A program made the position numbers and the translations under genes. A stretch of 64,000 nucleotides of DNA, taken from contig NC_134031.1 in assembly GCF_964204645.1 (NCBI RefSeq), positions 11,038,088 to 11,102,087 of the forward strand, read 5' to 3'. Below the pieces are notes generated by a model that was not told the origin of the DNA, did no database searches, and saw only the letters and a program-made list of their open reading frames with translations. Of this stretch, positions 1 to 64,000 are shown one piece after another. Every line of letters starts with the position of its first letter. Positions within the stretch are counted from its first letter, which is position 1. Origin of the DNA: Tubulanus polymorphus (taxonomy: Eukaryota; Animalia; Nemertea).

Positions 1-39
1 CTAGATATTCATTATTTTAATTAATTAATTTTTTTAAAT

Positions 40-312
40 TTAATCAACAATTTCTAAATCATGATGACCATCTTCATTTTTTCCATGATAGATTATTTTA
101 AATCCTTCTAAATCTTTTAATTCCTCTGTACTCATTGAAACCCATTTATCCGGTAAAAATACTTTAAATTCTCGTGATGTACTAACATTGCAGTAGCTTA
201 AATTGGCTGATATTTTATCTCCATATTTAGTTTTAACCTTTTCTAATTTCAATATTTTGTGTTCAATTTCTTTTGAAACATCGACTAACCTTTTTATTTC
301 AAATTGTTTTTT
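40..312 (-). pseudogene. 5'-truncated copy of small Polinton protein (homolog of 53154-53480 and 16727-17068)
   Basis: KKQFEIK...YHGKNEDGHHDLEIVD is nearly identical to 53154-53480; the N-terminus is replaced by the repeat at 315-525. Confidence 0.75.
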
Positions 313-314
313 GT

Positions 315-525
315 GCATCACAGCATCTATTTATCCGGGCACAGTTGACACGCAATCACTGTACTACAGTAATAACACACACGTTAATAACCGTTCTCAG
401 TAGCACCTCGCTGTATCGATCTATCCACGCGCAGTTGTTGTTACGCGCACTCACTGTATATGTGTATCAAAGAGCAATCGTCCGTTCTCACTAGCGCCTA
501 GCTGTGATGAGACTTGTGGTGATGA
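315..525. repeat. interspersed repeat, inverted copy of ~52866-53062
   Basis: Reverse-complement match (CACAGCATCTATT...GCCTAGCTGTGATGAG). Confidence 0.8.
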
Positions 526-1141
526 GAGCTAGTACTCTAGTACTCTGGGCCATCTTCTAATTACTAATATTGAAACAAAAATAGAAAATAATATTGATAC
601 TAAAATAGAAAATAATATTGATACTAAAATAGAAAACAATGTTGAACCTAAAATAGAAGATTATATTGAAACACAAAACGAAGGTGTAACAGAATCTACC
701 TCTAACTATAAAATAGAACAAGAAAGAAATTCTAAAAATGGGCTTGCTGACATGGTTGTACTGAAAGCTGGCTTGTTGGTTTTGTATTTCTGTAGTAGAA
801 TTAATCGAACTTTGAACTGATTACTCTTTTAACAGCTAAGAGATCGATGTTGTCTTACATCGTACGAGTGTACGACAGGGGGGTCTTATTTGAAATGAAC
901 CCCTATGTCTTTTTTATATTTTATTAAAATAATATTTACATATAGTATAAATTGATAAAATAAGTTAATATCAAACTCGTACTGTTTTTTAAATAAAATA
1001 CATATATAAATTACATATGTTACCCTTATCCATTTCGTCGACTCGTCCACTCATACACAATTAAAAATTCTATAATATTTCAAATTTTAAGTATTAAGGC
1101 ACCTAATACGTATCTAATACATAAATACTTAAATTATGATT

Positions 1142-1753
1142 TTATTTTATAAATTTATATTCATATGGATATTGTAGTCTCAGAAGTAATTTGGAACCTT
1201 TATTACTTTTTAATTTATTCATATATTCATCATGTAAGTCAGTAGGTATAATTTGATTTTCTTCCAGAGATTGGTGCATAGATTTTTTATCTTTATTGTA
1301 GAATAAAACTAAAAATCTAATGTTTTCTCTAAAATCTTTTACAATTGAATTATATTTTTGATTTAAAACCCAGGTTGTTATCCCAAAATGTCTTCCAGAA
1401 AAAGCTAAATAATATAACTCACTTTCTCGCATTTTTGAATCATGTAAATTAGCACAATCATCCACGATGAATAATCTATTTGATCCTTTATAAATATCAA
1501 TTGCTATTTTTATACAATTATCTAAATTTTCTTTTACTGTTTTAGGATCTAATATAATAAACTTTTTAATCTTAACTATATCCCTATTATATGCTTTATT
1601 CATTTCATGAGTAGGACAGAATAATATTATATTATCAAAATGATTCTTATAAATAGTTTCTAACAAATCTAATATGAAATGTGTTTTACCACAGTTTGTT
1701 ACACCAGTTACTAAAACATTATGCGGTTCAAATATAAATAAATTTTTATTCAT
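1142..1753 (-). CDS. Polinton FtsK/A32-like DNA packaging ATPase (apparently intact)
   Basis: Walker A GVTNCGKT, Walker B FIVDD, FSGRHFG motif; TAAATG start. Confidence 0.9.
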   Translation of the reverse strand: MNKNLFIFEPHNVLVTGVTNCGKTHFILDLLETIYKNHFDNIILFCPTHEMNKAYNRDIVKIKKFIILDPKTVKENLDNCIKIAIDIYKGSNRLFIVDDCANLHDSKMRESELYYLAFSGRHFGITTWVLNQKYNSIVKDFRENIRFLVLFYNKDKKSMHQSLEENQIIPTDLHDEYMNKLKSNKGSKLLLRLQYPYEYKFIK

Positions 1754-2385
1754 TTAATCTTTTAATTTTACTAGATAAAATCCATTCATTAAATTTATCA
1801 TCGTACCCTTTATATTTCACTAAAGAATACTTTTTTCCTTTAAGATTTTTTTTTTCAATACTTTTTCTATTTTGTATTCTATTTCATCTGGATTTGGTAC
1901 AAGTGATAATTCTTGTTCATAAAAATAACCTAATATTTCTTCATCTTTTAAATCTTCTACTTTATAAACAAATGGTTCAGTTAATATTATCTTTTTAATT
2001 TCAAATATTTCTAGGGTAAAATTTGGAGTATAACCTTTATAAAATGTTTTTCGATATTGAGATATTCTAACATGTTGACCAATTTTAAATTTAGGTTCTC
2101 CAAAATCATGTGTAACAAATGCACCATATAAGTTATTTCAAACTATTTCTGAATTATCTTCTTTTCTAGCTTGTATAGGTTTCATATTTATAGAACTATG
2201 TTTAGAATTACTATAACCTTTCACTAAATCATCTAACACATCGATATATTTATATGTTTCATTAGCAGTAAAATATTTCCACATTCTAGTTTTCAATGTT
2301 TTATTAAATCTTTCTATAATAGATGCTTTTTTATCTGAGTGTGTTGAAAAATACTCTATATTGTTATCAGATAAATAATAATTTA
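1746..2385 (-). pseudogene. Polinton integrase C-terminal part, frameshifted, N-terminus deleted
   Basis: IIERFNKTLKTRMWKYF matches 25554-26639; fused by deletion to the end of the upstream ORF. Confidence 0.85.
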
Positions 2386-2451
2386 GATTTATTTTCAATG
2401 ACTTAAACATTTGACTTATTTTCTGGTATAATAGGTTTATAATCATCATCA

Positions 2452-2530
2452 TTAGGGTTTTCTGACTTTCGTCGAAAACCCTCTTGTAATTCTGTTGATT
2501 ATTATTATTATTTACATATTTTCCACTTTT
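2452..2530 (+). mobile_element. 5' end of Helentron/HINE-like non-autonomous element (3' end not located)
   Basis: TTAGGGTTTTC...GAAAACCCT hairpin followed by (ATT)n, same architecture as 10095-10160. Confidence 0.6.
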
Positions 2531-3923
2531 TTTCGCACATAAAATTCATCTTCTATCAGATTCGACAACTAACAGCTTCTAATCGAAATGTAGAATTCTG
2601 ATAGTAATATAACACTCATTCTTTCCGAGTAGATTCTATCTATGCACTCTCTATCCTATTTAAAACTTAAAATTACTTACTGTAAGATAACACCGGATGA
2701 TAGTAGCAATCGCCACTCGCCGTGTCGCGTACTCCCACTAACGATAAAAGACGCGTCCTGTCCTGTGGCAGGGTTGATAAGGTGTTTGACTCCCAAGTGA
2801 GAGATTGAGGGTTCGAATCCTAGTGAAACCATGCATTCAGGCAGGACACATATCAGTACAGTGCCGGCGCGCAACAATTTTTTAGTGAAACAAAATGGTG
2901 GATGGTTGAAATCATTTTCGGCTCAATGTTTATCGCGAGTTTTAGGACTTAACTGAATTTCACAAAACCATGATTTCTAAAATGAGTCAATTGATTAATT
3001 CTATTCGTAAATCAATTTACGTTGGCTACATTTCCTCAAGATTTCGAGCCGAATCAACGTGATATGGACAGAAATTGTCAAAACAAATGTAAATTAAGAA
3101 AGAAAACAACAAAACTAGTTGCGTTGATCAACAAAAATAAATCAATAGTTAATTACAATACTTCAATTTCAAAATAAGGATTGGAAAAAGTGAACAATAA
3201 GTGTGTTTGCCATGCGTCTTTAAATATTTCCCAAGAATATTTCTTTTTCTGGCCACCACCTGCCTTGACGTCAGTCTTTTTCGAGATGATTTCGCTAAAA
3301 ATACAAAACAAGACAAAATTGATGGATGGGAATCATACATGCTACAATTCACTTTAACTGCGAACATTGGAATGAGCTAAAGCAATTTTCTAGGAGGAAA
3401 AATTGAGTCAAATGATGTTTCAAAATCTGGACGGGAAAAGTTTTACTGAATTTCGCTGCCGCTCCGCTCCGCGACCAATTGATTTATTTACAATACACAA
3501 ATTCATATAATCAAATATATTCAAATATTAATGATTATTCTATGATTTAACTAAAATACACACGGCTATGAAAATATATTATAGTTTTAAATTACTTTTA
3601 ATATTTTGTTTTTAATGAACTCGACCGTTCAACCTTTAACCTAGAACAACTAAACCCCTATTACTCTTAAAATATTTATATACATGAATAGAATATATAT
3701 GAATAACATATAAATTGATAGATTATTCAATATAAAAGTAACGAGTAATTAACGAGCTCTTATAGAATAGATATATAGATATATTTTAAACATATTTCAA
3801 TATTTATTTTTGTATGAGTTATATTCTTAAACATTAAAAGTGTTAGTAAAGTGTGATTGAAATAATTCATATATAAATCATTGAACTTCTAAAATCAATT
3901 TAGTAAAAAAAGATGTATAATAA

Positions 3924-4592
3924 ATGGAACCAGAACAACCACAAACTATCAATATTACAAATAACACTGGTGTCATAAATATATACTACAAGAAGTGTTC
4001 TAAATGTGAAATAGATAAATTAGCTATAACAGAATTTAGTAAGCGTAAGATTAGCAAAGATGGTTTTCAATATTGCTGTAAAACTTGCACTAAACTATAT
4101 ACCATACAATATCGAGAAGATAATAGAGAAGCTTACAATGATTATATGACAGAATATATGAGAGGAAGATATCAAACAGATATTAATTTTAGATTGAAAC
4201 AATGTTTAAGATCTAGATTAACACAATTATTCAACAAAGAAACGCATTCAGAAACACTATCTAATTTGCTGGGTTGTTCAGATGAATTCTTAAAATCATG
4301 GATAATATATCGATTCGATGATAAAATGAATATAGATAATTATGGTGAATACTTTCATATTGATCACGTGTTGCCGATTTCTAAATTTTACATGAGTGAT
4401 GATTATAATAAGAAGCTAATCTGGAGCTGGAGAAATTTAAGGCCTTTAGAAAAGAAGGGAAACATAATTAAATCTAATAAACTAGATTTACAGTTATATT
4501 TAGATCAACTGGTTAAAGCAAAGACATTTGTTGAATTATGGAATAGTATTTCACAGAATCAACCGCATTCTGAGGTTTTGATCAGTGGTTAG
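3924..4592 (+). CDS. Zn-finger + HNH-like endonuclease (NCLDV-type)
   Basis: CxxC...CxxC, LLGCS, FHIDHVLP...NLRPL...N..KSNK; closely similar to 29358-30011. Confidence 0.75.
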   Translation: MEPEQPQTINITNNTGVINIYYKKCSKCEIDKLAITEFSKRKISKDGFQYCCKTCTKLYTIQYREDNREAYNDYMTEYMRGRYQTDINFRLKQCLRSRLTQLFNKETHSETLSNLLGCSDEFLKSWIIYRFDDKMNIDNYGEYFHIDHVLPISKFYMSDDYNKKLIWSWRNLRPLEKKGNIIKSNKLDLQLYLDQLVKAKTFVELWNSISQNQPHSEVLISG

Positions 4593-5543
4593 AAAGCCGG
4601 CAATTCTATTTTAGCTTTGTATGTCTATAATACATAGCTTTTGCTTACTACTAAAACATATGTTGCCAAATATATCTTGTTTTCAATTCTAAAGAATTAA
4701 TTAACTTCATCATAAAGAACATCTGTTACAATCCAGGCAAACATGCAGAAATAATTAGTTTGGTCGAACGTGCGCCACGTCGGCAGTTAGAAATCAACAT
4801 TCACATACATAGTACGTATTGGATATTCTCTCTCAAAACACAGTTTACAGTTCTAAATCTAAATGTAAGTAAGTACCGTTTTTGTAGTTATTATGAAGTA
4901 GGGAAACCTTTAAACATATTTAAGTACAGTAAGTCATTTTCACGATATCTTTTAGATTAAAATGGAACACAAATATGAACCAGAAATTCTAAGCCAACCA
5001 TCGGAAAAGGAACTAATGCTGCTGGATAGTGAAACTCAGGAATCAATAGAAATGGAGGATGAAACTCTCGTAACACAGTGAAGGTCTTTGTAATATAGAT
5101 ATCAAAAAATGTAATCTCGATTGTATATATCTGTTTTAATATTGTATTGTTTACTGTTAACTAAGTATTACGCAATAACACCAGTCGTTTCTTTGAATTT
5201 ATTTTCAGTTTGAGGATTTATTATCGAGGATCCGAAATGACTTATCTGGACAGTTATAGTTACCGCTCCTATAGATAGACAATAGTAGTGAGATATTAAA
5301 TCCTAATTTAAATAAAAAATAATAAAAAAACAATTACTTCAACTAGCTATTGAATTCTATTTTAATTTTTAATATTTTCTTTTCAAAAAGAGAATACTTT
5401 ATATTTTGAATAGATTCAAATAGAAATTCTTTAAATTCAAATTGCTAGGATCAGTAGTCAATACTAGAATTCTTTAACTTTAACTATTTAGTATCATTTT
5501 ATAATACTTATAATATTTTTCTTATTAAATTTCTCTAATATAA

Positions 5544-6134
5544 ATGTCAAAGAAATCGAGTAAGAATAGTAATGATATTGAAAAAACATTAGATGATTTG
5601 GGTATAAGTAATAATAAGGATCCAGTTGTTTCTAATTTTATTCAAGTAAATAACAATATTGATTATGAATACTACTTATATTGTAAACACCATCTTGAGT
5701 TACTAATTGCTGGCGGGAAATCTAAAGAGTTTTTAACTAAGACCATTACCTTTCAAGAACTAGACTCTATGAAACCCGATAAAGTAATAAAATATTTTAA
5801 GATTTATGAAGAAGCTAGATTGGCTCGAATAAATGATTCTATTTCAGATAGTATTATAAAATGATATTCAAAATTATGTAAACGGTTAATATCAATTGAT
5901 GATGAAAATAAATTATATAGTGATTTGAAAAATGATTACTTAGTTATGACTGAATTACAAAAATGGGTCGGATATGCTTCATTCCAATTAGGATCGGTTA
6001 TGACATTAATTTCTACTGGTGTCATAACATTTTCAAATATCAAACCTATGGAATATAAATCAGGTAAGAACGAAACAGATGTCGCCGTAAGACAACCAAA
6101 CGGTGAAACGAAAATGAATCAGAACAAAAATTAA
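5544..6134 (+). pseudogene. Polinton hypothetical protein with C-terminal hydrophobic segment (homolog of 27028-27630), internal stop
   Basis: Two in-frame pieces separated by TGA at 5862-5864. Confidence 0.8.
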
Positions 6135-6143
6135 CTAAAATAA

Positions 6144-6513
6144 ATGAGTGATGATATTGAGAAGAAGCCTAGAACTGAAAAACAAAAATGGTGGTCAAAG
6201 GAGTTGGAAAAAAGATCTGCAGAATTCAAAAGAGCTAAGAAAAAGAAATTAACTGATATAAATGAGCCACAGAAATTATCTGATATTGATTCAAATAACA
6301 ATCCATCTGATTCTTCTAATAGTGGAAGAAATAATTACTTATATATTACAATTGGGTTAATCACAATTATTATATTATCCGGTGTAATATATAAATCAAA
6401 ATGTCAAATCTGATGATAAAGATGATTCCAATGATGATAAACCTATTATACCAGAAAATAAGTCAAATCGTAAAGTCATTGAAACTAAAGCTAAATTATT
6501 ATTAATGGATTAA
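6144..6513 (+). pseudogene. small single-TM Polinton protein (homolog of 26646-27035), frameshifted
   Basis: YITIGLITIIILSGVIY hydrophobic segment; tail out of frame. Confidence 0.75.
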
Positions 6514-6519
6514 AATAAC

Positions 6520-7593
6520 ATGAAAAAAGAACAATATTTAAGGGATTTATATTATAACCCAGAAAGTGAAGTATCATATTCTAACGTTTCAGAATTATGG
6601 GGTAAAATTAAATCTGATAATGAAAATATAAAATATAGTGAATTAAAATCATGGTTACAAAATCAACCAACATATCAAATCCATAAGAAAATGGATAAAA
6701 CTTATTAAACAAGAAAAGTTATGGTTTCATATATCGATCAACAATGGCAAGCAGATCTAATTGATATGAAGAACTTAGAGGAATACAACAAAGGATATTT
6801 CTGGATATCAAATGTTATAGACATATTCAGTAGATACGCATGGTCAATTCCAATCAAAAATAAAACTGGTATAGAAGTGACAAATGCTTTTAAATCAATA
6901 TTTAAAGAAGCTATTCCAGATAAGATACAATTTGATGAAGGTAAAGAATTTTATAACAAACATTTTAAAAAACTATTATCTGATAACGATGTAGAATATT
7001 TTTCAACACATTCAGATCAAAAAGCATATATTATAGAAAGATTTAATAAAACATTGAAAACTAGAATGTGGAAATATTTTACTGCTAATGGAACATATAA
7101 ATATATCGATGTGTTAGATGATTTAGTGAAAGGTTATAATAATTATAAACATAGTTCTATAAATATGAAACCTATACAAGCTAGAAAAGAAGATAATTCG
7201 GAAATAGTTTGGAATAATTTATATGGAGCGTTTGTTACACATGATTTCGGCGAACCTAGATTTAAAATAGGACAACACGTTAGAATATCTAAATATAGAA
7301 AAACATTTTATAAAGGTTATACCCCTAATTTTACAGAAGAGATATTTAAGATTAAAAAGATAATATTAACTAAACCATTTGTTTATAAACTAGAAGATTT
7401 AAAAAATGAAGAAATATTAGGTTATTTTTATGAACAAGAATTATCACTTGTGCCCAATCCAGATGAAATAGAATATAAAATAGAAAAAGTATTGAAAACA
7501 AAAACTCTTAAAGGAAAAAAGTATTCTTTGGTGAAATATAAAGGATATGATGATAAATTTTATGGATTTTATCTAGTAAAATTAAAAGAATAA
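6520..7593 (+). pseudogene. Polinton retroviral-like integrase with chromodomain, frameshift at ~6705
   Basis: QADLID / QFDEG / IERFN catalytic triad; near-identical to 25554-26639. Confidence 0.9.
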
Positions 7594-8206
7594 ATGAATA
7601 AAGATTTATTTTTTATTTGAACTGCATAATATGTTAGTTACTGGAGTAACAAACTGTGGTAAAACACATTTCATATTAGATTTGTTAGAAACTATATATA
7701 AGAATCATTTTGATAATATAATATTATTCTGTCCTACTTATGAAATGAATGAAACATATAATAGAGATATAGTTAAGATGAAAAAGTTTATTATATTAAA
7801 TCCTAAAACAGTAAAAGAAAATTAAGATAATTCTATTAAAATAGCAATTGATACTTATAAAGGATTAAATACATTATTCATTATAGATGATTGCGCAAAT
7901 TTACATGATTCAAAAGTGAGAGAAAGTGAGTTATGTTATTTAGCTTTCTCTGGGAGACATTTTGGAATAACAACATGGGTTTTAAATCAAAAATATAATT
8001 CAATTGTTAAAGACTTTAAGGAGAATATAAGATTTCTAGTTTTATTCTGCAATAAAGATAGAAAATCTATGCAACAATCATTGGAAGAAAATCAAATTAT
8101 ACCTACTGAATTACATGATGAATATATGAATAAATTAAAGAATTATAAAGGTTCTAAATTATTACTGAGGCTTCAATTTCCATATGAATATAAATTTATA
8201 AAATAA
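7594..8206 (+). pseudogene. packaging ATPase, disrupted
   Basis: GVTNCGKT, IDD, SGRHFG; frameshift and stop at 7823-7825. Confidence 0.9.
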
Positions 8207-8574
8207 GATATTTTAAGTATTTATGTATTAGGTATGTATTAGGTATGTATTAGATACGCATTAGATACCTTAATACTTAAAACCCCCTTTTTTAAAATAA
8301 ATATTATTTATACAATTTTCAACCAATTTATTTTTATTTTTTCGACTAATATATGAATAAGTTTGAAAATAATAAAGGTTATTTATTATTACTGAGGTTT
8401 CAAAATAAATTTTTAAAAAATATATAATTTAAGGTATTTTCAAATAATATGTATTAGATATGTATTGGATACATAAATACTTAAAACCCCTTTTTTATTT
8501 ACTATTATTTTATACAATTTTCATTCAATATTATTATTTGAGTTAAAGATAATTAATATCTTAATCACTTTCAC

Positions 8575-9456
8575 TATCGTACCCTAACAATTTTTTCAAA
8601 TTCTCTACCGAATCTTCTTCAAATTCTTCATTATTGTTATACTTATTCATCCTTTTTACCGCATCATCAATAGTTCCTACTTTATCTTTCGTAAAAAATG
8701 TATCCACATTATCTTTAATATCAATATCTGTAACTATATTTTCATTATCATCTTTCTTAGTGTTTGCTCCTAATATTTCATTTACAATGTTTGTTCCTAA
8801 TATTTTTTAGCAGCAGATAAATCTAATTTATCATTACTAGGTTCCTTAAATAAAAACTCACCTAATAAATCTTCATATAATTCTTTACCATTTACTTTTT
8901 TATTTGCAACAAACTTTGTAACATATTTAAATGGGTGTTCTATAAATTCTCTTATACCAACACGTTCTATAACATTAGTAATACGTACATTTGTATTCAT
9001 ATGATTATTCCAATTTGATGGAAAGTTTGAAAATTCACCATTACAATAATCACAATAATTTCTATTTTCACTAATATTTAATATTATTTCATTATTTGAT
9101 GTAGAAGGTAAAACATTATTTGATGTAGAAGGTATAACATTATTTGATGTAGAAGGTAAAACATTATTTGATGTAGAAGGTATTACATTATTAGATGTAG
9201 AAGGTATTACATTATTTGATGTAGAAGGTAAAACATTATTTGATGTAGAAGAAATATTATCTATATTATCATTAATATTATCTTTTTTATTTATATCATT
9301 ATTACGTTCAATTAAATATTCTTTGTATTGATTTAATTCATTTAATAAAAATGTTCCAATATATTCATTTATTCTTTTATAAGGTATTACATAATATAAA
9401 TTATCATTGATTTCTTTATCAGCTTTTATTCTTCCATATACTTTACCTCCTACCAT
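8575..9456 (-). pseudogene. variable post-capsid ORF with 9-aa repeats (NNVLPSTSN) and a Zn-finger-like motif; frameshift near 8800
   Basis: Positional equivalent of 23184-24333; 27-bp tandem repeats ~9090-9250; reading continues in another frame to ~8575. Confidence 0.6.
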
Positions 9457-9505
9457 TTATTATAATTTTTTTAATCAAAATTAAAATTTTAATATTTCAT
9501 AACAC

Positions 9506-10094
9506 TTAATACATAACACTATTTAATTGAGAATTTACAACATTTAATTGCGCATCAGATATAATATAAATATGCATTTTGAAATTTAAGCTTCCTTTTT
9601 TCTTTGTCATGAATAATTGTATTCCATCTTTAGTGTTCTGTAATTTCTTCCCAGAACCATGTAATGAATTATCCTCTATTGTTCTAAAATCTAACCATAG
9701 TGCGTATTTATTGCCGGTATAATAATCAATTTGATTAATATTACAATTTTCAGATGATTTCACTTTTTCATTCATAAAATGTTTTCTAATTTCTGGCCAT
9801 TGATCTATCATTCTCATTCCTTGACAAAATATTTTATTTGCTATTCCTTCGATAGTTATTTCTACTTTTGTTATTTCAGGATTATAATACTTATCAACCT
9901 GTATTGCGCCATTAGAATATGTTGCAATGGTAAAAAATATTAATATACCTTTAAAAGATCTTCTTGGGAAGTTAATATTCTCATTAATAATTTCATCATT
10001 TGCATTAATAGTTACAGTTTTAAATTTATCAATATAATCATATAATAATGAAAATCCTTGATTGTATTGAGTTTGAATTATACTTGAAATATTT
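9506..10094 (-). pseudogene. major capsid protein of element B, 3' half
   Basis: NISSIIQTQYNQGF...ISDAQLNVVNSQLNSVMY matches the C-terminal half of 21904-23151. Confidence 0.9.
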
Positions 10095-10447
10095 AGGGTT
10101 TTCTGTTATTTCACAGAAAACCCTATTGATATCCGCGTGATTATTATTATTATTATTTTCTTCCACACTATTTTTACCAAAAGAACATAGGCTTTGTTAC
10201 CTTACCGCTGTTTCATATACAATCCATATAATATCGTTCAGCTCACCGGTTCCTGAACTTCGCTGAAAAAGCTGAAACACTGAAACGCTGAATCGCTGAA
10301 ATAAAAACGCTGAAATTTCAGGGAATTTCCGAAAAACGCCGAAATTTCAGGGAATTCCCGAAAAACGCTGAAATCGTGCTAGGTACCGACAATACACGTT
10401 TTGAAATAATATCCGGGCCGGTATCCGCTGCCGAGTCCTGAACGCCA

Positions 10448-11507
10448 GCGACAATTAATTATTTTGTTTTTGTCGCCCGCGACAAATTTTTTTTTGGTTT
10501 TCTCGCCCGCGACAATTCAATATTTTGGTTTTATCGCCTGCGACAATTCAATATTTTGGTTTTATCGCCTGCGATAATTCATTATTTTGGTTTTGTCGCC
10601 CGAGACAATTCATTATTTTGGTTTTATCGCCGGTGACAATTCATTATTACGGTTTTATCGCCCGCGACAATTCATTATTTTGGTATTGTCGCCCGCGACA
10701 ATTCATTATTTTGGTTTTATCGCCGGTGACAATTCATTATTACGGTTTTATCGCCCGCGACAATTCATTATTTTGGTTTTGTCGCCCGCGACAATTCACC
10801 ATTTTGTTTTTGTCGCCCGCCACAATTCATTATTTTGGTTTTATCGCCCGCGACAATTCATTATTTTGGTTTTGTCGCCCCGACAATTCTTTTTTTGGAT
10901 TTGTCGCCCGCGACAATTCATTAGTTTGGTTTTTTCGCCCGCGACAATTCATTATTTTGGTTTTATCGCCCGCGACAATTCATCATTTTGGTTTTATCGC
11001 CCGCGACAATTCACCATTTTGGTTTTGTCGCCTGGACAATTCACCATTTTGGTTTTGTCGCCCGCGACAATTCATTATCTTGGTTTTGTTGCCCCCACAA
11101 TTCTTTCTTTGGTTTTGTCGCCCGTGACAATTCATTAGTTTGGTTTTGTCGCCCGCGAAAATTCAATATTTTGGTTTTATCGCCCACGATAATTCATTAC
11201 TTTGGTTTTATCTCCAGCGACAATTCATTATTTTGGTTTTGTCGCCCGCGACAATTCTTCTTTTGGTTTTGACGCCCGCGACAATTCATTATTTTGGTTT
11301 TATATTTTGTTTTTGTTGCCCGCGACAATTTTTTTTTTGGTTTTGTCGCCCGCGGCAATTCATTATTTTGGTTTTATCACCCGCGACAATTCAATATTTT
11401 GGTTTTATTGCCCGCGACAATTCATTATTTTGGTTTTGTTGCACGAGACAAATATTTTTTTTGGTTTTATCGCCCACGACAATTCAGTATTTTGGTTTGG
11501 TCGCCCT
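10448..11507. repeat. ~31-bp tandem repeat array (TCGCCCGCGACAATTCATTATTTTGGTTTT[G/A])
   Basis: Over 30 contiguous imperfect units with no spacers; continues at 12351-12375 and 30629-30885. Confidence 0.95.
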
Positions 11508-11689
11508 AAGAAAATTTTGAAGATGCTTTGATCAATTACCTTGATCTTTCGTTTATATTTGAATCTACCAAAGGCCCATCAGCATAAGAAAATTGGGTCG
11601 ATCTGACTCAAGATGGCCGTCCTATGACCTTTTTAGTCCATCATGGTGTCATCAGTACTCATTCGTAGGTGGGAAAAAGTTTTTCCACA

Positions 11690-12285
11690 ATTAATTGATA
11701 CCTAAGCATATTGTGTTACTATATTCAATTGGAAAGTTGTAGCCCATAACGTGTTCGATGATTTTCGTGAGTTTCAAGGTCATTGGTTTTAGTATGTGGC
11801 CATCAGGGGGCGTTGAATAATACAATAACTTAGTATAGCTATATTATATTTGTACCAAGGCATATTTTGTTACCATGATCAATGGCAAAGTTGTAGTTCA
11901 TGACATCGTCTATGATTGTGGTGAGTTTTTAAGGACATTAGTTATTCCATATAGTCACCAGGAGGCGCTGAATAGTAGAATGGCTTAGTATTTCCTTATA
12001 AGATTGGTACCTAGGCATATTTTGTTACTATGATCAATTGCAAAGTTGTATTTCATGACATGTACTACGATTGTGGTGAGTTTTAAAGTCATTGGGTTTT
12101 GCATATGGTCACCAGGGGGCGTTGAATAGTAAAATAACTTAGTATTTCCATATTAAATTGGTAACGAGGCATATTTTGTTATCACAATCAATTACAAAAT
12201 CATAGCTGCTCACATGTTCTTTGATTGTGGTGGGTTTCAAGGTCATTGGTTTTTGTATATGGTCACTAGAGGGCGTTATGTATTG
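11690..12285. repeat. ~155-bp degenerate tandem repeat (about 4 units), probably part of a second HINE-like fragment ending CCCCTAGTT at ~12352
   Basis: GTCATTGG...CACCAGGGGGCGTTGAATA recurs at ~11780, 11935, 12088, 12242. Confidence 0.75.
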
Positions 12286-12375
12286 AAATTGTTAGATTGT
12301 TGAGCATTTGAAACCACTGCCCAAGTGAGCATGGTGTCCCTGGACCCCTAGTTTGGTTTCGTCGCCCGCAACAAT

Positions 12376-12780
12376 AGTAATAGGGGTTTAGTTGTTTCAT
12401 ACCAAAGGTCGAAAGGTCGAGCCCGAGAAATTTTCCAAAATGTTAAAATAACAACAATTTCTACTTGAATTAGTCGCGTACACTCCTAATTCAAGTAGAA
12501 ATTATTATTATTTTAACATTTGGAAAATTTATCAACCTCAACCTTTCGACCTTTGATATGAAACAACTAAACCCCTATTACTCTTAAAATATTCATATAT
12601 ATATATGAATAACATTTAAATCATTGAACTTCTAAAATCAATTTTAATAAAAAATATAGTATTAAAATGGAAGCAAATAAGTACTACTGCCCAACATGTA
12701 ATATCGATATAGATAAATCCCAAAAAGCAAGACATAATAAAACTAGAACACATTTAGAGAATAAATTGAAATTAGAATAT
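12376..12780 (+). repeat. left terminal inverted repeat (contains 207-bp palindrome and first 38 codons of PolB)
   Basis: Reverse complement of 30227-30628 with only a handful of differences. Confidence 0.95.
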
Positions 12781-15700
12781 GGAGATGATATATTAGAAAA
12801 TAAATTAGAAGAATTAAAGGATGAAAAAGAAACATACAAATGTGATACATGTAATCAATCATTCAGTGATAAAAGATATTATAAAGAACATTTAAAATCT
12901 ATAAGTCATATTAGAAATAAGAATAATGATATTTTAGGTGAAGATTATTTTGATAATGATAACGATAAGAAACAGAAGACAATTAAAAGAATAAAAAATA
13001 AATTAAACAATAAAAGACCATACATGGAAGATGTAAGAAATTATATTAATTCATTAGATAATAAAAAAGATATAGAGATAACCGAAGCATTTAAAAGTGA
13101 TATTGGTCCAGCAGCTATCGAGTTTAAATTTCATAAAGGTAAAACATTAGAAGAAAATAAAAAACATTTAGAAAATATGAAAGAAATAATAAAAATAATT
13201 ACAGATGTTGAATATCCTAAAATTAGTATATCAGTTAAAGTAAAGTTTATAAAATCTGAAGATAAACCAATATATAATATAAATTCTCATTCACAACATA
13301 TTATATCTAAACAACATATAGATGATAAATTAGATAAATGTTATAATGAAGTAAAAACTAAAATAGAAGAGAAATATTTTGAAGGATCTGGTTTAATATT
13401 TGATGAGATAATATTTATAACTTTACATGTTTATAACACAAAATATAATAAGTTAACTAAATCAAAACCAATTGATGAAAATAATTTATCATATTATAAA
13501 GATGATAGTATAAATGGAACAAGTTATATTAAACTACCATTTAAAACTAATGGTGTAATAAATATACAAAATTTTGATAATAAATGTTTTCTATGGGCTA
13601 TAATAAGTTGTTTACATCCAACAGAAGATATTACACATAGTTTTAGATTAACTCATTATAAACCATTTGAAAATAATTATAAGATAGATAAGTATCCTGT
13701 TAGAATTAAAAACATCCCAAAAATAGAAAGAGATAATAATATAAAGATAAATGTGTTTGATTTAATTAAATTACCAAATACAAAAGGAAATAATATTAAA
13801 CATTATACATTAGAACCTTTATACCTATCAAAAGATTATGATTCAAATGATGTTATAGATATACTATATTATGAGAATCATTACATGTGGATTAAACAAA
13901 TCGATTTATTTTTTAAATCAGAAAATGATTTTGATAATAAAATATATCTATGTAGAAAATGTTTACATAAATTCAGAACTGAAGGTGCATTATTAAATCA
14001 TAAACAACTATGTAATAATCATGATTATTGTAAATTAGTTTTACCAAATGAAAAGGATAAAATATTAGAATTCAAAAAATATGATTACAAAAATAAAGTA
14101 CCATTTGTAATATATGGAGATTTTGAATCATTAAATAAAGAATTAACAGATTAAGATAGAAAAGATATATATTATAAAAGAAAGAAATTAAATTCTAATG
14201 AAAGTGATTATTCAGATGAACCACCAATAACAAATACTATTAAAAAGATTCATCAATCAGCTGCAGCTTTCGGGTTATATATTAAATCTGATTATCCAGA
14301 ACTAATTGAAAGTGAATATTATAATTATAGAAATGAAAATGTTATCAATCATTTTTGTGACTTATTAATTGAATATGAAATAAGATTTAGTAAATTATTG
14401 AATACAAATAAAGAAATAATTATGACAGAAGAAGATAAAGAAGAATTTGCGTTTGCAGATAAATGTTATTATTGTGAAAAGATATTTAATTATAAAGATA
14501 AAAAAGTAAGAGACCATGATCATTTGAATGGAAAGTTTAGAGGCGCGGCACATGAGAATTGTAACTTACAAGCTAAGAAAATTAACTTTGTACCAGTTAT
14601 ATTTCATAATCTATCAGGATATGATGCACATTTATTTATCAAACAGTTATGTCATAAAATAGAAGAAATCAATAATGAAATAGAAATATTAAATTCAAAT
14701 AGATCAAAAGATAAAATACCAACTTATAAATTTAGAATGTTAGCTAAAACATCTGAGAATTATATATCTTTCCAATTTGGTTGTCTAAGATTTATAGATT
14801 CATATAGATTTTTAAGTAGTTCATTAGACAATCTATCAAAATCATTGGTTGATGATGAATTAAAGATATTAAAAGAATATTACCCAAATAATGATGATTT
14901 TCAATTAATGAGATATAAAGGAGCAATTCCATATTCTTTCTATAAAAATCATAATGATTTTAAAATAACTGAATTATTAAAAGAACAATTTTATGATGAA
15001 TTAAAAAATGAATATGTTAAAGATGAAGTATATAATAGAACATTGAATATTTGGAATCATTTCAAAATAGAAAATCATGGGCAATTAGTAGATTTATATT
15101 TAAAATCAGATGTATTATTATTAACTGATATATTCGAAAGGTTTAGAGATGTAAACCTAAAATATTTTAACATTGATCCTTGTCATTGTTATTCATCACC
15201 AGGTTTAACATGGGATTGTGGATTAAAATTTACAGATATAAAAATGGATTTGTTAACAAATATAGATCAATTACTATTATTTGAAAAATCTATAAGAGGA
15301 GGTGTTTCAGGTGTATTGGGTGATAGATATTTCAATGTAAATGATAATCCTGAATATAAATTATTATACATAGATGCAAATAATCTTTATGGTTGGGCAA
15401 TGATGGAACCACAACCTTATGGGATGTTTGAAATAACTGAAGTTTTACAAATTGATAAATTTGATTGGAAGAAAAGAATCCTAGATATTGCAGATGATTC
15501 AGATACTGGTTACTTCTTTGTTGTAGATTTAGAATACCCTGAAAATATTAAATTCAAATCTAGAAATCTAGCATATTGTCCCGAACATAAAACTGTTAAA
15601 CATGAAGAATTATCAAATTATCAAAAAAGAATTAAACCTGATAATCATATTCATACTGAAAAGTTAATGGTAACTCAAGAAGATAAATATAATTACGTTG

Positions 15701-16698
15701 TGCATTATAGAATGTTGAAGTTTTATTTGAATCAAGGAATGATATTAAAAAAAGTACATAGATATATTTCATTCAGTCAATCTAAATGGTTAGAAAAATA
15801 TATAGATTTTAATACTACACAGAGAACTAAATCTAAAACTGATTTTGAAAAAGATTTCTTCAAACTAATGAATAATGCATTCTATGGTAAGACTTGTGAA
15901 AACATAAGAAATAGAAATGATATCGAGTTAGTCAGTAATGGTAAAAGAATTAGGCATTTACAATCATATCCTAAGTTTATAGGTAACAGAATATTTGATG
16001 AAAATTTAGCAGCAGTTAAAATGAAAAGAACTTCAATGAAGTTCAATAAACCTATTTATGTTGGTGCTGCAGTTCTAGAAATTTCAAAATTCCTAATGTA
16101 TAAATTTTATTATAATATACTACAACCTCATTTTGGAGAAAAACACATAGAAATTCTATACTTTGATACCGACAGTTACATATTAAAGATTAAAACTGAT
16201 AACATAACAGATGATTTAAAAACATTAAAACACCATTTTGATTTTAGTAATTATCCTAAAAATCATGAATTGTTTAGCAATGATAATAAAAAAGTTCCCG
16301 GTAAATTCAAAGATGAATTAGGTGGTGAAGAAATGATAGAGTTCATTGGTATTAGATCTAAAATGTATTCATATAAAACTAAAGAACATGAAGCTAAAAA
16401 GTTAAAAGGAATTACCAAAAGCGTTGTTGAAAAGAATATTCATTTTAAAGATTACATCAATTGTATATTCAAAGAAGAAGTTAGAAAACATAAGATGAAA
16501 TGTTTGAGATCTGAAGATCATGAAATGTATATTGAAGAGATAGAGAAGATAAGTCTAAACCCATTTGATGATAAAAGATATATTTTAGATGATGGAATCC
16601 ACACAGTCGCCTATGGTTGCAATTTAGATGAATATATAAAATTCAAAAGAGAAGAAACAAAAGAAAATGAGATTATGAAAAGGATTCTAGCGTGTTAA
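12667..16698 (+). pseudogene. polB: protein-primed family B DNA polymerase (~1340 codons), single in-frame nonsense at 14152-14154
   Basis: N-terminal C2H2 fingers; ExoI YGDFES, ExoII FHNLSGYD, ExoIII YLKSD; YIDANNLYG, KLMNNAFYGK, YFDTDS; both ORF pieces in the same frame; element B has CAA where A has TAA. Confidence 0.95.
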
Positions 16699-16726
16699 TC
16701 AATTTCAATAAAAATTTGTATAATAA

Positions 16727-17068
16727 ATGGAGAGTAAACAAGTACACAGTGAATTCTTAGATAGAATTAAAGATACCACAAATGTAAAATCTGTAGATTA
16801 TAAATTCAAAAAGTTAACAGAATTAACAATTCACAAGAAATATTTAATTACTAACATTGAAACAATTACTAATAAATATGGAGATAAATTAGTAATTCAT
16901 TTAGAATATGAAGGATTAAAAGGAAATACATATAAATTCAGAACATATTTACCAGATAGATTTCATAGATTATCAAGTGAAGATCTAGAAGAATTATGTT
17001 CTGGAGATTTCTATTTCGTATACAAAGGTAAGAATGAAAAAGGGCACCATGAAATAGATTTCGAATAA
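16727..17068 (+). CDS. conserved small Polinton protein (possible OB-fold ssDNA-binding protein)
   Basis: Homologs at 36942-37288, 63145-63497, 53154-53480, 40-312; the function is inference only. Confidence 0.7.
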   Translation: MESKQVHSEFLDRIKDTTNVKSVDYKFKKLTELTIHKKYLITNIETITNKYGDKLVIHLEYEGLKGNTYKFRTYLPDRFHRLSSEDLEELCSGDFYFVYKGKNEKGHHEIDFE

Positions 17069-17085
17069 GAAAATATATAAAATAA

Positions 17086-17841
17086 ATGGTAGAATTAAAA
17101 GAATATAGAATATATGTTGATTCTAGAAAACTTACAAATTATAAATCTCATAATTTACTAGTACAATTAGACAGAGAATTCAAGAATTGTGTAGATTTAA
17201 AATTAGTTAATATAAGTTTATGTAATTCTTTTTACAATATATCAGATAAAACTTTTGAACATAGAGGGTTTATGATTTATATGAGAAATAAAGATAAATG
17301 GTTTCATATATTTTTAAAACCAGGATTATATAATTTAGAATCATTAGCGCAGGAAATTAATAGAAGAGCTCGGTTGAAAATCGGGGGCACTTCAGTATTT
17401 GAAATTAAATTTAATAAAATTGATAGTACTAATAAAATAAGAATAAAGATATCTAATGAACAACATAAATTTATGGTAAACAAACCACTGGCTAAAATGT
17501 TAGGAATTAAACCGCTTACAGTTACTGGAAACGCAGAAGGCAGCTCAAATATAATACCTTTTACACATTTTTATATTTATTGCAATTTAATCGAGCCTAC
17601 AAAAACTTTCGAAGCAACTAAAGAAACAATTTGTAGTTCTAGTATATTAAATATTTTACCATTAAAAAATGTTAAACAATTTGGAACTCAAATAAATTAT
17701 AATTTAACAGAATGTGATTTTAAACCATGCATTCCTAAATTTAATAATTTTAAATTAGAAATTAGAAATCATAATGGATACTTAATTGATTTAAATAATT
17801 TCCCTGTAATTTATGAATTAGTTATAAGATGTAAAGAGTAA
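17086..17841 (+). CDS. minor capsid protein (penton, PX-like)
   Basis: IYVDS...NSFYNIS...PGLYN...YIYCNLIE...ILNILP...LEIRNHNG..IDLN pattern typical of Polinton single jelly-roll pentons. Confidence 0.8.
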   Translation: MVELKEYRIYVDSRKLTNYKSHNLLVQLDREFKNCVDLKLVNISLCNSFYNISDKTFEHRGFMIYMRNKDKWFHIFLKPGLYNLESLAQEINRRARLKIGGTSVFEIKFNKIDSTNKIRIKISNEQHKFMVNKPLAKMLGIKPLTVTGNAEGSSNIIPFTHFYIYCNLIEPTKTFEATKETICSSSILNILPLKNVKQFGTQINYNLTECDFKPCIPKFNNFKLEIRNHNGYLIDLNNFPVIYELVIRCKE

Positions 17842-17857
17842 TTTTTTCACTATATAA

Positions 17858-18214
17858 ATGAATATAACTGTTGGACCAAGTATATGTTTTGGATTTGATT
17901 TTAAACGTGAGAAAGAAATGAAATTTAACATTAATGATGTAATAACACATATCAAAAATATTGTATTTTCTAATGAAACAACATTTGAGTATGAAACAAC
18001 AATAGATAAAGAAACTTTAAATGTAGAAAAGATTACTAATTTAATTAGAGAATCTTTAAGATTTTATGAATTAGATGAAGATTTTATCATCGATGATATT
18101 AAAAAAATACTAATTGAAATATATACAAATGAAACTAGTAATGAAATAAATGTTGAAATAATCATCACTAAGTTAACTAAATATTTTGATGATAGTAATT
18201 TTTTTGATAAATAA
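17858..18214 (+). CDS. hypothetical protein
   Basis: TAAATG start; homolog at 35826-36151. Confidence 0.7.
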   Translation: MNITVGPSICFGFDFKREKEMKFNINDVITHIKNIVFSNETTFEYETTIDKETLNVEKITNLIRESLRFYELDEDFIIDDIKKILIEIYTNETSNEINVEIIITKLTKYFDDSNFFDK

Positions 18215-18436
18215 ATGAGTGATAATAAGTGGATAATAACTGGATTATATAATGGCGCATTACTATCAGTTGGAACTGTTGGTTATTCAATGGTATTAAA
18301 AAAAGTATTTAAAATGGGAAGTGTTAATGTTGATAGATTTGATATAAATGATATTTTAAAGTTAACATTAGCAGTTACTTTATCTAATTTAACTATTGAT
18401 TATTTGGAAAAACAAAAATATATTCCTCCCATATAA
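18215..18436 (+). CDS. small hydrophobic protein (putative membrane)
   Basis: Two hydrophobic helices; near-identical copy at 35604-35825. Confidence 0.75.
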   Translation: MSDNKWIITGLYNGALLSVGTVGYSMVLKKVFKMGSVNVDRFDINDILKLTLAVTLSNLTIDYLEKQKYIPPI

Positions 18437-18459
18437 ATACATAATTTTTTGCTAAATAA

Positions 18460-18882
18460 ATGGCTTCTGCAATTATAACTATTATAGGATCAGCAATTGT
18501 TAACGCTTTAGCATTTACTGGTGGTGGTTATTTATTTAAACATATTGATAAAAATAGTTCATTAGGAGAACAAAGAAGACATAACTTAGCGTTAGAGAAA
18601 TACAATAAAGCTGCAGAAGAATATAGAGAAAAGAGGCAAAACTATATGGATTACATCAATAAAGAATTATATGATCAGAAGATTTCACATAGAGATTTTC
18701 AATCAGTTGATGATGCAATGAGTTTATATAACGCAGTAACAAATAAAGAAAAATTACATCTATACAAACCTAAATTATCAGATTATTATACCCCAAGTAA
18801 AGAACAACAGAAATATGAAATAATATGGATTTTAGGTGGAACAGTTATTGTTATATTTGTTGCTTATAAGTTTACTAATTAG
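18460..18882 (+). CDS. protein with N- and C-terminal hydrophobic segments and central coiled coil
   Basis: MASAIITIIGSAIVNALAF...; WILGGTVIVIFVAY; homolog at 35179-35579. Confidence 0.75.
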   Translation: MASAIITIIGSAIVNALAFTGGGYLFKHIDKNSSLGEQRRHNLALEKYNKAAEEYREKRQNYMDYINKELYDQKISHRDFQSVDDAMSLYNAVTNKEKLHLYKPKLSDYYTPSKEQQKYEIIWILGGTVIVIFVAYKFTN

Positions 18883-18901
18883 TAATTTTTATTCTAAATA
18901 A

Positions 18902-20161
18902 ATGGAAGATAAAGTTGATAGTATTGATATTATTCCTCATGATATAAATAAAACTAAATTAAAAACATATTTAGAAAAACAAATATTAGAATTTGAAAGT
19001 GACTTAAAGATAAAAATGGAAAATATATTTGATACATATGAAGTTACTTTTACTCGAGATGAATATCATATATATAAAGTAAAATCTAATATGAAATATT
19101 GGCAGAATCAATTAAATTTTGCTGTTTATTGTGCAACAACAGGATGTGGAATTAGTTGGAATGATCATTTAAATAACTTAGATAAAAATTTGAAGTATTC
19201 TGATTTAAAATTAATTCACACAATATTTAGATTTCACTCATATTTTCAAATCAGAATAATATTAAATGAATTAGAATGTCCTTTACCCGGGTCTAAATAT
19301 TTTAAAGAATTAGATAATAATATTAATATATCCAAGTTTTATAAAATATGTAATGAATTTAATATAAATATTAATTCCGATTTCAGAGCGCATGGTAAAT
19401 TGCAAGGTGTTGGTGAAGAGTATGAAATAAAAAGAATTGATTATATGCATAGAATTTCAGCTTATCATAATCATAAAATTGATAATGATAATGGTTGGGT
19501 TAATTTCATTTTAGAAAATGGTGAAGGTTTTACAAAATCAGGTATACAAAGAATAAATCAATCTATTAGAATTTATTTGATATGTATTTTAGGCGCTCAA
19601 GTTGAAACAAGATCCCAAATAATTGGAAATGATAACACTTCATTCGATGCGCAGAAACAGTTTAAAGTATTATTTGAAGATTCCATACATAATGATAAAA
19701 ATAGATCGATTCCAGAAAACATTATAAGATATCAAAATTATTTAGATAAATCTCATGTAAGACTTAATTATTGTATAGGCCCTAATCTATTAATTATTTC
19801 TAATGATTTAGTATTGAAGATGGGAAATATAATTGGTTATAATAATCTAATTAAAACTGCAACAATAAATAATTCATTTGGATTAAATGATATAAATAAA
19901 AAGATTATTACTGCTCCAAAATTAATGGAAGGTGAAAAAAATAAAAAACATATTCAATCAACTGAAACTAAAACTAAGAATATTAAATTGGTTAATGATT
20001 CTAAAATAAAAGATTACAATACATCAGAAAATATTAGAACTGATAAAATTCAACATGATATAATTAAACTAAATGATGATAATAAATCCCATGAAAATAC
20101 TAAATTAGCTATAACTTGTATAGGAATTGTAATCAGAGGAATATTATATTTTAAATTTTAA
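18902..20161 (+). CDS. conserved Polinton protein (WQNQLNFAVYCATTGCG) with C-terminal TM; in-frame fusion of two genes of element B
   Basis: First 38 aa match 34724-35158, the remainder matches 33344-34707. Confidence 0.75.
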   Translation: MEDKVDSIDIIPHDINKTKLKTYLEKQILEFESDLKIKMENIFDTYEVTFTRDEYHIYKVKSNMKYWQNQLNFAVYCATTGCGISWNDHLNNLDKNLKYSDLKLIHTIFRFHSYFQIRIILNELECPLPGSKYFKELDNNINISKFYKICNEFNININSDFRAHGKLQGVGEEYEIKRIDYMHRISAYHNHKIDNDNGWVNFILENGEGFTKSGIQRINQSIRIYLICILGAQVETRSQIIGNDNTSFDAQKQFKVLFEDSIHNDKNRSIPENIIRYQNYLDKSHVRLNYCIGPNLLIISNDLVLKMGNIIGYNNLIKTATINNSFGLNDINKKIITAPKLMEGEKNKKHIQSTETKTKNIKLVNDSKIKDYNTSENIRTDKIQHDIIKLNDDNKSHENTKLAITCIGIVIRGILYFKF

Positions 20162-20177
20162 TTTTTTTATTATGTAA

Positions 20178-21878
20178 ATGGATGTAGAAGGTGGAGAAGA
20201 TTATGAAATGGAAGAAATGGGAAATAATAATGAAGGATATATTGATGATGATTATAATGATGCAGGTGCTAATATTGATAATGATGATGAATCAGCATAT
20301 AATAATAATTTAGGTGAAGATGATGATTATGATGATGATTATGATGGTATTAATTCCGAATTACGTGAAAAATTAAATAAATATTTAAAAGCTCCTGAAA
20401 GTGGTAGAATTTCAACTAGAACAGAAAGAAAAGAATTTATGAAACTATTAGTAAAACAACAAGAAAAATATCCTGATAAACCTATGGAATTATATAAAAT
20501 GAAATCTAGAGTAACAGATACAATTGTTAACGAATTACTACCAATAGCTGTAATAGATGAAATTGATACTGAAGGTGTTGTAGAACAAATTTTTAAAGAT
20601 GACCCATATTTCACGAATAATTTAGAATTTAAAAATGATTCATGGTATTATAATCTTGAATTAAATAGGAATACTGTATCAATTCAATTATCTAGAATGG
20701 GTCAAGAAAATATTTTTGAACCTGGAATGCGAGCATTATCTACAATTGAAGGTTCAAAAGGTGGTAGAGAATTTCTCAGAATTATATGGAATGCAATCGA
20801 TAGAATAAATGAAAAAGAACCAATTCCTAATATTGATATAAACAAATATTCACCATTTAAAAATCCAAATCCAAATCCTACTGATTTTGATCCAGAAATG
20901 GAAGAGAATAGAAATCGATTAGATAGATTAAGATCTTCAACACCCGAAACATCGAGAAGAGACACTCAACAAATTGATAATGATTCAAGTAAATTACAAT
21001 TAGAAAAACAAATTGATAGATTAAGAGATTCAGAAGAAGAAATGAATAGTACTGGAATAAATCGACTGCAATATTTACTAGAAAAAGGATTATTTGATTT
21101 AACTGATGATGAATTAGAAGCATTTCCTGAACAAACACGTAGAGAAATTAAAGGTACGCAAGAATCAGCTGATAAAATTGCGCATGATAAAAGTATAAGA
21201 GATTTTAAAATTAGAACTTTAGAAAAAGAATTAACTGATAAAAATAAAGAAATAGAACAATTAAAATTAGATAGAGATAATAAAGTTATTGAAGAAATTG
21301 AATTTAAAAAAAGAAATGCATATTTAGAAAAAGAAATTGATGATTTAGAATATAACATAGAATTACAAAAAGAAGAAATTAAATTATTATTAAAATCATA
21401 TGATTATAATATTAATAGATTAAAAGTTATTTTTAAAGATTTGTTGATTAAACCAAATTCTGAAATATCATTAAAAGACAGAATAAAATTATTATTTAAG
21501 TTAGAAGGAATAACAATTCTTTCAATTCTAACATCTGTAACTATGTTATTTACAACAATTGGTTTAGCAATATCAAATGCTTTGAAATCTACTCCTACTC
21601 CTACTCCAAATAAACCAGATAAACCTCCAGGTAATAATTCTATACAAGATAAAGTTAAAGATGGTTTAAAGAAATTAGCAAAATATTTATGGGAACTATC
21701 AAAGAAATCTGCTGCAGCTTTACCAGGAGATATTGCTTCAATTGTTGGTTTTATATTGAAATCTGCAGGAAACATTATTAACTTTGCTGCTGAACATATT
21801 ATTTTATTTTTAATTACAGTTGTAAGTGCTATTATTTTTGGTTTAGTAAATATGATATCAAAAAATATCAAAAAATAA
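20178..21878 (+). CDS. acidic/coiled-coil protein with C-terminal multi-TM region
   Basis: D/E-rich N-terminus, heptad region, hydrophobic ITILSILTSVTMLFTTIGLAI and IILFLITVVSAIIFGLV. Confidence 0.8.
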   Translation: MDVEGGEDYEMEEMGNNNEGYIDDDYNDAGANIDNDDESAYNNNLGEDDDYDDDYDGINSELREKLNKYLKAPESGRISTRTERKEFMKLLVKQQEKYPDKPMELYKMKSRVTDTIVNELLPIAVIDEIDTEGVVEQIFKDDPYFTNNLEFKNDSWYYNLELNRNTVSIQLSRMGQENIFEPGMRALSTIEGSKGGREFLRIIWNAIDRINEKEPIPNIDINKYSPFKNPNPNPTDFDPEMEENRNRLDRLRSSTPETSRRDTQQIDNDSSKLQLEKQIDRLRDSEEEMNSTGINRLQYLLEKGLFDLTDDELEAFPEQTRREIKGTQESADKIAHDKSIRDFKIRTLEKELTDKNKEIEQLKLDRDNKVIEEIEFKKRNAYLEKEIDDLEYNIELQKEEIKLLLKSYDYNINRLKVIFKDLLIKPNSEISLKDRIKLLFKLEGITILSILTSVTMLFTTIGLAISNALKSTPTPTPNKPDKPPGNNSIQDKVKDGLKKLAKYLWELSKKSAAALPGDIASIVGFILKSAGNIINFAAEHIILFLITVVSAIIFGLVNMISKNIKK

Positions 21879-21903
21879 ATAATTAATTTTTTTTGTTAAA
21901 TAA

Positions 21904-23151
21904 ATGAGTGGGATTTATATAAGTCCTTCGAAGATTTCTAGAATATCTAATGCTATTAAAGCAGAAAGATCACATCATATAATTACTCATAACCCTTCAA
22001 ATATTAATCCCGATGAAACTTTATACGTTAGAATCCTTAGATTAACACAAAATACTTTTTACGTTCCAAATAGTATTTATTTATCAGCCGATATAAAAGT
22101 AATCGGTAATAATAATAATTATGTCGTTGATAATGTTGGAAGATATTTGATTAAAAAGTTAACCATAAAGATTGGTCCAGAAACAGTTTTCTCATTAGAT
22201 GATTATAATTTATTTATGCATTATAAAGATTTATGGTTAACTAAAGAAAATAGAAATAATATGATATTTCAAGGCATCCAATCAGAAAACCAAAATAAAT
22301 TAAGATCAGAAGCTAATAGTGCAATATTAACAAATGATGTAGATAAATTGATAAAAAGTATATATGGAAGCAAATATAAAATTCCATTAGACTTTGAATT
22401 GATAAATAATAATGCACCTTTATATAAATACGCAATTCAAGAAGATATTATATTTGAGATAACATTTGCTCCTGTAAATGAAATTGTATTATCTAGCGTT
22501 AATAAAGATATGAGTTATAAATTATCGAATATATGTTTAGAATATGATACAGTAACTGATGAAAATATTTCAAGTATAATTCAAACAAAATATAATCAAG
22601 GGTTTTCATTATTATATGATTATATTGATAAATTTAAAACTGTAACTATTAATGCAAATGATGAAATAATTAATGAGAATATTAACTTTCCTAGAAGATC
22701 TATTAAAGGTATATTAATATTTTTTACTATTGGAACGTATACTAATGGTGCAATAAATGTTGATAATTATTATAATCCTGAAATAACAAAAGTAGAAATA
22801 ACTATCGAAGGAATAGCGAATAAAATATTTTGTCAAGGAATGAGAATGATTGATCAATGGGTAGAAATTAAAAAACATTTTATGAATGAAAAAATAAAAT
22901 CATTTGAAAATTGTAACATTAATCAAATTGATTATTATACCGGTAATAAATATGCATTATGGTTAGATTTTAGAACAACTGAAGATAATTCATTACATGG
23001 TTCTGGAAAAAAACTACAAAATACAAAAGATGGGATCCAATTATTTATGAAAAAGAAAAAGGGAATCAAAAATTTTAAAATGCACATTTATATTATATCT
23101 GACGCGCAATTAAATATTGTAAATTCACAATTAGATAGTGTTATGTATTAA
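21904..23151 (+). CDS. major capsid protein (double jelly-roll, PY/hexon-like)
   Basis: 415 aa beta-rich protein, highly conserved between copies; HNPSNINPDETLYVRI, IPLDFE, LEYD and ALWLDFR motifs recognised from animal Polinton capsids. Confidence 0.8.
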   Translation: MSGIYISPSKISRISNAIKAERSHHIITHNPSNINPDETLYVRILRLTQNTFYVPNSIYLSADIKVIGNNNNYVVDNVGRYLIKKLTIKIGPETVFSLDDYNLFMHYKDLWLTKENRNNMIFQGIQSENQNKLRSEANSAILTNDVDKLIKSIYGSKYKIPLDFELINNNAPLYKYAIQEDIIFEITFAPVNEIVLSSVNKDMSYKLSNICLEYDTVTDENISSIIQTKYNQGFSLLYDYIDKFKTVTINANDEIINENINFPRRSIKGILIFFTIGTYTNGAINVDNYYNPEITKVEITIEGIANKIFCQGMRMIDQWVEIKKHFMNEKIKSFENCNINQIDYYTGNKYALWLDFRTTEDNSLHGSGKKLQNTKDGIQLFMKKKKGIKNFKMHIYIISDAQLNIVNSQLDSVMY

Positions 23152-23183
23152 AATTTTAACTTTAATAAAAAATCTTATATTAA

Positions 23184-24333
23184 ATGGAAGGTGGAATATA
23201 TGAAATACAATCTCCAAGTGAAATGATATCAGATATATATTATATATTACCTTATGATGAATACAGTAAGTATTTTGGAGATTACTTTAATCAATTCAAA
23301 TATAGAATAAGTAAAATAGATAAGAATATTGAAACAAAAATAGAAGATAATATTGAACCTAAAATAGAAGATAAGAATGATATTGAATATAAAATAGAAG
23401 ATAATATTGAATCTAAAATAGAAGATAATGTTATACCTTCTACATCGAATTATGATATTGAATCAAAAAAGACAAATGAAAAATATTGTGACGTATGTAA
23501 ACAGTATAAAAGTTATAAGAATTGGGCAACTCATCTTAATTCACTCAAGCATAAGAAAAATAAGAATAAGATTTTAAATGAATTGAATAATGATAGTGAA
23601 ATTGATAGTGATAATGTTAAAGAAGATAAATATTGTGAAGAATGTGATAAATATATAAGTCGTAGTAATTTTTCAAAGCATAAATTAACACAGATACATT
23701 TGGATAATATAGAAAGAAATATATGTGAAAAGTGTAATGTTGTTGTATTACCTAAAGATAGAATTAAACATGATAATTCTTTTGAACATACAATAAAAGC
23801 TGCTGATTTAAATTACCTTTATAGAGCACCAAGTGTATTTTTTGATATCGAAAATAATGATCATAGGAAATTATATAGATCAATTTTTATCGATTATGTA
23901 AGAAATAATCCAAAACAAGTATTATCAGATCTAAAAACTCCTTCGGATGATTATAAAAATTTATCTAAATAATTATTGGAGTATACATTATTTCATAAAA
24001 TTTAAAAATATAGATTTTTTAACAGAATTGAAAAAAGTTGCTGTTAATGATAATTATGATAATAAAAGTGATAACTTTGATGAAATAATTCAATACTACA
24101 GTTATGAAGATTTTTCACAGGATGTTATAAATAAAATAAGAAATGAAGCAAAAAATGAATACAAAAATATAAGTGAAGACAAATTAAACCAATATATTTA
24201 TTTAACTTATGAATTCTGGGTTAAGGGTTTGAACGGTAATGGTTATCATTTTAAACTATTAGGTGAAAGAAGATCGCAAGAATTAAGAGATGCATGGATC
24301 AAATTGTTTTCAGAATTAGAATCAGAAAAGTAA
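23184..24333 (+). CDS. variable multi-Zn-finger protein with KIEDNIE repeats (23184-23972) plus overlapping 23947-24333, probably one frameshifted gene
   Basis: Three CxxC-x12-H-x5-H-like fingers; the second ORF lacks the TAAATG start and overlaps by 26 bp. Confidence 0.6.
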
Positions 24334-24359
24334 TTTAAAATATGAATATAATACCCTTT

Positions 24360-24888
24360 GTGTCTTTATTGTCTTTAGTAGTTTAGTACTTTTAGTACAT
24401 AAAGAATAAATCTTTATTTTATAAGTAGTGAATAAAATTATTTTTAAAACTACTAAACTACTAAAGACAATAAAGACATAAATATATATATAACACTGTT
24501 TCAATAATTATATTTATTCATCTGATGGATTTTATATATTACTGTTTCAATAATTAAATCTATTTATTATATATATCATAGATTTATCATTTATATATTT
24601 ATTTTTCTAAGTACTAATTAAATAAAGATTTATTCTTTATGTACTAAAAGTACTAAAGATAATAAAGACATAACAAAACATATATAGATGTAATAAATAT
24701 CATAGATTTATTTATCTCACATATTTATTATATATATTTGATTCAGTAATGATAAATCTATGGTGTTTGTTATGTCTTTATTATCTTTAGTAGTTTAGTA
24801 GTTCTATTTTATTTTTAAAGTATTAATAAAATAAAGATTTATTCTTTATGTACTAAAAGTACTAAACTACTAAAGATAATAAAGACAT
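24360..24888. repeat. nested inverted-repeat region between convergent gene blocks
   Basis: TGTCTTTATT[G/A]TCTTTAGTAGTTTAGTA and its reverse complement at ~24361, 24453, 24773, 24860; partial copy at ~24620-24672. Confidence 0.85.
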
Positions 24889-24946
24889 TAGGGGGAGGTA
24901 TATAATGCATATCTAATACATATCTAATACATAGGTATACAAATAG

Positions 24947-25561
24947 TTATTTTATAAACTTATATTCATATGGAAATTGTAATCTCATAAGTAATTTTGA
25001 ACCTTAATTATTTTTTAATTTATTCATATATTCATCATGTAATTCAGGAGGTATAATTTGATTTTCTTCCAATGATTGTTGCATAGATTTTCTATCTTTA
25101 TTGTAGAATAAAACTAGAAATCTTATATTCTCTCTAAAATCTTTCACAATTGAATTATATTTCTGATTTAAAACCCATGTTGTTATCCCAAAATGTCTCC
25201 CAGAGAAAGCTAAGTAACATAACTCACTTTCTCTCACTTTTGAATCATGTAAATTAGCGCAATCATCTACAATGAATAATGTATTAGATCCTTTATAAAT
25301 ATCTAATGCAATTTTTATACAATTATCTAAATTTTCTTTTACTGTTTTAGAATTTAATATAATAAACTTTTTATCTTTAAAAACTATATCTCTATTATAC
25401 GTTTCATTCATTTCATAAGTAGGGCAGAATAATATTATATTATCAAAATGATTCTTATAAATAGTTTCTAACAAATCTAATATGAAATGTGTTTTACCAC
25501 AGTTTGTTACTCCAGTAACTAACATATTATGTGGTTCAAATATAAACAAATCTTTATTCAT
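24947..25561 (-). pseudogene. packaging ATPase with nonsense codon ~19 codons before the normal end
   Basis: Walker A/B present; after TAA at 25004-25006 the frame continues GSKLLMRLQFPYEYKFIK*. Confidence 0.9.
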
Positions 25562-26639
25562 TTATTCTTTTAATTTTACTAGATAAAATCCATTCATTAA
25601 ATTTATCATCATATCCTTTATATTTCACCAAAGAATACTTTTTTCCTTTAAGAGTTTTAGTTTTTAATACCTTTTCTACTTTGTATTCTATTTCATCTGG
25701 ATTTGGTACTAATGATAATTCTTGTTCATAGAAATAACCTAATATTTCTTCATCTTTTAGATCTTCTAGTTTATAAACAAATGGTTTAGTTAATATTATC
25801 TTTTTAATTTTAAATATTTCTTCAGTAAAATTAGGGGTATAACCTTTATAAAATGTTTTTCTATATTTAGAAATTCTAACATGTTGTCCTATTTTAAATT
25901 TAGGTTCTCCAAAATCATGTGTAACAAATGCTCCATATAAATTATTCCAAACTATTTCTGAATTTTCTTCTTTTCTAGCTTGTATAGGTTTCATATTTAT
26001 AGAACTATGTTTAGAATTATTATAACCTTTAACTAAATCATCTAACACATTGATATATTTATATGTTTCATTAGCGGTGAAATATTTCCACATTCTAGTT
26101 TTCAATGTTTTATTAAATCTTTCTATAACGGATGCTTTTTTATCTGAATGTGTTGAAAAATATTCTACATCGTTATCAATTAATAGTTTTTTGAAATGTT
26201 TGTTATAAAATTCTTTACCTTCATCAAATTGTATTTTATCTGGAATAGCTTCTTTAAATATAGATTTAAAAGCATTTGTTACTTCTATTCCAGTTTTATT
26301 TTTAATCGGGATACTCCATGCGTATCTACTGAATATATCTATAACATTTAGTATCCAAAAATATCCTTTGTTATATTCTTCTAAGTTTTTCATATCAATT
26401 AAATCAGCTTGCCATTGTTGGTCAATATATGAAACCATTACTTTTCTTGTTAAATATTTTTTATCCATTTTCTTGTGGATTTGATATGTGGGTTGATTTT
26501 GTAACCATGATTTTAATTCACTATATTTTATTTTTTCTTTATCAGATTTAATTTTATCCCATAATTCTGAAACGTTAGAATATGATACTTCACTTTCTGG
26601 GTTGTAATATAAATCTCTCAAATATTGTTCTTTTTTCAT
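25554..26639 (-). CDS. int: retroviral-like DDE integrase with C-terminal chromodomain (intact)
   Basis: WQADLID, IQFDEGKEF, IERFNKT; YKVEKVLK...LVKYKGYDDKFNEWI chromodomain. Confidence 0.95.
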   Translation of the reverse strand: MKKEQYLRDLYYNPESEVSYSNVSELWDKIKSDKEKIKYSELKSWLQNQPTYQIHKKMDKKYLTRKVMVSYIDQQWQADLIDMKNLEEYNKGYFWILNVIDIFSRYAWSIPIKNKTGIEVTNAFKSIFKEAIPDKIQFDEGKEFYNKHFKKLLIDNDVEYFSTHSDKKASVIERFNKTLKTRMWKYFTANETYKYINVLDDLVKGYNNSKHSSINMKPIQARKEENSEIVWNNLYGAFVTHDFGEPKFKIGQHVRISKYRKTFYKGYTPNFTEEIFKIKKIILTKPFVYKLEDLKDEEILGYFYEQELSLVPNPDEIEYKVEKVLKTKTLKGKKYSLVKYKGYDDKFNEWILSSKIKRINE

Positions 26640-26645
26640 CTTATT

Positions 26646-27035
26646 TTAATCCATTAATAATAATTTAGATTTATTTTCAATGACTTTATGATTTGACTTA
26701 TTTTCTGGTATAATATGTTTCCGATTGTCATTGGAATCATCTTTATCATCAGATTTGAATTTTGATTTATATATTACACCAGATAATATAATAACTGTTA
26801 CTAATCCAATTGTAATATATAATTTATAATTACTTCCAGCATTAGAAGAATTAGATGGATTATTATTTGAATCAATACCACCGTGTGGGTGCTGTACGGC
26901 ACCATCAGGTGATTCATTTATGTCAGTTAATTTCTTTTTCTTAGCTTTTTTTAATTCTGATGATCTTTTACCTAATTCTCTTGCCCATTTAATTTGTTTC
27001 TCGGATCTAGCCTTTTTCTTAACTCCATCACTCAT
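26646..27035 (-). CDS. small basic single-TM protein
   Basis: LYITIGLVTVIILSGVIY; homologs at 6144 and ~53610-53977. Confidence 0.75.
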   Translation of the reverse strand: MSDGVKKKARSEKQIKWARELGKRSSELKKAKKKKLTDINESPDGAVQHPHGGIDSNNNPSNSSNAGSNYKLYITIGLVTVIILSGVIYKSKFKSDDKDDSNDNRKHIIPENKSNHKVIENKSKLLLMD

Positions 27036-27630
27036 TTATTTTACTTAATTTTTGTTCTGATTCATTTTCTGTTTCGATGTTTGGTTGTAGTACATCTGTT
27101 TCGTTCTTACCTGATTTATATTCCATAGGCTTGATGTTCGAAAATGTTATGACACCAGTAGAAATTAATGTCATAACCGATCCTAATTGAAATGAAGCAT
27201 ATCCAACCCATTTTTGTAATTCAGTCATAACTAAATAGTCATTTTTCAAATCATTATATAATTTATTTTCATCATCAATTGGTATTAACTGGTTACATAA
27301 TTTTGAATAACATTTGACAATACCATCTGAAATAGAATCATTTATTCTAGCTAATCTTGCCTCTTCATAAATCTTAAAATATTTTATTACTTTATCTGGT
27401 TTCATAGAGTCTAGTTCTTGAAAAGTTATTATTTTTCCCAAGAAGTCCTCAGATTTCCCGCCAGCAATTAATAATTCAAGATGATGCTTACAATATAAAT
27501 AGTATTCATAATCTATATTGTTATTAACTTGAGCACAATTAGTTACAACTGTATCTTTATTATCACTTATACCCAAATCATCTAATGTCTTTTCAATATC
27601 AATACTATTCTTATTAGATTTCTTTGACAT
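27028..27630 (-). CDS. conserved hypothetical protein with C-terminal hydrophobic segment
   Basis: Homologs at 5544-6134 and 53925-54509. Confidence 0.8.
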   Translation of the reverse strand: MSKKSNKNSIDIEKTLDDLGISDNKDTVVTNCAQVNNNIDYEYYLYCKHHLELLIAGGKSEDFLGKIITFQELDSMKPDKVIKYFKIYEEARLARINDSISDGIVKCYSKLCNQLIPIDDENKLYNDLKNDYLVMTELQKWVGYASFQLGSVMTLISTGVITFSNIKPMEYKSGKNETDVLQPNIETENESEQKLSKINE

Positions 27631-28044
27631 TTATATTAGAGAAAAAAAGCAAAAAAAATATTATAAGTATTCTTCAAATGATACTAGTATCTCTTTAGGT
27701 TAATACTAAATTGACTAGGTTAGTTAAAGTTAAAGAATTTCTATTCAAATCTATTCAAAATCTATTCAATCTAATGTCAATTAGAATTACCAAAAGAAAA
27801 TATTGAAAATATAATAGAATTGACTAGCTAGTTGAAGTTATTGTTTTTTTTTATTATATTTTATTTAAATTAGGATTTAGATTATCTCACTACTATTGTC
27901 TATCTATTAGGAGCAGTAACTATAACTGTCCAGATAAGTCATTTCGGATTCTCGATAATAAATCCTAAAACTGAAAATAAATTCAAAGAAACGACTGGTG
28001 GAATTACTATTTCATAAACACATATATTTATTATGTAAATTTTA

Positions 28045-28425
28045 GCGATCGATAATAGAACAATGGAGAACAATAGAAATGCGGTCCAATCGGACCGGTT
28101 ATTGCGCAATACACAGTTATATTTTTATTCTAACAACGATCAATAATAGAACAATGGAGAACAATAGAAATGCGGTCCAATAGGACCGGTTATTGCGCAA
28201 TACACAGTTATATTTTTATTCTAACAACGATCAATAATAGAACAATACAGAACAATAGAAAAGCGGTTCAATCGGACCGGTTATTGCGCAATACACAGTT
28301 AACAGTAAACTATCAATACAGAACAACCGCCGCCATTAACAACGATCAATAATAGAACAATAGAGAACAATAGAAAAGCGGTTCAATCGGACCGGTTATT
28401 GCGCAATACTTAGTTAACAGTAAAC
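28045..28425. repeat. tandem repeat of ~90-120-bp units (GAACAATAGAAA[T/A]GCGGT[C/T]CAATCGGACCGGTTATTGCGCAATAC)
   Basis: Four units; a single homologous unit at ~49630-49750. Confidence 0.85.
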
Positions 28426-28792
28426 AATACAATATTAAAACAGATATATACAACATTTTTTGATATCTATATTACAAAGACCTTCAGTGTTATAATTTAT
28501 AATTTTGTCCAGAATTCTTTAATTACTGGATTGTTTCCAATCAATTCTTCAATTTCTGGTAAATGTCTTACTACTTCACTAAATGCTAATCCTAATATTT
28601 TGAATTTTTCATATTTTATTAATCTACCTACTCTTCTCAGTTTTCTTTCAAAACCGGCACTGATATCTCCACTCATTTTCTTAGTTTTCGATTATTTGAG
28701 TCCCAACAGCAATTTGAGTCGCGTTGCTGGTAATTTTGGTAATTGTAGTTCGCGCGGTAATTGTTTATTATGTATTACATCACTCAGAGTTT

Positions 28793-28963
28793 TCACCATT
28801 TCTTGATGATAGTCCAAATGTTCTTATAATTTTGTGAAGTTTGTTCGTCAATTACGAGAGTTTCATCCTCCATTTCTATTGATTCCTGAGTTTCACTATC
28901 TATCGTTTCTGGTTCCTCATACGTTGGTTGGCTTAGAATTTCTGGTTGATCTTTGTGTTCCAT
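28793..28963 (-). CDS. small acidic ORF (56 aa, MEHKDQPEILSQP...), below the ORF-track cutoff
   Basis: TAAAATG start; homologous 39-aa ORF at 4962-5081. Confidence 0.4.
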   Translation of the reverse strand: MEHKDQPEILSQPTYEEPETIDSETQESIEMEDETLVIDEQTSQNYKNIWTIIKKW

Positions 28964-29357
28964 TTTAATCTAAAAGATATCGTGAAAATGAATTACTGTA
29001 CTTAAATATGTTTAAAGGTTTCCCTACTTCATAATATATTTACTTACATTTAGATTTAGAACTGTAAACTGTGTTTTGAGAGAGAATATCCAATACGTTC
29101 CTATGCTTATGTGCTGCGCGTTTATAACTGGCAGTTATTCACTAGCTTAACACCGTCTGGTGCAACAGATGTTCCTTCTTTTGTAATATAATTGATTAAT
29201 CCTTTTCAACTGAAATAGCACGTTCGATCAATATTCAAATGAGGTGCGCCCCATTCAACTGAATATGAAATACGGCACAGATGTTTTTGTAAATAACCTA
29301 ATGCAATTAAATATAGGCGGTTTGACATAGATCGAGAGTAACCGGTTTTCTAAGCAC

Positions 29358-30011
29358 TTAAGCTTCAACGTATTTTTCATTATGTGTTGAATTCCATAAT
29401 TCAACAAATGTCTTTGCTTTATCCAGTTGATCTAAATATAACTGTATATCTAGTTTATTAGATTTAATTATATTTTCTTTCTTTTCAAGAGGCCTTAAAT
29501 TTCTCCAACCCCAAATAAGTTTTTTATTGTATTCATCATTCATGTCAAATTTAGAAATCGGCAACACGTGATCAATATGAAAGTATTCACCATAATTATC
29601 TATATTCATTTTATCATCGAATTGATATATTATCCATGATTTTAAGAATTCATCTGAACAACCCAATAGATTAGATAGTGTTTCTGAATGTGTTTCTTTG
29701 TTGAATAATTGTGTTAATCTAGACCGTAAACATTGTTTCAATCTAAAATTAAGATCTGTTTGATATCTTTCTCTCATATATTCTGCCATATAATAATTAT
29801 AATGTTCTATATTATCTTCTCGGTATTGTTTGGTGTATAGTTTAAAACAAGTTTTACAGCAATATTGAAAACCATCTTTGCTAATCTTACGCTTACTAAA
29901 TTCTGTTAAAGCTAATTTATCTAATTCACATTTAGAACACTTCTTGTAGTATATGTTTATGACGCCAGTGTTATTTGTAATATTGATAATTTGTGGTTGT
30001 TCTGGTTCCAT
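29358..30011 (-). CDS. Zn-finger + HNH-like endonuclease (NCLDV-type)
   Basis: CSKC...CKTC; FHIDHVLP...NLRPLEKKENIIKSNK. Confidence 0.8.
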   Translation of the reverse strand: MEPEQPQIINITNNTGVINIYYKKCSKCELDKLALTEFSKRKISKDGFQYCCKTCFKLYTKQYREDNIEHYNYYMAEYMRERYQTDLNFRLKQCLRSRLTQLFNKETHSETLSNLLGCSDEFLKSWIIYQFDDKMNIDNYGEYFHIDHVLPISKFDMNDEYNKKLIWGWRNLRPLEKKENIIKSNKLDIQLYLDQLDKAKTFVELWNSTHNEKYVEA

Positions 30012-30088
30012 TTATTATATGTATTTTTTACTAAATTGGTTAATATTTTAGAATCCTCTTCCATTTCTTCGACCAACGTCATCCTTTT

Positions 30089-30340
30089 TCATTCTTCGTT
30101 GCTTTTGATAAGTTGTTTCGATTCCTTGATAATAAATTCCTCAACGTATTGTTCATTATTTGGATCATTATTCCATAATTCAATAAATTTCTTTCCCTTT
30201 GTTAACTGTTCTGAATATAACTGTAAATATTCTAGTTTCAATTTATTCTCTAAATGTGTTCTAGTTTTATTGTGTCTTGCTTTTTGGGATTTATCTATAT
30301 CGATATTACATGTTGGGCAGTAGTACTTATTTGCTTCCAT
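30089..30340 (-). CDS. TIR-derived chimeric ORF: PolB N-terminal Zn finger fused to an HNH-gene C-terminal-like helix
   Basis: First 38 aa identical to PolB; LQLYSEQLTKGKKFIELWN resembles IQLYLDQLDKAKTFVELWN. Confidence 0.6.
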   Translation of the reverse strand: MEANKYYCPTCNIDIDKSQKARHNKTRTHLENKLKLEYLQLYSEQLTKGKKFIELWNNDPNNEQYVEEFIIKESKQLIKSNEE

Positions 30341-30628
30341 TTTAATACTATATTTTTTATTAAAATTGATTTTAGAAGTTCAATGATTTAAATGTTATTC
30401 ATATATATATGAATATTTTAAGAGTAATAGGGTTTAGTTGTTTCATATCAAAGGTCGAAAGGTTGAGGTTGATAAATTTTCCAAATGTTAAAATAATAAT
30501 AATTTCTACTTGAATTAGGAGTGTACGCGACTAATTCAAGTAGAAATTGTTGTTATTTTAACATTTTGGAAAATTTCTCGGGCTCGACCTTTCGACCTTT
30601 GGTATGAAACAACTAAACCCCTATTACT
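30227..30628 (-). repeat. right terminal inverted repeat (palindrome 30423-30628)
   Basis: Reverse complement of 12376-12780. Confidence 0.95.
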
Positions 30629-30885
30629 AACAATTCAATAGTTTGTTTTTGTCGTCCGCGACAATTCATTATTTTGGTTTTATCGCCCGCAACAATTCAA
30701 AATTTTGGTTTTAACGCCCGCGACAATTCATTATTGTGGTTTTATCGCCCGCGACAATTCATTATTTTGGTTTTATCGCCCGCGACAATTCATTATTTTT
30801 GTTTTGTCGCCCGTGACAATTCAATATTTTGGTTTTGTCACCCGCGACAATTCATAATTTTGGTTTTGTCGCCCGTGGTTTTGTC
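30629..30885. repeat. continuation of 31-bp tandem array
   Basis: Resumes in phase after the TSD (AACAAT TCAATAGTTTG...). Confidence 0.95.
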
Positions 30886-31119
30886 GGAACATTAAGTTTT
30901 TGGTCGAACTGTGTGTTAAGGTTGTTTTGGAAATTTACTCGGTCTGGTATATTTTGGATTAATGTGTATGTCATTTGTCAGGACATTAAACAGAAGACGA
31001 CTTAGGATACTACCTTGCGTGACTCCACTAGTTAGACCGTCTCATTCCAAGATGAGGCCGTTGAACAGGATTCTAAGACTGTGCAGAAAACCCGTTATCG
31101 CTGCTTTGCAGCTATATTT

Positions 31120-31778
31120 TTATCAGTTATTGTATCATATTCTAAACATATATTCGATAATTTATAGCCCATATCTTTATTAACGCTAGATATTACAATT
31201 TCATTAACAGGAGCAAATGTTATTTCGAATATAACGTCTTCTTGAATTGCGTATTTATATAAAGGTGCATTATTATTTATCAATTCAAAATCTAATGGAA
31301 TTTTATATTTGCTTCCATATACACTTTTTATCAATTTATCTACAGCATTAGTTAATATTGAGCTATTAGCTTCTGATCTTAATTTATTTTGGTTTTCTGA
31401 TTGGATGCCTTGAAATATCATATTATTTATATTTTCTTTAGTTGACCATAAATCTTTATAATGCATAAATAAATTATAATCATCTAATGAGAAAACTGTT
31501 TCTGGACCGATCTTTATTGTTAATTTTCTAATCAAATATCTTCCAACATTATCAACAACATAATTATTATCATTACCAGTTACTTTTATATCGGCTGATA
31601 AATAAATACTATTTTGAACATAAAAAGTATTTTGTGTTAATCGAGGAATTCTAACATATAAAGTTTCATCGGGATTAATATTAGAAGGGTTATGAGTAAT
31701 TATATGATGTGATTTTTCTGCTTTAATAGCATTAGATATTCTAGAAATCTTAGAAGGACTTATATAACTCCCACTCAT
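31120..31778 (-). pseudogene. major capsid protein of element B, 5' half
   Basis: Near-identical to 21904-22560; joins 10094 in frame. Confidence 0.9.
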
Positions 31779-31798
31779 TTATTTAACAAAAAAATTAA

Positions 31799-33328
31799 TT
31801 ATTTATTTTTTATCATATTCACTAACCCAAAAATAATAGCACTTACAACTGTAATTAAAAATAAAATAATATGTTCAGCAGCAAAGTTAAGAATATTCCC
31901 TGCAGATTTCAATATAAAACCAACAATTGATGCAATAACTCCGGGTAAAGCTGCGGCAGACTTTTTAGATAGTTCCCATAAATATTTTGCTAATTTTTTT
32001 AAACCATCCTTTACTTTATCTTGTATAGAATTATTATTTGGGGGTTTATCTGGTTTATTGGGAGTAGGAGTAGACTTAAGTGAATTTGATATAGCTAAAC
32101 CAATTGTTGTAGATACCATAGTTACAGATGTTAGAATTGAAAGAATTGTTATACCTTCTAACTTAAATAATAATTTTATTCTGTCTTTCAATGATATTTT
32201 AGAATCTGGTTTAATAAGATATCTTTTAAAAACATCTTTTAACCTTTTAAAATTATTACTAAATTCTTTTAATAATATATTTCTTTCACCTTTTTGTACT
32301 TCTAAATTATCAATTTCTTTTTCTAAACGTAATTCTTTTTGCCTATATTCTATTTCATCAATTACTTGATGATCAATATCAGACTTTAATTGTTCTATTT
32401 ATTTATTTTTATCAGTTAATTCTTTTTCTAACAGGGTTATTTTAGAAAATCTCATCTTAATATAAGTAATTTTATCAGTTTCATCTCTTGTACTAATAAT
32501 TTCTCTACGTGTTTGTTTGGGTAACATTTTTAATTCTTCATCAGTTAAATCAATAATTCCTTTTTCTAATAAAAGTTGCAATTGATTTGTTCCAGTTTCA
32601 GTACCAGGTGTATCTTAAGTATTATTTATGTGTTCTTCTGCCGCATTACCTGAATCTATTGTGTCCAATAAATGTTTTACTTCTTGATGTTGACTTAAAT
32701 CAATATCAATCGGTTGAGTGTCTCTTCTCGATGTTTCTGGTGTTGAAGATCTTAATCTATCTCCATACTCTTCCATTTCTGGTTCTAAATTATTATAGAT
32801 TTTGTCAAATAAATCATTAATTCTTTGTTTAAATAATTTCTTATAGCGATTTATTTCTTCTTTTGTTACATCTTCTAGTTCATTACTATTATAAATTATT
32901 TTTTTAATTCTACTTGGTTCTAATTTTTCTTAAGTTGACTCTGCTAATATTTTGTCTTGATTTTTATAAGAGATATTAATATAATAATCACCATTCAAAT
33001 TATCACCATCCAAATAATAATAATATTCACCATTGAAAAATTCTAAATCTCTTACTAAAAGTCTAGCGCCTCTATCATTTATATTATATCCAGATTTTTC
33101 AAATAAAAGTTTAAAATCATTTATAAATTCATTATATTCTAAATTTTGTCCTATTAAATCTGGATTTTTATTTTCAGGACTTATTCTCGATTTAGCTCCT
33201 CTATCAAATTCATCTGTTGATGGGGCTAAATTAGAATTAAATGCTGATTCATCATCATTAAAATCAGGTTGTGGTTCATCACTTATACCGGGTTCATCAA
33301 AAGTATCCATTGGAATATATTCTTCCAT
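31799..33328 (-). pseudogene. homolog of 20178-21878 (multi-TM protein), fragmented, unrelated N-terminus
   Basis: C-terminal 130 aa near-identical to element A; several frameshifts. Confidence 0.8.
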
Positions 33329-33343
33329 TTATATAATAAAAAA

Positions 33344-34707
33344 TTAAAATTTAAAATATAATATTCCTCCTATAACAATTCCTATACAAGTTATAGCTAA
33401 TTTAGCATTTTCATGGGATTTATTATCATTATCAGTTTTAATTATATCATATTGAATATTATCAGTTTTAATATTTTCTGATGTATTGTAATCTTTTATT
33501 TTAGAATCATTATCCAATTTAATATTTCTAGTTTTAGTTTCAGTTGATTGAATATGTTTTTTATTTTTTTCACCTTCCATTAATTTTGGAGCAGTAATTA
33601 TCTTTTTATTTATATCATTTAATCCAAATGAATTATTTATTGTTGCAGTTTTAATACTAAATCATTAGAAATAATGAATAGATTAGGGCCTATACAATAA
33701 TTTAATCTAATATGTGATTTATCTAGATAATTTTGATATCTTACAATGTTTTCTGGAATCGATCTATTTTTATCATTATGAATTGAATCTTGAAATAATA
33801 CTTTGAATTGTTTCTGTGTATCAAATGATGTATTAAAATTTCCAATTATTGGGGATCTTGTTTCAACCTGTGATCCTAGAATACATATCAAATAAGTTCT
33901 AATTGATTGATTTATTCTTTGTATACCTGATTTAGTAAAACCTTCACTATTTTCTAAAATAAAATTAACCCTACCATCATTATTTTGTTGTTGTTTGATA
34001 TAAATATAATATTTTGGTATTTCATTCCATTTAAACGTTTTTGAGTTAATATTTTTTATTTCTTTTATATATTTTTTAGTATAAGGGGCAACAAAACCTC
34101 CGATTGGAAATGGTGAATTATTCATTGCAATCAAAGCTTTCTCTACTTTAGATAAATCTCCCCCTGTAATTGTTCCCATCTTTGATCTAAAATCAGAATT
34201 ATTTATATCTATATTAAATTCATTACATATTTTATAATACTTTGATAAATTAATGTTATTATCTAATTCTTTAAAATATCTAGACCCTGGTAAAGGACAC
34301 TCTAATTCATTTAATATTAATCTTATTTGAAAGTATGTATGAAATCTAAAGGGTGATAACATTAATGGTAAATTTGGTTCATTTAAATGATTATTCCAAC
34401 TTATGCCACACCCTGTTGTTGCGCAATAAACAGCAAAATTTAATTGGTTTTGCCAGAATTGCATATTTGATTTAAACATCCATGATTTTGCTTTACTTAA
34501 TTCTTTTTCAAAATTAATTTCATAAACATTGAATATATTTTCCATCTTTACATGAAAATTATTACTTTCAATAACATAAATATATAAATCAATTAATGAA
34601 TTTAAAACTTCATTTCTATATGAAATATCTTTATTGAAATCTATTGCAGGAATATTATATTTAATTGATTTATTATATTGGAAAGCTTTTGGAAAACTAA
34701 CTGCCAT
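33344..34707 (-). pseudogene. homolog of 18902-20161, frameshifted by a small deletion near 33650
   Basis: WQNQLNFAVYCATTGCGISW; C-terminal piece 33344-33580. Confidence 0.8.
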
Positions 34708-34723
34708 TTATATAATTAAAAAA

Positions 34724-35158
34724 TTAATAATTAACTAATTCTTTTAATAATTTATCTTGTTCCTCAACTGTTATATGACCATTTAAACTTATTATATAAT
34801 CTGGTGTATTCTTTAATTTATTAATTTCTTCTATATTAGTTTTAATTTTTTCTTTATTACTTTTTATATTTAATTTTGAACTTATACCGGTTAAAACATT
34901 TGAACTTAATCCTAACACACCAATTGATATAGCTAAAGGTGTTAATGGACTGAATATTGCTAGAAATGTTATTACAGAACTAATTGTAACCGAACCACTT
35001 ATAATCAAATAATATATAATTTTACTTTTTAAATATTTTTTCTTTTTTATCTTAAAGTCACTTTCAAATTCTAATATTTGTTTTTCTAAATATATTTTTA
35101 ATTTAGTTTTACTGATATCATGAGGAATACTATCAATATTATCAACTTTATCTTCCAT
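34724..35158 (-). CDS. two-TM protein (mostly deleted in element A)
   Basis: IIYYLIISGSVTISSVITFLAIF / LAISIGVLGLSSNVLTGI; TAAATG start. Confidence 0.75.
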   Translation of the reverse strand: MEDKVDNIDSIPHDISKTKLKIYLEKQILEFESDFKIKKKKYLKSKIIYYLIISGSVTISSVITFLAIFSPLTPLAISIGVLGLSSNVLTGISSKLNIKSNKEKIKTNIEEINKLKNTPDYIISLNGHITVEEQDKLLKELVNY

Positions 35159-35178
35159 TTATTTAGCAAAGAAATTAC

Positions 35179-35579
35179 TAATTAGTAAATCTATACGCTA
35201 CAAATATAACAATAACAGTTCCACCTAAAATCCAAATTATTTCATATTTCTATTGTTCTTTACTTGGGGTATAATAATCTAATAATTTAGGTTTGTATAG
35301 ATGTAATTTTTCTTTATTGGTTACCGCGTTATATAAACTCATTGCATCATCAACTGATTGAAAATCTCTATGTGAAATCTTCTGATCATATAATTCCTTG
35401 TTAATATAATCCATATAGTTTTGTCTTTTTTCTCTATATTCTTCTGCAGCTTTATTGTATTTTTCTAATGCTAAGTTATGTCTTTTTTGTTCTGATAATG
35501 ATCCATTTTTATCAATATGTTTAAATGCTAAAGCGTTAACAATTGCCGATCCTATAATAGTTATAATTGCAGAAGCCAT
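35179..35579 (-). pseudogene. homolog of 18460-18882 with 21-bp deletion and nonsense codon
   Basis: Direct alignment to element A. Confidence 0.8.
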
Positions 35580-35603
35580 TTATTTAGTAAAATAATTGCG
35601 CAG

Positions 35604-35825
35604 TTATATGGGAGGAATATATTTTTGTTTTCCCAAATAATCAATAGTTAAATTAGATAAAGTAACTGCTAATGTTAATTTCAAAATATCATTTATATCA
35701 AATCTATCAACATTAACACTTCCCATTTTAAATACTTTTTTTAATACCATTGAATAACCAACAGTTCCAACTGATAGTAATGCGCCATTATATAATTCAG
35801 TTATTATCCACTTATTATCACTCAT
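35604..35825 (-). CDS. homolog of 18215-18436
   Basis: 71/73 aa identical by inspection. Confidence 0.8.
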   Translation of the reverse strand: MSDNKWIITELYNGALLSVGTVGYSMVLKKVFKMGSVNVDRFDINDILKLTLAVTLSNLTIDYLGKQKYIPPI

Positions 35826-36151
35826 TTATTTATCAAAAAAATTACTTTCTTCAAAATATTTAGTTATCTTAGTGATGATTATTTCAACATTTATTTTATT
35901 ACTACTATTATTTACTGATTATCATATATTTTAGATAATATGTTTTTAATATCATCAATAATTCCATCTTCATTTAATTCATAATATTCTAAAGGCGTTT
36001 TAATTAAATCAATTACTTTTTCTATATTATAATTTTCTTTATTAATCATTGATGCATTGTTAAATGATTTACTTTTTACTTTAATTCTCATTTCATTACC
36101 ATGTTTAAAATCAAACCCAAAACATATACTCGGCCCTACTGTTATATTCAT
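35826..36151 (-). pseudogene. homolog of 17858-18214, frameshifted
   Basis: MNITVGPSICFGFDFK start; tail out of frame. Confidence 0.7.
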
Positions 36152-36924
36152 TTATATATCAAAAAAATACTCTCTACATCTTATAACTAATTCATAAATT
36201 ACTGGAAAATTATTTAAATCAATTAAATATCCATTATGATTTTTTACTTCTAATTTGAAATTATTAAATCGTGAAATACAAGGCTTAAAATCACATTCTG
36301 TTAAATTATAATTTATTTGCATTCTAAATTCTTTAACATTCTTCAATGGTAAAATATTTAATATACTAGAATTACAAGTTATATCTTTAATTGCTTCGAA
36401 TGTCTTTGTATGGTCAATCAAATTGCAATAAATATAAAAGTGTGTGTAAGGTATTAAGTTTGGTGTAGCATCAATATTTGTAAAAGATCTATCTGGAGGA
36501 ATTCTTAACAGTTTAACTATAGGTTTTTTTTACCATAAATTTATGTTTTTCACTATTAGTCAACCTTATCTTTATTCTATCAGAACTATCACTTTTTAAA
36601 AATCTAATACTAAACCCGGAATCACTACCTAATTTGTGCCAGGCTTTTCTATTAATTTCTTGTGATAATGTATCTAAATTATATAACCCCGTTTTTAAAT
36701 ATATATATAGGCCCATGCATCTATGTGTCTAAAACTAAAAAGGCTCTATCTTCAATAGTTTTATTCGATATATTGTAAAAAGAATTACATAAACTTACAT
36801 TAACTAATTTTAAATCAACACGATATTCATATTCCCTATCTAATTGAACTAATAAATCATGTGATTTATAATTTGTAAGTTTTCTTGAATCAACAAATAT
36901 TCTGTTTTCTTTTAATTCTACCAT
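36152..36924 (-). pseudogene. penton/minor capsid, fragmented
   Basis: Three ORF pieces homologous to 17086-17841. Confidence 0.85.
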
Positions 36925-36941
36925 TTATTTTACATATTTTC

Positions 36942-37288
36942 TTATTCGAAATCTATTTCATGATGCCCTTTTTCATTCTTACCTTTATATACGAAATAAC
37001 CTGAACATAATTCTTCTAAATCTTCACTAGATAATCTATGAAATCTATCCGGTAAATATGTTCTGAATTTATATGTATTTCCTTTTAATCCTTCATATTC
37101 TAAGTGTATAACTAATTTATCTCCATATTTGTTAGTAACTGTAACAATATCTGTAATTAGATATTTCTTATGGATTGTTAATTCTTTTAACTTCTTAAAT
37201 TTATAATCTACTGATTGACATTTGAAGTATCTTTTATTCTATCTAGAAATAATTTGTTGTACTCACTGTTTGCTTGTTTACTCTCCAT
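36942..37288 (-). pseudogene. homolog of 16727-17068, frameshifted
   Basis: MESKQ...KGHHEIDFE; 1-bp deletion near 37218. Confidence 0.8.
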
Positions 37289-37317
37289 TTATAATACATA
37301 TTTTTATTAAAATTTGA

Positions 37318-39421
37318 TTAACACGTTAGAATTCTTTTTATTATCTCGTTCTCTTTTGTTTCTTCTCTTTTACGTTTTAAGTATTCATCTAAATTACAAC
37401 CATAAGCAACTGTGTGAATTCCATCATCTAAAATATATCTTTTATCATCAAATGGATTTAAACTTATCTTCTCTATTTCTTCAATAAACATTTCGTGGTA
37501 CTCAGATCTTAAACATTTCATCTTATGTTTTCTAACTTCTTCTTTGAATATACAATTTATGTAATCTTTGAAATGAATATTCTTTTCAACAACGCTTTTG
37601 GTAATTCCTTTCAATTTCTTTGATTCATGAGTTTTAGTTTTATATGAATACATTTTGGATCTAATACCAATGAATTCAATCATTTCTTCACCACCTAATT
37701 CATCCTTAAACTTCCCGGGTCGCTTTTTATTATCATTGCTAAACAATTCATGATTTTTAGGATAATTACTAAAATCTAAATGATGTTTTAATGTTTTTAA
37801 ATCATCAGTTATGTTATTAGTTTTTATCTTTAATATGTAACTGTCAGTATCAAAATATAAGATTTCTATATGTTTTTCTCCAAAATGAGGTTGTAATACA
37901 TTATAATAGAATTCATACATTAATAACTTTGATAATTTAAAACTGATGCTCCAACATAAATTGGTTAATTAAATTTCATAGATGTTCTTCTCATTTTAAC
38001 TGCAGCTAAATTTTCATCAAATACTCTGTTACCTATAAATTTAGGATATGTTTGTAAATGCCTTATCCTTTTACCATTACTAACTAACTCAATATCATTT
38101 CTATTTCTAATATTTTCACAAGTCTTACCATAGAATGCATTATTCATTAACTTGAAGAAATCTTTTTCGAAATCAGTTTTAGCTTCATTTCTCTGTTTGG
38201 TGTTAAAATCTATATATTTTTCTAACCACTTAGATTGACTAAATGAAATATATCTATGTACTTTTTTTAGGATCATTCCTTGTTTTAGATAAAACTTCAA
38301 CATTCTATTATGTACTACATAATTATATTTATCTTCTTGAGTTACCATTAACTTTTCCGTATGAATATGATTTTCGATTTTCTTTTTTGATAATTTGATA
38401 ATTCTTCATGTGTTACAGTTTTATGTTCGGGGCAGTATGCTAGATTTCTAGATTTAAATTTAATATGTTCAGGATATTCTAAATCTACAACAAAGAAGTA
38501 ACCAGTATCTGAATCATCTGCAATATCTAGGATTCTTTTCTTCCAATCAAATTTATCATTATTTTCATGTTGTAAAACTTCACTTATTTCAAATACTCAA
38601 TACGGTTGTGGTTCCATCATTGCCCAACCATACAAATTATTTGCATCTATATATAATAACTTATATCCAGGGTTATCATTTACATTGAAATATCTATCCC
38701 CTAATACACCCGAAACTCCTCCTCTTATAGATTTTTCAAATAATAATAATTGATCTATATTTGTTAACAAATCCATTTTTATATCCGTAAATTTTAATCC
38801 ACAATCCCATGTTAAACCTGGGCTAGAATAACAATGACAAGGATCAATATTGAAATATTTTAAGTTTACATCTCTAAACCTTTCGAATATATCAGTTAAT
38901 AATAATACATCTGATTTTAAATATAAATCTACTAATTGTCCATGATTTTTCATTTTGAAATGATTCCAAATATTCAATGTTCTATTATATACTTCATCTT
39001 TAACATATTCATTGTTTAATTCATCATAGAATTGTTCTTTCAATAATTCAGTTATATTAAAATCATTATGATTTTTATAGAAAGAATATGGAATTGCGCC
39101 TTTATATCTCATTAATTGGAAATCAACATTATTTGGGCAGTGTTGTTTTAATATTTTTAATTCATCATCAACTAATGATTTCGATAAGTTATCTAATGAA
39201 CTATTTAAAAATCTATATGAATCTATAAATCTTAGGCAACCAAATTGGAATGATATATAATTCTCAGATGTTCTAGCTAACATTTTAAATTTATAAGTTG
39301 GTATTTTATCTTTTGATCTATTTGAATTTAATCTTTCTATTTCATTATTGATTTCTTCTATTTTATGACATAACTGTTTGATGAATAAATGTGCATCATA
39401 TCCTGATTGATTATGAAATAC
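37318..39421 (-). pseudogene. polB: pPolB C-terminal part (ExoII to end), fragmented
   Basis: FHNQSGYD, YIDANNLYG, KLMNNAFYGK, YFDTDS. Confidence 0.9.
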
Positions 39422-40967
39422 CAGAAAGAAATTTTCCATGATGGGTTTCTGTGTAATTGTTTCTGTTTCATTCACCGAACTCGCTGTCAACAAGGTATAT
39501 TTCTAAAAGGAAATATACTGCGACAGGTGGTTTTGCAAAGTCATTAAAAATCAAGATCCTATTGTATCTAAGGATACAATTATTCCGATTTTGGAGAGAG
39601 AGAAGTCATAAAGAATGAATAAATTAATGGAGATTACAAAATCGGAAGTAACAAACGAACAGTTAAAAAGCGGAAGCACCCGTCGCGATAAAATGAAGAT
39701 TTAAATATTACAAAATCATTATGAAAAACGAAATGAAAAGAGACAAATGCTACCGTTGATAGTATTCACGTACAAATTGTAGAATGAGAATAGAAAATTT
39801 AATTGAATACAAGTTCCGAGAAGAGCAAAGAGATTTAGACAATCAATTCGGCGGCTTGAAATAAAGAAACTGCTTAAAAAATGAATAAACTCGAATGCAA
39901 GATCTTTGCTTTCGAATGATTTGTTAATTACAAGGGTAGACCTAAGGTTCATATAAATCTATATTTTTGAATTTTGAAATCAGGGGATCTAAAAATAGTA
40001 TTCATCATTAGGGGACGTCGATTCATAAATTAATTTTTCAGGGAAGAGCCGATCAGCCTTCCAGAAAGGGAATGCGCATCATCCGTGAGTGTCGCAAAAA
40101 ATTATCTCATTGCTAATTAAAGTTGAAAAATATCATGTACGTTGTTTTCTGAATACTAAAAGATTCTTGATTTTATTTGTGTTCAGTCTACTTAATTGCG
40201 GAAATCCGATGTATTTGCAGTACTGGGAACAATAAAGCATTGAATAAAGTAACAATTAAGTATATTTGATGAGAATCAATAAAGTATATTTGAACTTGAA
40301 TTTGAGCCCACTAGGTGGTGGTATTGGAAGACACCAGGTGGTTCGATCAACTTAATATGCTCCAGCGCCGTGGCGCTGTCGCAAAAAGGCGATTCTCGAT
40401 ATAAATAGTAATGGGTTTTCCCCGCGGGATACCCGCTTTGGGAAAGGCACCTGACTCGATGCTACGAGTTCGAATCCCAAAATTTAGACGTAATTTATTA
40501 TTCTTTGAAATAAATTCTTAGAATTTCTATTTATGATAGGATGTGCAGGTTTTGATTTGGTAATGATGTTAATAAAAGTTTACCTCTTAAGGTATTGTTT
40601 TCTATCTATTATTTGTGACGGATTAGTTTCGATGCTCCTCACAACCCGCCCCACCACGTGTCACTTATTCACGGACACGCGGATTGTATCATTTGTAATA
40701 GGCCTACCACATGAAAGAGTCCATGGCCTACCGTAGAATAGTAGGGCCTACCGATCACGCTATGTGCGATGAAAGTAGTGTTTGAATAAAACAAATTTTT
40801 AATGAAATAAACATTATTTATCATAATTAATCAATAGATCAGGTGCCGCCTAAATAATTGTTTGTTTCGTGAAATTTGTACAAAACTTTACGACTTCGTC
40901 ATGTCTTGTGACCCTGAAAATACTAGAAGAATCATCGGTAAGCTTATAAAACGGCGAGGTCAACATA

Positions 40968-43909
40968 GTAACAATCTATATTTGTTAACAAATCCATTTT
41001 TATATTTGCAAATTTTAATCCACAATCCCATGTTAATCCTGGTGATGAATAACAATGACAAGGATCAATATTGAAATATTTTAGGTTTACATCTCTAAAC
41101 CTTTCGAATATATCGGTTAATAATAATACATCTGATTTTAAATATAAATCTACTAATTGCCCATGATTTTCTATTTTGAAATGATTCCAAATATTAAATA
41201 AATGTTCTATTATAGACTTCATCTTTAACGTATTCATTTTTTAATTCATCATAGAATTGTTCTTTCAATAATTCAGTTATATTGAAATCATTATGTGATT
41301 TATAAAATGAATATGGAATTGCTCCTTTATATCTCATTAATTTAAAATCATCATTATTTGGGTAATATTCTTTTAATATCTTTAATTCATCATCAACTAA
41401 TGATTTTGATAAGTTATCTAATGAACTATTTAAAAATCTATATGAATCTATAAATCTTAGGCAACCAAATTGGAATGATATATAATTCTCAGATGTTTTA
41501 GCTAACATTCTAAATTTATAAGTTGGTATTTTATCTTTTGATCTATTTGAATTTAATATTTCTATTTCATTATTGATTTCTTCTATTTTATGGCATAACT
41601 GTTTGATAAATAAATGTGCATCATATCCTGATAGATTATGAAATATAACTGGTACAAAATTAATTTTCTTAGCTTGTAAGTTACAATTCTCATGTGCAGC
41701 GCCTCTAAACTTTCTATTCAAATGATCATGGTCTCTTACTTTTTTATCTTTATAATTAAATATCTTTTCACAATAATAACATTTACCTGCAAACGCAAAT
41801 TCTTCTTTATCTTCTTCTGTCATAATTATTTCTTTATTTGTATTCAATAATTTACTAAATCTTATTTCATATTCAATTAATAAGTCACAAAAATGATTGA
41901 TAACATTTTCATTTCTGTAATGATAATATTCACTTTCAATTAGTTCTGGATAATCAGATTTTATATATAACCCGAAAGCTGCAGCTGATTGATGAATCTT
42001 TTTAATAGTATTTGTTTTTGGTGGTTCATCTGAAAAATCATTTTCATTAGAATTTAATTTCTTTCTTTTATAATATATTTCTTTTCTATCTTGATCAGTT
42101 AATTCTTTATTTAATGATTCAAATTCTCCATATATTACAAATGGAACTTTATTTTTGTAATCATATTTTTTGAATTCTAATATTTTATCTTTTTCATTTG
42201 GTAAAACTAATTTACAATAATCATGATTTTCACATAATTGTTTATGATTTAATAATGCACTTTTGTACACCGTTGTATCCATGGATCTGCTCCAGTTTAC
42301 TTGTCAAATCTGCTACGTAGGGTAGAGGGGCGCACTCGAATCATCTACCAGCCTTGCTTTACACGTTCCTCGTTCTAAATCCAAATATGGCGACCGTGCC
42401 TTTTCTAGCTGTGCACCCTACCTTTGGAATAGACTACCCATTTCCATTCGTTCCACCGTTGACGAAGGATCTTTTCGCAACGCTCTAAAGACATATCTGT
42501 TTTTGCAGTATTTCCAGGAGATAGCGCTTTGAGCGTGGGATACTGCGGAAAAGCGCTTTAAAAGAACTTTTTATTATTATTATTATTACTTTCAGTTCTG
42601 AATTTATGTAAACATTTTCTACATAGATATATTTTATTATCAAAATCATTTTCTGATTTAAAAAATAAATTAATTCTTTTAATCCACATATAATGATTCT
42701 CATAATATAATATATCTATAACATCGTTTGAATCATAATCTTTTGATAGATATTAAGGTTCTAATGTATAATGTTTTATATTGTTACCTTTTGTATTTGG
42801 TAATTTGATTAAATCAAATACATTTATTCTTAAATTATTGTCTCTTTCTATTTTTGGGATATTTTTAATTCTAACAGGATACTTATCTATCTTATAATTA
42901 TTTTCAAATGGTTTATAATGTGTTAATCTAAAACTATGTTGTTTATAATCTTCAACTGGGTGTAAGCAACTAATTATAGCCCATAGAAAACATTTATCAT
43001 CAAAATTTCGTATATTTATAACAGCATTAGTTTTAAATGGTAGGTTAATATAACTCGATGCTTCAATATCTGGTTCTTTATAATATGATAAATTATTTTC
43101 ATCAATTGGTTTTGATTTAGTTAACTTATTATATTTTGTGTTATAAATATGTTAAGTCAAAAATATTATTTCATCAAATATTAAACCAGATCCTTCAAAA
43201 TATTTCTCTTCTATTTTAGTTTTTACTTCATTATAACATTTATCTAATTTTTCATCTATATGTTGTTTAGATATAATATGTTGTGAATTAGAATTTATAT
43301 TATATATTGGTTTATCTTCAGATTTTATAAATTTAACTTTTGATGAAATACTTATTTTAGGATATTCAACATCTGTAATTATTTTTATAATATTTTTCAT
43401 ATTTTCTAAATGTTTTTATTTTCTTCTAATGTTTTTCCTTTATGAAATTTAAACTCAATAGCAGCTGGGCCAATATCACTTTTAAATGCTTCGGTTATTT
43501 CTATATCTTTTTTATTATCTAATGAATTAATATAATTTCTTACATCTTCCATGTATGGTCTTTTATTGTTTAATTTATTTCTTATTCTTTTAATTGTCTT
43601 ATGTTTCTTATCATTATCTTCATCAAAATAATCTTCACCTAAAATATCATTATTCATATTTATAATATGACTTTTAGATTTTAAATGTTCATTATAATAT
43701 CTTTTATCACTGAATGATTGATTACACGTATCACATTTGTACGTTTCTTTTTCATTCTTTAATTCATCTAATTTAGTTTCTAATATATCATCTTTATATT
43801 CTAATTTCAATTTATTCTCTAAATGTGTTTTAGTTTTATTGTGTCTTGCTTTTTGAGATTTATCTATATTGATATTACATGTTGAAAAGTAGTACTTATT
43901 TGCTTCCAT
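40968..43909 (-). pseudogene. polB: pPolB N-terminal part, fragmented, with L2 insertion
   Basis: MEANKYY start; collinear with 12667-15270. Confidence 0.9.
42264..42587 (+). mobile_element. 5'-truncated L2-clade LINE 3' end
   Basis: Encodes HGSAPVYL...VPRSKSKYGDRAFSSCAPYLWNRLP...LKTYLF; AGCGCTTT...AAAGCGCT stem, (TAT)n tail; flanking ACTTT duplication at 42259-42263 and 42588-42592. Confidence 0.85.
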
Positions 43910-44958
43910 TTTAATACTAATTTTTTTTTTAAATTGATTTTAGAAGTTCAATGATTTATTTTTGAAATCGCTCCGCGACCAATTGATTTAATACAATATG
44001 CTTTTAAAATTTAAATTATTAATATCTTAGAATAAATATTTAGTTATAATATAAAATACACACGGCTATGAAAATATATTATAGTTTTAAATTACTTTTA
44101 ATATTTTGTTTTTAATGAACTCGACCGTTCGACCTTTGGCTTAGAACAACTAAACCCCTATTACTAACATCAAATTTAGAACTATCATCCATTTTTAGTT
44201 TTCAATCTAAGACCAACCTATGAAATAAAGTACATATTTTTCTGATAAAAACCTGGAATAAATTAAAATAAATCTGAGGAATTCACCAAATTTCTGTATC
44301 AAACCCCTAATATATAACCCATAGATTGATACTTACATACGACAAATTGATGAAGAAACATCATTTGACAGTATACCAACTCGCAGACAAACTCCCAAAA
44401 TGAATCATGTCCTATTCATGATAAACACTTAGAATCAAACAAAAATACAACTAAAAAATTCACAATACAGATTTCGGTTTCGAATCCTTCAAATAACTGT
44501 TTACTTACATGAAACGAATTATCAAACTACTTCTGTCGACAGCATACCAACTCACTGACAAACCCCCAAAATGAACCGTGTCATGATAAACATCTGGAAT
44601 TAAACGTAATAAAGCTACAAAATTTACAAAATATCGGTTTCGAATCCCTCAAATAGCCTTACTCTTACAAATCATGGATTATCAAACAATTATGAACTCC
44701 CACAACGCCACATGTCTTTAATAATCTACAGTGAAAACCTGGAATTAAATGAAAATAAATCTTAAAATTCCGATTTGAACCCAACGTAGGCCCTCTCTCT
44801 ACTTGTAGGCCTAAGATCTGGAAATAGGATAAATTATGTTATGATGAAAGAGGCATAATGGTTCGGAAAAATTGAATTCAATATGGCTAGCTCTTGGCCC
44901 GGCAAAGTTTGCTCTTGAAATATCCTTTTGATTAGGCCTAGTTACACATTTTAAAAGC

Positions 44959-44997
44959 AAAATATAGCTGCCAAGCAGCGATGACGGGTTTTCTGCA
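44959..44997 (-). mobile_element. 3' end of another HINE-like copy
   Basis: Minus strand TGCAGAAAACCCGTCATCGCTGCTTGGCAGCTATATTT matches 31082-31119. Confidence 0.65.
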
Positions 44998-45359
44998 AAG
45001 CCATTCAGAATGATGGGAATTGTAGTAAATTGAAATATCGATACATAGAATAAATGCATTGACAGATTCGAACCTAGTATGCTGTGTAAACGTCAAATAT
45101 GATTCAGCTTTGAAACCGAACATAGGCGGACGTAAAATCACAAATATTAATTTATTTGACCAGGCATTTATTTTGGCATTCAAACATCATGATACTGTAT
45201 TATCACCATGCTTAAAAATGGATCTGTCCTATTAAGAACTCATCTTAAGCACCTTCTGAGTCGATAGATTGAGTGAATTTACAGATAAGAACGTACTATG
45301 ATTTCGAATAGATTTAAGAAGTTAATGTTTTTATTGAAATATTTGAATAAATACATATA

Positions 45360-45984
45360 CCGTATTTTCCGGCCAATAAGCCAACTCGGCCAATAAGCCG
45401 AGGGCAGTTTTTTAGCCTAAAATACATGGATTTCATAAAGCTTCGCCCAATAAGCCGAGGCCCTTCATCAGAGATTTTAATTCACTGATTCGTCAATTAG
45501 TTCGTCTTAATTGACGATTTAAGAGGCTGACAGTAGCGCCCGCCGATGTGTGAGAGTGCTGTGTATACTATCATCGCCGAGTGACTGTGCTATATATAGA
45601 CTCACTCAGCTGATTACTATACACACAGCCATACACGCAGTACACGGCTCACTGCTGATTTGCATATATACTAATGTATGAACTGACACGTGGTAGTACG
45701 ATGAACTCGCGCGTTATATAAATGTATACCATTGCCGCTGTGCGGTGATAGAACAATCAAAGTAAAAATAGAATAGTTCAAAATAGATTATAATTGGTAG
45801 TAAATAATGACCTCAAATAAATATCGACCACTTTTCTTGATTTTGACGATCATTGAGAGCATTAGAGTGGCATAGATCAGGAAGTGATTTTTTATGTCAG
45901 ATCGTATCCGCCCAATAAGCCGATCACGATATTTTGGGTAAAAATCTGAGGCTAGAAAATCGGCTTATTGGCCGGAAAATACGG
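45360..45984. mobile_element. Tc1/mariner-pogo-type MITE
   Basis: TIR CCGTATTTTCCGGCCAATAAGCC at both ends, flanked by TA; internal CCAATAAGCCGA repeats. Confidence 0.9.
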
Positions 45985-46548
45985 TATTGTAGTGTAGATT
46001 CAATCAATAAATTATGAATTGATCTGGTCTGGGTTTCCGGCTGATGTTGATTTTGGCTTTTATGGATTACAAATTCTATAGTGATAAACAATTGATACCT
46101 GCAACATGTGTGTTAATCAAACCTATTCCACTAGTTGCGTGTGTTTCCTAATAAACGGGAGAGTCACCCTTGATCCGAGTTATTAGAAAAATAATGTTCA
46201 TTTAGTTATAGAAATTCATTGCCTTTTTTGAAATTCTGTAATAATATTTGTTCTGTCCTAATTTTTATTACTGTATGAACCAATGATATGCTTTGTAAAT
46301 ATGATGTAATAAAATAAATTTGAATTTGAATTAAATTTGAACATGAGAATCAAGCATAACTTGTGTTTTTTCAACTTGTCTTTTGTTAATAGTTCCAGAG
46401 TTTCAATTACAATCAAATCCAAATTGGCTAAAAAGTACATGGGACTAAATGAAATGAACCGTTAGTTACTGCAAACCTATTCCAGTGTTATGTCGATCGT
46501 GTTGAATCACTTTCCTTGAGTTGAAAGAATCAGATCTTCTATGGTGCA

Positions 46549-47724
46549 ACATCGGTCGAAGAGAGATATCTTGGTGTTGACTGTCCTTGACCATCTAACT
46601 TCATGCGTTTGACATTGGAATCAGCATCATACCCATTTAAACTGCAAAATATTCATACAACATGAAAACCTACAGTACATGTATACAGTAATCAAACTTT
46701 CACCGATGTTGGATATTTGAATGAATGTTGGGCTTATTTCAGTATTCTGAAGCAGGAAATAATAAGCCCAATAAATAGGCCCTATTCCCATTGGAACAAT
46801 TGTATAATGCGTACGCTGTACCGTACACTTATCACTCAAGAATGGAGAAATCGGTAGGCCTATACCAAACCTACGAACGGCAAAGTGTACAGGCCTACAA
46901 TGATTTCTGGTATACAAGCCGTGACCACATTGACTATTAATGTCAGCAGGTCAGAGAAGGCCTGGCCAAATTTAATCACATGGCTCAAATCAATTAGCCT
47001 TTCTGCGTGTGAATACTTCACTGTATTGTGGGATCATTCATTTATTACGTACGCATTAAGGGAGGGGGAGGGGTCAGGGCAATTACGTACCGTAATGCTT
47101 AATGTACATGAAAAAATGGCAGATTTTGCGTACAGAGGGGGAGGGGGGGGGTGAAATAATCAAATTTGAAGCGTATGTAATAAATGAATATTCCTGTTTT
47201 AAAAATAGGCCTATCGAGTGGATTAGTACAAAGACTGAATTAGACTTTAGATTAGTCCTGGCCAAATCCTATCCATGTTATAATTGCACCAGTTATAGTA
47301 ACATCATTGTAGGAGGATGACCGCCGACGAGAGGGAAAAAGTTGTGTTTGTAGTACATAGGCATGGTAGGCTTGTCGTACTCACATAATACCCGGTACTT
47401 AAAACGCTGTTGTTACCTGTACGTGACTGTACGGTGATTTCTACAGGTTAGCCGTAAGTGAGTATGTTGACGCTCAGACTTGCAATATTGGGATTCGTAA
47501 CCAAACGAAAAAAAAATCCAGTTGTAGTCCAGTGATTTACCCACTGTGCCAAAGAACGTAACTGCAGGGTGGATGAAATTTGATTTACAAATAGCCTAGC
47601 CTCACCCAACCCAAACTCTATTCTTTCACGCATGCACGTTTGCAGATTATAGGAACTCACTTATGGCCTTTTTAGGGAACTCACGTACGGTTAACCTGTG
47701 CATATCACCGTACAGTCACTGGCA
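46549..47724. repeat. ~1.17-kb segment duplicated in inverted orientation at 60539-61712
   Basis: Near-identical reverse complement; mirrored spurious ORFs. Confidence 0.9.
47030..47194. mobile_element. small MITE
   Basis: Imperfect TIR GGGATCATTCATTTATTACGTACGC / GCGTATGTAATAAATGAATATTCC. Confidence 0.6.
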
Positions 47725-47880
47725 CGTACGGGTAACAACTTCGTACTTAAAAAATGGTATTGGCTACTAGAGGAACTCACGTAGGGTAGGCGTTAGTAGG
47801 GAACTCACGTACGGTTAACCTGTGGAGATCACCATACAGTCACGTACGAATAACAACTACGTACTTACTGGTATTGGCTA
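47405..47880. repeat. direct and inverted repeats of GAACTCACGTACGGTTAACCTGT...CACCGTACAGTCAC
   Basis: Units at ~47677 and ~47800, inverted at ~47415-47465. Confidence 0.65.
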
Positions 47881-49389
47881 CTATATAATAGGCCTATATA
47901 TAGACAAATAAATACCCGTACTGCGGCGCGGTAGGCTTTCTTAGCTTCCACACTTCACAACCGAACCAACTGACCAACTGAACCAGTATATTTATTCCCA
48001 GTACGCACCAACCGGTACAGACCTAATTGTTTGTCAACTGTGTGTACCGTAGTAGTGTGTGTACCGTAGTCAACTGTGTGTACCTATCGATAATCACCTG
48101 ATACTTTTCTGTCGTTTGTTTTCTCTCTGAGACGAACGTGATTCTCGCAGCCCTCCGCGACTCAACGACCTTGATTTAAACTTGATCAATTCAAAATCTG
48201 TTTATTGACGCTTTTTGTTACATGAACTGATCAGCAATATACTTAAATGAAACAACCGGAATAACAAGAAATCAAAAATATTAAAGAGGTAACAAACAAA
48301 TGCCCGTAAACCTGTCAGACACGCGAACGCCGGACTCGTAAACTCTTGGACTCGGACCCGCTGAGCAATAAATTCATAAAATTGATTTTGAAATTGATTG
48401 TGGAGAAGAGAGGGAATAATTCGACAGCTCTTCCTCATAAAGAAGAGAGAAATTTCGGAAAGAAAACACAACATGGCTAATATGTAATAGATGAAATCTA
48501 AGTGACGGACGCCTCGTCACAGCCTGATTCAATTTTTCATAGTAAGAAATGATAGCGATTGGGGAAAACAACCTCAAGTACGGGGTAACGAAGTCGAAAA
48601 CACTTAAAATATTGTCAGTGACAAGGAGCACACTTAAATGTTGTTAATGAAACTGGAAAGAGAATCAACTCCAATATTCCATATTGAAATTGTACTCTGT
48701 AGTTGAACCCAAAGCAATGAATTAATGAAGAAATTAAATCAACTTAGTCAAAACTTGGAAAATTTAAAATTAATGCTCGAGTTAAGGGGTGGGAAGAAAG
48801 AAGATGAAACTGTAACTATGTAACTGTAAGTTTTGATTCATTTCTGAAATTTGGGCTTGATATATTATAAGCCCAAATTTCAGAAATGAATCAAACCTCA
48901 TAATTCTTTAATCTTATATTATAAGATCAAATGAAATTTAATATTTTAATTTTTGCGAGAAAAAAACTTGAAAAATTTCTTATAAATCAGGTCTCGGTAC
49001 CACTGTCTGCTAAAAAGATTATTCTTTCGATTTAGATAAAGTGTCATTTTTTAATGGTTTAAAACTCTTTATGAAACCATAATGTAACCAATGACATTTC
49101 TATGGTGGGAACTGAGAGGGGTTTTTGCAATATTGAAGAATTTTGACCTGGTAGTTAATTTAGAAATTAGCTCCATTGGGAAATAAAAGGAAGATGAGAG
49201 AAGATGACAACTTATTTCTTAATTACCTTCAAAAAGAAAAAAAATCGAATACGCGATGAAACGCACAAATCGGAAAATTATTTTCTGCTAGAAAAAAACT
49301 CGAATTAGCAGGAAATGCGAATGTCAGTACAAAAATTGATTTCTCTTGCGAAAAATATACATTATACAGTTATTGTTTTTGTAATACTT

Positions 49390-51225
49390 TTTTTAAATTA
49401 GGATTTAGAATATCTCACTACTTTTGTCTATATATTAGGAGCAGTTAATATAACTGTCCAGATAAGTCATTTCGGATTCTCGATATTACATCCTGAAGCT
49501 GAAAAGTAATTTAACGAAAACACTGGGTAGAATGACTTATTCATAAACACAGTTATATATTTATTCTGAAAACTGCAACATTCAAACATAGAACCGTAAC
49601 TAATAAAAACAGAACAGTCGTTTCTATAAACAACGATCGAAGATAGAATAATTGAGAACAATAGAAAAGCGTTCTGATCGGACCGCTTATTGCGTAATAC
49701 ACAGTTAACAGTAACCAATCAATACAGAACAGCTGCCACCATCAACAACGACCGAACGACGAATGTGCGCGCAACTGCAATTACGGCATATATGATGAAA
49801 CATGATGAAACAGCTTCAGTCTCTTGAGATTAAATATCCATAATTTCTGATTTCACATCCATCCATCTTCACTTTCTTGGTTCAATGGTCTTCATTTTGT
49901 TATATAAAAGATATCTAGCGTAGAACATAATTAACTTGAAGTTGAACCAGGTTTATGCTTAAATTTAACACGAGTCAAAACATAGCTTGTGAGTTTGGGA
50001 AATATCTCGTATCTCACTTTATTACAGCTCGGAGTATTCCAAACTCACAGAGCTGTTGTTAAATATATATTAATACAAATAACCCCTTTCGGATGTCTTA
50101 TACTCACAGCGTTGTTGTTAAATATACTGCATTTAAATATATTAAAAGGTTTTATATTTACAGTAACCCCTTTCTCTACTTCATAACAACAAAAACAGTA
50201 CTTACATATAGATTTAGAACTGTAATCTGTAAACTCCTAATTGTGTTTCGAGAGAGAATATCCTATGCGTCCTGTATATTCCGTCTGTTCAGTAAGGGTG
50301 CGGCGTTCCAGAACGATCTGCGCCTTCGGTAATTCACTATGACTCAATACATCCAGGGTAACAGCTGTTCTTTTATAGGCTTGATGAGATTAATTAATTC
50401 TTTACAATTGAAATGTAAGCTGGTAACAGGTGTTTACCAAACTAGAGCTTATACAACCTGCTATATAGCTGGGTATTATCGGGCGTTTATAAAGATTCAA
50501 CGTATATTTCGTTCTGTGGAAGACTATTCCATAATTCAACAAATTTCTTTGCTTTATCTAATTGCTCGAAATATAACTGTAAATCAATTTCATTTCCTTT
50601 CCTAATATTTTCCATCTTTTCAAGAGGTCTCAGGTTTTTCCAATTCCAGATTAGCTTTTGATTGTATTCATCATTCATATCAAATTTCGATATTGGTAAC
50701 ACGTGATCGATATGAAAGTATTCACCATAATTATTCATATTCATTTATCATCGAATTGTTATACAATCCATGATTTTAAGAATTCATCTGTACAACCCAA
50801 TAAATTAGATAGTGTAACTGAATGCGCTTCTTTACTGAATAATTTTGTCAATCTAGAACTTAAGCATTGTTTCATTTTAAAATTAAAATCTGTTTGATAT
50901 CTTTCTTTATGATATTCATTAAAATGTTCACGATTATCATCCCTCCATTCTCTCATATATTCGGGGTGATTTTCTCTCCTTTCCTTTTGATAATCTGTGT
51001 TATTTGCTCGGTATTGCTTATTCATTTCCTTAACACAAGTTCTACAATAACTTTGCTTACCATCTTTCAGAGTTTTATAATTATAATATTCCGAGAGTTG
51101 TTTATACAATTCACATTTTGAACATTTCTTGTAGTAAATATTTATAACCCCAGTATTATTTGTAATATCGTTGGTTTGTGGTTGTTCTGACGGACAGTAG
51201 TACTTCTTATTTGCTTCCATTTTAA
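49390..51225 (-). mobile_element. Polinton right-end fragment (HNH gene and adjacent non-coding DNA), TIR truncated
   Basis: 49390-49750 homologous to 27865-28350; HNH homolog. Confidence 0.8.
50487..51220 (-). pseudogene. HNH-like endonuclease with TIR-type MEANK..YYCP N-terminus; internal stop at 50759
   Basis: Two in-frame pieces; FHIDHVLP motif. Confidence 0.8.
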
Positions 51226-51235
51226 TATCATATGT

Positions 51236-51900
51236 TTTATGATATCCCCGCTCCGTGAGAAATGGAAAACGACGAGCTTTGTTTGAAGCAAAATAAACAA
51301 GACATGTAGTTGATTGATAAAGGTCATTTATTAGTATAAATGACTGGTGAAACTAAGTTTATTACAAAATTGTTGCAAATTGAAACATACATGTATATAT
51401 TTTGCGAAAAGTTTGGCAAAAAAATCGCCAAATAATTAATCATATGATGTGACAACATTCAACAATAAGTACACCCAATACGAATGTATACAAATTTTCA
51501 CATAAGAAAAGGGGAGGGAATTGAGGGTGGGATATTGAATTGAAGTCAGTGAAAATAACGAAGTATCCTACTCTTGTTTTTCCGAGGGAATGCTTAGCCA
51601 CGTTGTCAGGAGGGGCGGAGGCAAAGAGTAACTGACAACTGATAAGTAACACGTGAGTCCGCGTGATCTCACAAAACATTTTATTCTCTACAAAAATAAA
51701 ACTCATTTATGATATCCCCGCTCCGTGAGAAATGGAAAACGACAAGCTTTGTTTGAAGCAAAATAAACAAGACATGTAGTTGATTGATAAAGGTCATTTA
51801 TTAGGATAAAAGACTGGTGAAACTAAGTTTATTACAAAATTGTTGCAAATTAAAACATACATGTATATATTCTGCGAAAAGTTTGGCCAGAAAATCGCCA
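51236..51900. repeat. ~195-bp direct repeat (51236-51430 and 51706-51900)
   Basis: TTTATGATATCCCCGCTCCGTGAGAAATGG...AAAATCGCCA occurs twice. Confidence 0.85.
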
Positions 51901-51989
51901 CAAGATGTTTGAAACAAACATCCAGGCCAAACCGGGGTCGTTTCCATATCTCAAGAGAGGGGTGAGTCTGTAACATAGATATACGAGGC

Positions 51990-52810
51990 AGACGAAATCT
52001 GGCCCTCTTACGAATGATACGTGTAATTGAGTTTTAGTATTGGATGGTGAAGCAGACAACATCTGGCCCTCAACCAAACATTATGATCAAGCATATATTA
52101 TGAACCGTATTTGAGTAAGACGTTATGATACGATTTTGAATAACCCGTGGAGGCAGGGAAATATTCTGGCTCTCCAAAAAACGTATGAATTCAAATTGAA
52201 AATAATACCATTCGTTAAAATTAAAAGCACAAGATTGTCATATATAAGATATAAACTAACATATACTAGGGTTATGTACATATAAGTGTACATACGTAGT
52301 TAAGTACATACGTGCACAGGGAGGCACACTAACATCTGGGCCTCCTCAAAGCTATCAAATTACTTTGGAAAATCATTATTTAATACAAAAACAAGGTAAC
52401 GACGTGATGCAGACAAAATCTGGCCCTCACAATTAAAGTTTTAGCATTTAAAATTGCGTCAATGCGTCATTAGTGTTGTCTCGTCCCGGCCGGACTGATT
52501 CTAATGTATCGTTTGAAAGCGTCTGACTTCCATCGTCCTAACTCTCGAATGACTGGTTCGGGGACCCCGTTCGTTGCGGCATTGGTTGCGGCGCCAATCC
52601 GAAAGCTATGCGATGTGTAGAGCTCTGGCCACTGGCAGGCCGAGAAATGCCAAAAAAACATACGATACAGCTGCACCATCTCGAAATTGAAAAAATGGAC
52701 CGGACGTATGCTTGGTCACATGGAGGTAATGAGATTGTGACCGGACAAATGGATGGGTTTGAATGCTTTGGCAACAGCAATGGTTTTGGTATCAAATCAC
52801 TATGCTTGTA
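51990..52810 (-). mobile_element. DIRS/Ngaro tyrosine-recombinase retroelement 3' fragment
   Basis: SHSFRIGAAT...IRELGRWKSDAFKRYIR (H-x-x-R, W, Y) at 52470-52640; repeated ATCTGGCCCTC motifs downstream. Confidence 0.75.
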
Positions 52811-53153
52811 GTCCGTAGTAATTAGGAAATCGCGTTTTCATACCAGAGGTCGAGAGGTCGAGACACCACTCATCACAGCTAGGCTCTAGTGAGAACGGAC
52901 GATTGCTCTGTGATACACATATACAGTGAGTGCGCGTAACAACAACTGCGCGTGGATAGATCGATACAGTGAGTCGCTACTGAGAACGGTTATTAACGCG
53001 TGTGCTATTACTGTAGTACAGTGATTGCGTGTCAACTGTGCCCGGATGAATAGATGCTGTGAGGCTTGGGTGAGAACGGTTAATAGCGTCCTTGTTATAT
53101 ACAATGGGAAGTAATCCCCACTCATCACCACATGTAATTTGTTTTCCGTATAA

Positions 53154-53480
53154 ATGGGAGATAGAAAAGCATTCTTAGCAACAATAAATAACAGAATAAA
53201 ACCAGCAAAAAAACAATTTGAAATAAAAAAGTTAGTTGATGTTACAAAAGAAATTGAACATAAAATATTGAAATTAGAAAAGATAAAAACTAAATATGGA
53301 GAGAAAGTATCAGCTAATTTAAGCTACTGCAATGTTAGTACATCGCGAGAATTTAAAGTATTTTTACCTGTTAAATGGGTTTCATTGAGTACAGAGGAAT
53401 TAAAAGATTTAGAAGGATTTAAAATAATCTATCATGGAAAAAATGAAGATGGCCATCATGATTTAGAAATTGTTGATTAA
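53154..53480 (+). CDS. small Polinton protein, divergent homolog of 16727-17068
   Basis: TAAATG start; KYG, FKVFLP and YHGKNEDGHHDLEI motifs. Confidence 0.75.
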   Translation: MGDRKAFLATINNRIKPAKKQFEIKKLVDVTKEIEHKILKLEKIKTKYGEKVSANLSYCNVSTSREFKVFLPVKWVSLSTEELKDLEGFKIIYHGKNEDGHHDLEIVD

Positions 53481-53609
53481 ATTTTTGAAATTAATAGAAA
53501 TAATGAATATCTAGAATGCGAAATGACTTATCTGGACAATTTAATTGCTCCGCATAGATAGACAAAAGTAGTGAGATATTCAATTAGTTAAAAAAATTAT
53601 TTTTTTGCT

Positions 53610-53977
53610 TTTTTTCTAAAATATTAAACCATTTTTTTTATTATCAATTTTGGAATTTCAGAAGTATTTTCATTTTTGATAGCAGTTGTTTCAGAATTAT
53701 TAATATCATGAATTTTATTTGATTTCTTATACCAATTACACCCAATCAAAATGAATACAATTACAAATCCAACTGTAAAATATAGACATTTATCAAATAT
53801 TCTATTATTAGAAGGAGTAGAAATAACAATATTTTCACCATTTTTATTAACATTTTTATTACTTATTTTTTCTTTTACAGCTTTTTTTTATTCTTGTGAT
53901 TTAATTCCTAATTGCCGAGACCATTCAATTTGTTTCTGTGATCTCGGTTTTTTCTTCACTTCTTCCACCTATCTCAT
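53610..53977 (-). pseudogene. homolog of 26646-27035 (single TM), disrupted; end approximate
   Basis: Contains ..WSRQLG.. and LYFTVGFVIVFILIGC segments. Confidence 0.55.
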
Positions 53978-54509
53978 TTATTATAGAAATATTTTTACTT
54001 TCAATATTTGAAAATGTTATAACCCCAGTTGATAATAATGTCATAAATCCACCTAATTGAAATGATAAATATCCAATCCATTTATTTAATTTAGTCATAA
54101 CTAAATAATCATTTTTTAAATCAGCATATAATCTATTTTCATCTTGAATTGGCAGCATATAATTACATAATTTACTATAACCTTTTACTACATTTTCTGA
54201 TATCGCGTCATTAATTCTAGCTGTTCTCGCGGTTTCATAAATCTTAAATAATCTAATAATTTCATCTGATTTCATTGTATCTAATTCATTATAAGTTAAA
54301 TTTTTACCGATAAAATTTTTACATTTTCCAGATGCTATCAATATTTCTAATTGATCTTTAAGATAATATTCATAATTATTATTTGTTGTAACATTATTTA
54401 AAGCACCATCATCTGGAGTTAATTTTGTTTCTGTTATTCCTAAATCATCTAAAGTTTTTTCAATTGGAACATCACCATTTTTAGATTTTATTTTCTTTTC
54501 ACCACCCAT
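53925..54509 (-). CDS. divergent homolog of 27028-27630
   Basis: IEKTLDDLGI, LKNDYLVMT, LSTGVITFSNI conserved; TAAATG start. Confidence 0.8.
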   Translation of the reverse strand: MGGEKKIKSKNGDVPIEKTLDDLGITETKLTPDDGALNNVTTNNNYEYYLKDQLEILIASGKCKNFIGKNLTYNELDTMKSDEIIRLFKIYETARTARINDAISENVVKGYSKLCNYMLPIQDENRLYADLKNDYLVMTKLNKWIGYLSFQLGGFMTLLSTGVITFSNIESKNISIINEIGGRSEEKTEITETN

Positions 54510-55103
54510 TTATATAACAAACAAATAAGTTGTGTTGTTGCAACTAGAATTCAACTAGAATGTAACTAGAATTCAACTATATTAACAAGCTAGTTGAAAT
54601 ATTGTTGTTTTTATTTATTTCTTGTTGAATTTTATTTGATTTTTGTTCCAACTACCAATAACTAGAATTCAACTAGAATGTAACAAAAAATATACTAGAT
54701 TAACAAGCTAGTTGAATTTAAATAAATTCATATTTAAATGGGTGTTGTAATCTAAATAGTAATTTTGATCTTTTAATATTTTTCAATTTATCCATATATT
54801 CATTATGTAAATGATATGATATGATATGATATGATTTATTTGCATAAAAGATTGTTACAGAGTTTACAAATGAATACACAATATATGGAAAACAATGTAC
54901 CAATAAATTATGCGAGGAATTAGGAGAAGCCAAAGTTGGCTTAATCTAGTCCTAATCCCTCGTCCATACACTCTCACATACACACAGACATATACACCAA
55001 TTCACATTCATTCCTAGTTTACCAAACAAACCAAATATACATAATATACATAGACAATTGCAGATAAAGTAATGTGGCACGTTATAAAAGATTACACAGA
55101 TAA

Positions 55104-58042
55104 TTAATAAGTGGAACGAAGATAACGCTGAAGCTGAATTTTGAAGTTGGATATCGAGTCTAGATATTTTAATTTCTCTGGTAAACTATTCCAGAATTTC
55201 GCTCCTTGAATTTTCATAGATGTATACTTGTATTTAGATTTAGCAAATTCTATTGATAAGGCCATAGGCCTGCGACTAGAACGAAGATTTTGGGTGTTCC
55301 TGAGAATGAAAAAATCTTTGAAAATAGTCCGTAATAAAAGGTTGATACTTAAGAAGGCAAGCGATCCAATTTGATGTCTGTAAATGTCATCCAGTTTAAG
55401 AATTTCTAATTTCCTGAAAATCGGGGATGTATGTTCAAGCCAATCTGAACGAGTGATTATCCGAAGGGCTTTTTTCTGAAGAATGTATAATTAAATGGTT
55501 GCAAATAAATTTTACAGGCATTTCCCCAAATCAGATTGGCATAATGTAGGTGTGAGTGAACGAAACAATAGTAGAGATTTTTTAGAATATCTGAAGGTAA
55601 AATGTACTTTAATCTATTGATTATACCAATTCCACGAGATACTTTTTTACACGTAAAAGATATATGCTCCTTCCAGGTTAAATTGTGATCAAATATAACA
55701 CCTAGAAACTTTGTAGAATCAACACGTTTGATAATTTGGTCATCCAGACGAATGGTGAGTTTAATATGGTCTTTATTACCAAAAATGATATACTGGGTTT
55801 TTCCTACATTTACAGACAATCTATTAGCCCGAAACCATTGCAAGAGATTAGCCAACTCTGAATTCAAGGTGTATTCGACAAATTTTGGATCATGATGGCT
55901 GTAGAAAAAGTTGCTATCATCAGCAAAAAGAATTGACTCTAATGCTTTACAGGAGGAAGATACTAATACTTTACAGTCGTTGATATAAATCAAAAATAAT
56001 AGCGGCCCTAGGATAGAGCCTTGAGGGACACCAGAATTAATGTCGAGAGTTGAGGATAAACAGTTATTGAACTTCACTGCTTGTTTTCTATTAGTTAGAT
56101 AATTTTGGAACCAGAGATATGGTATGCCACGTATACCGTAATGTTCTAATTTTGAATTTAGGATTTTGTGATTAATTGTGTCAAATGCTTTTGATAAGTC
56201 TATGAAAACACCAGCGGTTATTAAACCATTATCTAGAGAGTTTGCTATTTTATCAGTAATGTACGTTAATGCAGAGGAAGTTGAGTACTTTTTTCTAAAA
56301 CCAAACTGCCGGTCATTTAAGATTTTATATTTGTCAAGAAATTTTATCAACCGATTGTAAACAAGTTTTTCCAACACCTTTGAAATTGAAGGTAGAACAG
56401 AAATAGGGCGATAGTTACTAAAAGAAGACTTATCACCCATTTTGTAAATAGGGGTTATGTAAGCGATTTTGAAAATATTGGGAACTATACCTGTGACAAA
56501 GCTACAATTAAAGATATGAGTTAAGGGACTTGAAATAGCGGAAATAATAGATTTGAGTAATTTATTGCTGATATTGTCACATCCACACGATGGTTTACTT
56601 TGTAAGTTAGATACAATTTCCTCGACTTCTGAGGGGTATGTAGGTGAGAGAAAAAAGTTTTCGTCGTTTTTATCGCCAAGATATTGTTTAAAATCGTGAG
56701 TGGAATTTGGAATTTTAGACTCAAGAGATGAAGCAATATTTACAAAATAATCATTGAACTGGTTTGCAATTTCTAGTTCATCAGTAATAACCCTGTTGTT
56801 GTGTAAAAACTCGGAATTACACTTCTTATTTTTGGTCTTATTAAGTAATGAATTGATTATTTTCCAAGTTTCCTTAGGATCATATTGACACGATAAAAAT
56901 TTTTCTTTGTAATAACGTTCTTTACTTTTTCTAAGTAAAGAGTTTAAGAAATTCCTATATTTACAATACTTGGCTTTGCTGTCAATACTTCTTTTACCTA
57001 TATATTTTCTATATAATTTATCCTTAATTTTGATAGACGTTTTGATCCCTGCTGTAATCCATGGTTTATTGTGTTGTTTGGGTGTAATACACTTAACCGG
57101 AAAACATGCTTCATAACACGTATTTACAATATTATAGAATTCGTTACAAGACTTTTCTGGACTATTGCTATTATAAACACACTGCCAATCGCTGGCTAAC
57201 AATGATCGGGAAAATGTTTCGATTGACCTTGGATTAATATCACGGATCTGAATTATAGGGGAATTGGGATTATATTTCTCATTTAAAATATCCATCACAG
57301 CAAAAATCGGGTAATGATCTGTGATATCGTTAAGGAAGACTCCACTTAAAATTTTAGACTCTTGGCTAAAGTTAATTAATATATTATCTATTACCGTAGC
57401 AGATTGCTCAGTAACTCTAGTGGGTAAATTAATAAGCGGTGAAAATGAATTAGAGCTCGCAATATTTATGAAACTCTCATACAAAGAATTTTTTCCAATT
57501 TTGCTAAAGTCAATATTATAGTCACCCATTAATATAACATTCAAATTTTCCTTGTTAACCATATGTGTAAATCTATTGAATTCATTAATAAAGTTTGTTA
57601 AATCAGATTCAGGCGCACGATACAAAACACCAACGATAATCTTTTTTTTTGAATAAGATAATTCAGCAAATATAGATTCACCAATAACTAAATCCTCCCT
57701 GATTTTATATCGAAAAGTATTATTTATTAAGATACCTACACCACCACCCTTTTTATTCGATCTACTTCGAAAAAAACTAGTGTAGTTAGGGATGTGATAC
57801 AAGGATTCATTTGGGATATTCTCGTCTGTCCATGTTTCGGATAATCCAATTACAGAGAATTGATGGTTCAGAGTTTGAAGGTAATCACTGAAGTTATCGA
57901 AGTTCTTCTTGACACTTCGGACGTTAGCATGAAATACACTCAACGGTTTTCCCTCACAAGGTGTTGAAAATTTTAAAGCGAAATTGTTCGCACAATAATA
58001 GTCACAATTAGTACATTCCGGTTCTAATATATATTCCGACAT
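55104..58042 (-). CDS. LINE ORF2: apurinic endonuclease + reverse transcriptase (C-terminus frameshifted near 55480)
   Basis: HANVRS, LSETW, MGDYN, IDNI, TDHYPI; NYRPIS, DLSKAFD, GVPQGSILGP, FADD. Confidence 0.95.
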
Positions 58043-58045
58043 TGT

Positions 58046-59407
58046 TTAACTGACATCAAAATTGGCTTTCTTTGGATCTTTTTCTGTGCTCGGTGGGGTT
58101 TGAGTTATAGATCTCTTCTTACGTTTGTTTGTTGCTGGAGTACTGAAAATCTCAGCCTGGTTGTCAGAGAACAAGATGTCACTGAAGTTCTTAGCGAGGG
58201 CCGACTTTCCAAGTTCATTCAAATGAGTCCCACTTGAGTCACTAACATTGTAGTATCTATCTCTGATAGTTCCTGATGGTTTTAAGATGACATCATTGTT
58301 GATGAACAGAATGTTCTGTCTCGAACAAAACTTATCCATGTATGTATTTACCATACAAGCAGTAGTATTGAAATCTTTCGTATTGTTATTTATACCTTTC
58401 TTAGGGATGACGCTCGAGAAACACACTTTAGCTTTTGCGAACTTTTCGGTAACCTTGGCTAACCCTAATGTAGTGTTAACCTTGATATCATCGGGATCTG
58501 ATTTGTGCCTGTTTATATCATTACTGCCTAAATGTACAACGACCTCGGTTATCGCGGTTAAATCGTTAACTAGGGAGTCAACTTTATCAAGCAACGGATC
58601 TATGTTTTCGAATGTTGCACCAGATTGATAAACAACTAAGCCGTTGTCATTTGGGAATTCTCTCATGTTCGAATCGCCCAAAATCAGTACTTTTTTCGTT
58701 TGTTTATGCTGTTCCTGTTCAGTGACCTCAGGACTCACGGTACTTTCAACGTGGCGAAAACCTGAGTTGATTTCTTTATTGAGTGGGCAGTCGCGTTTTA
58801 TGTGATCGGGTGACTTGCATACATGGCATAGGCGTTCACTCAACCGTTCATTCAACCGTACGGGACAGTTATTTAATCTGTGATCACTGTTCAAACAAAT
58901 TTGACAGATCGAATCGCAGTATATACGAACATTATATACTCCAATCTTAGTGAAATTTGGTACGACCTCTTTGATAGTACGCATCTGTAAATATCTCGTT
59001 CCCGTGAAGATCGAAGTCCCATTTATGAGTCCTCTTTTGATCGAACCGCTAATGTAATCGCCAAATTTCGAAATAAACGCAACTATAGTCCTGTCGTCCA
59101 TTTCGATAGGAGCATCCACGACCTTTACATTGATTACAGATACTCCAACATCAGTAAAACCAACAGTTTGATCTAACACTTGAATGCACGAATCTGACAA
59201 GATGTCCTTTGTCTCAGGATCGACAGTAGTTATTATACAATTTGAGTTCGTCAATTGTATCGATAGAATTTTACTCACATCAATCTTATCTCGAACCGCG
59301 TTTAAAATGTCCAAATGAGATAGTTTTCTCCTCCCGAATTGTCTCAAATCAAATTTCACCGAATTGTCTCTATTTAATCCGTTAGTATCCATGATTAGTT
59401 GAATCAA
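58046..59407 (-). CDS. LINE ORF1: RRM-like region, two CCHC knuckles, SGNH esterase
   Basis: CQICLNSDHRLNNC, CHVCKSPDHIKRDC; ILGDSN, HLGSND, GTHLN. Confidence 0.85.
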   Translation of the reverse strand: MIQLIMDTNGLNRDNSVKFDLRQFGRRKLSHLDILNAVRDKIDVSKILSIQLTNSNCIITTVDPETKDILSDSCIQVLDQTVGFTDVGVSVINVKVVDAPIEMDDRTIVAFISKFGDYISGSIKRGLINGTSIFTGTRYLQMRTIKEVVPNFTKIGVYNVRIYCDSICQICLNSDHRLNNCPVRLNERLSERLCHVCKSPDHIKRDCPLNKEINSGFRHVESTVSPEVTEQEQHKQTKKVLILGDSNMREFPNDNGLVVYQSGATFENIDPLLDKVDSLVNDLTAITEVVVHLGSNDINRHKSDPDDIKVNTTLGLAKVTEKFAKAKVCFSSVIPKKGINNNTKDFNTTACMVNTYMDKFCSRQNILFINNDVILKPSGTIRDRYYNVSDSSGTHLNELGKSALAKNFSDILFSDNQAEIFSTPATNKRKKRSITQTPPSTEKDPKKANFDVS

Positions 59408-59987
59408 AAGTCACTCAAGACCACAACAAATAATAATTTAGCACGAGATCTCTTTTTGAACGTGCACACACTAGGCCGCCATCATGTGGAATAATATCAT
59501 TTTCCTCAAGTGCATTTTTCATCGATTTTCTATCTTTATTGTAGAATAAAACTAGAAATCTAATGTTTTCTCTAAAGTCTTTAACAATTGAATTATATTT
59601 TTGACTTTAAACCCAAGTTGTTATCCCAATTGTCTACCAGAAAAAGCTAAATAACATAACTCACTCTCTCTAATTTTTGAATCATGTAAATTTGCACAAT
59701 CATCTATAATGAATAATGTATTTGATCCTTTATAAATATCAATTGCTATTTTTATACAATTATCTCAATTTTATTTTACTGTTTTAGGATCTAATATAAT
59801 AAATTTATTATTTCTAGTAATATTTCTATCATAAGTTTGATTGAATTCATATGTTGGACAAAATAATACTATATTATCAAAATAGTTTTTATAAACAGTT
59901 TCTAATAAATTTAATATAAAATAAGTTTTTCCATAATTTGTTTCGCCAGAAATTAACATATTATGAGGCTCAAATATTAATAATTCC

Positions 59988-60531
59988 TTATTCATTCATA
60001 TATTTTTAATTTTACTTGATAATATCCATTCATTGAATTTATCTGGCCATCCAACCCATTTTACTAAAGAATATTTTTTTCTTTTAATAGTTTTTGTTTA
60101 TAATACTTTTTCAATTTTATATTCTTGTTCTAGATTTTCAGTAGTTAAACTTAATTCTTCTACATAAAAGTACCCATCAACTTCTTCACCATCTAAATCT
60201 TCTAATTTATAGACATATGGTTTTGTTGTTATTACCTTTTTTATTTTATATATTTCCCTAGTAAAATTTCGATCGTATCCTTTGTCAAATATCTTTTTAC
60301 ACTTAGAAATTCTAACATTTTGACCAACTTTAAATTTAGGTTCACCAAAATCATCTACAAGAAATGCTCCATATAAATTATTCCAAACAATTTCAGCATT
60401 TTCAGGTTTTCTAGCATCAATAGGTTTCATTCCAATAGAAGAATGATAAGAATTATTATATCCTTCTATCAATTTTGGTAAAACATCAATCCATTTAAAA
60501 GTATTATTTGCTGTAAAATATTTCCACATTC
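59988..60531 (-). pseudogene. integrase C-terminal fragment with chromodomain (divergent subfamily)
   Basis: RMWKYFTANNT...YNNSYHSSIGMKP...VKWVGWPDKFNEWI. Confidence 0.85.
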
Positions 60532-60538
60532 TGCAGTA

Positions 60539-61712
60539 TGCCAGTGACTGTACGGTGATATGCACAGGTTAACCGTACGTGAGTTCCCGAAAAAGGCCAT
60601 AAGTGAGTTCCTATAATCTGCAAACGTGCATGCGTGAAAGAATAGAGTTTGGGTTAGGTGAGGCTAGGCTATTTGTAAATCAAATTTCATCCACCCTGCA
60701 GTTACGTTCTGTGGCACAGTGGGTAAATCACTGGACTACAACTGGATTTTTTCTCTCGTTTGGTTACGAATCCCAATATTGTAAGTCTGAGCGTCAACAT
60801 ACTCACATACGGCTAACCTGTAGAAATCACCGTACAGTCACGTACAGGTAACAACAGCGTTTTAAGTGCCGGGTATTATGTGAGTACGACAAGCCTACCA
60901 TGCCTATGTACTACAAACACAACTTTTTCCCTCTCGTCGGCAGTCATCCTCCTACAATTATGTTACTATAACTGGTGCAATTATAACATGGATAGGATTT
61001 GGCCAGGACTAATCTAAAGTCTAATTCAGTCTATGTACTAATTCACTCGATAGGCCTATTTTTAAAACAGGAATATTCATTTATTACGTACCCATAAAAT
61101 TTCATTATTTCACCCCCCTCCCCCTCTGTACGCAAAATCTGCCATTTTTTCATGTACATTAAGCATTACAGTACGTAATTGCCCTGACCCCTCCCCCTCC
61201 CCCTCCCTTAATGCGTACGTAATAAATGAATGATCCCACAATACAGTGAAGTATTCACACGCAGAAAGGCTAATTGATTTGAGCCATGTGATTAAATTTG
61301 GCCAGGCCTTCTCTGACCTGCTGACATTAATAGTCAATGTGGTCACGGCTAGTATACCAGAAATCATTGAAGGCCTGTACATTTTGCTGTTCGTAGGTTT
61401 GGTATACCGATTTCTCCATTCTTGACTGATAAGTGTACGGTACAGCGTACGCATTATACAATTGTTCCAATGGGAATAGGGCCTATTTATTGGGCTTATT
61501 ATTTCCTGCTTTAGAATACTGAAATAAGCCCAACGTTCATTCAAATATCCAACATCGGTGAAAGTTTGATTACTGTATACATGTACTGTAGGTTTTCATG
61601 TTGTATGAATATTTTGCAGTTTAAATGGGTATGATGCTGATTCCAATGTCAAACGCATGAAGTTAGATGGTCAAGGACAGTCAACACCAAGATATCTCTC
61701 TTCGACCGATGT
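60539..61712. repeat. inverted duplicate of 46549-47724
   Basis: Direct sequence comparison. Confidence 0.9.
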
Positions 61713-61715
61713 ATT

Positions 61716-63115
61716 TGGGTGTATTAGGGGATAGATATTTCAATGTAAATGATAACCCTGGATATAAGTTATTATATATAGATGCAAATAATTTGTATGG
61801 TTGGGCAATGATGGAACCACAACCGTATGGAGTATTTGAAATAAGTGAAGTTTTACAACATGAAAATAATGATAAATTTGATTGGAAGAAAAGAATCCTA
61901 GATATTGCAGATGATTCAGATACTGGTTACTTCTTTGTTGTAGATTTAGAATATCCTGAACATATTAAATTTAAATCTAGAAATCTAGCATACTGCCCCG
62001 AACATAAAACTGTAATACATGAAGAATTATCAAATTATCAAAAAAGAATTAAACCCGAAAATCATATTCATACGGAAAAGTTAATGGTAACTCAAGAAGA
62101 TAAATATAATTATGTAGTACAAAATAGAATGTTGAAGTTTTATCTAAAACAAGGAATGATCCTAAAAAAAGTACATAGATATATTTCATTTAGTCAATCT
62201 AAGTGGTTAGAAAAATATATAGATTTTAACACCAAACCGAGAACTGAAGCTAAAACTGATTTCGAGAAAGATTTCTTCAAGTTAATGAATAATGCATTCT
62301 ATGGAAAAACTTGTGAAAATATTAGAAATAGAAATGATATTGAGTTAGTTAGTAATGGTAAAAGGATAAGGCATTTACAAACATATCCTAAATTTATAGG
62401 TAACAGAATATTTGATGAAAATTTAGCTGCAGTTAAAATGAGAAGAACATCTATGAAATTTAATAAACCAATTTATGTTGGAGCATCAGTTTTAGAATTA
62501 TCAAAGTTATTAATGTATGAATTCTATTATAATGTATTACAACCTCATTTTGGAGAAAAACATATAGAAATCTTATATTTTGATACTGACAGTTACATAT
62601 TAAAGATAAAAACTAATAACATAACTGATGATTTAAAAACATTGAAACATCATTTAGATTTTAGTAATTATCCTAAAAATCATGAATCGTTTGGCAATGA
62701 TAATAAAAAGCGACCCGGGAAGTTTCAGGATGAATTAGGTGGTGAAGAAATGATTGAATTCATTGGTATTAGATCCAAAATGTATTCATATAAAACTAAA
62801 ACTCATGAATCAAAGAAATTGAAAGGAATTACCAAAAGCGTTGTTGAAAAGAATATTCATTTCAAAGATTACATAAATTGTATATTCAAAGAAGAAGTTA
62901 GAAAACATAAGATGAAATGTTTAAGATCTGAGTACCACGAAATGTTTATTGAAGAAATAGAGAAGATAAGTTTGAATCCATTTGATGATAAAAGATATAT
63001 TTTAGATGATGGACTTCACACAGTTGCTTATGGTTGTAATTTAGATGAATACTTAAAATTTAAAAGAGAAGAAACAAAAGAGAACGAGATAATAAAAAGA
63101 ATTCTAACGTGTTAA
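61716..63115 (+). pseudogene. polB: pPolB polymerase-domain half (open frame, 5'-truncated)
   Basis: GVLGDRY...YIDANNLYG...KLMNNAFYGK...YFDTDS; near-identical to 37318-38710. Confidence 0.9.
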
Positions 63116-63144
63116 TCAAATTTTAATAAAAATATGTATTATAA

Positions 63145-63497
63145 ATGGAGAGTAAACAAGCAAACAGTGAGAACAACAAATTATTTCTAGATAGAATAAA
63201 AGATACTTCAAATGTCAATCAGTAGATTATAAATTTAAGAAGTTAAAAGAATTAACAATCCATAAGAAATATCTAATTACAGATATTGTTACAGTTACTA
63301 ACAAATATGGAGATAAATTAGTTATACACTTAGAATATGAAGGATTAAAAGGAAATACATATAAATTCAGAACATATTTACCGGATAGATTTCTTAGATT
63401 ATCTAGTGAAGATTTAGAAGAATTATGTTCAGGTGATTTCTATTTCGTATACAAAGGTAAGAATGAAAAAGGGCATCATGAAATAGATTTCGAATAA
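63145..63497 (+). pseudogene. homolog of 16727-17068 with the same frameshift as 36942-37288
   Basis: AAT GTC AAT CAG TAG in both copies. Confidence 0.8.
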
Positions 63498-63514
63498 GAA
63501 AATATGTAAAATAA

Positions 63515-64000
63515 ATGGTAGAATTAAAAGAAAACAGAATATTTTTTGATTCAAGAAAACTTACAAATTATAAATCACATAATTTATTAGTTCAATTAGA
63601 TAGGGAATATAAAAATCGTGTTGTTTTAAAATTAGTTAATGTAAGTTTATGTAATTCTTTTTACAATATATCGAATAAAACTATTGAACATAGAGCCTTT
63701 TTAGTTTTTAATAGACACATAGATGCATGGGCCTATATATATTTAAAAACGGGGTTATATAATTTAGATACATTATCACAAGAAATTAATAGAAAAGCCT
63801 GGCACAAATTAGGTAGTGATTCCGGGTTTAGTATTAGATTTTTAAAAAGTGATAGTTCTGATAGAATAAAGATAAGGTTGACTAATAGTGAAAAACATAA
63901 ATTTATGGTAAAAAAACCTATAGCTAAACTGTTAGGAATTCCTCCAGATAGATCTTTTACAAATATTGATGCTACACCAAACTTAATACCTTACACACAC
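63515..64000 (+). pseudogene. penton/minor capsid, runs off the window end
   Basis: MVELKENRIF...; near-identical to 36440-36924. Confidence 0.8.

Follow-up and report, generated by a model that had tools for sequence, protein, structure and literature searches.

Long terminal palindromes of fixed polarity in a Polinton lineage with a protein-primed DNA polymerase

To our knowledge, neither the exit of a Polinton from its chromosome nor the restart of copying on a displaced single strand has ever been shown. The standing model of Polinton replication, a panhandle formed by long-range pairing between terminal inverted repeats (TIRs) as described in the accessible part of PMC4046053, needs two TIRs 18 kb apart to meet. 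In a 64-kb stretch of DNA (the window, whose coordinates are used unless a contig is named) we identified a Polinton in which each TIR begins with a long palindrome. The locus raises the question of what a hairpin does at the tip of an element that carries its own protein-primed polymerase, and whether it is anything other than an accident of one copy.

The element occupies positions 12376-30628 (18,253 bp). The TIR pair, 12376-12780 on the forward strand and 30227-30628 on the reverse strand, measures 405 bp at 98.8% identity, and the left TIR includes the first 38 codons of the polymerase gene. The 6-bp target site duplication (TSD) AACAAT stands on both sides of the element (12370-12375 and 30629-30634, forward strand), and a 31-bp satellite surrounds the insertion site. 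The element is a Polinton by the features that give the group its name, which are TIRs, TSD, termini, protein-primed polymerase (pPolB), integrase, ATPase and double-jelly-roll (DJR) capsid protein. The TIRs fall within 100-1500 bp and the length within 13-25 kb, the TSD is 6 bp long, and the AG...CT termini read AGTA...TACT (Polinton TIRs, TSDs and end motifs after PMC8097293 and 10.1101/2023.08.22.554363, pPolB anatomy after PMC11071308, as far as the text of these sources is accessible). We do not assign it to the narrower, vertebrate-type set of intact Mavericks with eight core genes, the adenovirus-like maturation protease (PRO) being absent in our scan: Pfam detected none among the 17 element ORFs, and tblastn with one distant protease-like ORF, from metagenome locus L118, gave E values of at least 1.9.

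The pPolB gene (12667-16698, forward strand; DNA_pol_B_2 match, E 2.8e-16) encodes zinc fingers, a TP domain with Ser241, a vOTU domain with Cys307 and His405, an EndoVII-like domain and the exo/pol region. An in-frame stop (14152-14154) breaks the focal frame; the gene is whole in the relatives L002 and L004 described below. The DJR capsid protein (21904-23151, forward strand; model pTM 0.84) has no match to the PDB by sequence alignment, whereas a fold search of the model with Foldseek recovers the PBCV-1 capsid (E 9.5e-17) and the mavirus MCP (E 2e-11). On the reverse strand lie an A32-like packaging ATPase (25004-25561; Pfam Pox_A32, E 1e-12), an rve integrase with chromodomain (25554-26639; Pfam rve, E 2.8e-9, and Chromo, 1.9e-5) and a free-standing endonuclease VII/HNH-like ORF (29358-30011). 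The latter has no Pfam match and is placed by PHROG 1035 (E 3.8e-15); it has a homologue in L004 (E 1.1e-24) and is also kept in L002 and in sister copies.

Other features are found in and around the element. Across 30089-30340, the first 38 pPolB codons, which the right TIR carries, run directly into what looks like a leftover of the EndoVII-like ORF's tail; this points to a recent lengthening of the TIR through recombination. Nested AT-rich inverted repeats at 24354-24894 (outer arms 83 nt, 88%) lie between two convergent gene blocks; they are unmatched in the sister copy at 8257-9210 and are probably an inserted foldback element. A 91/115-bp tandem array (28046-28434) separates the integrase block from the EndoVII-like ORF. 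The window also contains at least five decayed or partial family copies near satellite arrays (1103-10094, 31114-44165, 49368-54810, 59482-63940) and, on the reverse strand, a LINE (55457-59392) with a GDSL-esterase ORF1 and an endonuclease/reverse-transcriptase ORF2. Together with the satellites, this LINE suggests a eukaryotic host, probably an animal.

The left palindrome (12376-12582, 207 bp) consists of a single stem that begins at the first base of the element. The outer arm (12376-12473) and inner arm (12486-12582) match in 89 of 98 columns, with eight mismatches and one bulge, and enclose an asymmetric 12-nt loop, TCGCGTACACTC (12474-12485, forward strand). Its minimum free energy is -78.5 kcal/mol, whereas shuffled versions average -14.1; the z is -21.9, and none of 200 shuffles folds as well. 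The right palindrome (30423-30628, 206 bp) has the same polarity and a z of -21.1, and one G fewer in its inner arm is the sole difference inside the palindrome. Folding thus bears out the original prediction of a fold-back of about 207 bp at the TIR tips, mirrored at 30423-30628. The left and right palindromes are also 88% direct repeats, so that recombination between them might remove the element as a loop, with one palindrome staying behind; LTR-like footprints would then be predicted in the host.

The outer end motif (12376-12421, forward strand), AGTAAT followed by two GGTCGA boxes, is the true terminus and would serve as both integrase end and replication origin. The inner, inverted copy (12537-12582, reverse strand) carries fixed C-to-T differences (ATC for ACC, GGTTGA for GGTCGA) and is followed by CTTAAAA and then the promoter region. 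The focal element holds the end motif four times, and the predicted count of two motif copies per end stands. However, their arrangement had been described as head-to-head, while the two copies at each end in fact converge on the loop, and each opens with AGTA at its own border of the palindrome. Within the end motif, two AGGTCG boxes 8 nt apart (12407-12421) are kept in all relatives; one may speculate that they are a candidate site for the N-terminal zinc fingers of pPolB or for the integrase.

The mismatches in the stem are not distributed evenly between the strands. All six focal transition mismatches read C.A when the top strand folds and G.T when the strand with its 3' end at the terminus does, a bias with a chance probability of 0.006 given the C/G content of the arms. 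The 3'-end strand is predicted to fold at -87.8 kcal/mol, 9.3 better than the top strand, with its 3' end paired flush with the inner AGTA. In the relative L004, three of three transitions are likewise G.T on the 3'-end strand, two of them at sites homologous to focal ones, but they are offset by eight other mismatches and the two strands fold equally (-69.4 and -69.5). We have down-weighted the strand-specific argument because L004 has no net energy difference. The same bias could arise if the inner arm had drifted towards A, the top strand being A-rich, and we give it moderate weight only.

Metagenomic searches yielded 130 loci, of which 80 were kept, including four close relatives with 68-71% identity to the N-terminal ORF of pPolB. 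Two of these, L003 and L004, reach the element end, while L001 and L002 stop short, and a terminal palindrome is present in both contigs that reach it. L004 (pPolB 68% identical) starts with a 257-bp palindrome, AGTAATGG...CCATTACT, with a z of -13.9. Twelve of its first 28 nt differ from the focal end, and 10 of the 12 positions still pair in both elements. Its distal arm has only a 12-nt AT-rich match to the focal arm, yet pairs with itself at 39 of 42 positions. The loop region differs, containing a small GC-rich stem. The L003 contig (71%) starts inside such a palindrome with the inner motif visible. L004 also repeats the opening 17 nt of the end motif a third time, in direct orientation, just before the pPolB start (contig positions 948-964). 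A small gene of 113 aa precedes pPolB in L001, L003 and L004 and follows it in the focal copy.

Variation in hairpin size is apparent in run X5, from which 4530 reads were placed out of about 12% of the run; the run may derive from the species or sample of the window itself and hence is not independent. Single reads join the outer and inner motifs via shorter spacers (30 reads at 12422-12545, 19 at 12422-12537, and six and four at 12420/12419-12541), giving hairpins of about 96 bp (30 reads) and about 121 bp (10 reads). In five of the ~121-bp reads the loop is a related one, TCGCACACTC, and the 11-bp arms beside it, AAAATAAATTC / GAATTTATTTT, are new and pair perfectly; the loop core ACACTC is present in all focal and read hairpin sizes. 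Among 40 of the 95 variants in X5, 37 lie in the stem; 22 of these form 11 mirrored pairs at similar frequency, seven restore a focal mismatch and eight are unmirrored. The mirrored variants support paired change without proving it, because they are unphased and because 252 of the 4530 reads fit both arms and could mimic mirrored variants. Two short pieces from run X1 (share 0.07), one identical to the focal arm, were kept out of the evidence, and runs X3 and X4 count as one sample.

Taken by sequence, the palindrome is a maintained feature of the lineage rather than an accident of one copy, since L004, L003 and the X5 reads all carry terminal palindromes; the original prediction had turned on whether other family members would share it. 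An assembly artefact was considered and rejected, the reads and the independent contig L004 both showing the structure. No AGTA...TACT terminal palindrome was detected among the 76 distant metagenome loci, most of them on contigs that stop before any element end. One of them, L005, encodes a distant pPolB (37% identity) with an inverted repeat spanning 354 bp (664-1017) upstream of it, which may be a further end structure; candidate matches also occur in L015-L017 and L030. In the viral_contigs set, the 21-nt end motif gave 0 matches and the integrase and capsid queries no locus; pPolB alignment gave two distant loci, L117, with a plain AGTAGT-type end, and L118, in which no element end was identified. 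The 36 matches of a degenerate end pattern in genome_contigs were taken as chance, none having a palindrome that spans the match.

The hairpin is not universal in the family. A decayed sister copy ends at 43969-44165 (reverse strand) in an outer-type motif and about 150 bp without inner arm or fold-back (z 0.26). A terminus of a related lineage (52817-52862, forward strand) has an outer-type motif identical at 35 of 46 positions and likewise no palindrome (z 1.28), and the distant Maverick L117 ends plainly with tandem repeats. We conclude that the hairpin is dispensable in relatives because these three ends are plain, although neither of the two plain window ends (44165, 52817) belongs to a demonstrably intact copy. 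Between the plain terminus at 52817 and position 53480, repeats richer in GC stand together with a homologue of the 113-aa gene, and a second copy of this body lies at 1-511. A further sister copy (3465-3665, forward strand) has only an inner-type arm of about 200 bp with a different arm sequence, followed by CTTAAAA and an EndoVII-like gene, and no outer arm for it was found in the window. The 3465-3665 and 44165 ends share their first 115 nt with four differences, all of outer/inner type; on this sequence likeness they may be the halves of one palindrome of about 400 bp, each minus one arm.

These ends allow the polarity of the hairpin to be compared across copies. Without exception, the five outer ends (both focal ones, 44165, 52817 and L004) read CCA(A/G)AGG and lack a GGTTGA box, whereas each of the five inner ends (again both focal ones, 3665, L004 and L003) carries T at this position together with one or more GGTTGA boxes, the two focal ends not being independent of each other in either count. 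The unphased read tables show no flipped majority. Of 430 inner reads, 301 have G>A at 12548; among 40 of the 95 X5 variants, neither the partner of this site in the outer arm, 12410, nor the diagnostic sites 12402 and 12556 appear. The 454 loose read ends before 12376 agree at only 0.35, and the majority sequence they form fails to match the interior, which that of flipped ends should do. About 65% of inner-end reads continue into the interior, a rough value from depth bins that skips the AT repeat behind the inner end, and a minority of solo or flipped forms may exist among the reads.

The machinery for protein priming appears complete. The linking Ser of the TP domain, in a G-S-G linker, is present in 48 of 51 aligned pPolBs, while all 51 retain the Cys and His of vOTU. 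In the pPolB model, Ser241 lies between a helix (215-237) and a strand (244-256), which is the TP layout; the accessible part of PMC11071308 places the linking residue there and describes a likeness to the little finger of Y-family polymerases. The best structural matches of our model are Y-family little-finger domains, at an E value of 0.011 that falls below significance. Judged from the alignment, the protein-priming residues (TP Ser, vOTU Cys and His) are intact. The original prediction had suggested ends like those of parvoviruses or poxviruses; the fixed polarity of five outer and five inner ends, the lack of any sign of flipping in the reads and these intact residues argue against flip/flop ends.

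We tentatively favor, at somewhat less than even confidence, a role for the hairpin as a local duplex origin and 3'-end cap for protein priming on the displaced strand. During strand-displacement replication each displaced strand would bear one 3' terminus. This end would fold back and pair with the inner origin copy 200 bases away, rebuilding a duplex origin locally, without an 18-kb panhandle between the TIRs. The same fold would cap the 3' end and provide a template for mending ends that have been nibbled. Primed at the 3' terminus by its own TP domain, pPolB would then unfold the stem and copy the outer arm, the loop, the inner arm and finally the genome. The ends would not invert, because priming by TP copies the arms and loop in the old order. 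Slips near the loop would produce the series of hairpin sizes. The fixed C-to-T changes would keep the inner motif paired, as G.T on the 3'-end strand, yet make it a poor integrase end. We infer folding in vivo and use as origin or cap from what is observed, namely the palindrome, its upkeep in divergent relatives, a variable arm length with a shared loop, the fixed polarity and the intact TP and vOTU residues.

Alternatively, the hairpin may be a by-product, which we consider unlikely. Snap-back or template-switch errors of pPolB would duplicate the terminus, conversion would keep the arms alike, and the hairpin would be tolerated without function. Arm lengths of about 96, 121, 207 and 257 bp and the existence of plain ends are consistent with such an origin; conversion alone explains the mirrored changes, and homogenisation of the arms in this way would give covariation without function. 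However, free conversion should erase the fixed outer/inner differences, which occur at homologous sites in elements whose pPolBs differ by about 30%. Hairpins of different size retain the loop motif, and the palindrome is kept at both ends despite the expected chromosomal instability, long AT-rich palindromes being unstable in chromosomes. Somewhat less probable still is hairpin self-priming, in which the folded 3' OH is extended into the genome, the closed duplexes are nicked by an EndoVII/HNH-like protein, and asymmetric resolution keeps the orientation. The flush 3' end of the predicted fold would be extendable, and the EndoVII-like ORF is retained in L002, L004 and the sister copies. The model has also been proposed for Halocafeteria elements (10.64898/2026.07.28.741278), and one-orientation left ends are reported for some parvoviruses (PMC1185569), each in the accessible part of the source. 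The intact TP Ser and vOTU dyad speak against self-priming, as do the lack of a flip/flop signal and of any HUH/Rep gene by Pfam in the 17 element ORFs. The EndoVII-like domain of pPolB, previously put forward as a candidate for nicking the hairpin, is no specific sign of this activity because it is listed for many distant pPolBs.

Lower again in probability is an aid to excision. Since the stem starts at the first base, an extruded cruciform would place a four-way junction on the border of host and element, a geometry that follows from the sequence; an EndoVII-like nuclease would cut it diagonally, and the freed 3' fold-back ends would be opened by TP priming without inversion. A junction-resolvase-like ORF adjoins the right end, and the scheme fits the fixed polarity and is compatible with the local-origin mechanism. 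Nevertheless, the position of this ORF differs between relatives, comparable EndoVII/HNH ORFs frequently encode selfish homing nucleases, plain-ended relatives are integrated too, and no empty sites or free ends were seen in data that consist of integrated or assembled copies. If true, cruciform excision would amount to hybrid telomeres, supplying the missing excision step of Polintons and linking the replication of protein-primed and hairpin-ended DNA viruses. Two further readings are very improbable, and to the same degree. The 207-bp unit had been proposed to move alone as a mini-element, here a MITE mobilized by the Polinton integrase. Its AGTA...TACT ends would suit this, as would the roughly estimated 35% of inner-end reads without a visible run into the interior. 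However, its flanks (AACAAT/CTTAAA and TTTAAG/AACAAT) show no TSD of its own, none of the seven motif sites in the 64-kb window is a solo unit, and its size is not fixed (about 96 to 257 bp). The stem might instead act as RNA in an outward transcript, as a terminator, insulator or source of dsRNA, for which the strand-specific G.U wobble speaks; against this, the genes at both ends point inwards, and Rfam gave only sub-threshold matches to miRNA-precursor hairpins. A tip hairpin maintained through paired changes in divergent relatives provides a 200-base substrate for distinguishing in vitro between protein priming, self-priming and junction cutting.

The element shares with Polintons/Mavericks its length of 18.25 kb, 405-bp TIRs, 6-bp TSD, AGT...ACT ends, pPolB with TP and vOTU, rve integrase, A32 ATPase and DJR capsid. 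It differs in that a palindrome, about 96 to 257 bp long in the lineage, makes up each TIR tip and contains a second, inverted end motif, in ending with AGTAAT rather than (AGT)2, and in that no adenovirus-type protease was found. The terms 'palindrom' and 'hairpin' are absent from the vertebrate and nematode surveys PMC8097293 and 10.1101/2023.08.22.554363 and from PMC12220804, and the accessible portions of PMC11296320, PMC1864894, 10.64898/2026.10.13.758929 and 10.1101/2022.07.28.501842 hold nothing on tip palindromes.

Parvovirus ITRs, as described in the available text of PMC11575299 and PMC1185569, share a terminal fold-back of 100-250 nt with a flush 3' end, which in our element belongs to a predicted fold. 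The ends of AAV occur as independent flip and flop forms (PMC11575299, in part). In contrast, the present element shows no HUH Rep/NS1 (Pfam, 17 ORFs) and no flip/flop signal, and is a dsDNA element with its own protein-primed polymerase. In Streptomyces telomeres a palindromic 3' end folds back while a 5' terminal protein primes, and the fold-back serves end repair (PMC5449611, in its available part). They differ, according to the same text, in their several short palindromes, internal origin, end patching by Tap/Tpg and unrelated proteins, so that the analogy concerns only how the ends work; Pfam and PHROG matches of the element ORFs suggest no Tap/Tpg-type genes. Casposons (PMC4046053, in part) are also self-synthesizing, some have TIRs with palindromes, and a panhandle origin model has been described for them. 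However, they are prokaryotic, use a Cas1 integrase and have palindromes internal to the TIR.

The closest precedent comes from virophages and PLVs of Halocafeteria seosinensis. The available part of that preprint (10.64898/2026.07.28.741278) describes palindromes at TIR tips, 52 nt long in subtype 5, and proposes hairpin priming. The virophages and PLV subtype 4 resemble our element in having a palindrome in the TIR beside the TSD of an integrated Polisuviricotina genome. According to the preprint's section on palindromes, such ends are found preferentially with non-pPolB replicases, although its supplement may list pPolB cases. By comparison with what is described there, the palindromes reported here are two to five times longer, accompany a TP-type pPolB, and show compensatory turnover, a shared loop and fixed polarity. 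The preprint is the sole description of terminal palindromes in the literature searched, where long palindromes at the tips of a TP-type Polinton are not reported (subscription journals, Repbase and bioRxiv supplements lay outside the search). Terminal palindromes as such are therefore already in print. Contrary to the suggestion in the available text of that sole printed report, terminal palindromes are not limited to elements without protein priming.

What the first reader, a model, noticed from the sequence alone, without database searches (positions are those of the whole stretch)
16724..30014. Poxvirus late-initiator TAAATG at 13 of 17 gene starts: candidate helper-dependent (virophage-like) animal Polinton
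Seen: in element A the ATG is embedded in TAAATG at 16727, 17086, 17858, 18215, 18460, 18902, 20178, 21904, 23184 (+) and 25561, 27035, 27630, 30011 (-). It is usually preceded by a short A/T tract in intergenic gaps of 0-35 bp. The exceptions are PolB and its TIR twin (TAAAATG), integrase (ATAAGATG) and a likely frameshift piece. The motif persists in element B (3924, 5544, 6144, 7594, 9456, 31778, 33328, 34707, 35158 and others), before unrelated N-termini, and in the divergent copy (53154, 54509). Genes are intronless and full of AATAAA, with no room for Pol II promoters. Established: TAAATG is the poxvirus late-promoter initiator, and virophages copy their helper's late promoters. From memory, Polinton-like viruses linked to entomopoxviruses have been reported (needs checking). 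Inference: the structural module is transcribed in the cytoplasm by a poxvirus/NCLDV RNA polymerase, so this could be an endogenous virophage of an animal poxvirus-like virus.
Basis: partly seen in the sequence, partly recalled or inferred. Interest (0 to 1): 0.88.

Follow-up and report, generated by a model that had tools for sequence, protein, structure and literature searches.

The report
Animal Polinton with poxvirus-style promoters
A virus-like jumping element, integrated in what is likely an animal genome, starts nearly all its genes at the short signal that poxviruses use for late genes, as do its close relatives but not its more distant ones, so it likely borrows the RNA polymerase of a large helper virus that has not yet been identified.

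Summary
All 13 listed starts read TAAATG, against 42 of 702 other ATGs. Element A (12376-30628) is an integrated Polinton-like virus with inverted repeats, a 6-bp target duplication, polymerase, integrase, ATPase and jelly-roll capsid; no protease or RNA polymerase was detected.

The motif marks one clade. It precedes 36 of 40 validated starts in close relatives and 0 of 22 in AT-rich sister lineages. It is bipartite: T at -12 in 56 of 62 starts versus 39 of 116 non-start TAAATG. The published vaccinia late consensus fits 47 of 62. It also sits at 12 of 14 head-to-head starts, which argues against stop-start coupling, poly(A) overlap and Kozak context.

Best reading: post-replicative promoters for a helper nucleocytovirus's polymerase (about 0.65). 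"Poxvirus" is not established. Iridovirus-type records also start 25 of 92 genes with TAAATG, the T peak lies one base from vaccinia's, and the two entomopoxviruses sampled lack the T core. No transcripts or helper were seen, and my searches found no such report for animal Polintons.

The parts
12376..30628 (.). Element A: integrated Polinton-like virus, termini 5'-AG...CT-3'
   Evidence: termini, TIR alignment; 368 reads join 12375 to 30629, skipped part begins AG and ends CT
12370..12375 (+). Left copy of 6-bp target-site duplication AACAAT, in a unit resembling the 31-bp satellite
30629..30634 (+). Right copy of the 6-bp target-site duplication
12376..12780 (+). Left terminal inverted repeat (about 404 bp, 98.8% identical to the right one); holds the PolB start with TAAAATG
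30227..30628 (-). Right terminal inverted repeat; holds the short twin ORF start at 30340 with TAAAATG
12667..16698 (+). Protein-primed DNA polymerase B with zinc-finger N-part and endonuclease VII-like domain; broken by one in-frame stop at 14152-14154
   Evidence: DNA_pol_B_2 E 3e-16; Endonuclease_7 and zf-C2H2 below cut-off; stop position
16724..17068 (+). o3, 113 aa, unknown function; TAAATG start (A-rich core)
   Evidence: 35 relatives found; 15 scanned, no informative Pfam family
17083..17841 (+). o4, 251 aa, probable minor capsid protein (inferred; weak DUF5901 match only); TAAATG start
17855..18214 (+). o5, 118 aa, unknown; TAAATG start
18212..18436 (+). o6, 73 aa conserved small protein; TAAATG start, the only direct stop-start junction in element A
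18457..18882 (+). o7, 140 aa, predicted membrane protein conserved in sister lineages; TAAATG start
18899..20161 (+). o8, 419 aa conserved helical protein with a moderately hydrophobic segment, fold not identified; TAAATG start
20175..21878 (+). o9, 566 aa coiled-coil protein with C-terminal hydrophobic segments; TAAATG start
21901..23151 (+). Double-jelly-roll major capsid protein, 415 aa; TAAATG start with T-rich core
   Evidence: (pLDDT 89.8)
23181..24333 (+). o11 (262 aa, zinc-finger-like; TAAATG start) and overlapping piece o12, probably one gene split by a frameshift
   Evidence: (relatives 408-431 aa)
24334..25003 (.). Convergent junction with a long AT-rich inverted repeat (hairpin)
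   Evidence: z about -16 against base shuffles
25004..25564 (-). A32-like packaging ATPase; TAAATG start at 25561
   Evidence: (Pox_A32 E 1e-12)
25554..26639 (-). Retroviral-type integrase with chromodomain; start reads ATAAGATG (exception; TAAATG in L001)
26646..27038 (-). o15, 129 aa, one hydrophobic segment; TAAATG start at 27035
27028..27633 (-). o16, 200 aa conserved protein; TAAATG start at 27630 with T-rich core and 1.7 kb non-coding DNA upstream
29358..30014 (-). o17, 217 aa HNH-like nuclease (DHVLP motif) with relatives in IMG/VR contigs, two of them giant-virus (GVMAG) records; TAAATG start at 30011
   Evidence: HNH_4 weak

Best explanation
Element A is an integrated Polinton-like virus whose genes nearly all start at a two-part signal (a T-rich core peaking 12 bases before the ATG, then TAAATG) that likely acts as a late promoter for the RNA polymerase of a co-infecting large DNA virus, so the element would multiply as a virophage-like parasite. 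Shown here: the element's anatomy, the motif, its fixed spacing, its confinement to one clade, its independence from upstream genes, and no detectable polymerase or transcription factor in the element. Inferred by analogy with vaccinia: transcription starts on the AAA, the T is not transcribed, and slippage adds a 5' poly(A) leader. That would put A at -3 in the mRNA and explain why the DNA breaks the Kozak rule. Inferred by analogy with mavirus: integrated copies stay silent until a helper infects the cell. The helper is more likely pox-like (about 0.4 overall) than iridovirus-like or another nucleocytovirus (about 0.25).
For: Enrichment: 13 of 18 starts vs 42 of 702 ATGs. Clade-wide: 59 of 71 ORFs and 36 of 40 validated starts in 16 loci at >=50% capsid identity, vs 1 of 47 (0 of 22) in AT-rich and 8 of 351 (2 of 82) in GC-richer sister loci that share the conserved genes. 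In the capsid tree 14 of 14 clade rows and 0 of 36 others have it (quick tree, SH-aLRT 99). It persists at 44% GC (L008: 3 of 4 starts, only 4 TAAATG among 179 ATGs). Second element: T at -12 in 56 of 62 starts vs 39 of 116 non-start TAAATG. The vaccinia late pattern T-N9-TAAATG fits 47 of 62 vs 37 of 116, and the Group I pattern 27 of 62 vs 6 of 116 (patterns from Table 1 of PMC11423596). 12 of 14 head-to-head starts with gaps of 17-72 bp carry it. AATAAA is not avoided in clade ORFs (63 vs 61; 130 vs 136) but is mildly avoided in AT-rich sisters (47 vs 61, z -2.5). Vaccinia polymerase reads TAAA directly (PMC12917281). Precedent: mavirus and Sputnik carry their helpers' late promoters (PMC6723459), and PLVs occur with entomopoxviruses (PMC11296320).
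Against: No transcript, 5' end or helper was observed. TAAATG is not diagnostic of poxviruses: 25 of 92 starts in iridovirus-type loci and 9 of 17 in L107 carry it (L110, L115 and L107 were found with a motif-based pattern). The clade's T peak is at -12, the vaccinia consensus at -13. Neither sampled group shows the T core: iridovirus-type 10 of 25, entomopoxvirus 9 of 16 at -12 and 6 of 16 at -13. The vaccinia intermediate spacing fits 0 of 62. Integrase (in element A, L004 and L005) and PolB deviate. The motif arose once on the tree, so the clade is one evolutionary event. A nuclear provirus is hard for a cytoplasmic poxvirus polymerase to reach (inference). Coral polintoviruses express their core genes in ordinary colony RNA-seq (PMC11131425; clade not determined). 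TTTTTNT depletion is not specific.
Confidence: 0.65

Rival explanations
1. The signal is read by the host: a Pol II core promoter giving near-leaderless mRNAs, or a host-specific translation-start context.
For: Copies are integrated and numerous, with access to nuclear Pol II. Polintovirus genes are expressed in coral RNA-seq (PMC11131425). The host's own start context could not be measured, because no genome is held.
Against: T at -3 opposes the purine seen in 22 of 22 AT-rich and 70 of 82 GC-richer sister starts. The two LINE ORFs in the window lack it. Divergent pairs 17-30 bp apart leave little room for two Pol II promoters. AATAAA is not avoided in ORFs. The motif spans capsids down to 51% identity from different metagenome assemblies.
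Confidence: 0.13
2. The motif is a relic: a helper-dependent ancestor fixed it, and today's copies spread by another route.
For: Element A's PolB has an in-frame stop and the other copies in the window are fragmented. No helper was found.
Against: It is kept at orthologous and non-orthologous genes whose spacers have diverged, in rearranged gene orders, at cargo genes such as a deoxynucleoside kinase in L003, and at 20-44% GC. This implies long maintenance.
Confidence: 0.1
3. A by-product of compaction: the upstream gene's poly(A) signal (AATAAA) or stop codon overlaps the next ATG, or the T tract is a trans-splice acceptor.
For: 31 of 62 motif starts read AATAAATG. 6 of 16 element A genes have AATAAA within 50 nt after the stop. 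39 motif starts follow a same-strand gene closely.
Against: 12 of 14 head-to-head starts, and 2 of 3 starts more than 150 bp from an upstream gene, carry it. Only 4 of 59 are stop-start coupled. AG occurs in -15..-1 in only 8 of 62. A poly(A) signal needs no exact register with ATG or with a T at -12 (inference).
Confidence: 0.07
4. The element family, or another resident element, encodes its own factor or polymerase for the motif, as yeast linear plasmids do with a TAAAN initiator.
For: Yeast virus-like elements use a vaccinia-like initiator with their own polymerase (PMC6211774). Several ORFs (o3, o5, o8, o16) have no assigned function.
Against: No polymerase, capping or transcription-factor family among 23 window proteins or 29 window and clade proteins. 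Most unassigned ORFs are small or hydrophobic.
Confidence: 0.05

Closest known systems
Virophages mavirus (CroV) and Sputnik (mimivirus); PLV Gezel-14T/PgVV
   Same: Small integrating or helper-dependent dsDNA viruses with a jelly-roll capsid and A32 ATPase whose genes carry the helper's promoter motif (PMC6723459; 10.1101/2022.07.28.501842).
   Different: Protist hosts, mimivirus-type motifs, dependence shown by experiment. Here the host is likely an animal, the motif is the pox-type initiator fused to the ATG, and the helper is unknown.
Entomopoxvirus-associated PLVs (AHEV_PLV1/2, CBEV_PLV1, Ca_PLV1; Barth et al. 2024, PMC11296320)
   Same: Animal PLVs proposed as poxvirus hyperparasites; divergent capsids missed by standard profiles; Ca_PLV1 is integrated in a beetle chromosome.
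   Different: About 12 kb, all encode a cysteine protease, and no rve integrase was reported. Element A is 18 kb with rve integrase and no detected protease. The main text reports no promoter analysis.
Maverick-Polintons (Polintoviricetes groups 1 and 2)
   Same: pPolB, rve integrase, A32 ATPase, DJR capsid, TIRs, AG...CT ends, 6-bp TSD (the TSD and end rule is recalled).
   Different: No protease found; several predicted membrane proteins; the capsid model ranks nucleocytovirus capsids above the adintovirus entry (rank 27). It may belong with the animal elements placed near Aquintoviruses (10.64898/2026.06.19.733378); not tested.
Vaccinia late promoter
   Same: TAAATG overlapping the start codon, a short spacer, and a T-rich core.
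   Different: The conserved T is at -13 in the published consensus and peaks at -12 here; function here is untested.
Starts of invertebrate iridovirus-type genes
   Same: TAAATG at 25 of 92 starts. Late genes are thought to be transcribed by the viral polymerase, and the virus has a nuclear phase (PMC8400408; PMC5294985).
   Different: All 25 read AATAAATG and show no T core; only 31 of 62 clade starts read AATAAATG.

Membership tests
Polinton / Polinton-like virus | Protein-primed PolB | tested here: met
   DNA_pol_B_2 E 3e-16; gene broken by one in-frame stop
Polinton / Polinton-like virus | rve integrase, TIRs, 6-bp TSD | tested here: met
Polinton / Polinton-like virus | DJR major capsid protein and A32-like ATPase | tested here: met
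Polinton / Polinton-like virus | Minor capsid protein | tested here: inconclusive
   o4 has only a weak DUF5901 match; not folded
Group 1 Maverick-Polintons | Adenovirus-type cysteine protease | tested here: inconclusive
   No protease family in any ORF by Pfam; a divergent one is not excluded
Poxvirus late promoter | TAAAT(G) overlapping the start codon | tested here: met
   13 of 18 in element A; 62 of 74 in the de-duplicated clade set
Poxvirus late promoter | T-rich core with a conserved T ten bases before TAAAT | tested here: inconclusive
   T at -13 in 47 of 62 vs 37 of 116 (enriched), but the peak is at -12 (56 of 62), one base off; no chordopoxvirus DNA was obtained for a direct comparison
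Poxvirus late promoter | Transcription starts in the AAA with an untemplated 5' poly(A) leader, made by viral polymerase after DNA replication | not testable with these tools
   No RNA holder listed
Poxvirus intermediate promoter | A-rich core about 14 nt before TAAA | tested here: not met
   0 of 62 at that spacing; 9 of 62 have TAAAAA at 9-10 nt instead
Poxvirus early gene | AAAANTGAAAA promoter and TTTTTNT avoidance in ORFs | tested here: inconclusive
   One exact early motif, at 27967 in non-coding DNA; TTTTTNT is depleted but so are other homopolymer runs
Iridovirus-type gene start | AATAAATG without a T core (pattern seen here in 25 of 25 motif starts) | tested here: not met
   31 of 62 clade starts are AATAAATG and 56 of 62 have the T; small iridovirus sample
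Virophage-like (helper-dependent) virus | No own RNA polymerase | tested here: met
   None by Pfam; the element is only 18 kb
Virophage-like (helper-dependent) virus | Promoter shared with an identified helper | tested here: inconclusive
   No helper identified; related motifs in both entomopoxvirus and iridovirus-type loci
Virophage-like (helper-dependent) virus | Replicates only with the helper and affects its yield | not testable with these tools
   Needs infected material
Entomopoxvirus-associated PLV lineages | Capsid in the AHEV_PLV1/CBEV_PLV1 or AHEV_PLV2/Ca_PLV1 lineage | not tested
   Their sequences were not among my named hits; supplements not read

The most novel reading that the evidence does not exclude
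A distinct clade of Polinton-like viruses, integrated in many copies in invertebrate germlines, are endogenous virophages of poxvirus-like viruses. Their genes are wired for the viral post-replicative polymerase, so they switch on only during infection, may act as inherited antiviral defence as mavirus does, and betray a pox-like virus lineage not yet known from these hosts.
Probability: 0.35. Interest if true: 0.92.

Novelty: new variant of a known kind. Interest (0 to 1): 0.74.

Why it matters
How animal Polintons are expressed, and whether they make virions alone or need a helper, is a long-standing open question. A clade-specific, two-part viral promoter turns it into direct tests: 5' ends, poly(A) leaders, reporter activity in infected cells, and co-occurrence with a helper. 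If true, virophage-style parasitism, so far shown in protists, extends to inherited elements of animals, and the motif becomes a fingerprint for finding the unknown helper. Sister lineages with the same genes lack the motif, which suggests that helper dependence can be gained or switched by rewiring promoters alone.

Tried and rejected
No host genome is held, so host start contexts and a resident helper could not be searched. No RNA holder was listed; the one guessed RNA run laid only 7 short pieces. This is no evidence on expression. Capsid and ATPase scans of IMG/VR found no relative. GTDB gave 2 short distant loci. Nineteen viral loci found with the HNH-like gene carry TAAATG at only 10 of 239 starts, so they point to no helper. 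A motif from a vaccinia scaffold found nothing in IMG/VR, and VLTF3 searches reached no chordopoxvirus, so no chordopoxvirus promoters were compared directly. The o8 model was weak (pLDDT 55.7) and matched only generic helices. The capsid profile had no PDB sequence hit. o3 relatives have no informative Pfam family. TTTTTNT depletion was rejected as specific evidence. The split into A-rich cores (o4, o11, o15, ATPase) and T-rich cores (o6, o7, o8, o16, capsid) is significant (p=2e-4), but I chose the grouping after seeing element A and orthologues are not independent, so it is a lead only. Its reading as vaccinia intermediate versus late fails on spacing. Trans-splice acceptor was rejected (AG rare). 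The integrase start contains TAAG (baculovirus late motif, recalled), but that motif occurs 101 times in the element and was rejected. Yang et al. 2011 and 2012 were not held. The careful tree did not finish; the quick tree is used.


Full report
1. Observation. An ORF scan and a context table confirm TAA directly before the ATG at all 13 listed starts. I count 13 of 18 candidate starts; the exceptions are PolB and its TIR twin (TAAAATG), integrase (ATAAGATG), the piece at 23947 and an internal Met at 14422. Only 42 of 702 other ATGs in the element have this context (p=5e-12). AAAATG is not enriched (2 of 18 vs 40 of 702). A control for taking the first ATG after a stop gives 16 of 197. Of 19 starts checked in other copies in the window, 17 read TAAATG; these copies are close relatives.

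2. What the element is. Element A runs 12376-30628, begins AG and ends CT, has 404-bp inverted repeats (98.8%) and a 6-bp duplication AACAAT beside a 31-bp satellite. In a raw-read DNA run 368 reads join 12375 to 30629, and the 600-bp bins average about 26 to 1,040 reads deep with over 2,600 listed differences across the four runs, which indicates a multi-copy family (no single-copy baseline, so no copy number). Pfam finds protein-primed PolB, an A32 ATPase and an rve integrase with chromodomain. PolB is broken by one in-frame stop. The 415-aa ORF at 21904, folded with 111 sequences (110 of the 120 listed homologues plus the query), is a double jelly roll (pLDDT 89.8) matching PBCV-1, iridovirus and other nucleocytovirus capsids. 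No protease, RNA polymerase, capping enzyme or transcription factor was found. o7, o9 and o15 have hydrophobic segments. The host is likely an animal: a LINE in the window has a sea-anemone protein as its only hit named to a species among 120 listed. The phylum is not determined.

3. The motif marks one clade. A metagenome scan kept the best 80 of 154 loci. In 16 loci at >=50% capsid identity, 59 of 71 ORFs and 36 of 40 alignment-validated starts read TAAATG. In 12 AT-rich sister loci the counts are 1 of 47 and 0 of 22, with a purine at -3 in 22 of 22. In 52 GC-richer sister loci they are 8 of 351 and 2 of 82. The longer sister loci share o6, o7, o8, o9, o16, capsid, ATPase, integrase and PolB. 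A quick tree of 50 capsids (loci without a capsid ORF of 380 aa or more were left out) puts the 14 motif-bearing rows in one clade (SH-aLRT 99); 0 of 36 other rows have it. This is one gain on the tree, not many independent cases. It survives in GC-richer members.

4. The motif has two parts. After dropping four loci as near-duplicates (L002, L010, L012, L014), 62 of 74 starts carry it. T stands at -12 in 56 of 62, against 39 of 116 non-start TAAATG in the same DNA (p=6e-14), and T enrichment runs from -15 to -12. The vaccinia late consensus T-N9-TAAATG (Table 1 of PMC11423596) fits 47 of 62 vs 37 of 116, and the longer Group I pattern fits 27 of 62 vs 6 of 116. The peak is one base nearer than in vaccinia, and the intermediate pattern fits 0 of 62.

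5. Trivial causes. Stop-start coupling: 4 of 59. Poly(A) overlap: half of the starts read AATAAATG, but 12 of 14 head-to-head starts with 17-72 bp gaps also have the motif. Trans-splicing: AG within 15 nt in 8 of 62. AATAAA is not avoided inside clade ORFs, while AT-rich sisters avoid it mildly (z -2.5). TTTTTNT depletion is not specific.

6. Which helper? The highest full-length loci were L107, L115 and L159. L159 is an entomopoxvirus. L115 and its relatives are iridovirus-type (Pfam families, whose taxonomic range I recall). L110's record length equals that listed for Chilo iridescent virus. Iridovirus-type loci have TAAATG at 25 of 92 starts, always as AATAAATG and with no T core (10 of 25 vs 45 of 122). 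Two entomopoxvirus records have 16 of 39, with T at -12 in 9 of 16. So TAAATG alone is shared by several large DNA viruses of animals. The T core points to the chordopoxvirus description, but I could not compare real chordopoxvirus promoters. Iridoviruses have a nuclear phase, which would ease access to an integrated copy; this is my inference.

7. Mechanism. Vaccinia polymerase reads TAAA at -1 to +3 (PMC12917281) and slips on it to add a 5' poly(A) leader (PMC12722222; PMC6211774). If the same holds here, each gene has a roughly 20-bp promoter ending in its start codon, which fits gaps of 0-35 bp and divergent pairs. The mRNA would begin with As before AUG. Mavirus and Sputnik carry their helpers' late promoters, and integrated mavirus is switched on by CroV (PMC6723459). 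I put helper-polymerase dependence at 0.65, host Pol II or translation context at 0.13, relic at 0.10, compaction by-product at 0.07 and a self-encoded factor at 0.05.

8. Novelty. Nine paper searches (Polinton with TAAATG, promoter or helper terms in 8, 11, 43, 92, 99) listed no paper reporting this motif in animal Polintons. Subscription papers are not covered. What I saw: PMC11296320 outline, term search and parts 1-2 of 4 of Results; 10.64898/2026.06.19.733378 passages and section 7; passages only of PMC5294985, PMC11980589, PMC11423596, PMC12917281, PMC12722222, PMC6211774, PMC6723459, PMC11131425, PMC6401483, PMC3061580, PMC8400408, PMC4542343 and 10.1101/2022.07.28.501842; search listing only of PMC3185713. 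No supplements were read; those of PMC11296320 and of the 2026 preprint may hold related elements. An earlier unchecked note of this scan on another genome (e1-8580207) reaches a similar reading. It is not independent support, and its polymerase-subunit claim was not reproduced in the proteins I scanned.

9. Verdict. A real, strong and clade-specific feature. It works most likely as a helper-virus late promoter; membership among poxvirus parasites is not shown. New variant of a known kind; interest 0.74.

Noticed in passing
window 24334-25003; L001 3688-3852; L005 3121-3277: Long AT-rich hairpins at the convergent junction before the ATPase (z -16, -11, -10 against base shuffles). 2 of 4 clade-locus junctions are strong; the strongest of 19 sister junctions is z -3.5, though most of those have no gap. 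They recall the mimivirus/Sputnik hairpin poly(A) signal and may be terminators.
   Followed up: partly
window 9506-10094 and 31095-31778: The capsid gene of the surrounding copy (element B) is split: residues 1-224 at 31778-31107 and 221-415 at 10093-9509. About 21 kb, made of satellite, other repeats and element A, lies inside it.
   Followed up: partly
L110, L115, L224-L233: Iridovirus-type genes start with a strict AATAAATG (25 of 25 motif starts; 20 of 25 TAATAAATG). The review passages I read do not describe this as an iridovirus promoter.
   Followed up: partly
L016, L024, L049, L050, L053, L069, L072: Sister lineages have other start-proximal words (TATAAAA, TATATA, TATAGA, and AATTTTCTGCC in L049), possibly promoters for other polymerases.
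   Followed up: no
window 12637-12666, 16697-16726, 30012-30041: PolB, o3 and o17 share an extended upstream word of the form CAATTT..TAAAAA; in the TIR its reverse strand reads AAAATTGA (12645-, 30362+), the mimivirus early motif.
   Followed up: no
window 28041-28460: 91-115 bp tandem repeats in the element's 1.7-kb non-coding stretch, with a related copy at 49629-49751.
   Followed up: no
L003 10340-10981: Deoxynucleoside kinase cargo gene with the TAAATG start.
   Followed up: no
P0045 and its cluster: Capsid relatives at 54% identity are filed under Bartonella sp. assemblies, probably host DNA carried along; the clade may reach terrestrial arthropods (inference).
   Followed up: no
window 55457-59392: LINE with RT and endonuclease, and an ORF1 with zinc knuckle and GDSL esterase-like domain.
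   Followed up: partly
L176: Sputnik-type virophage contig with TAAATG at 3 of 7 starts.
   Followed up: no
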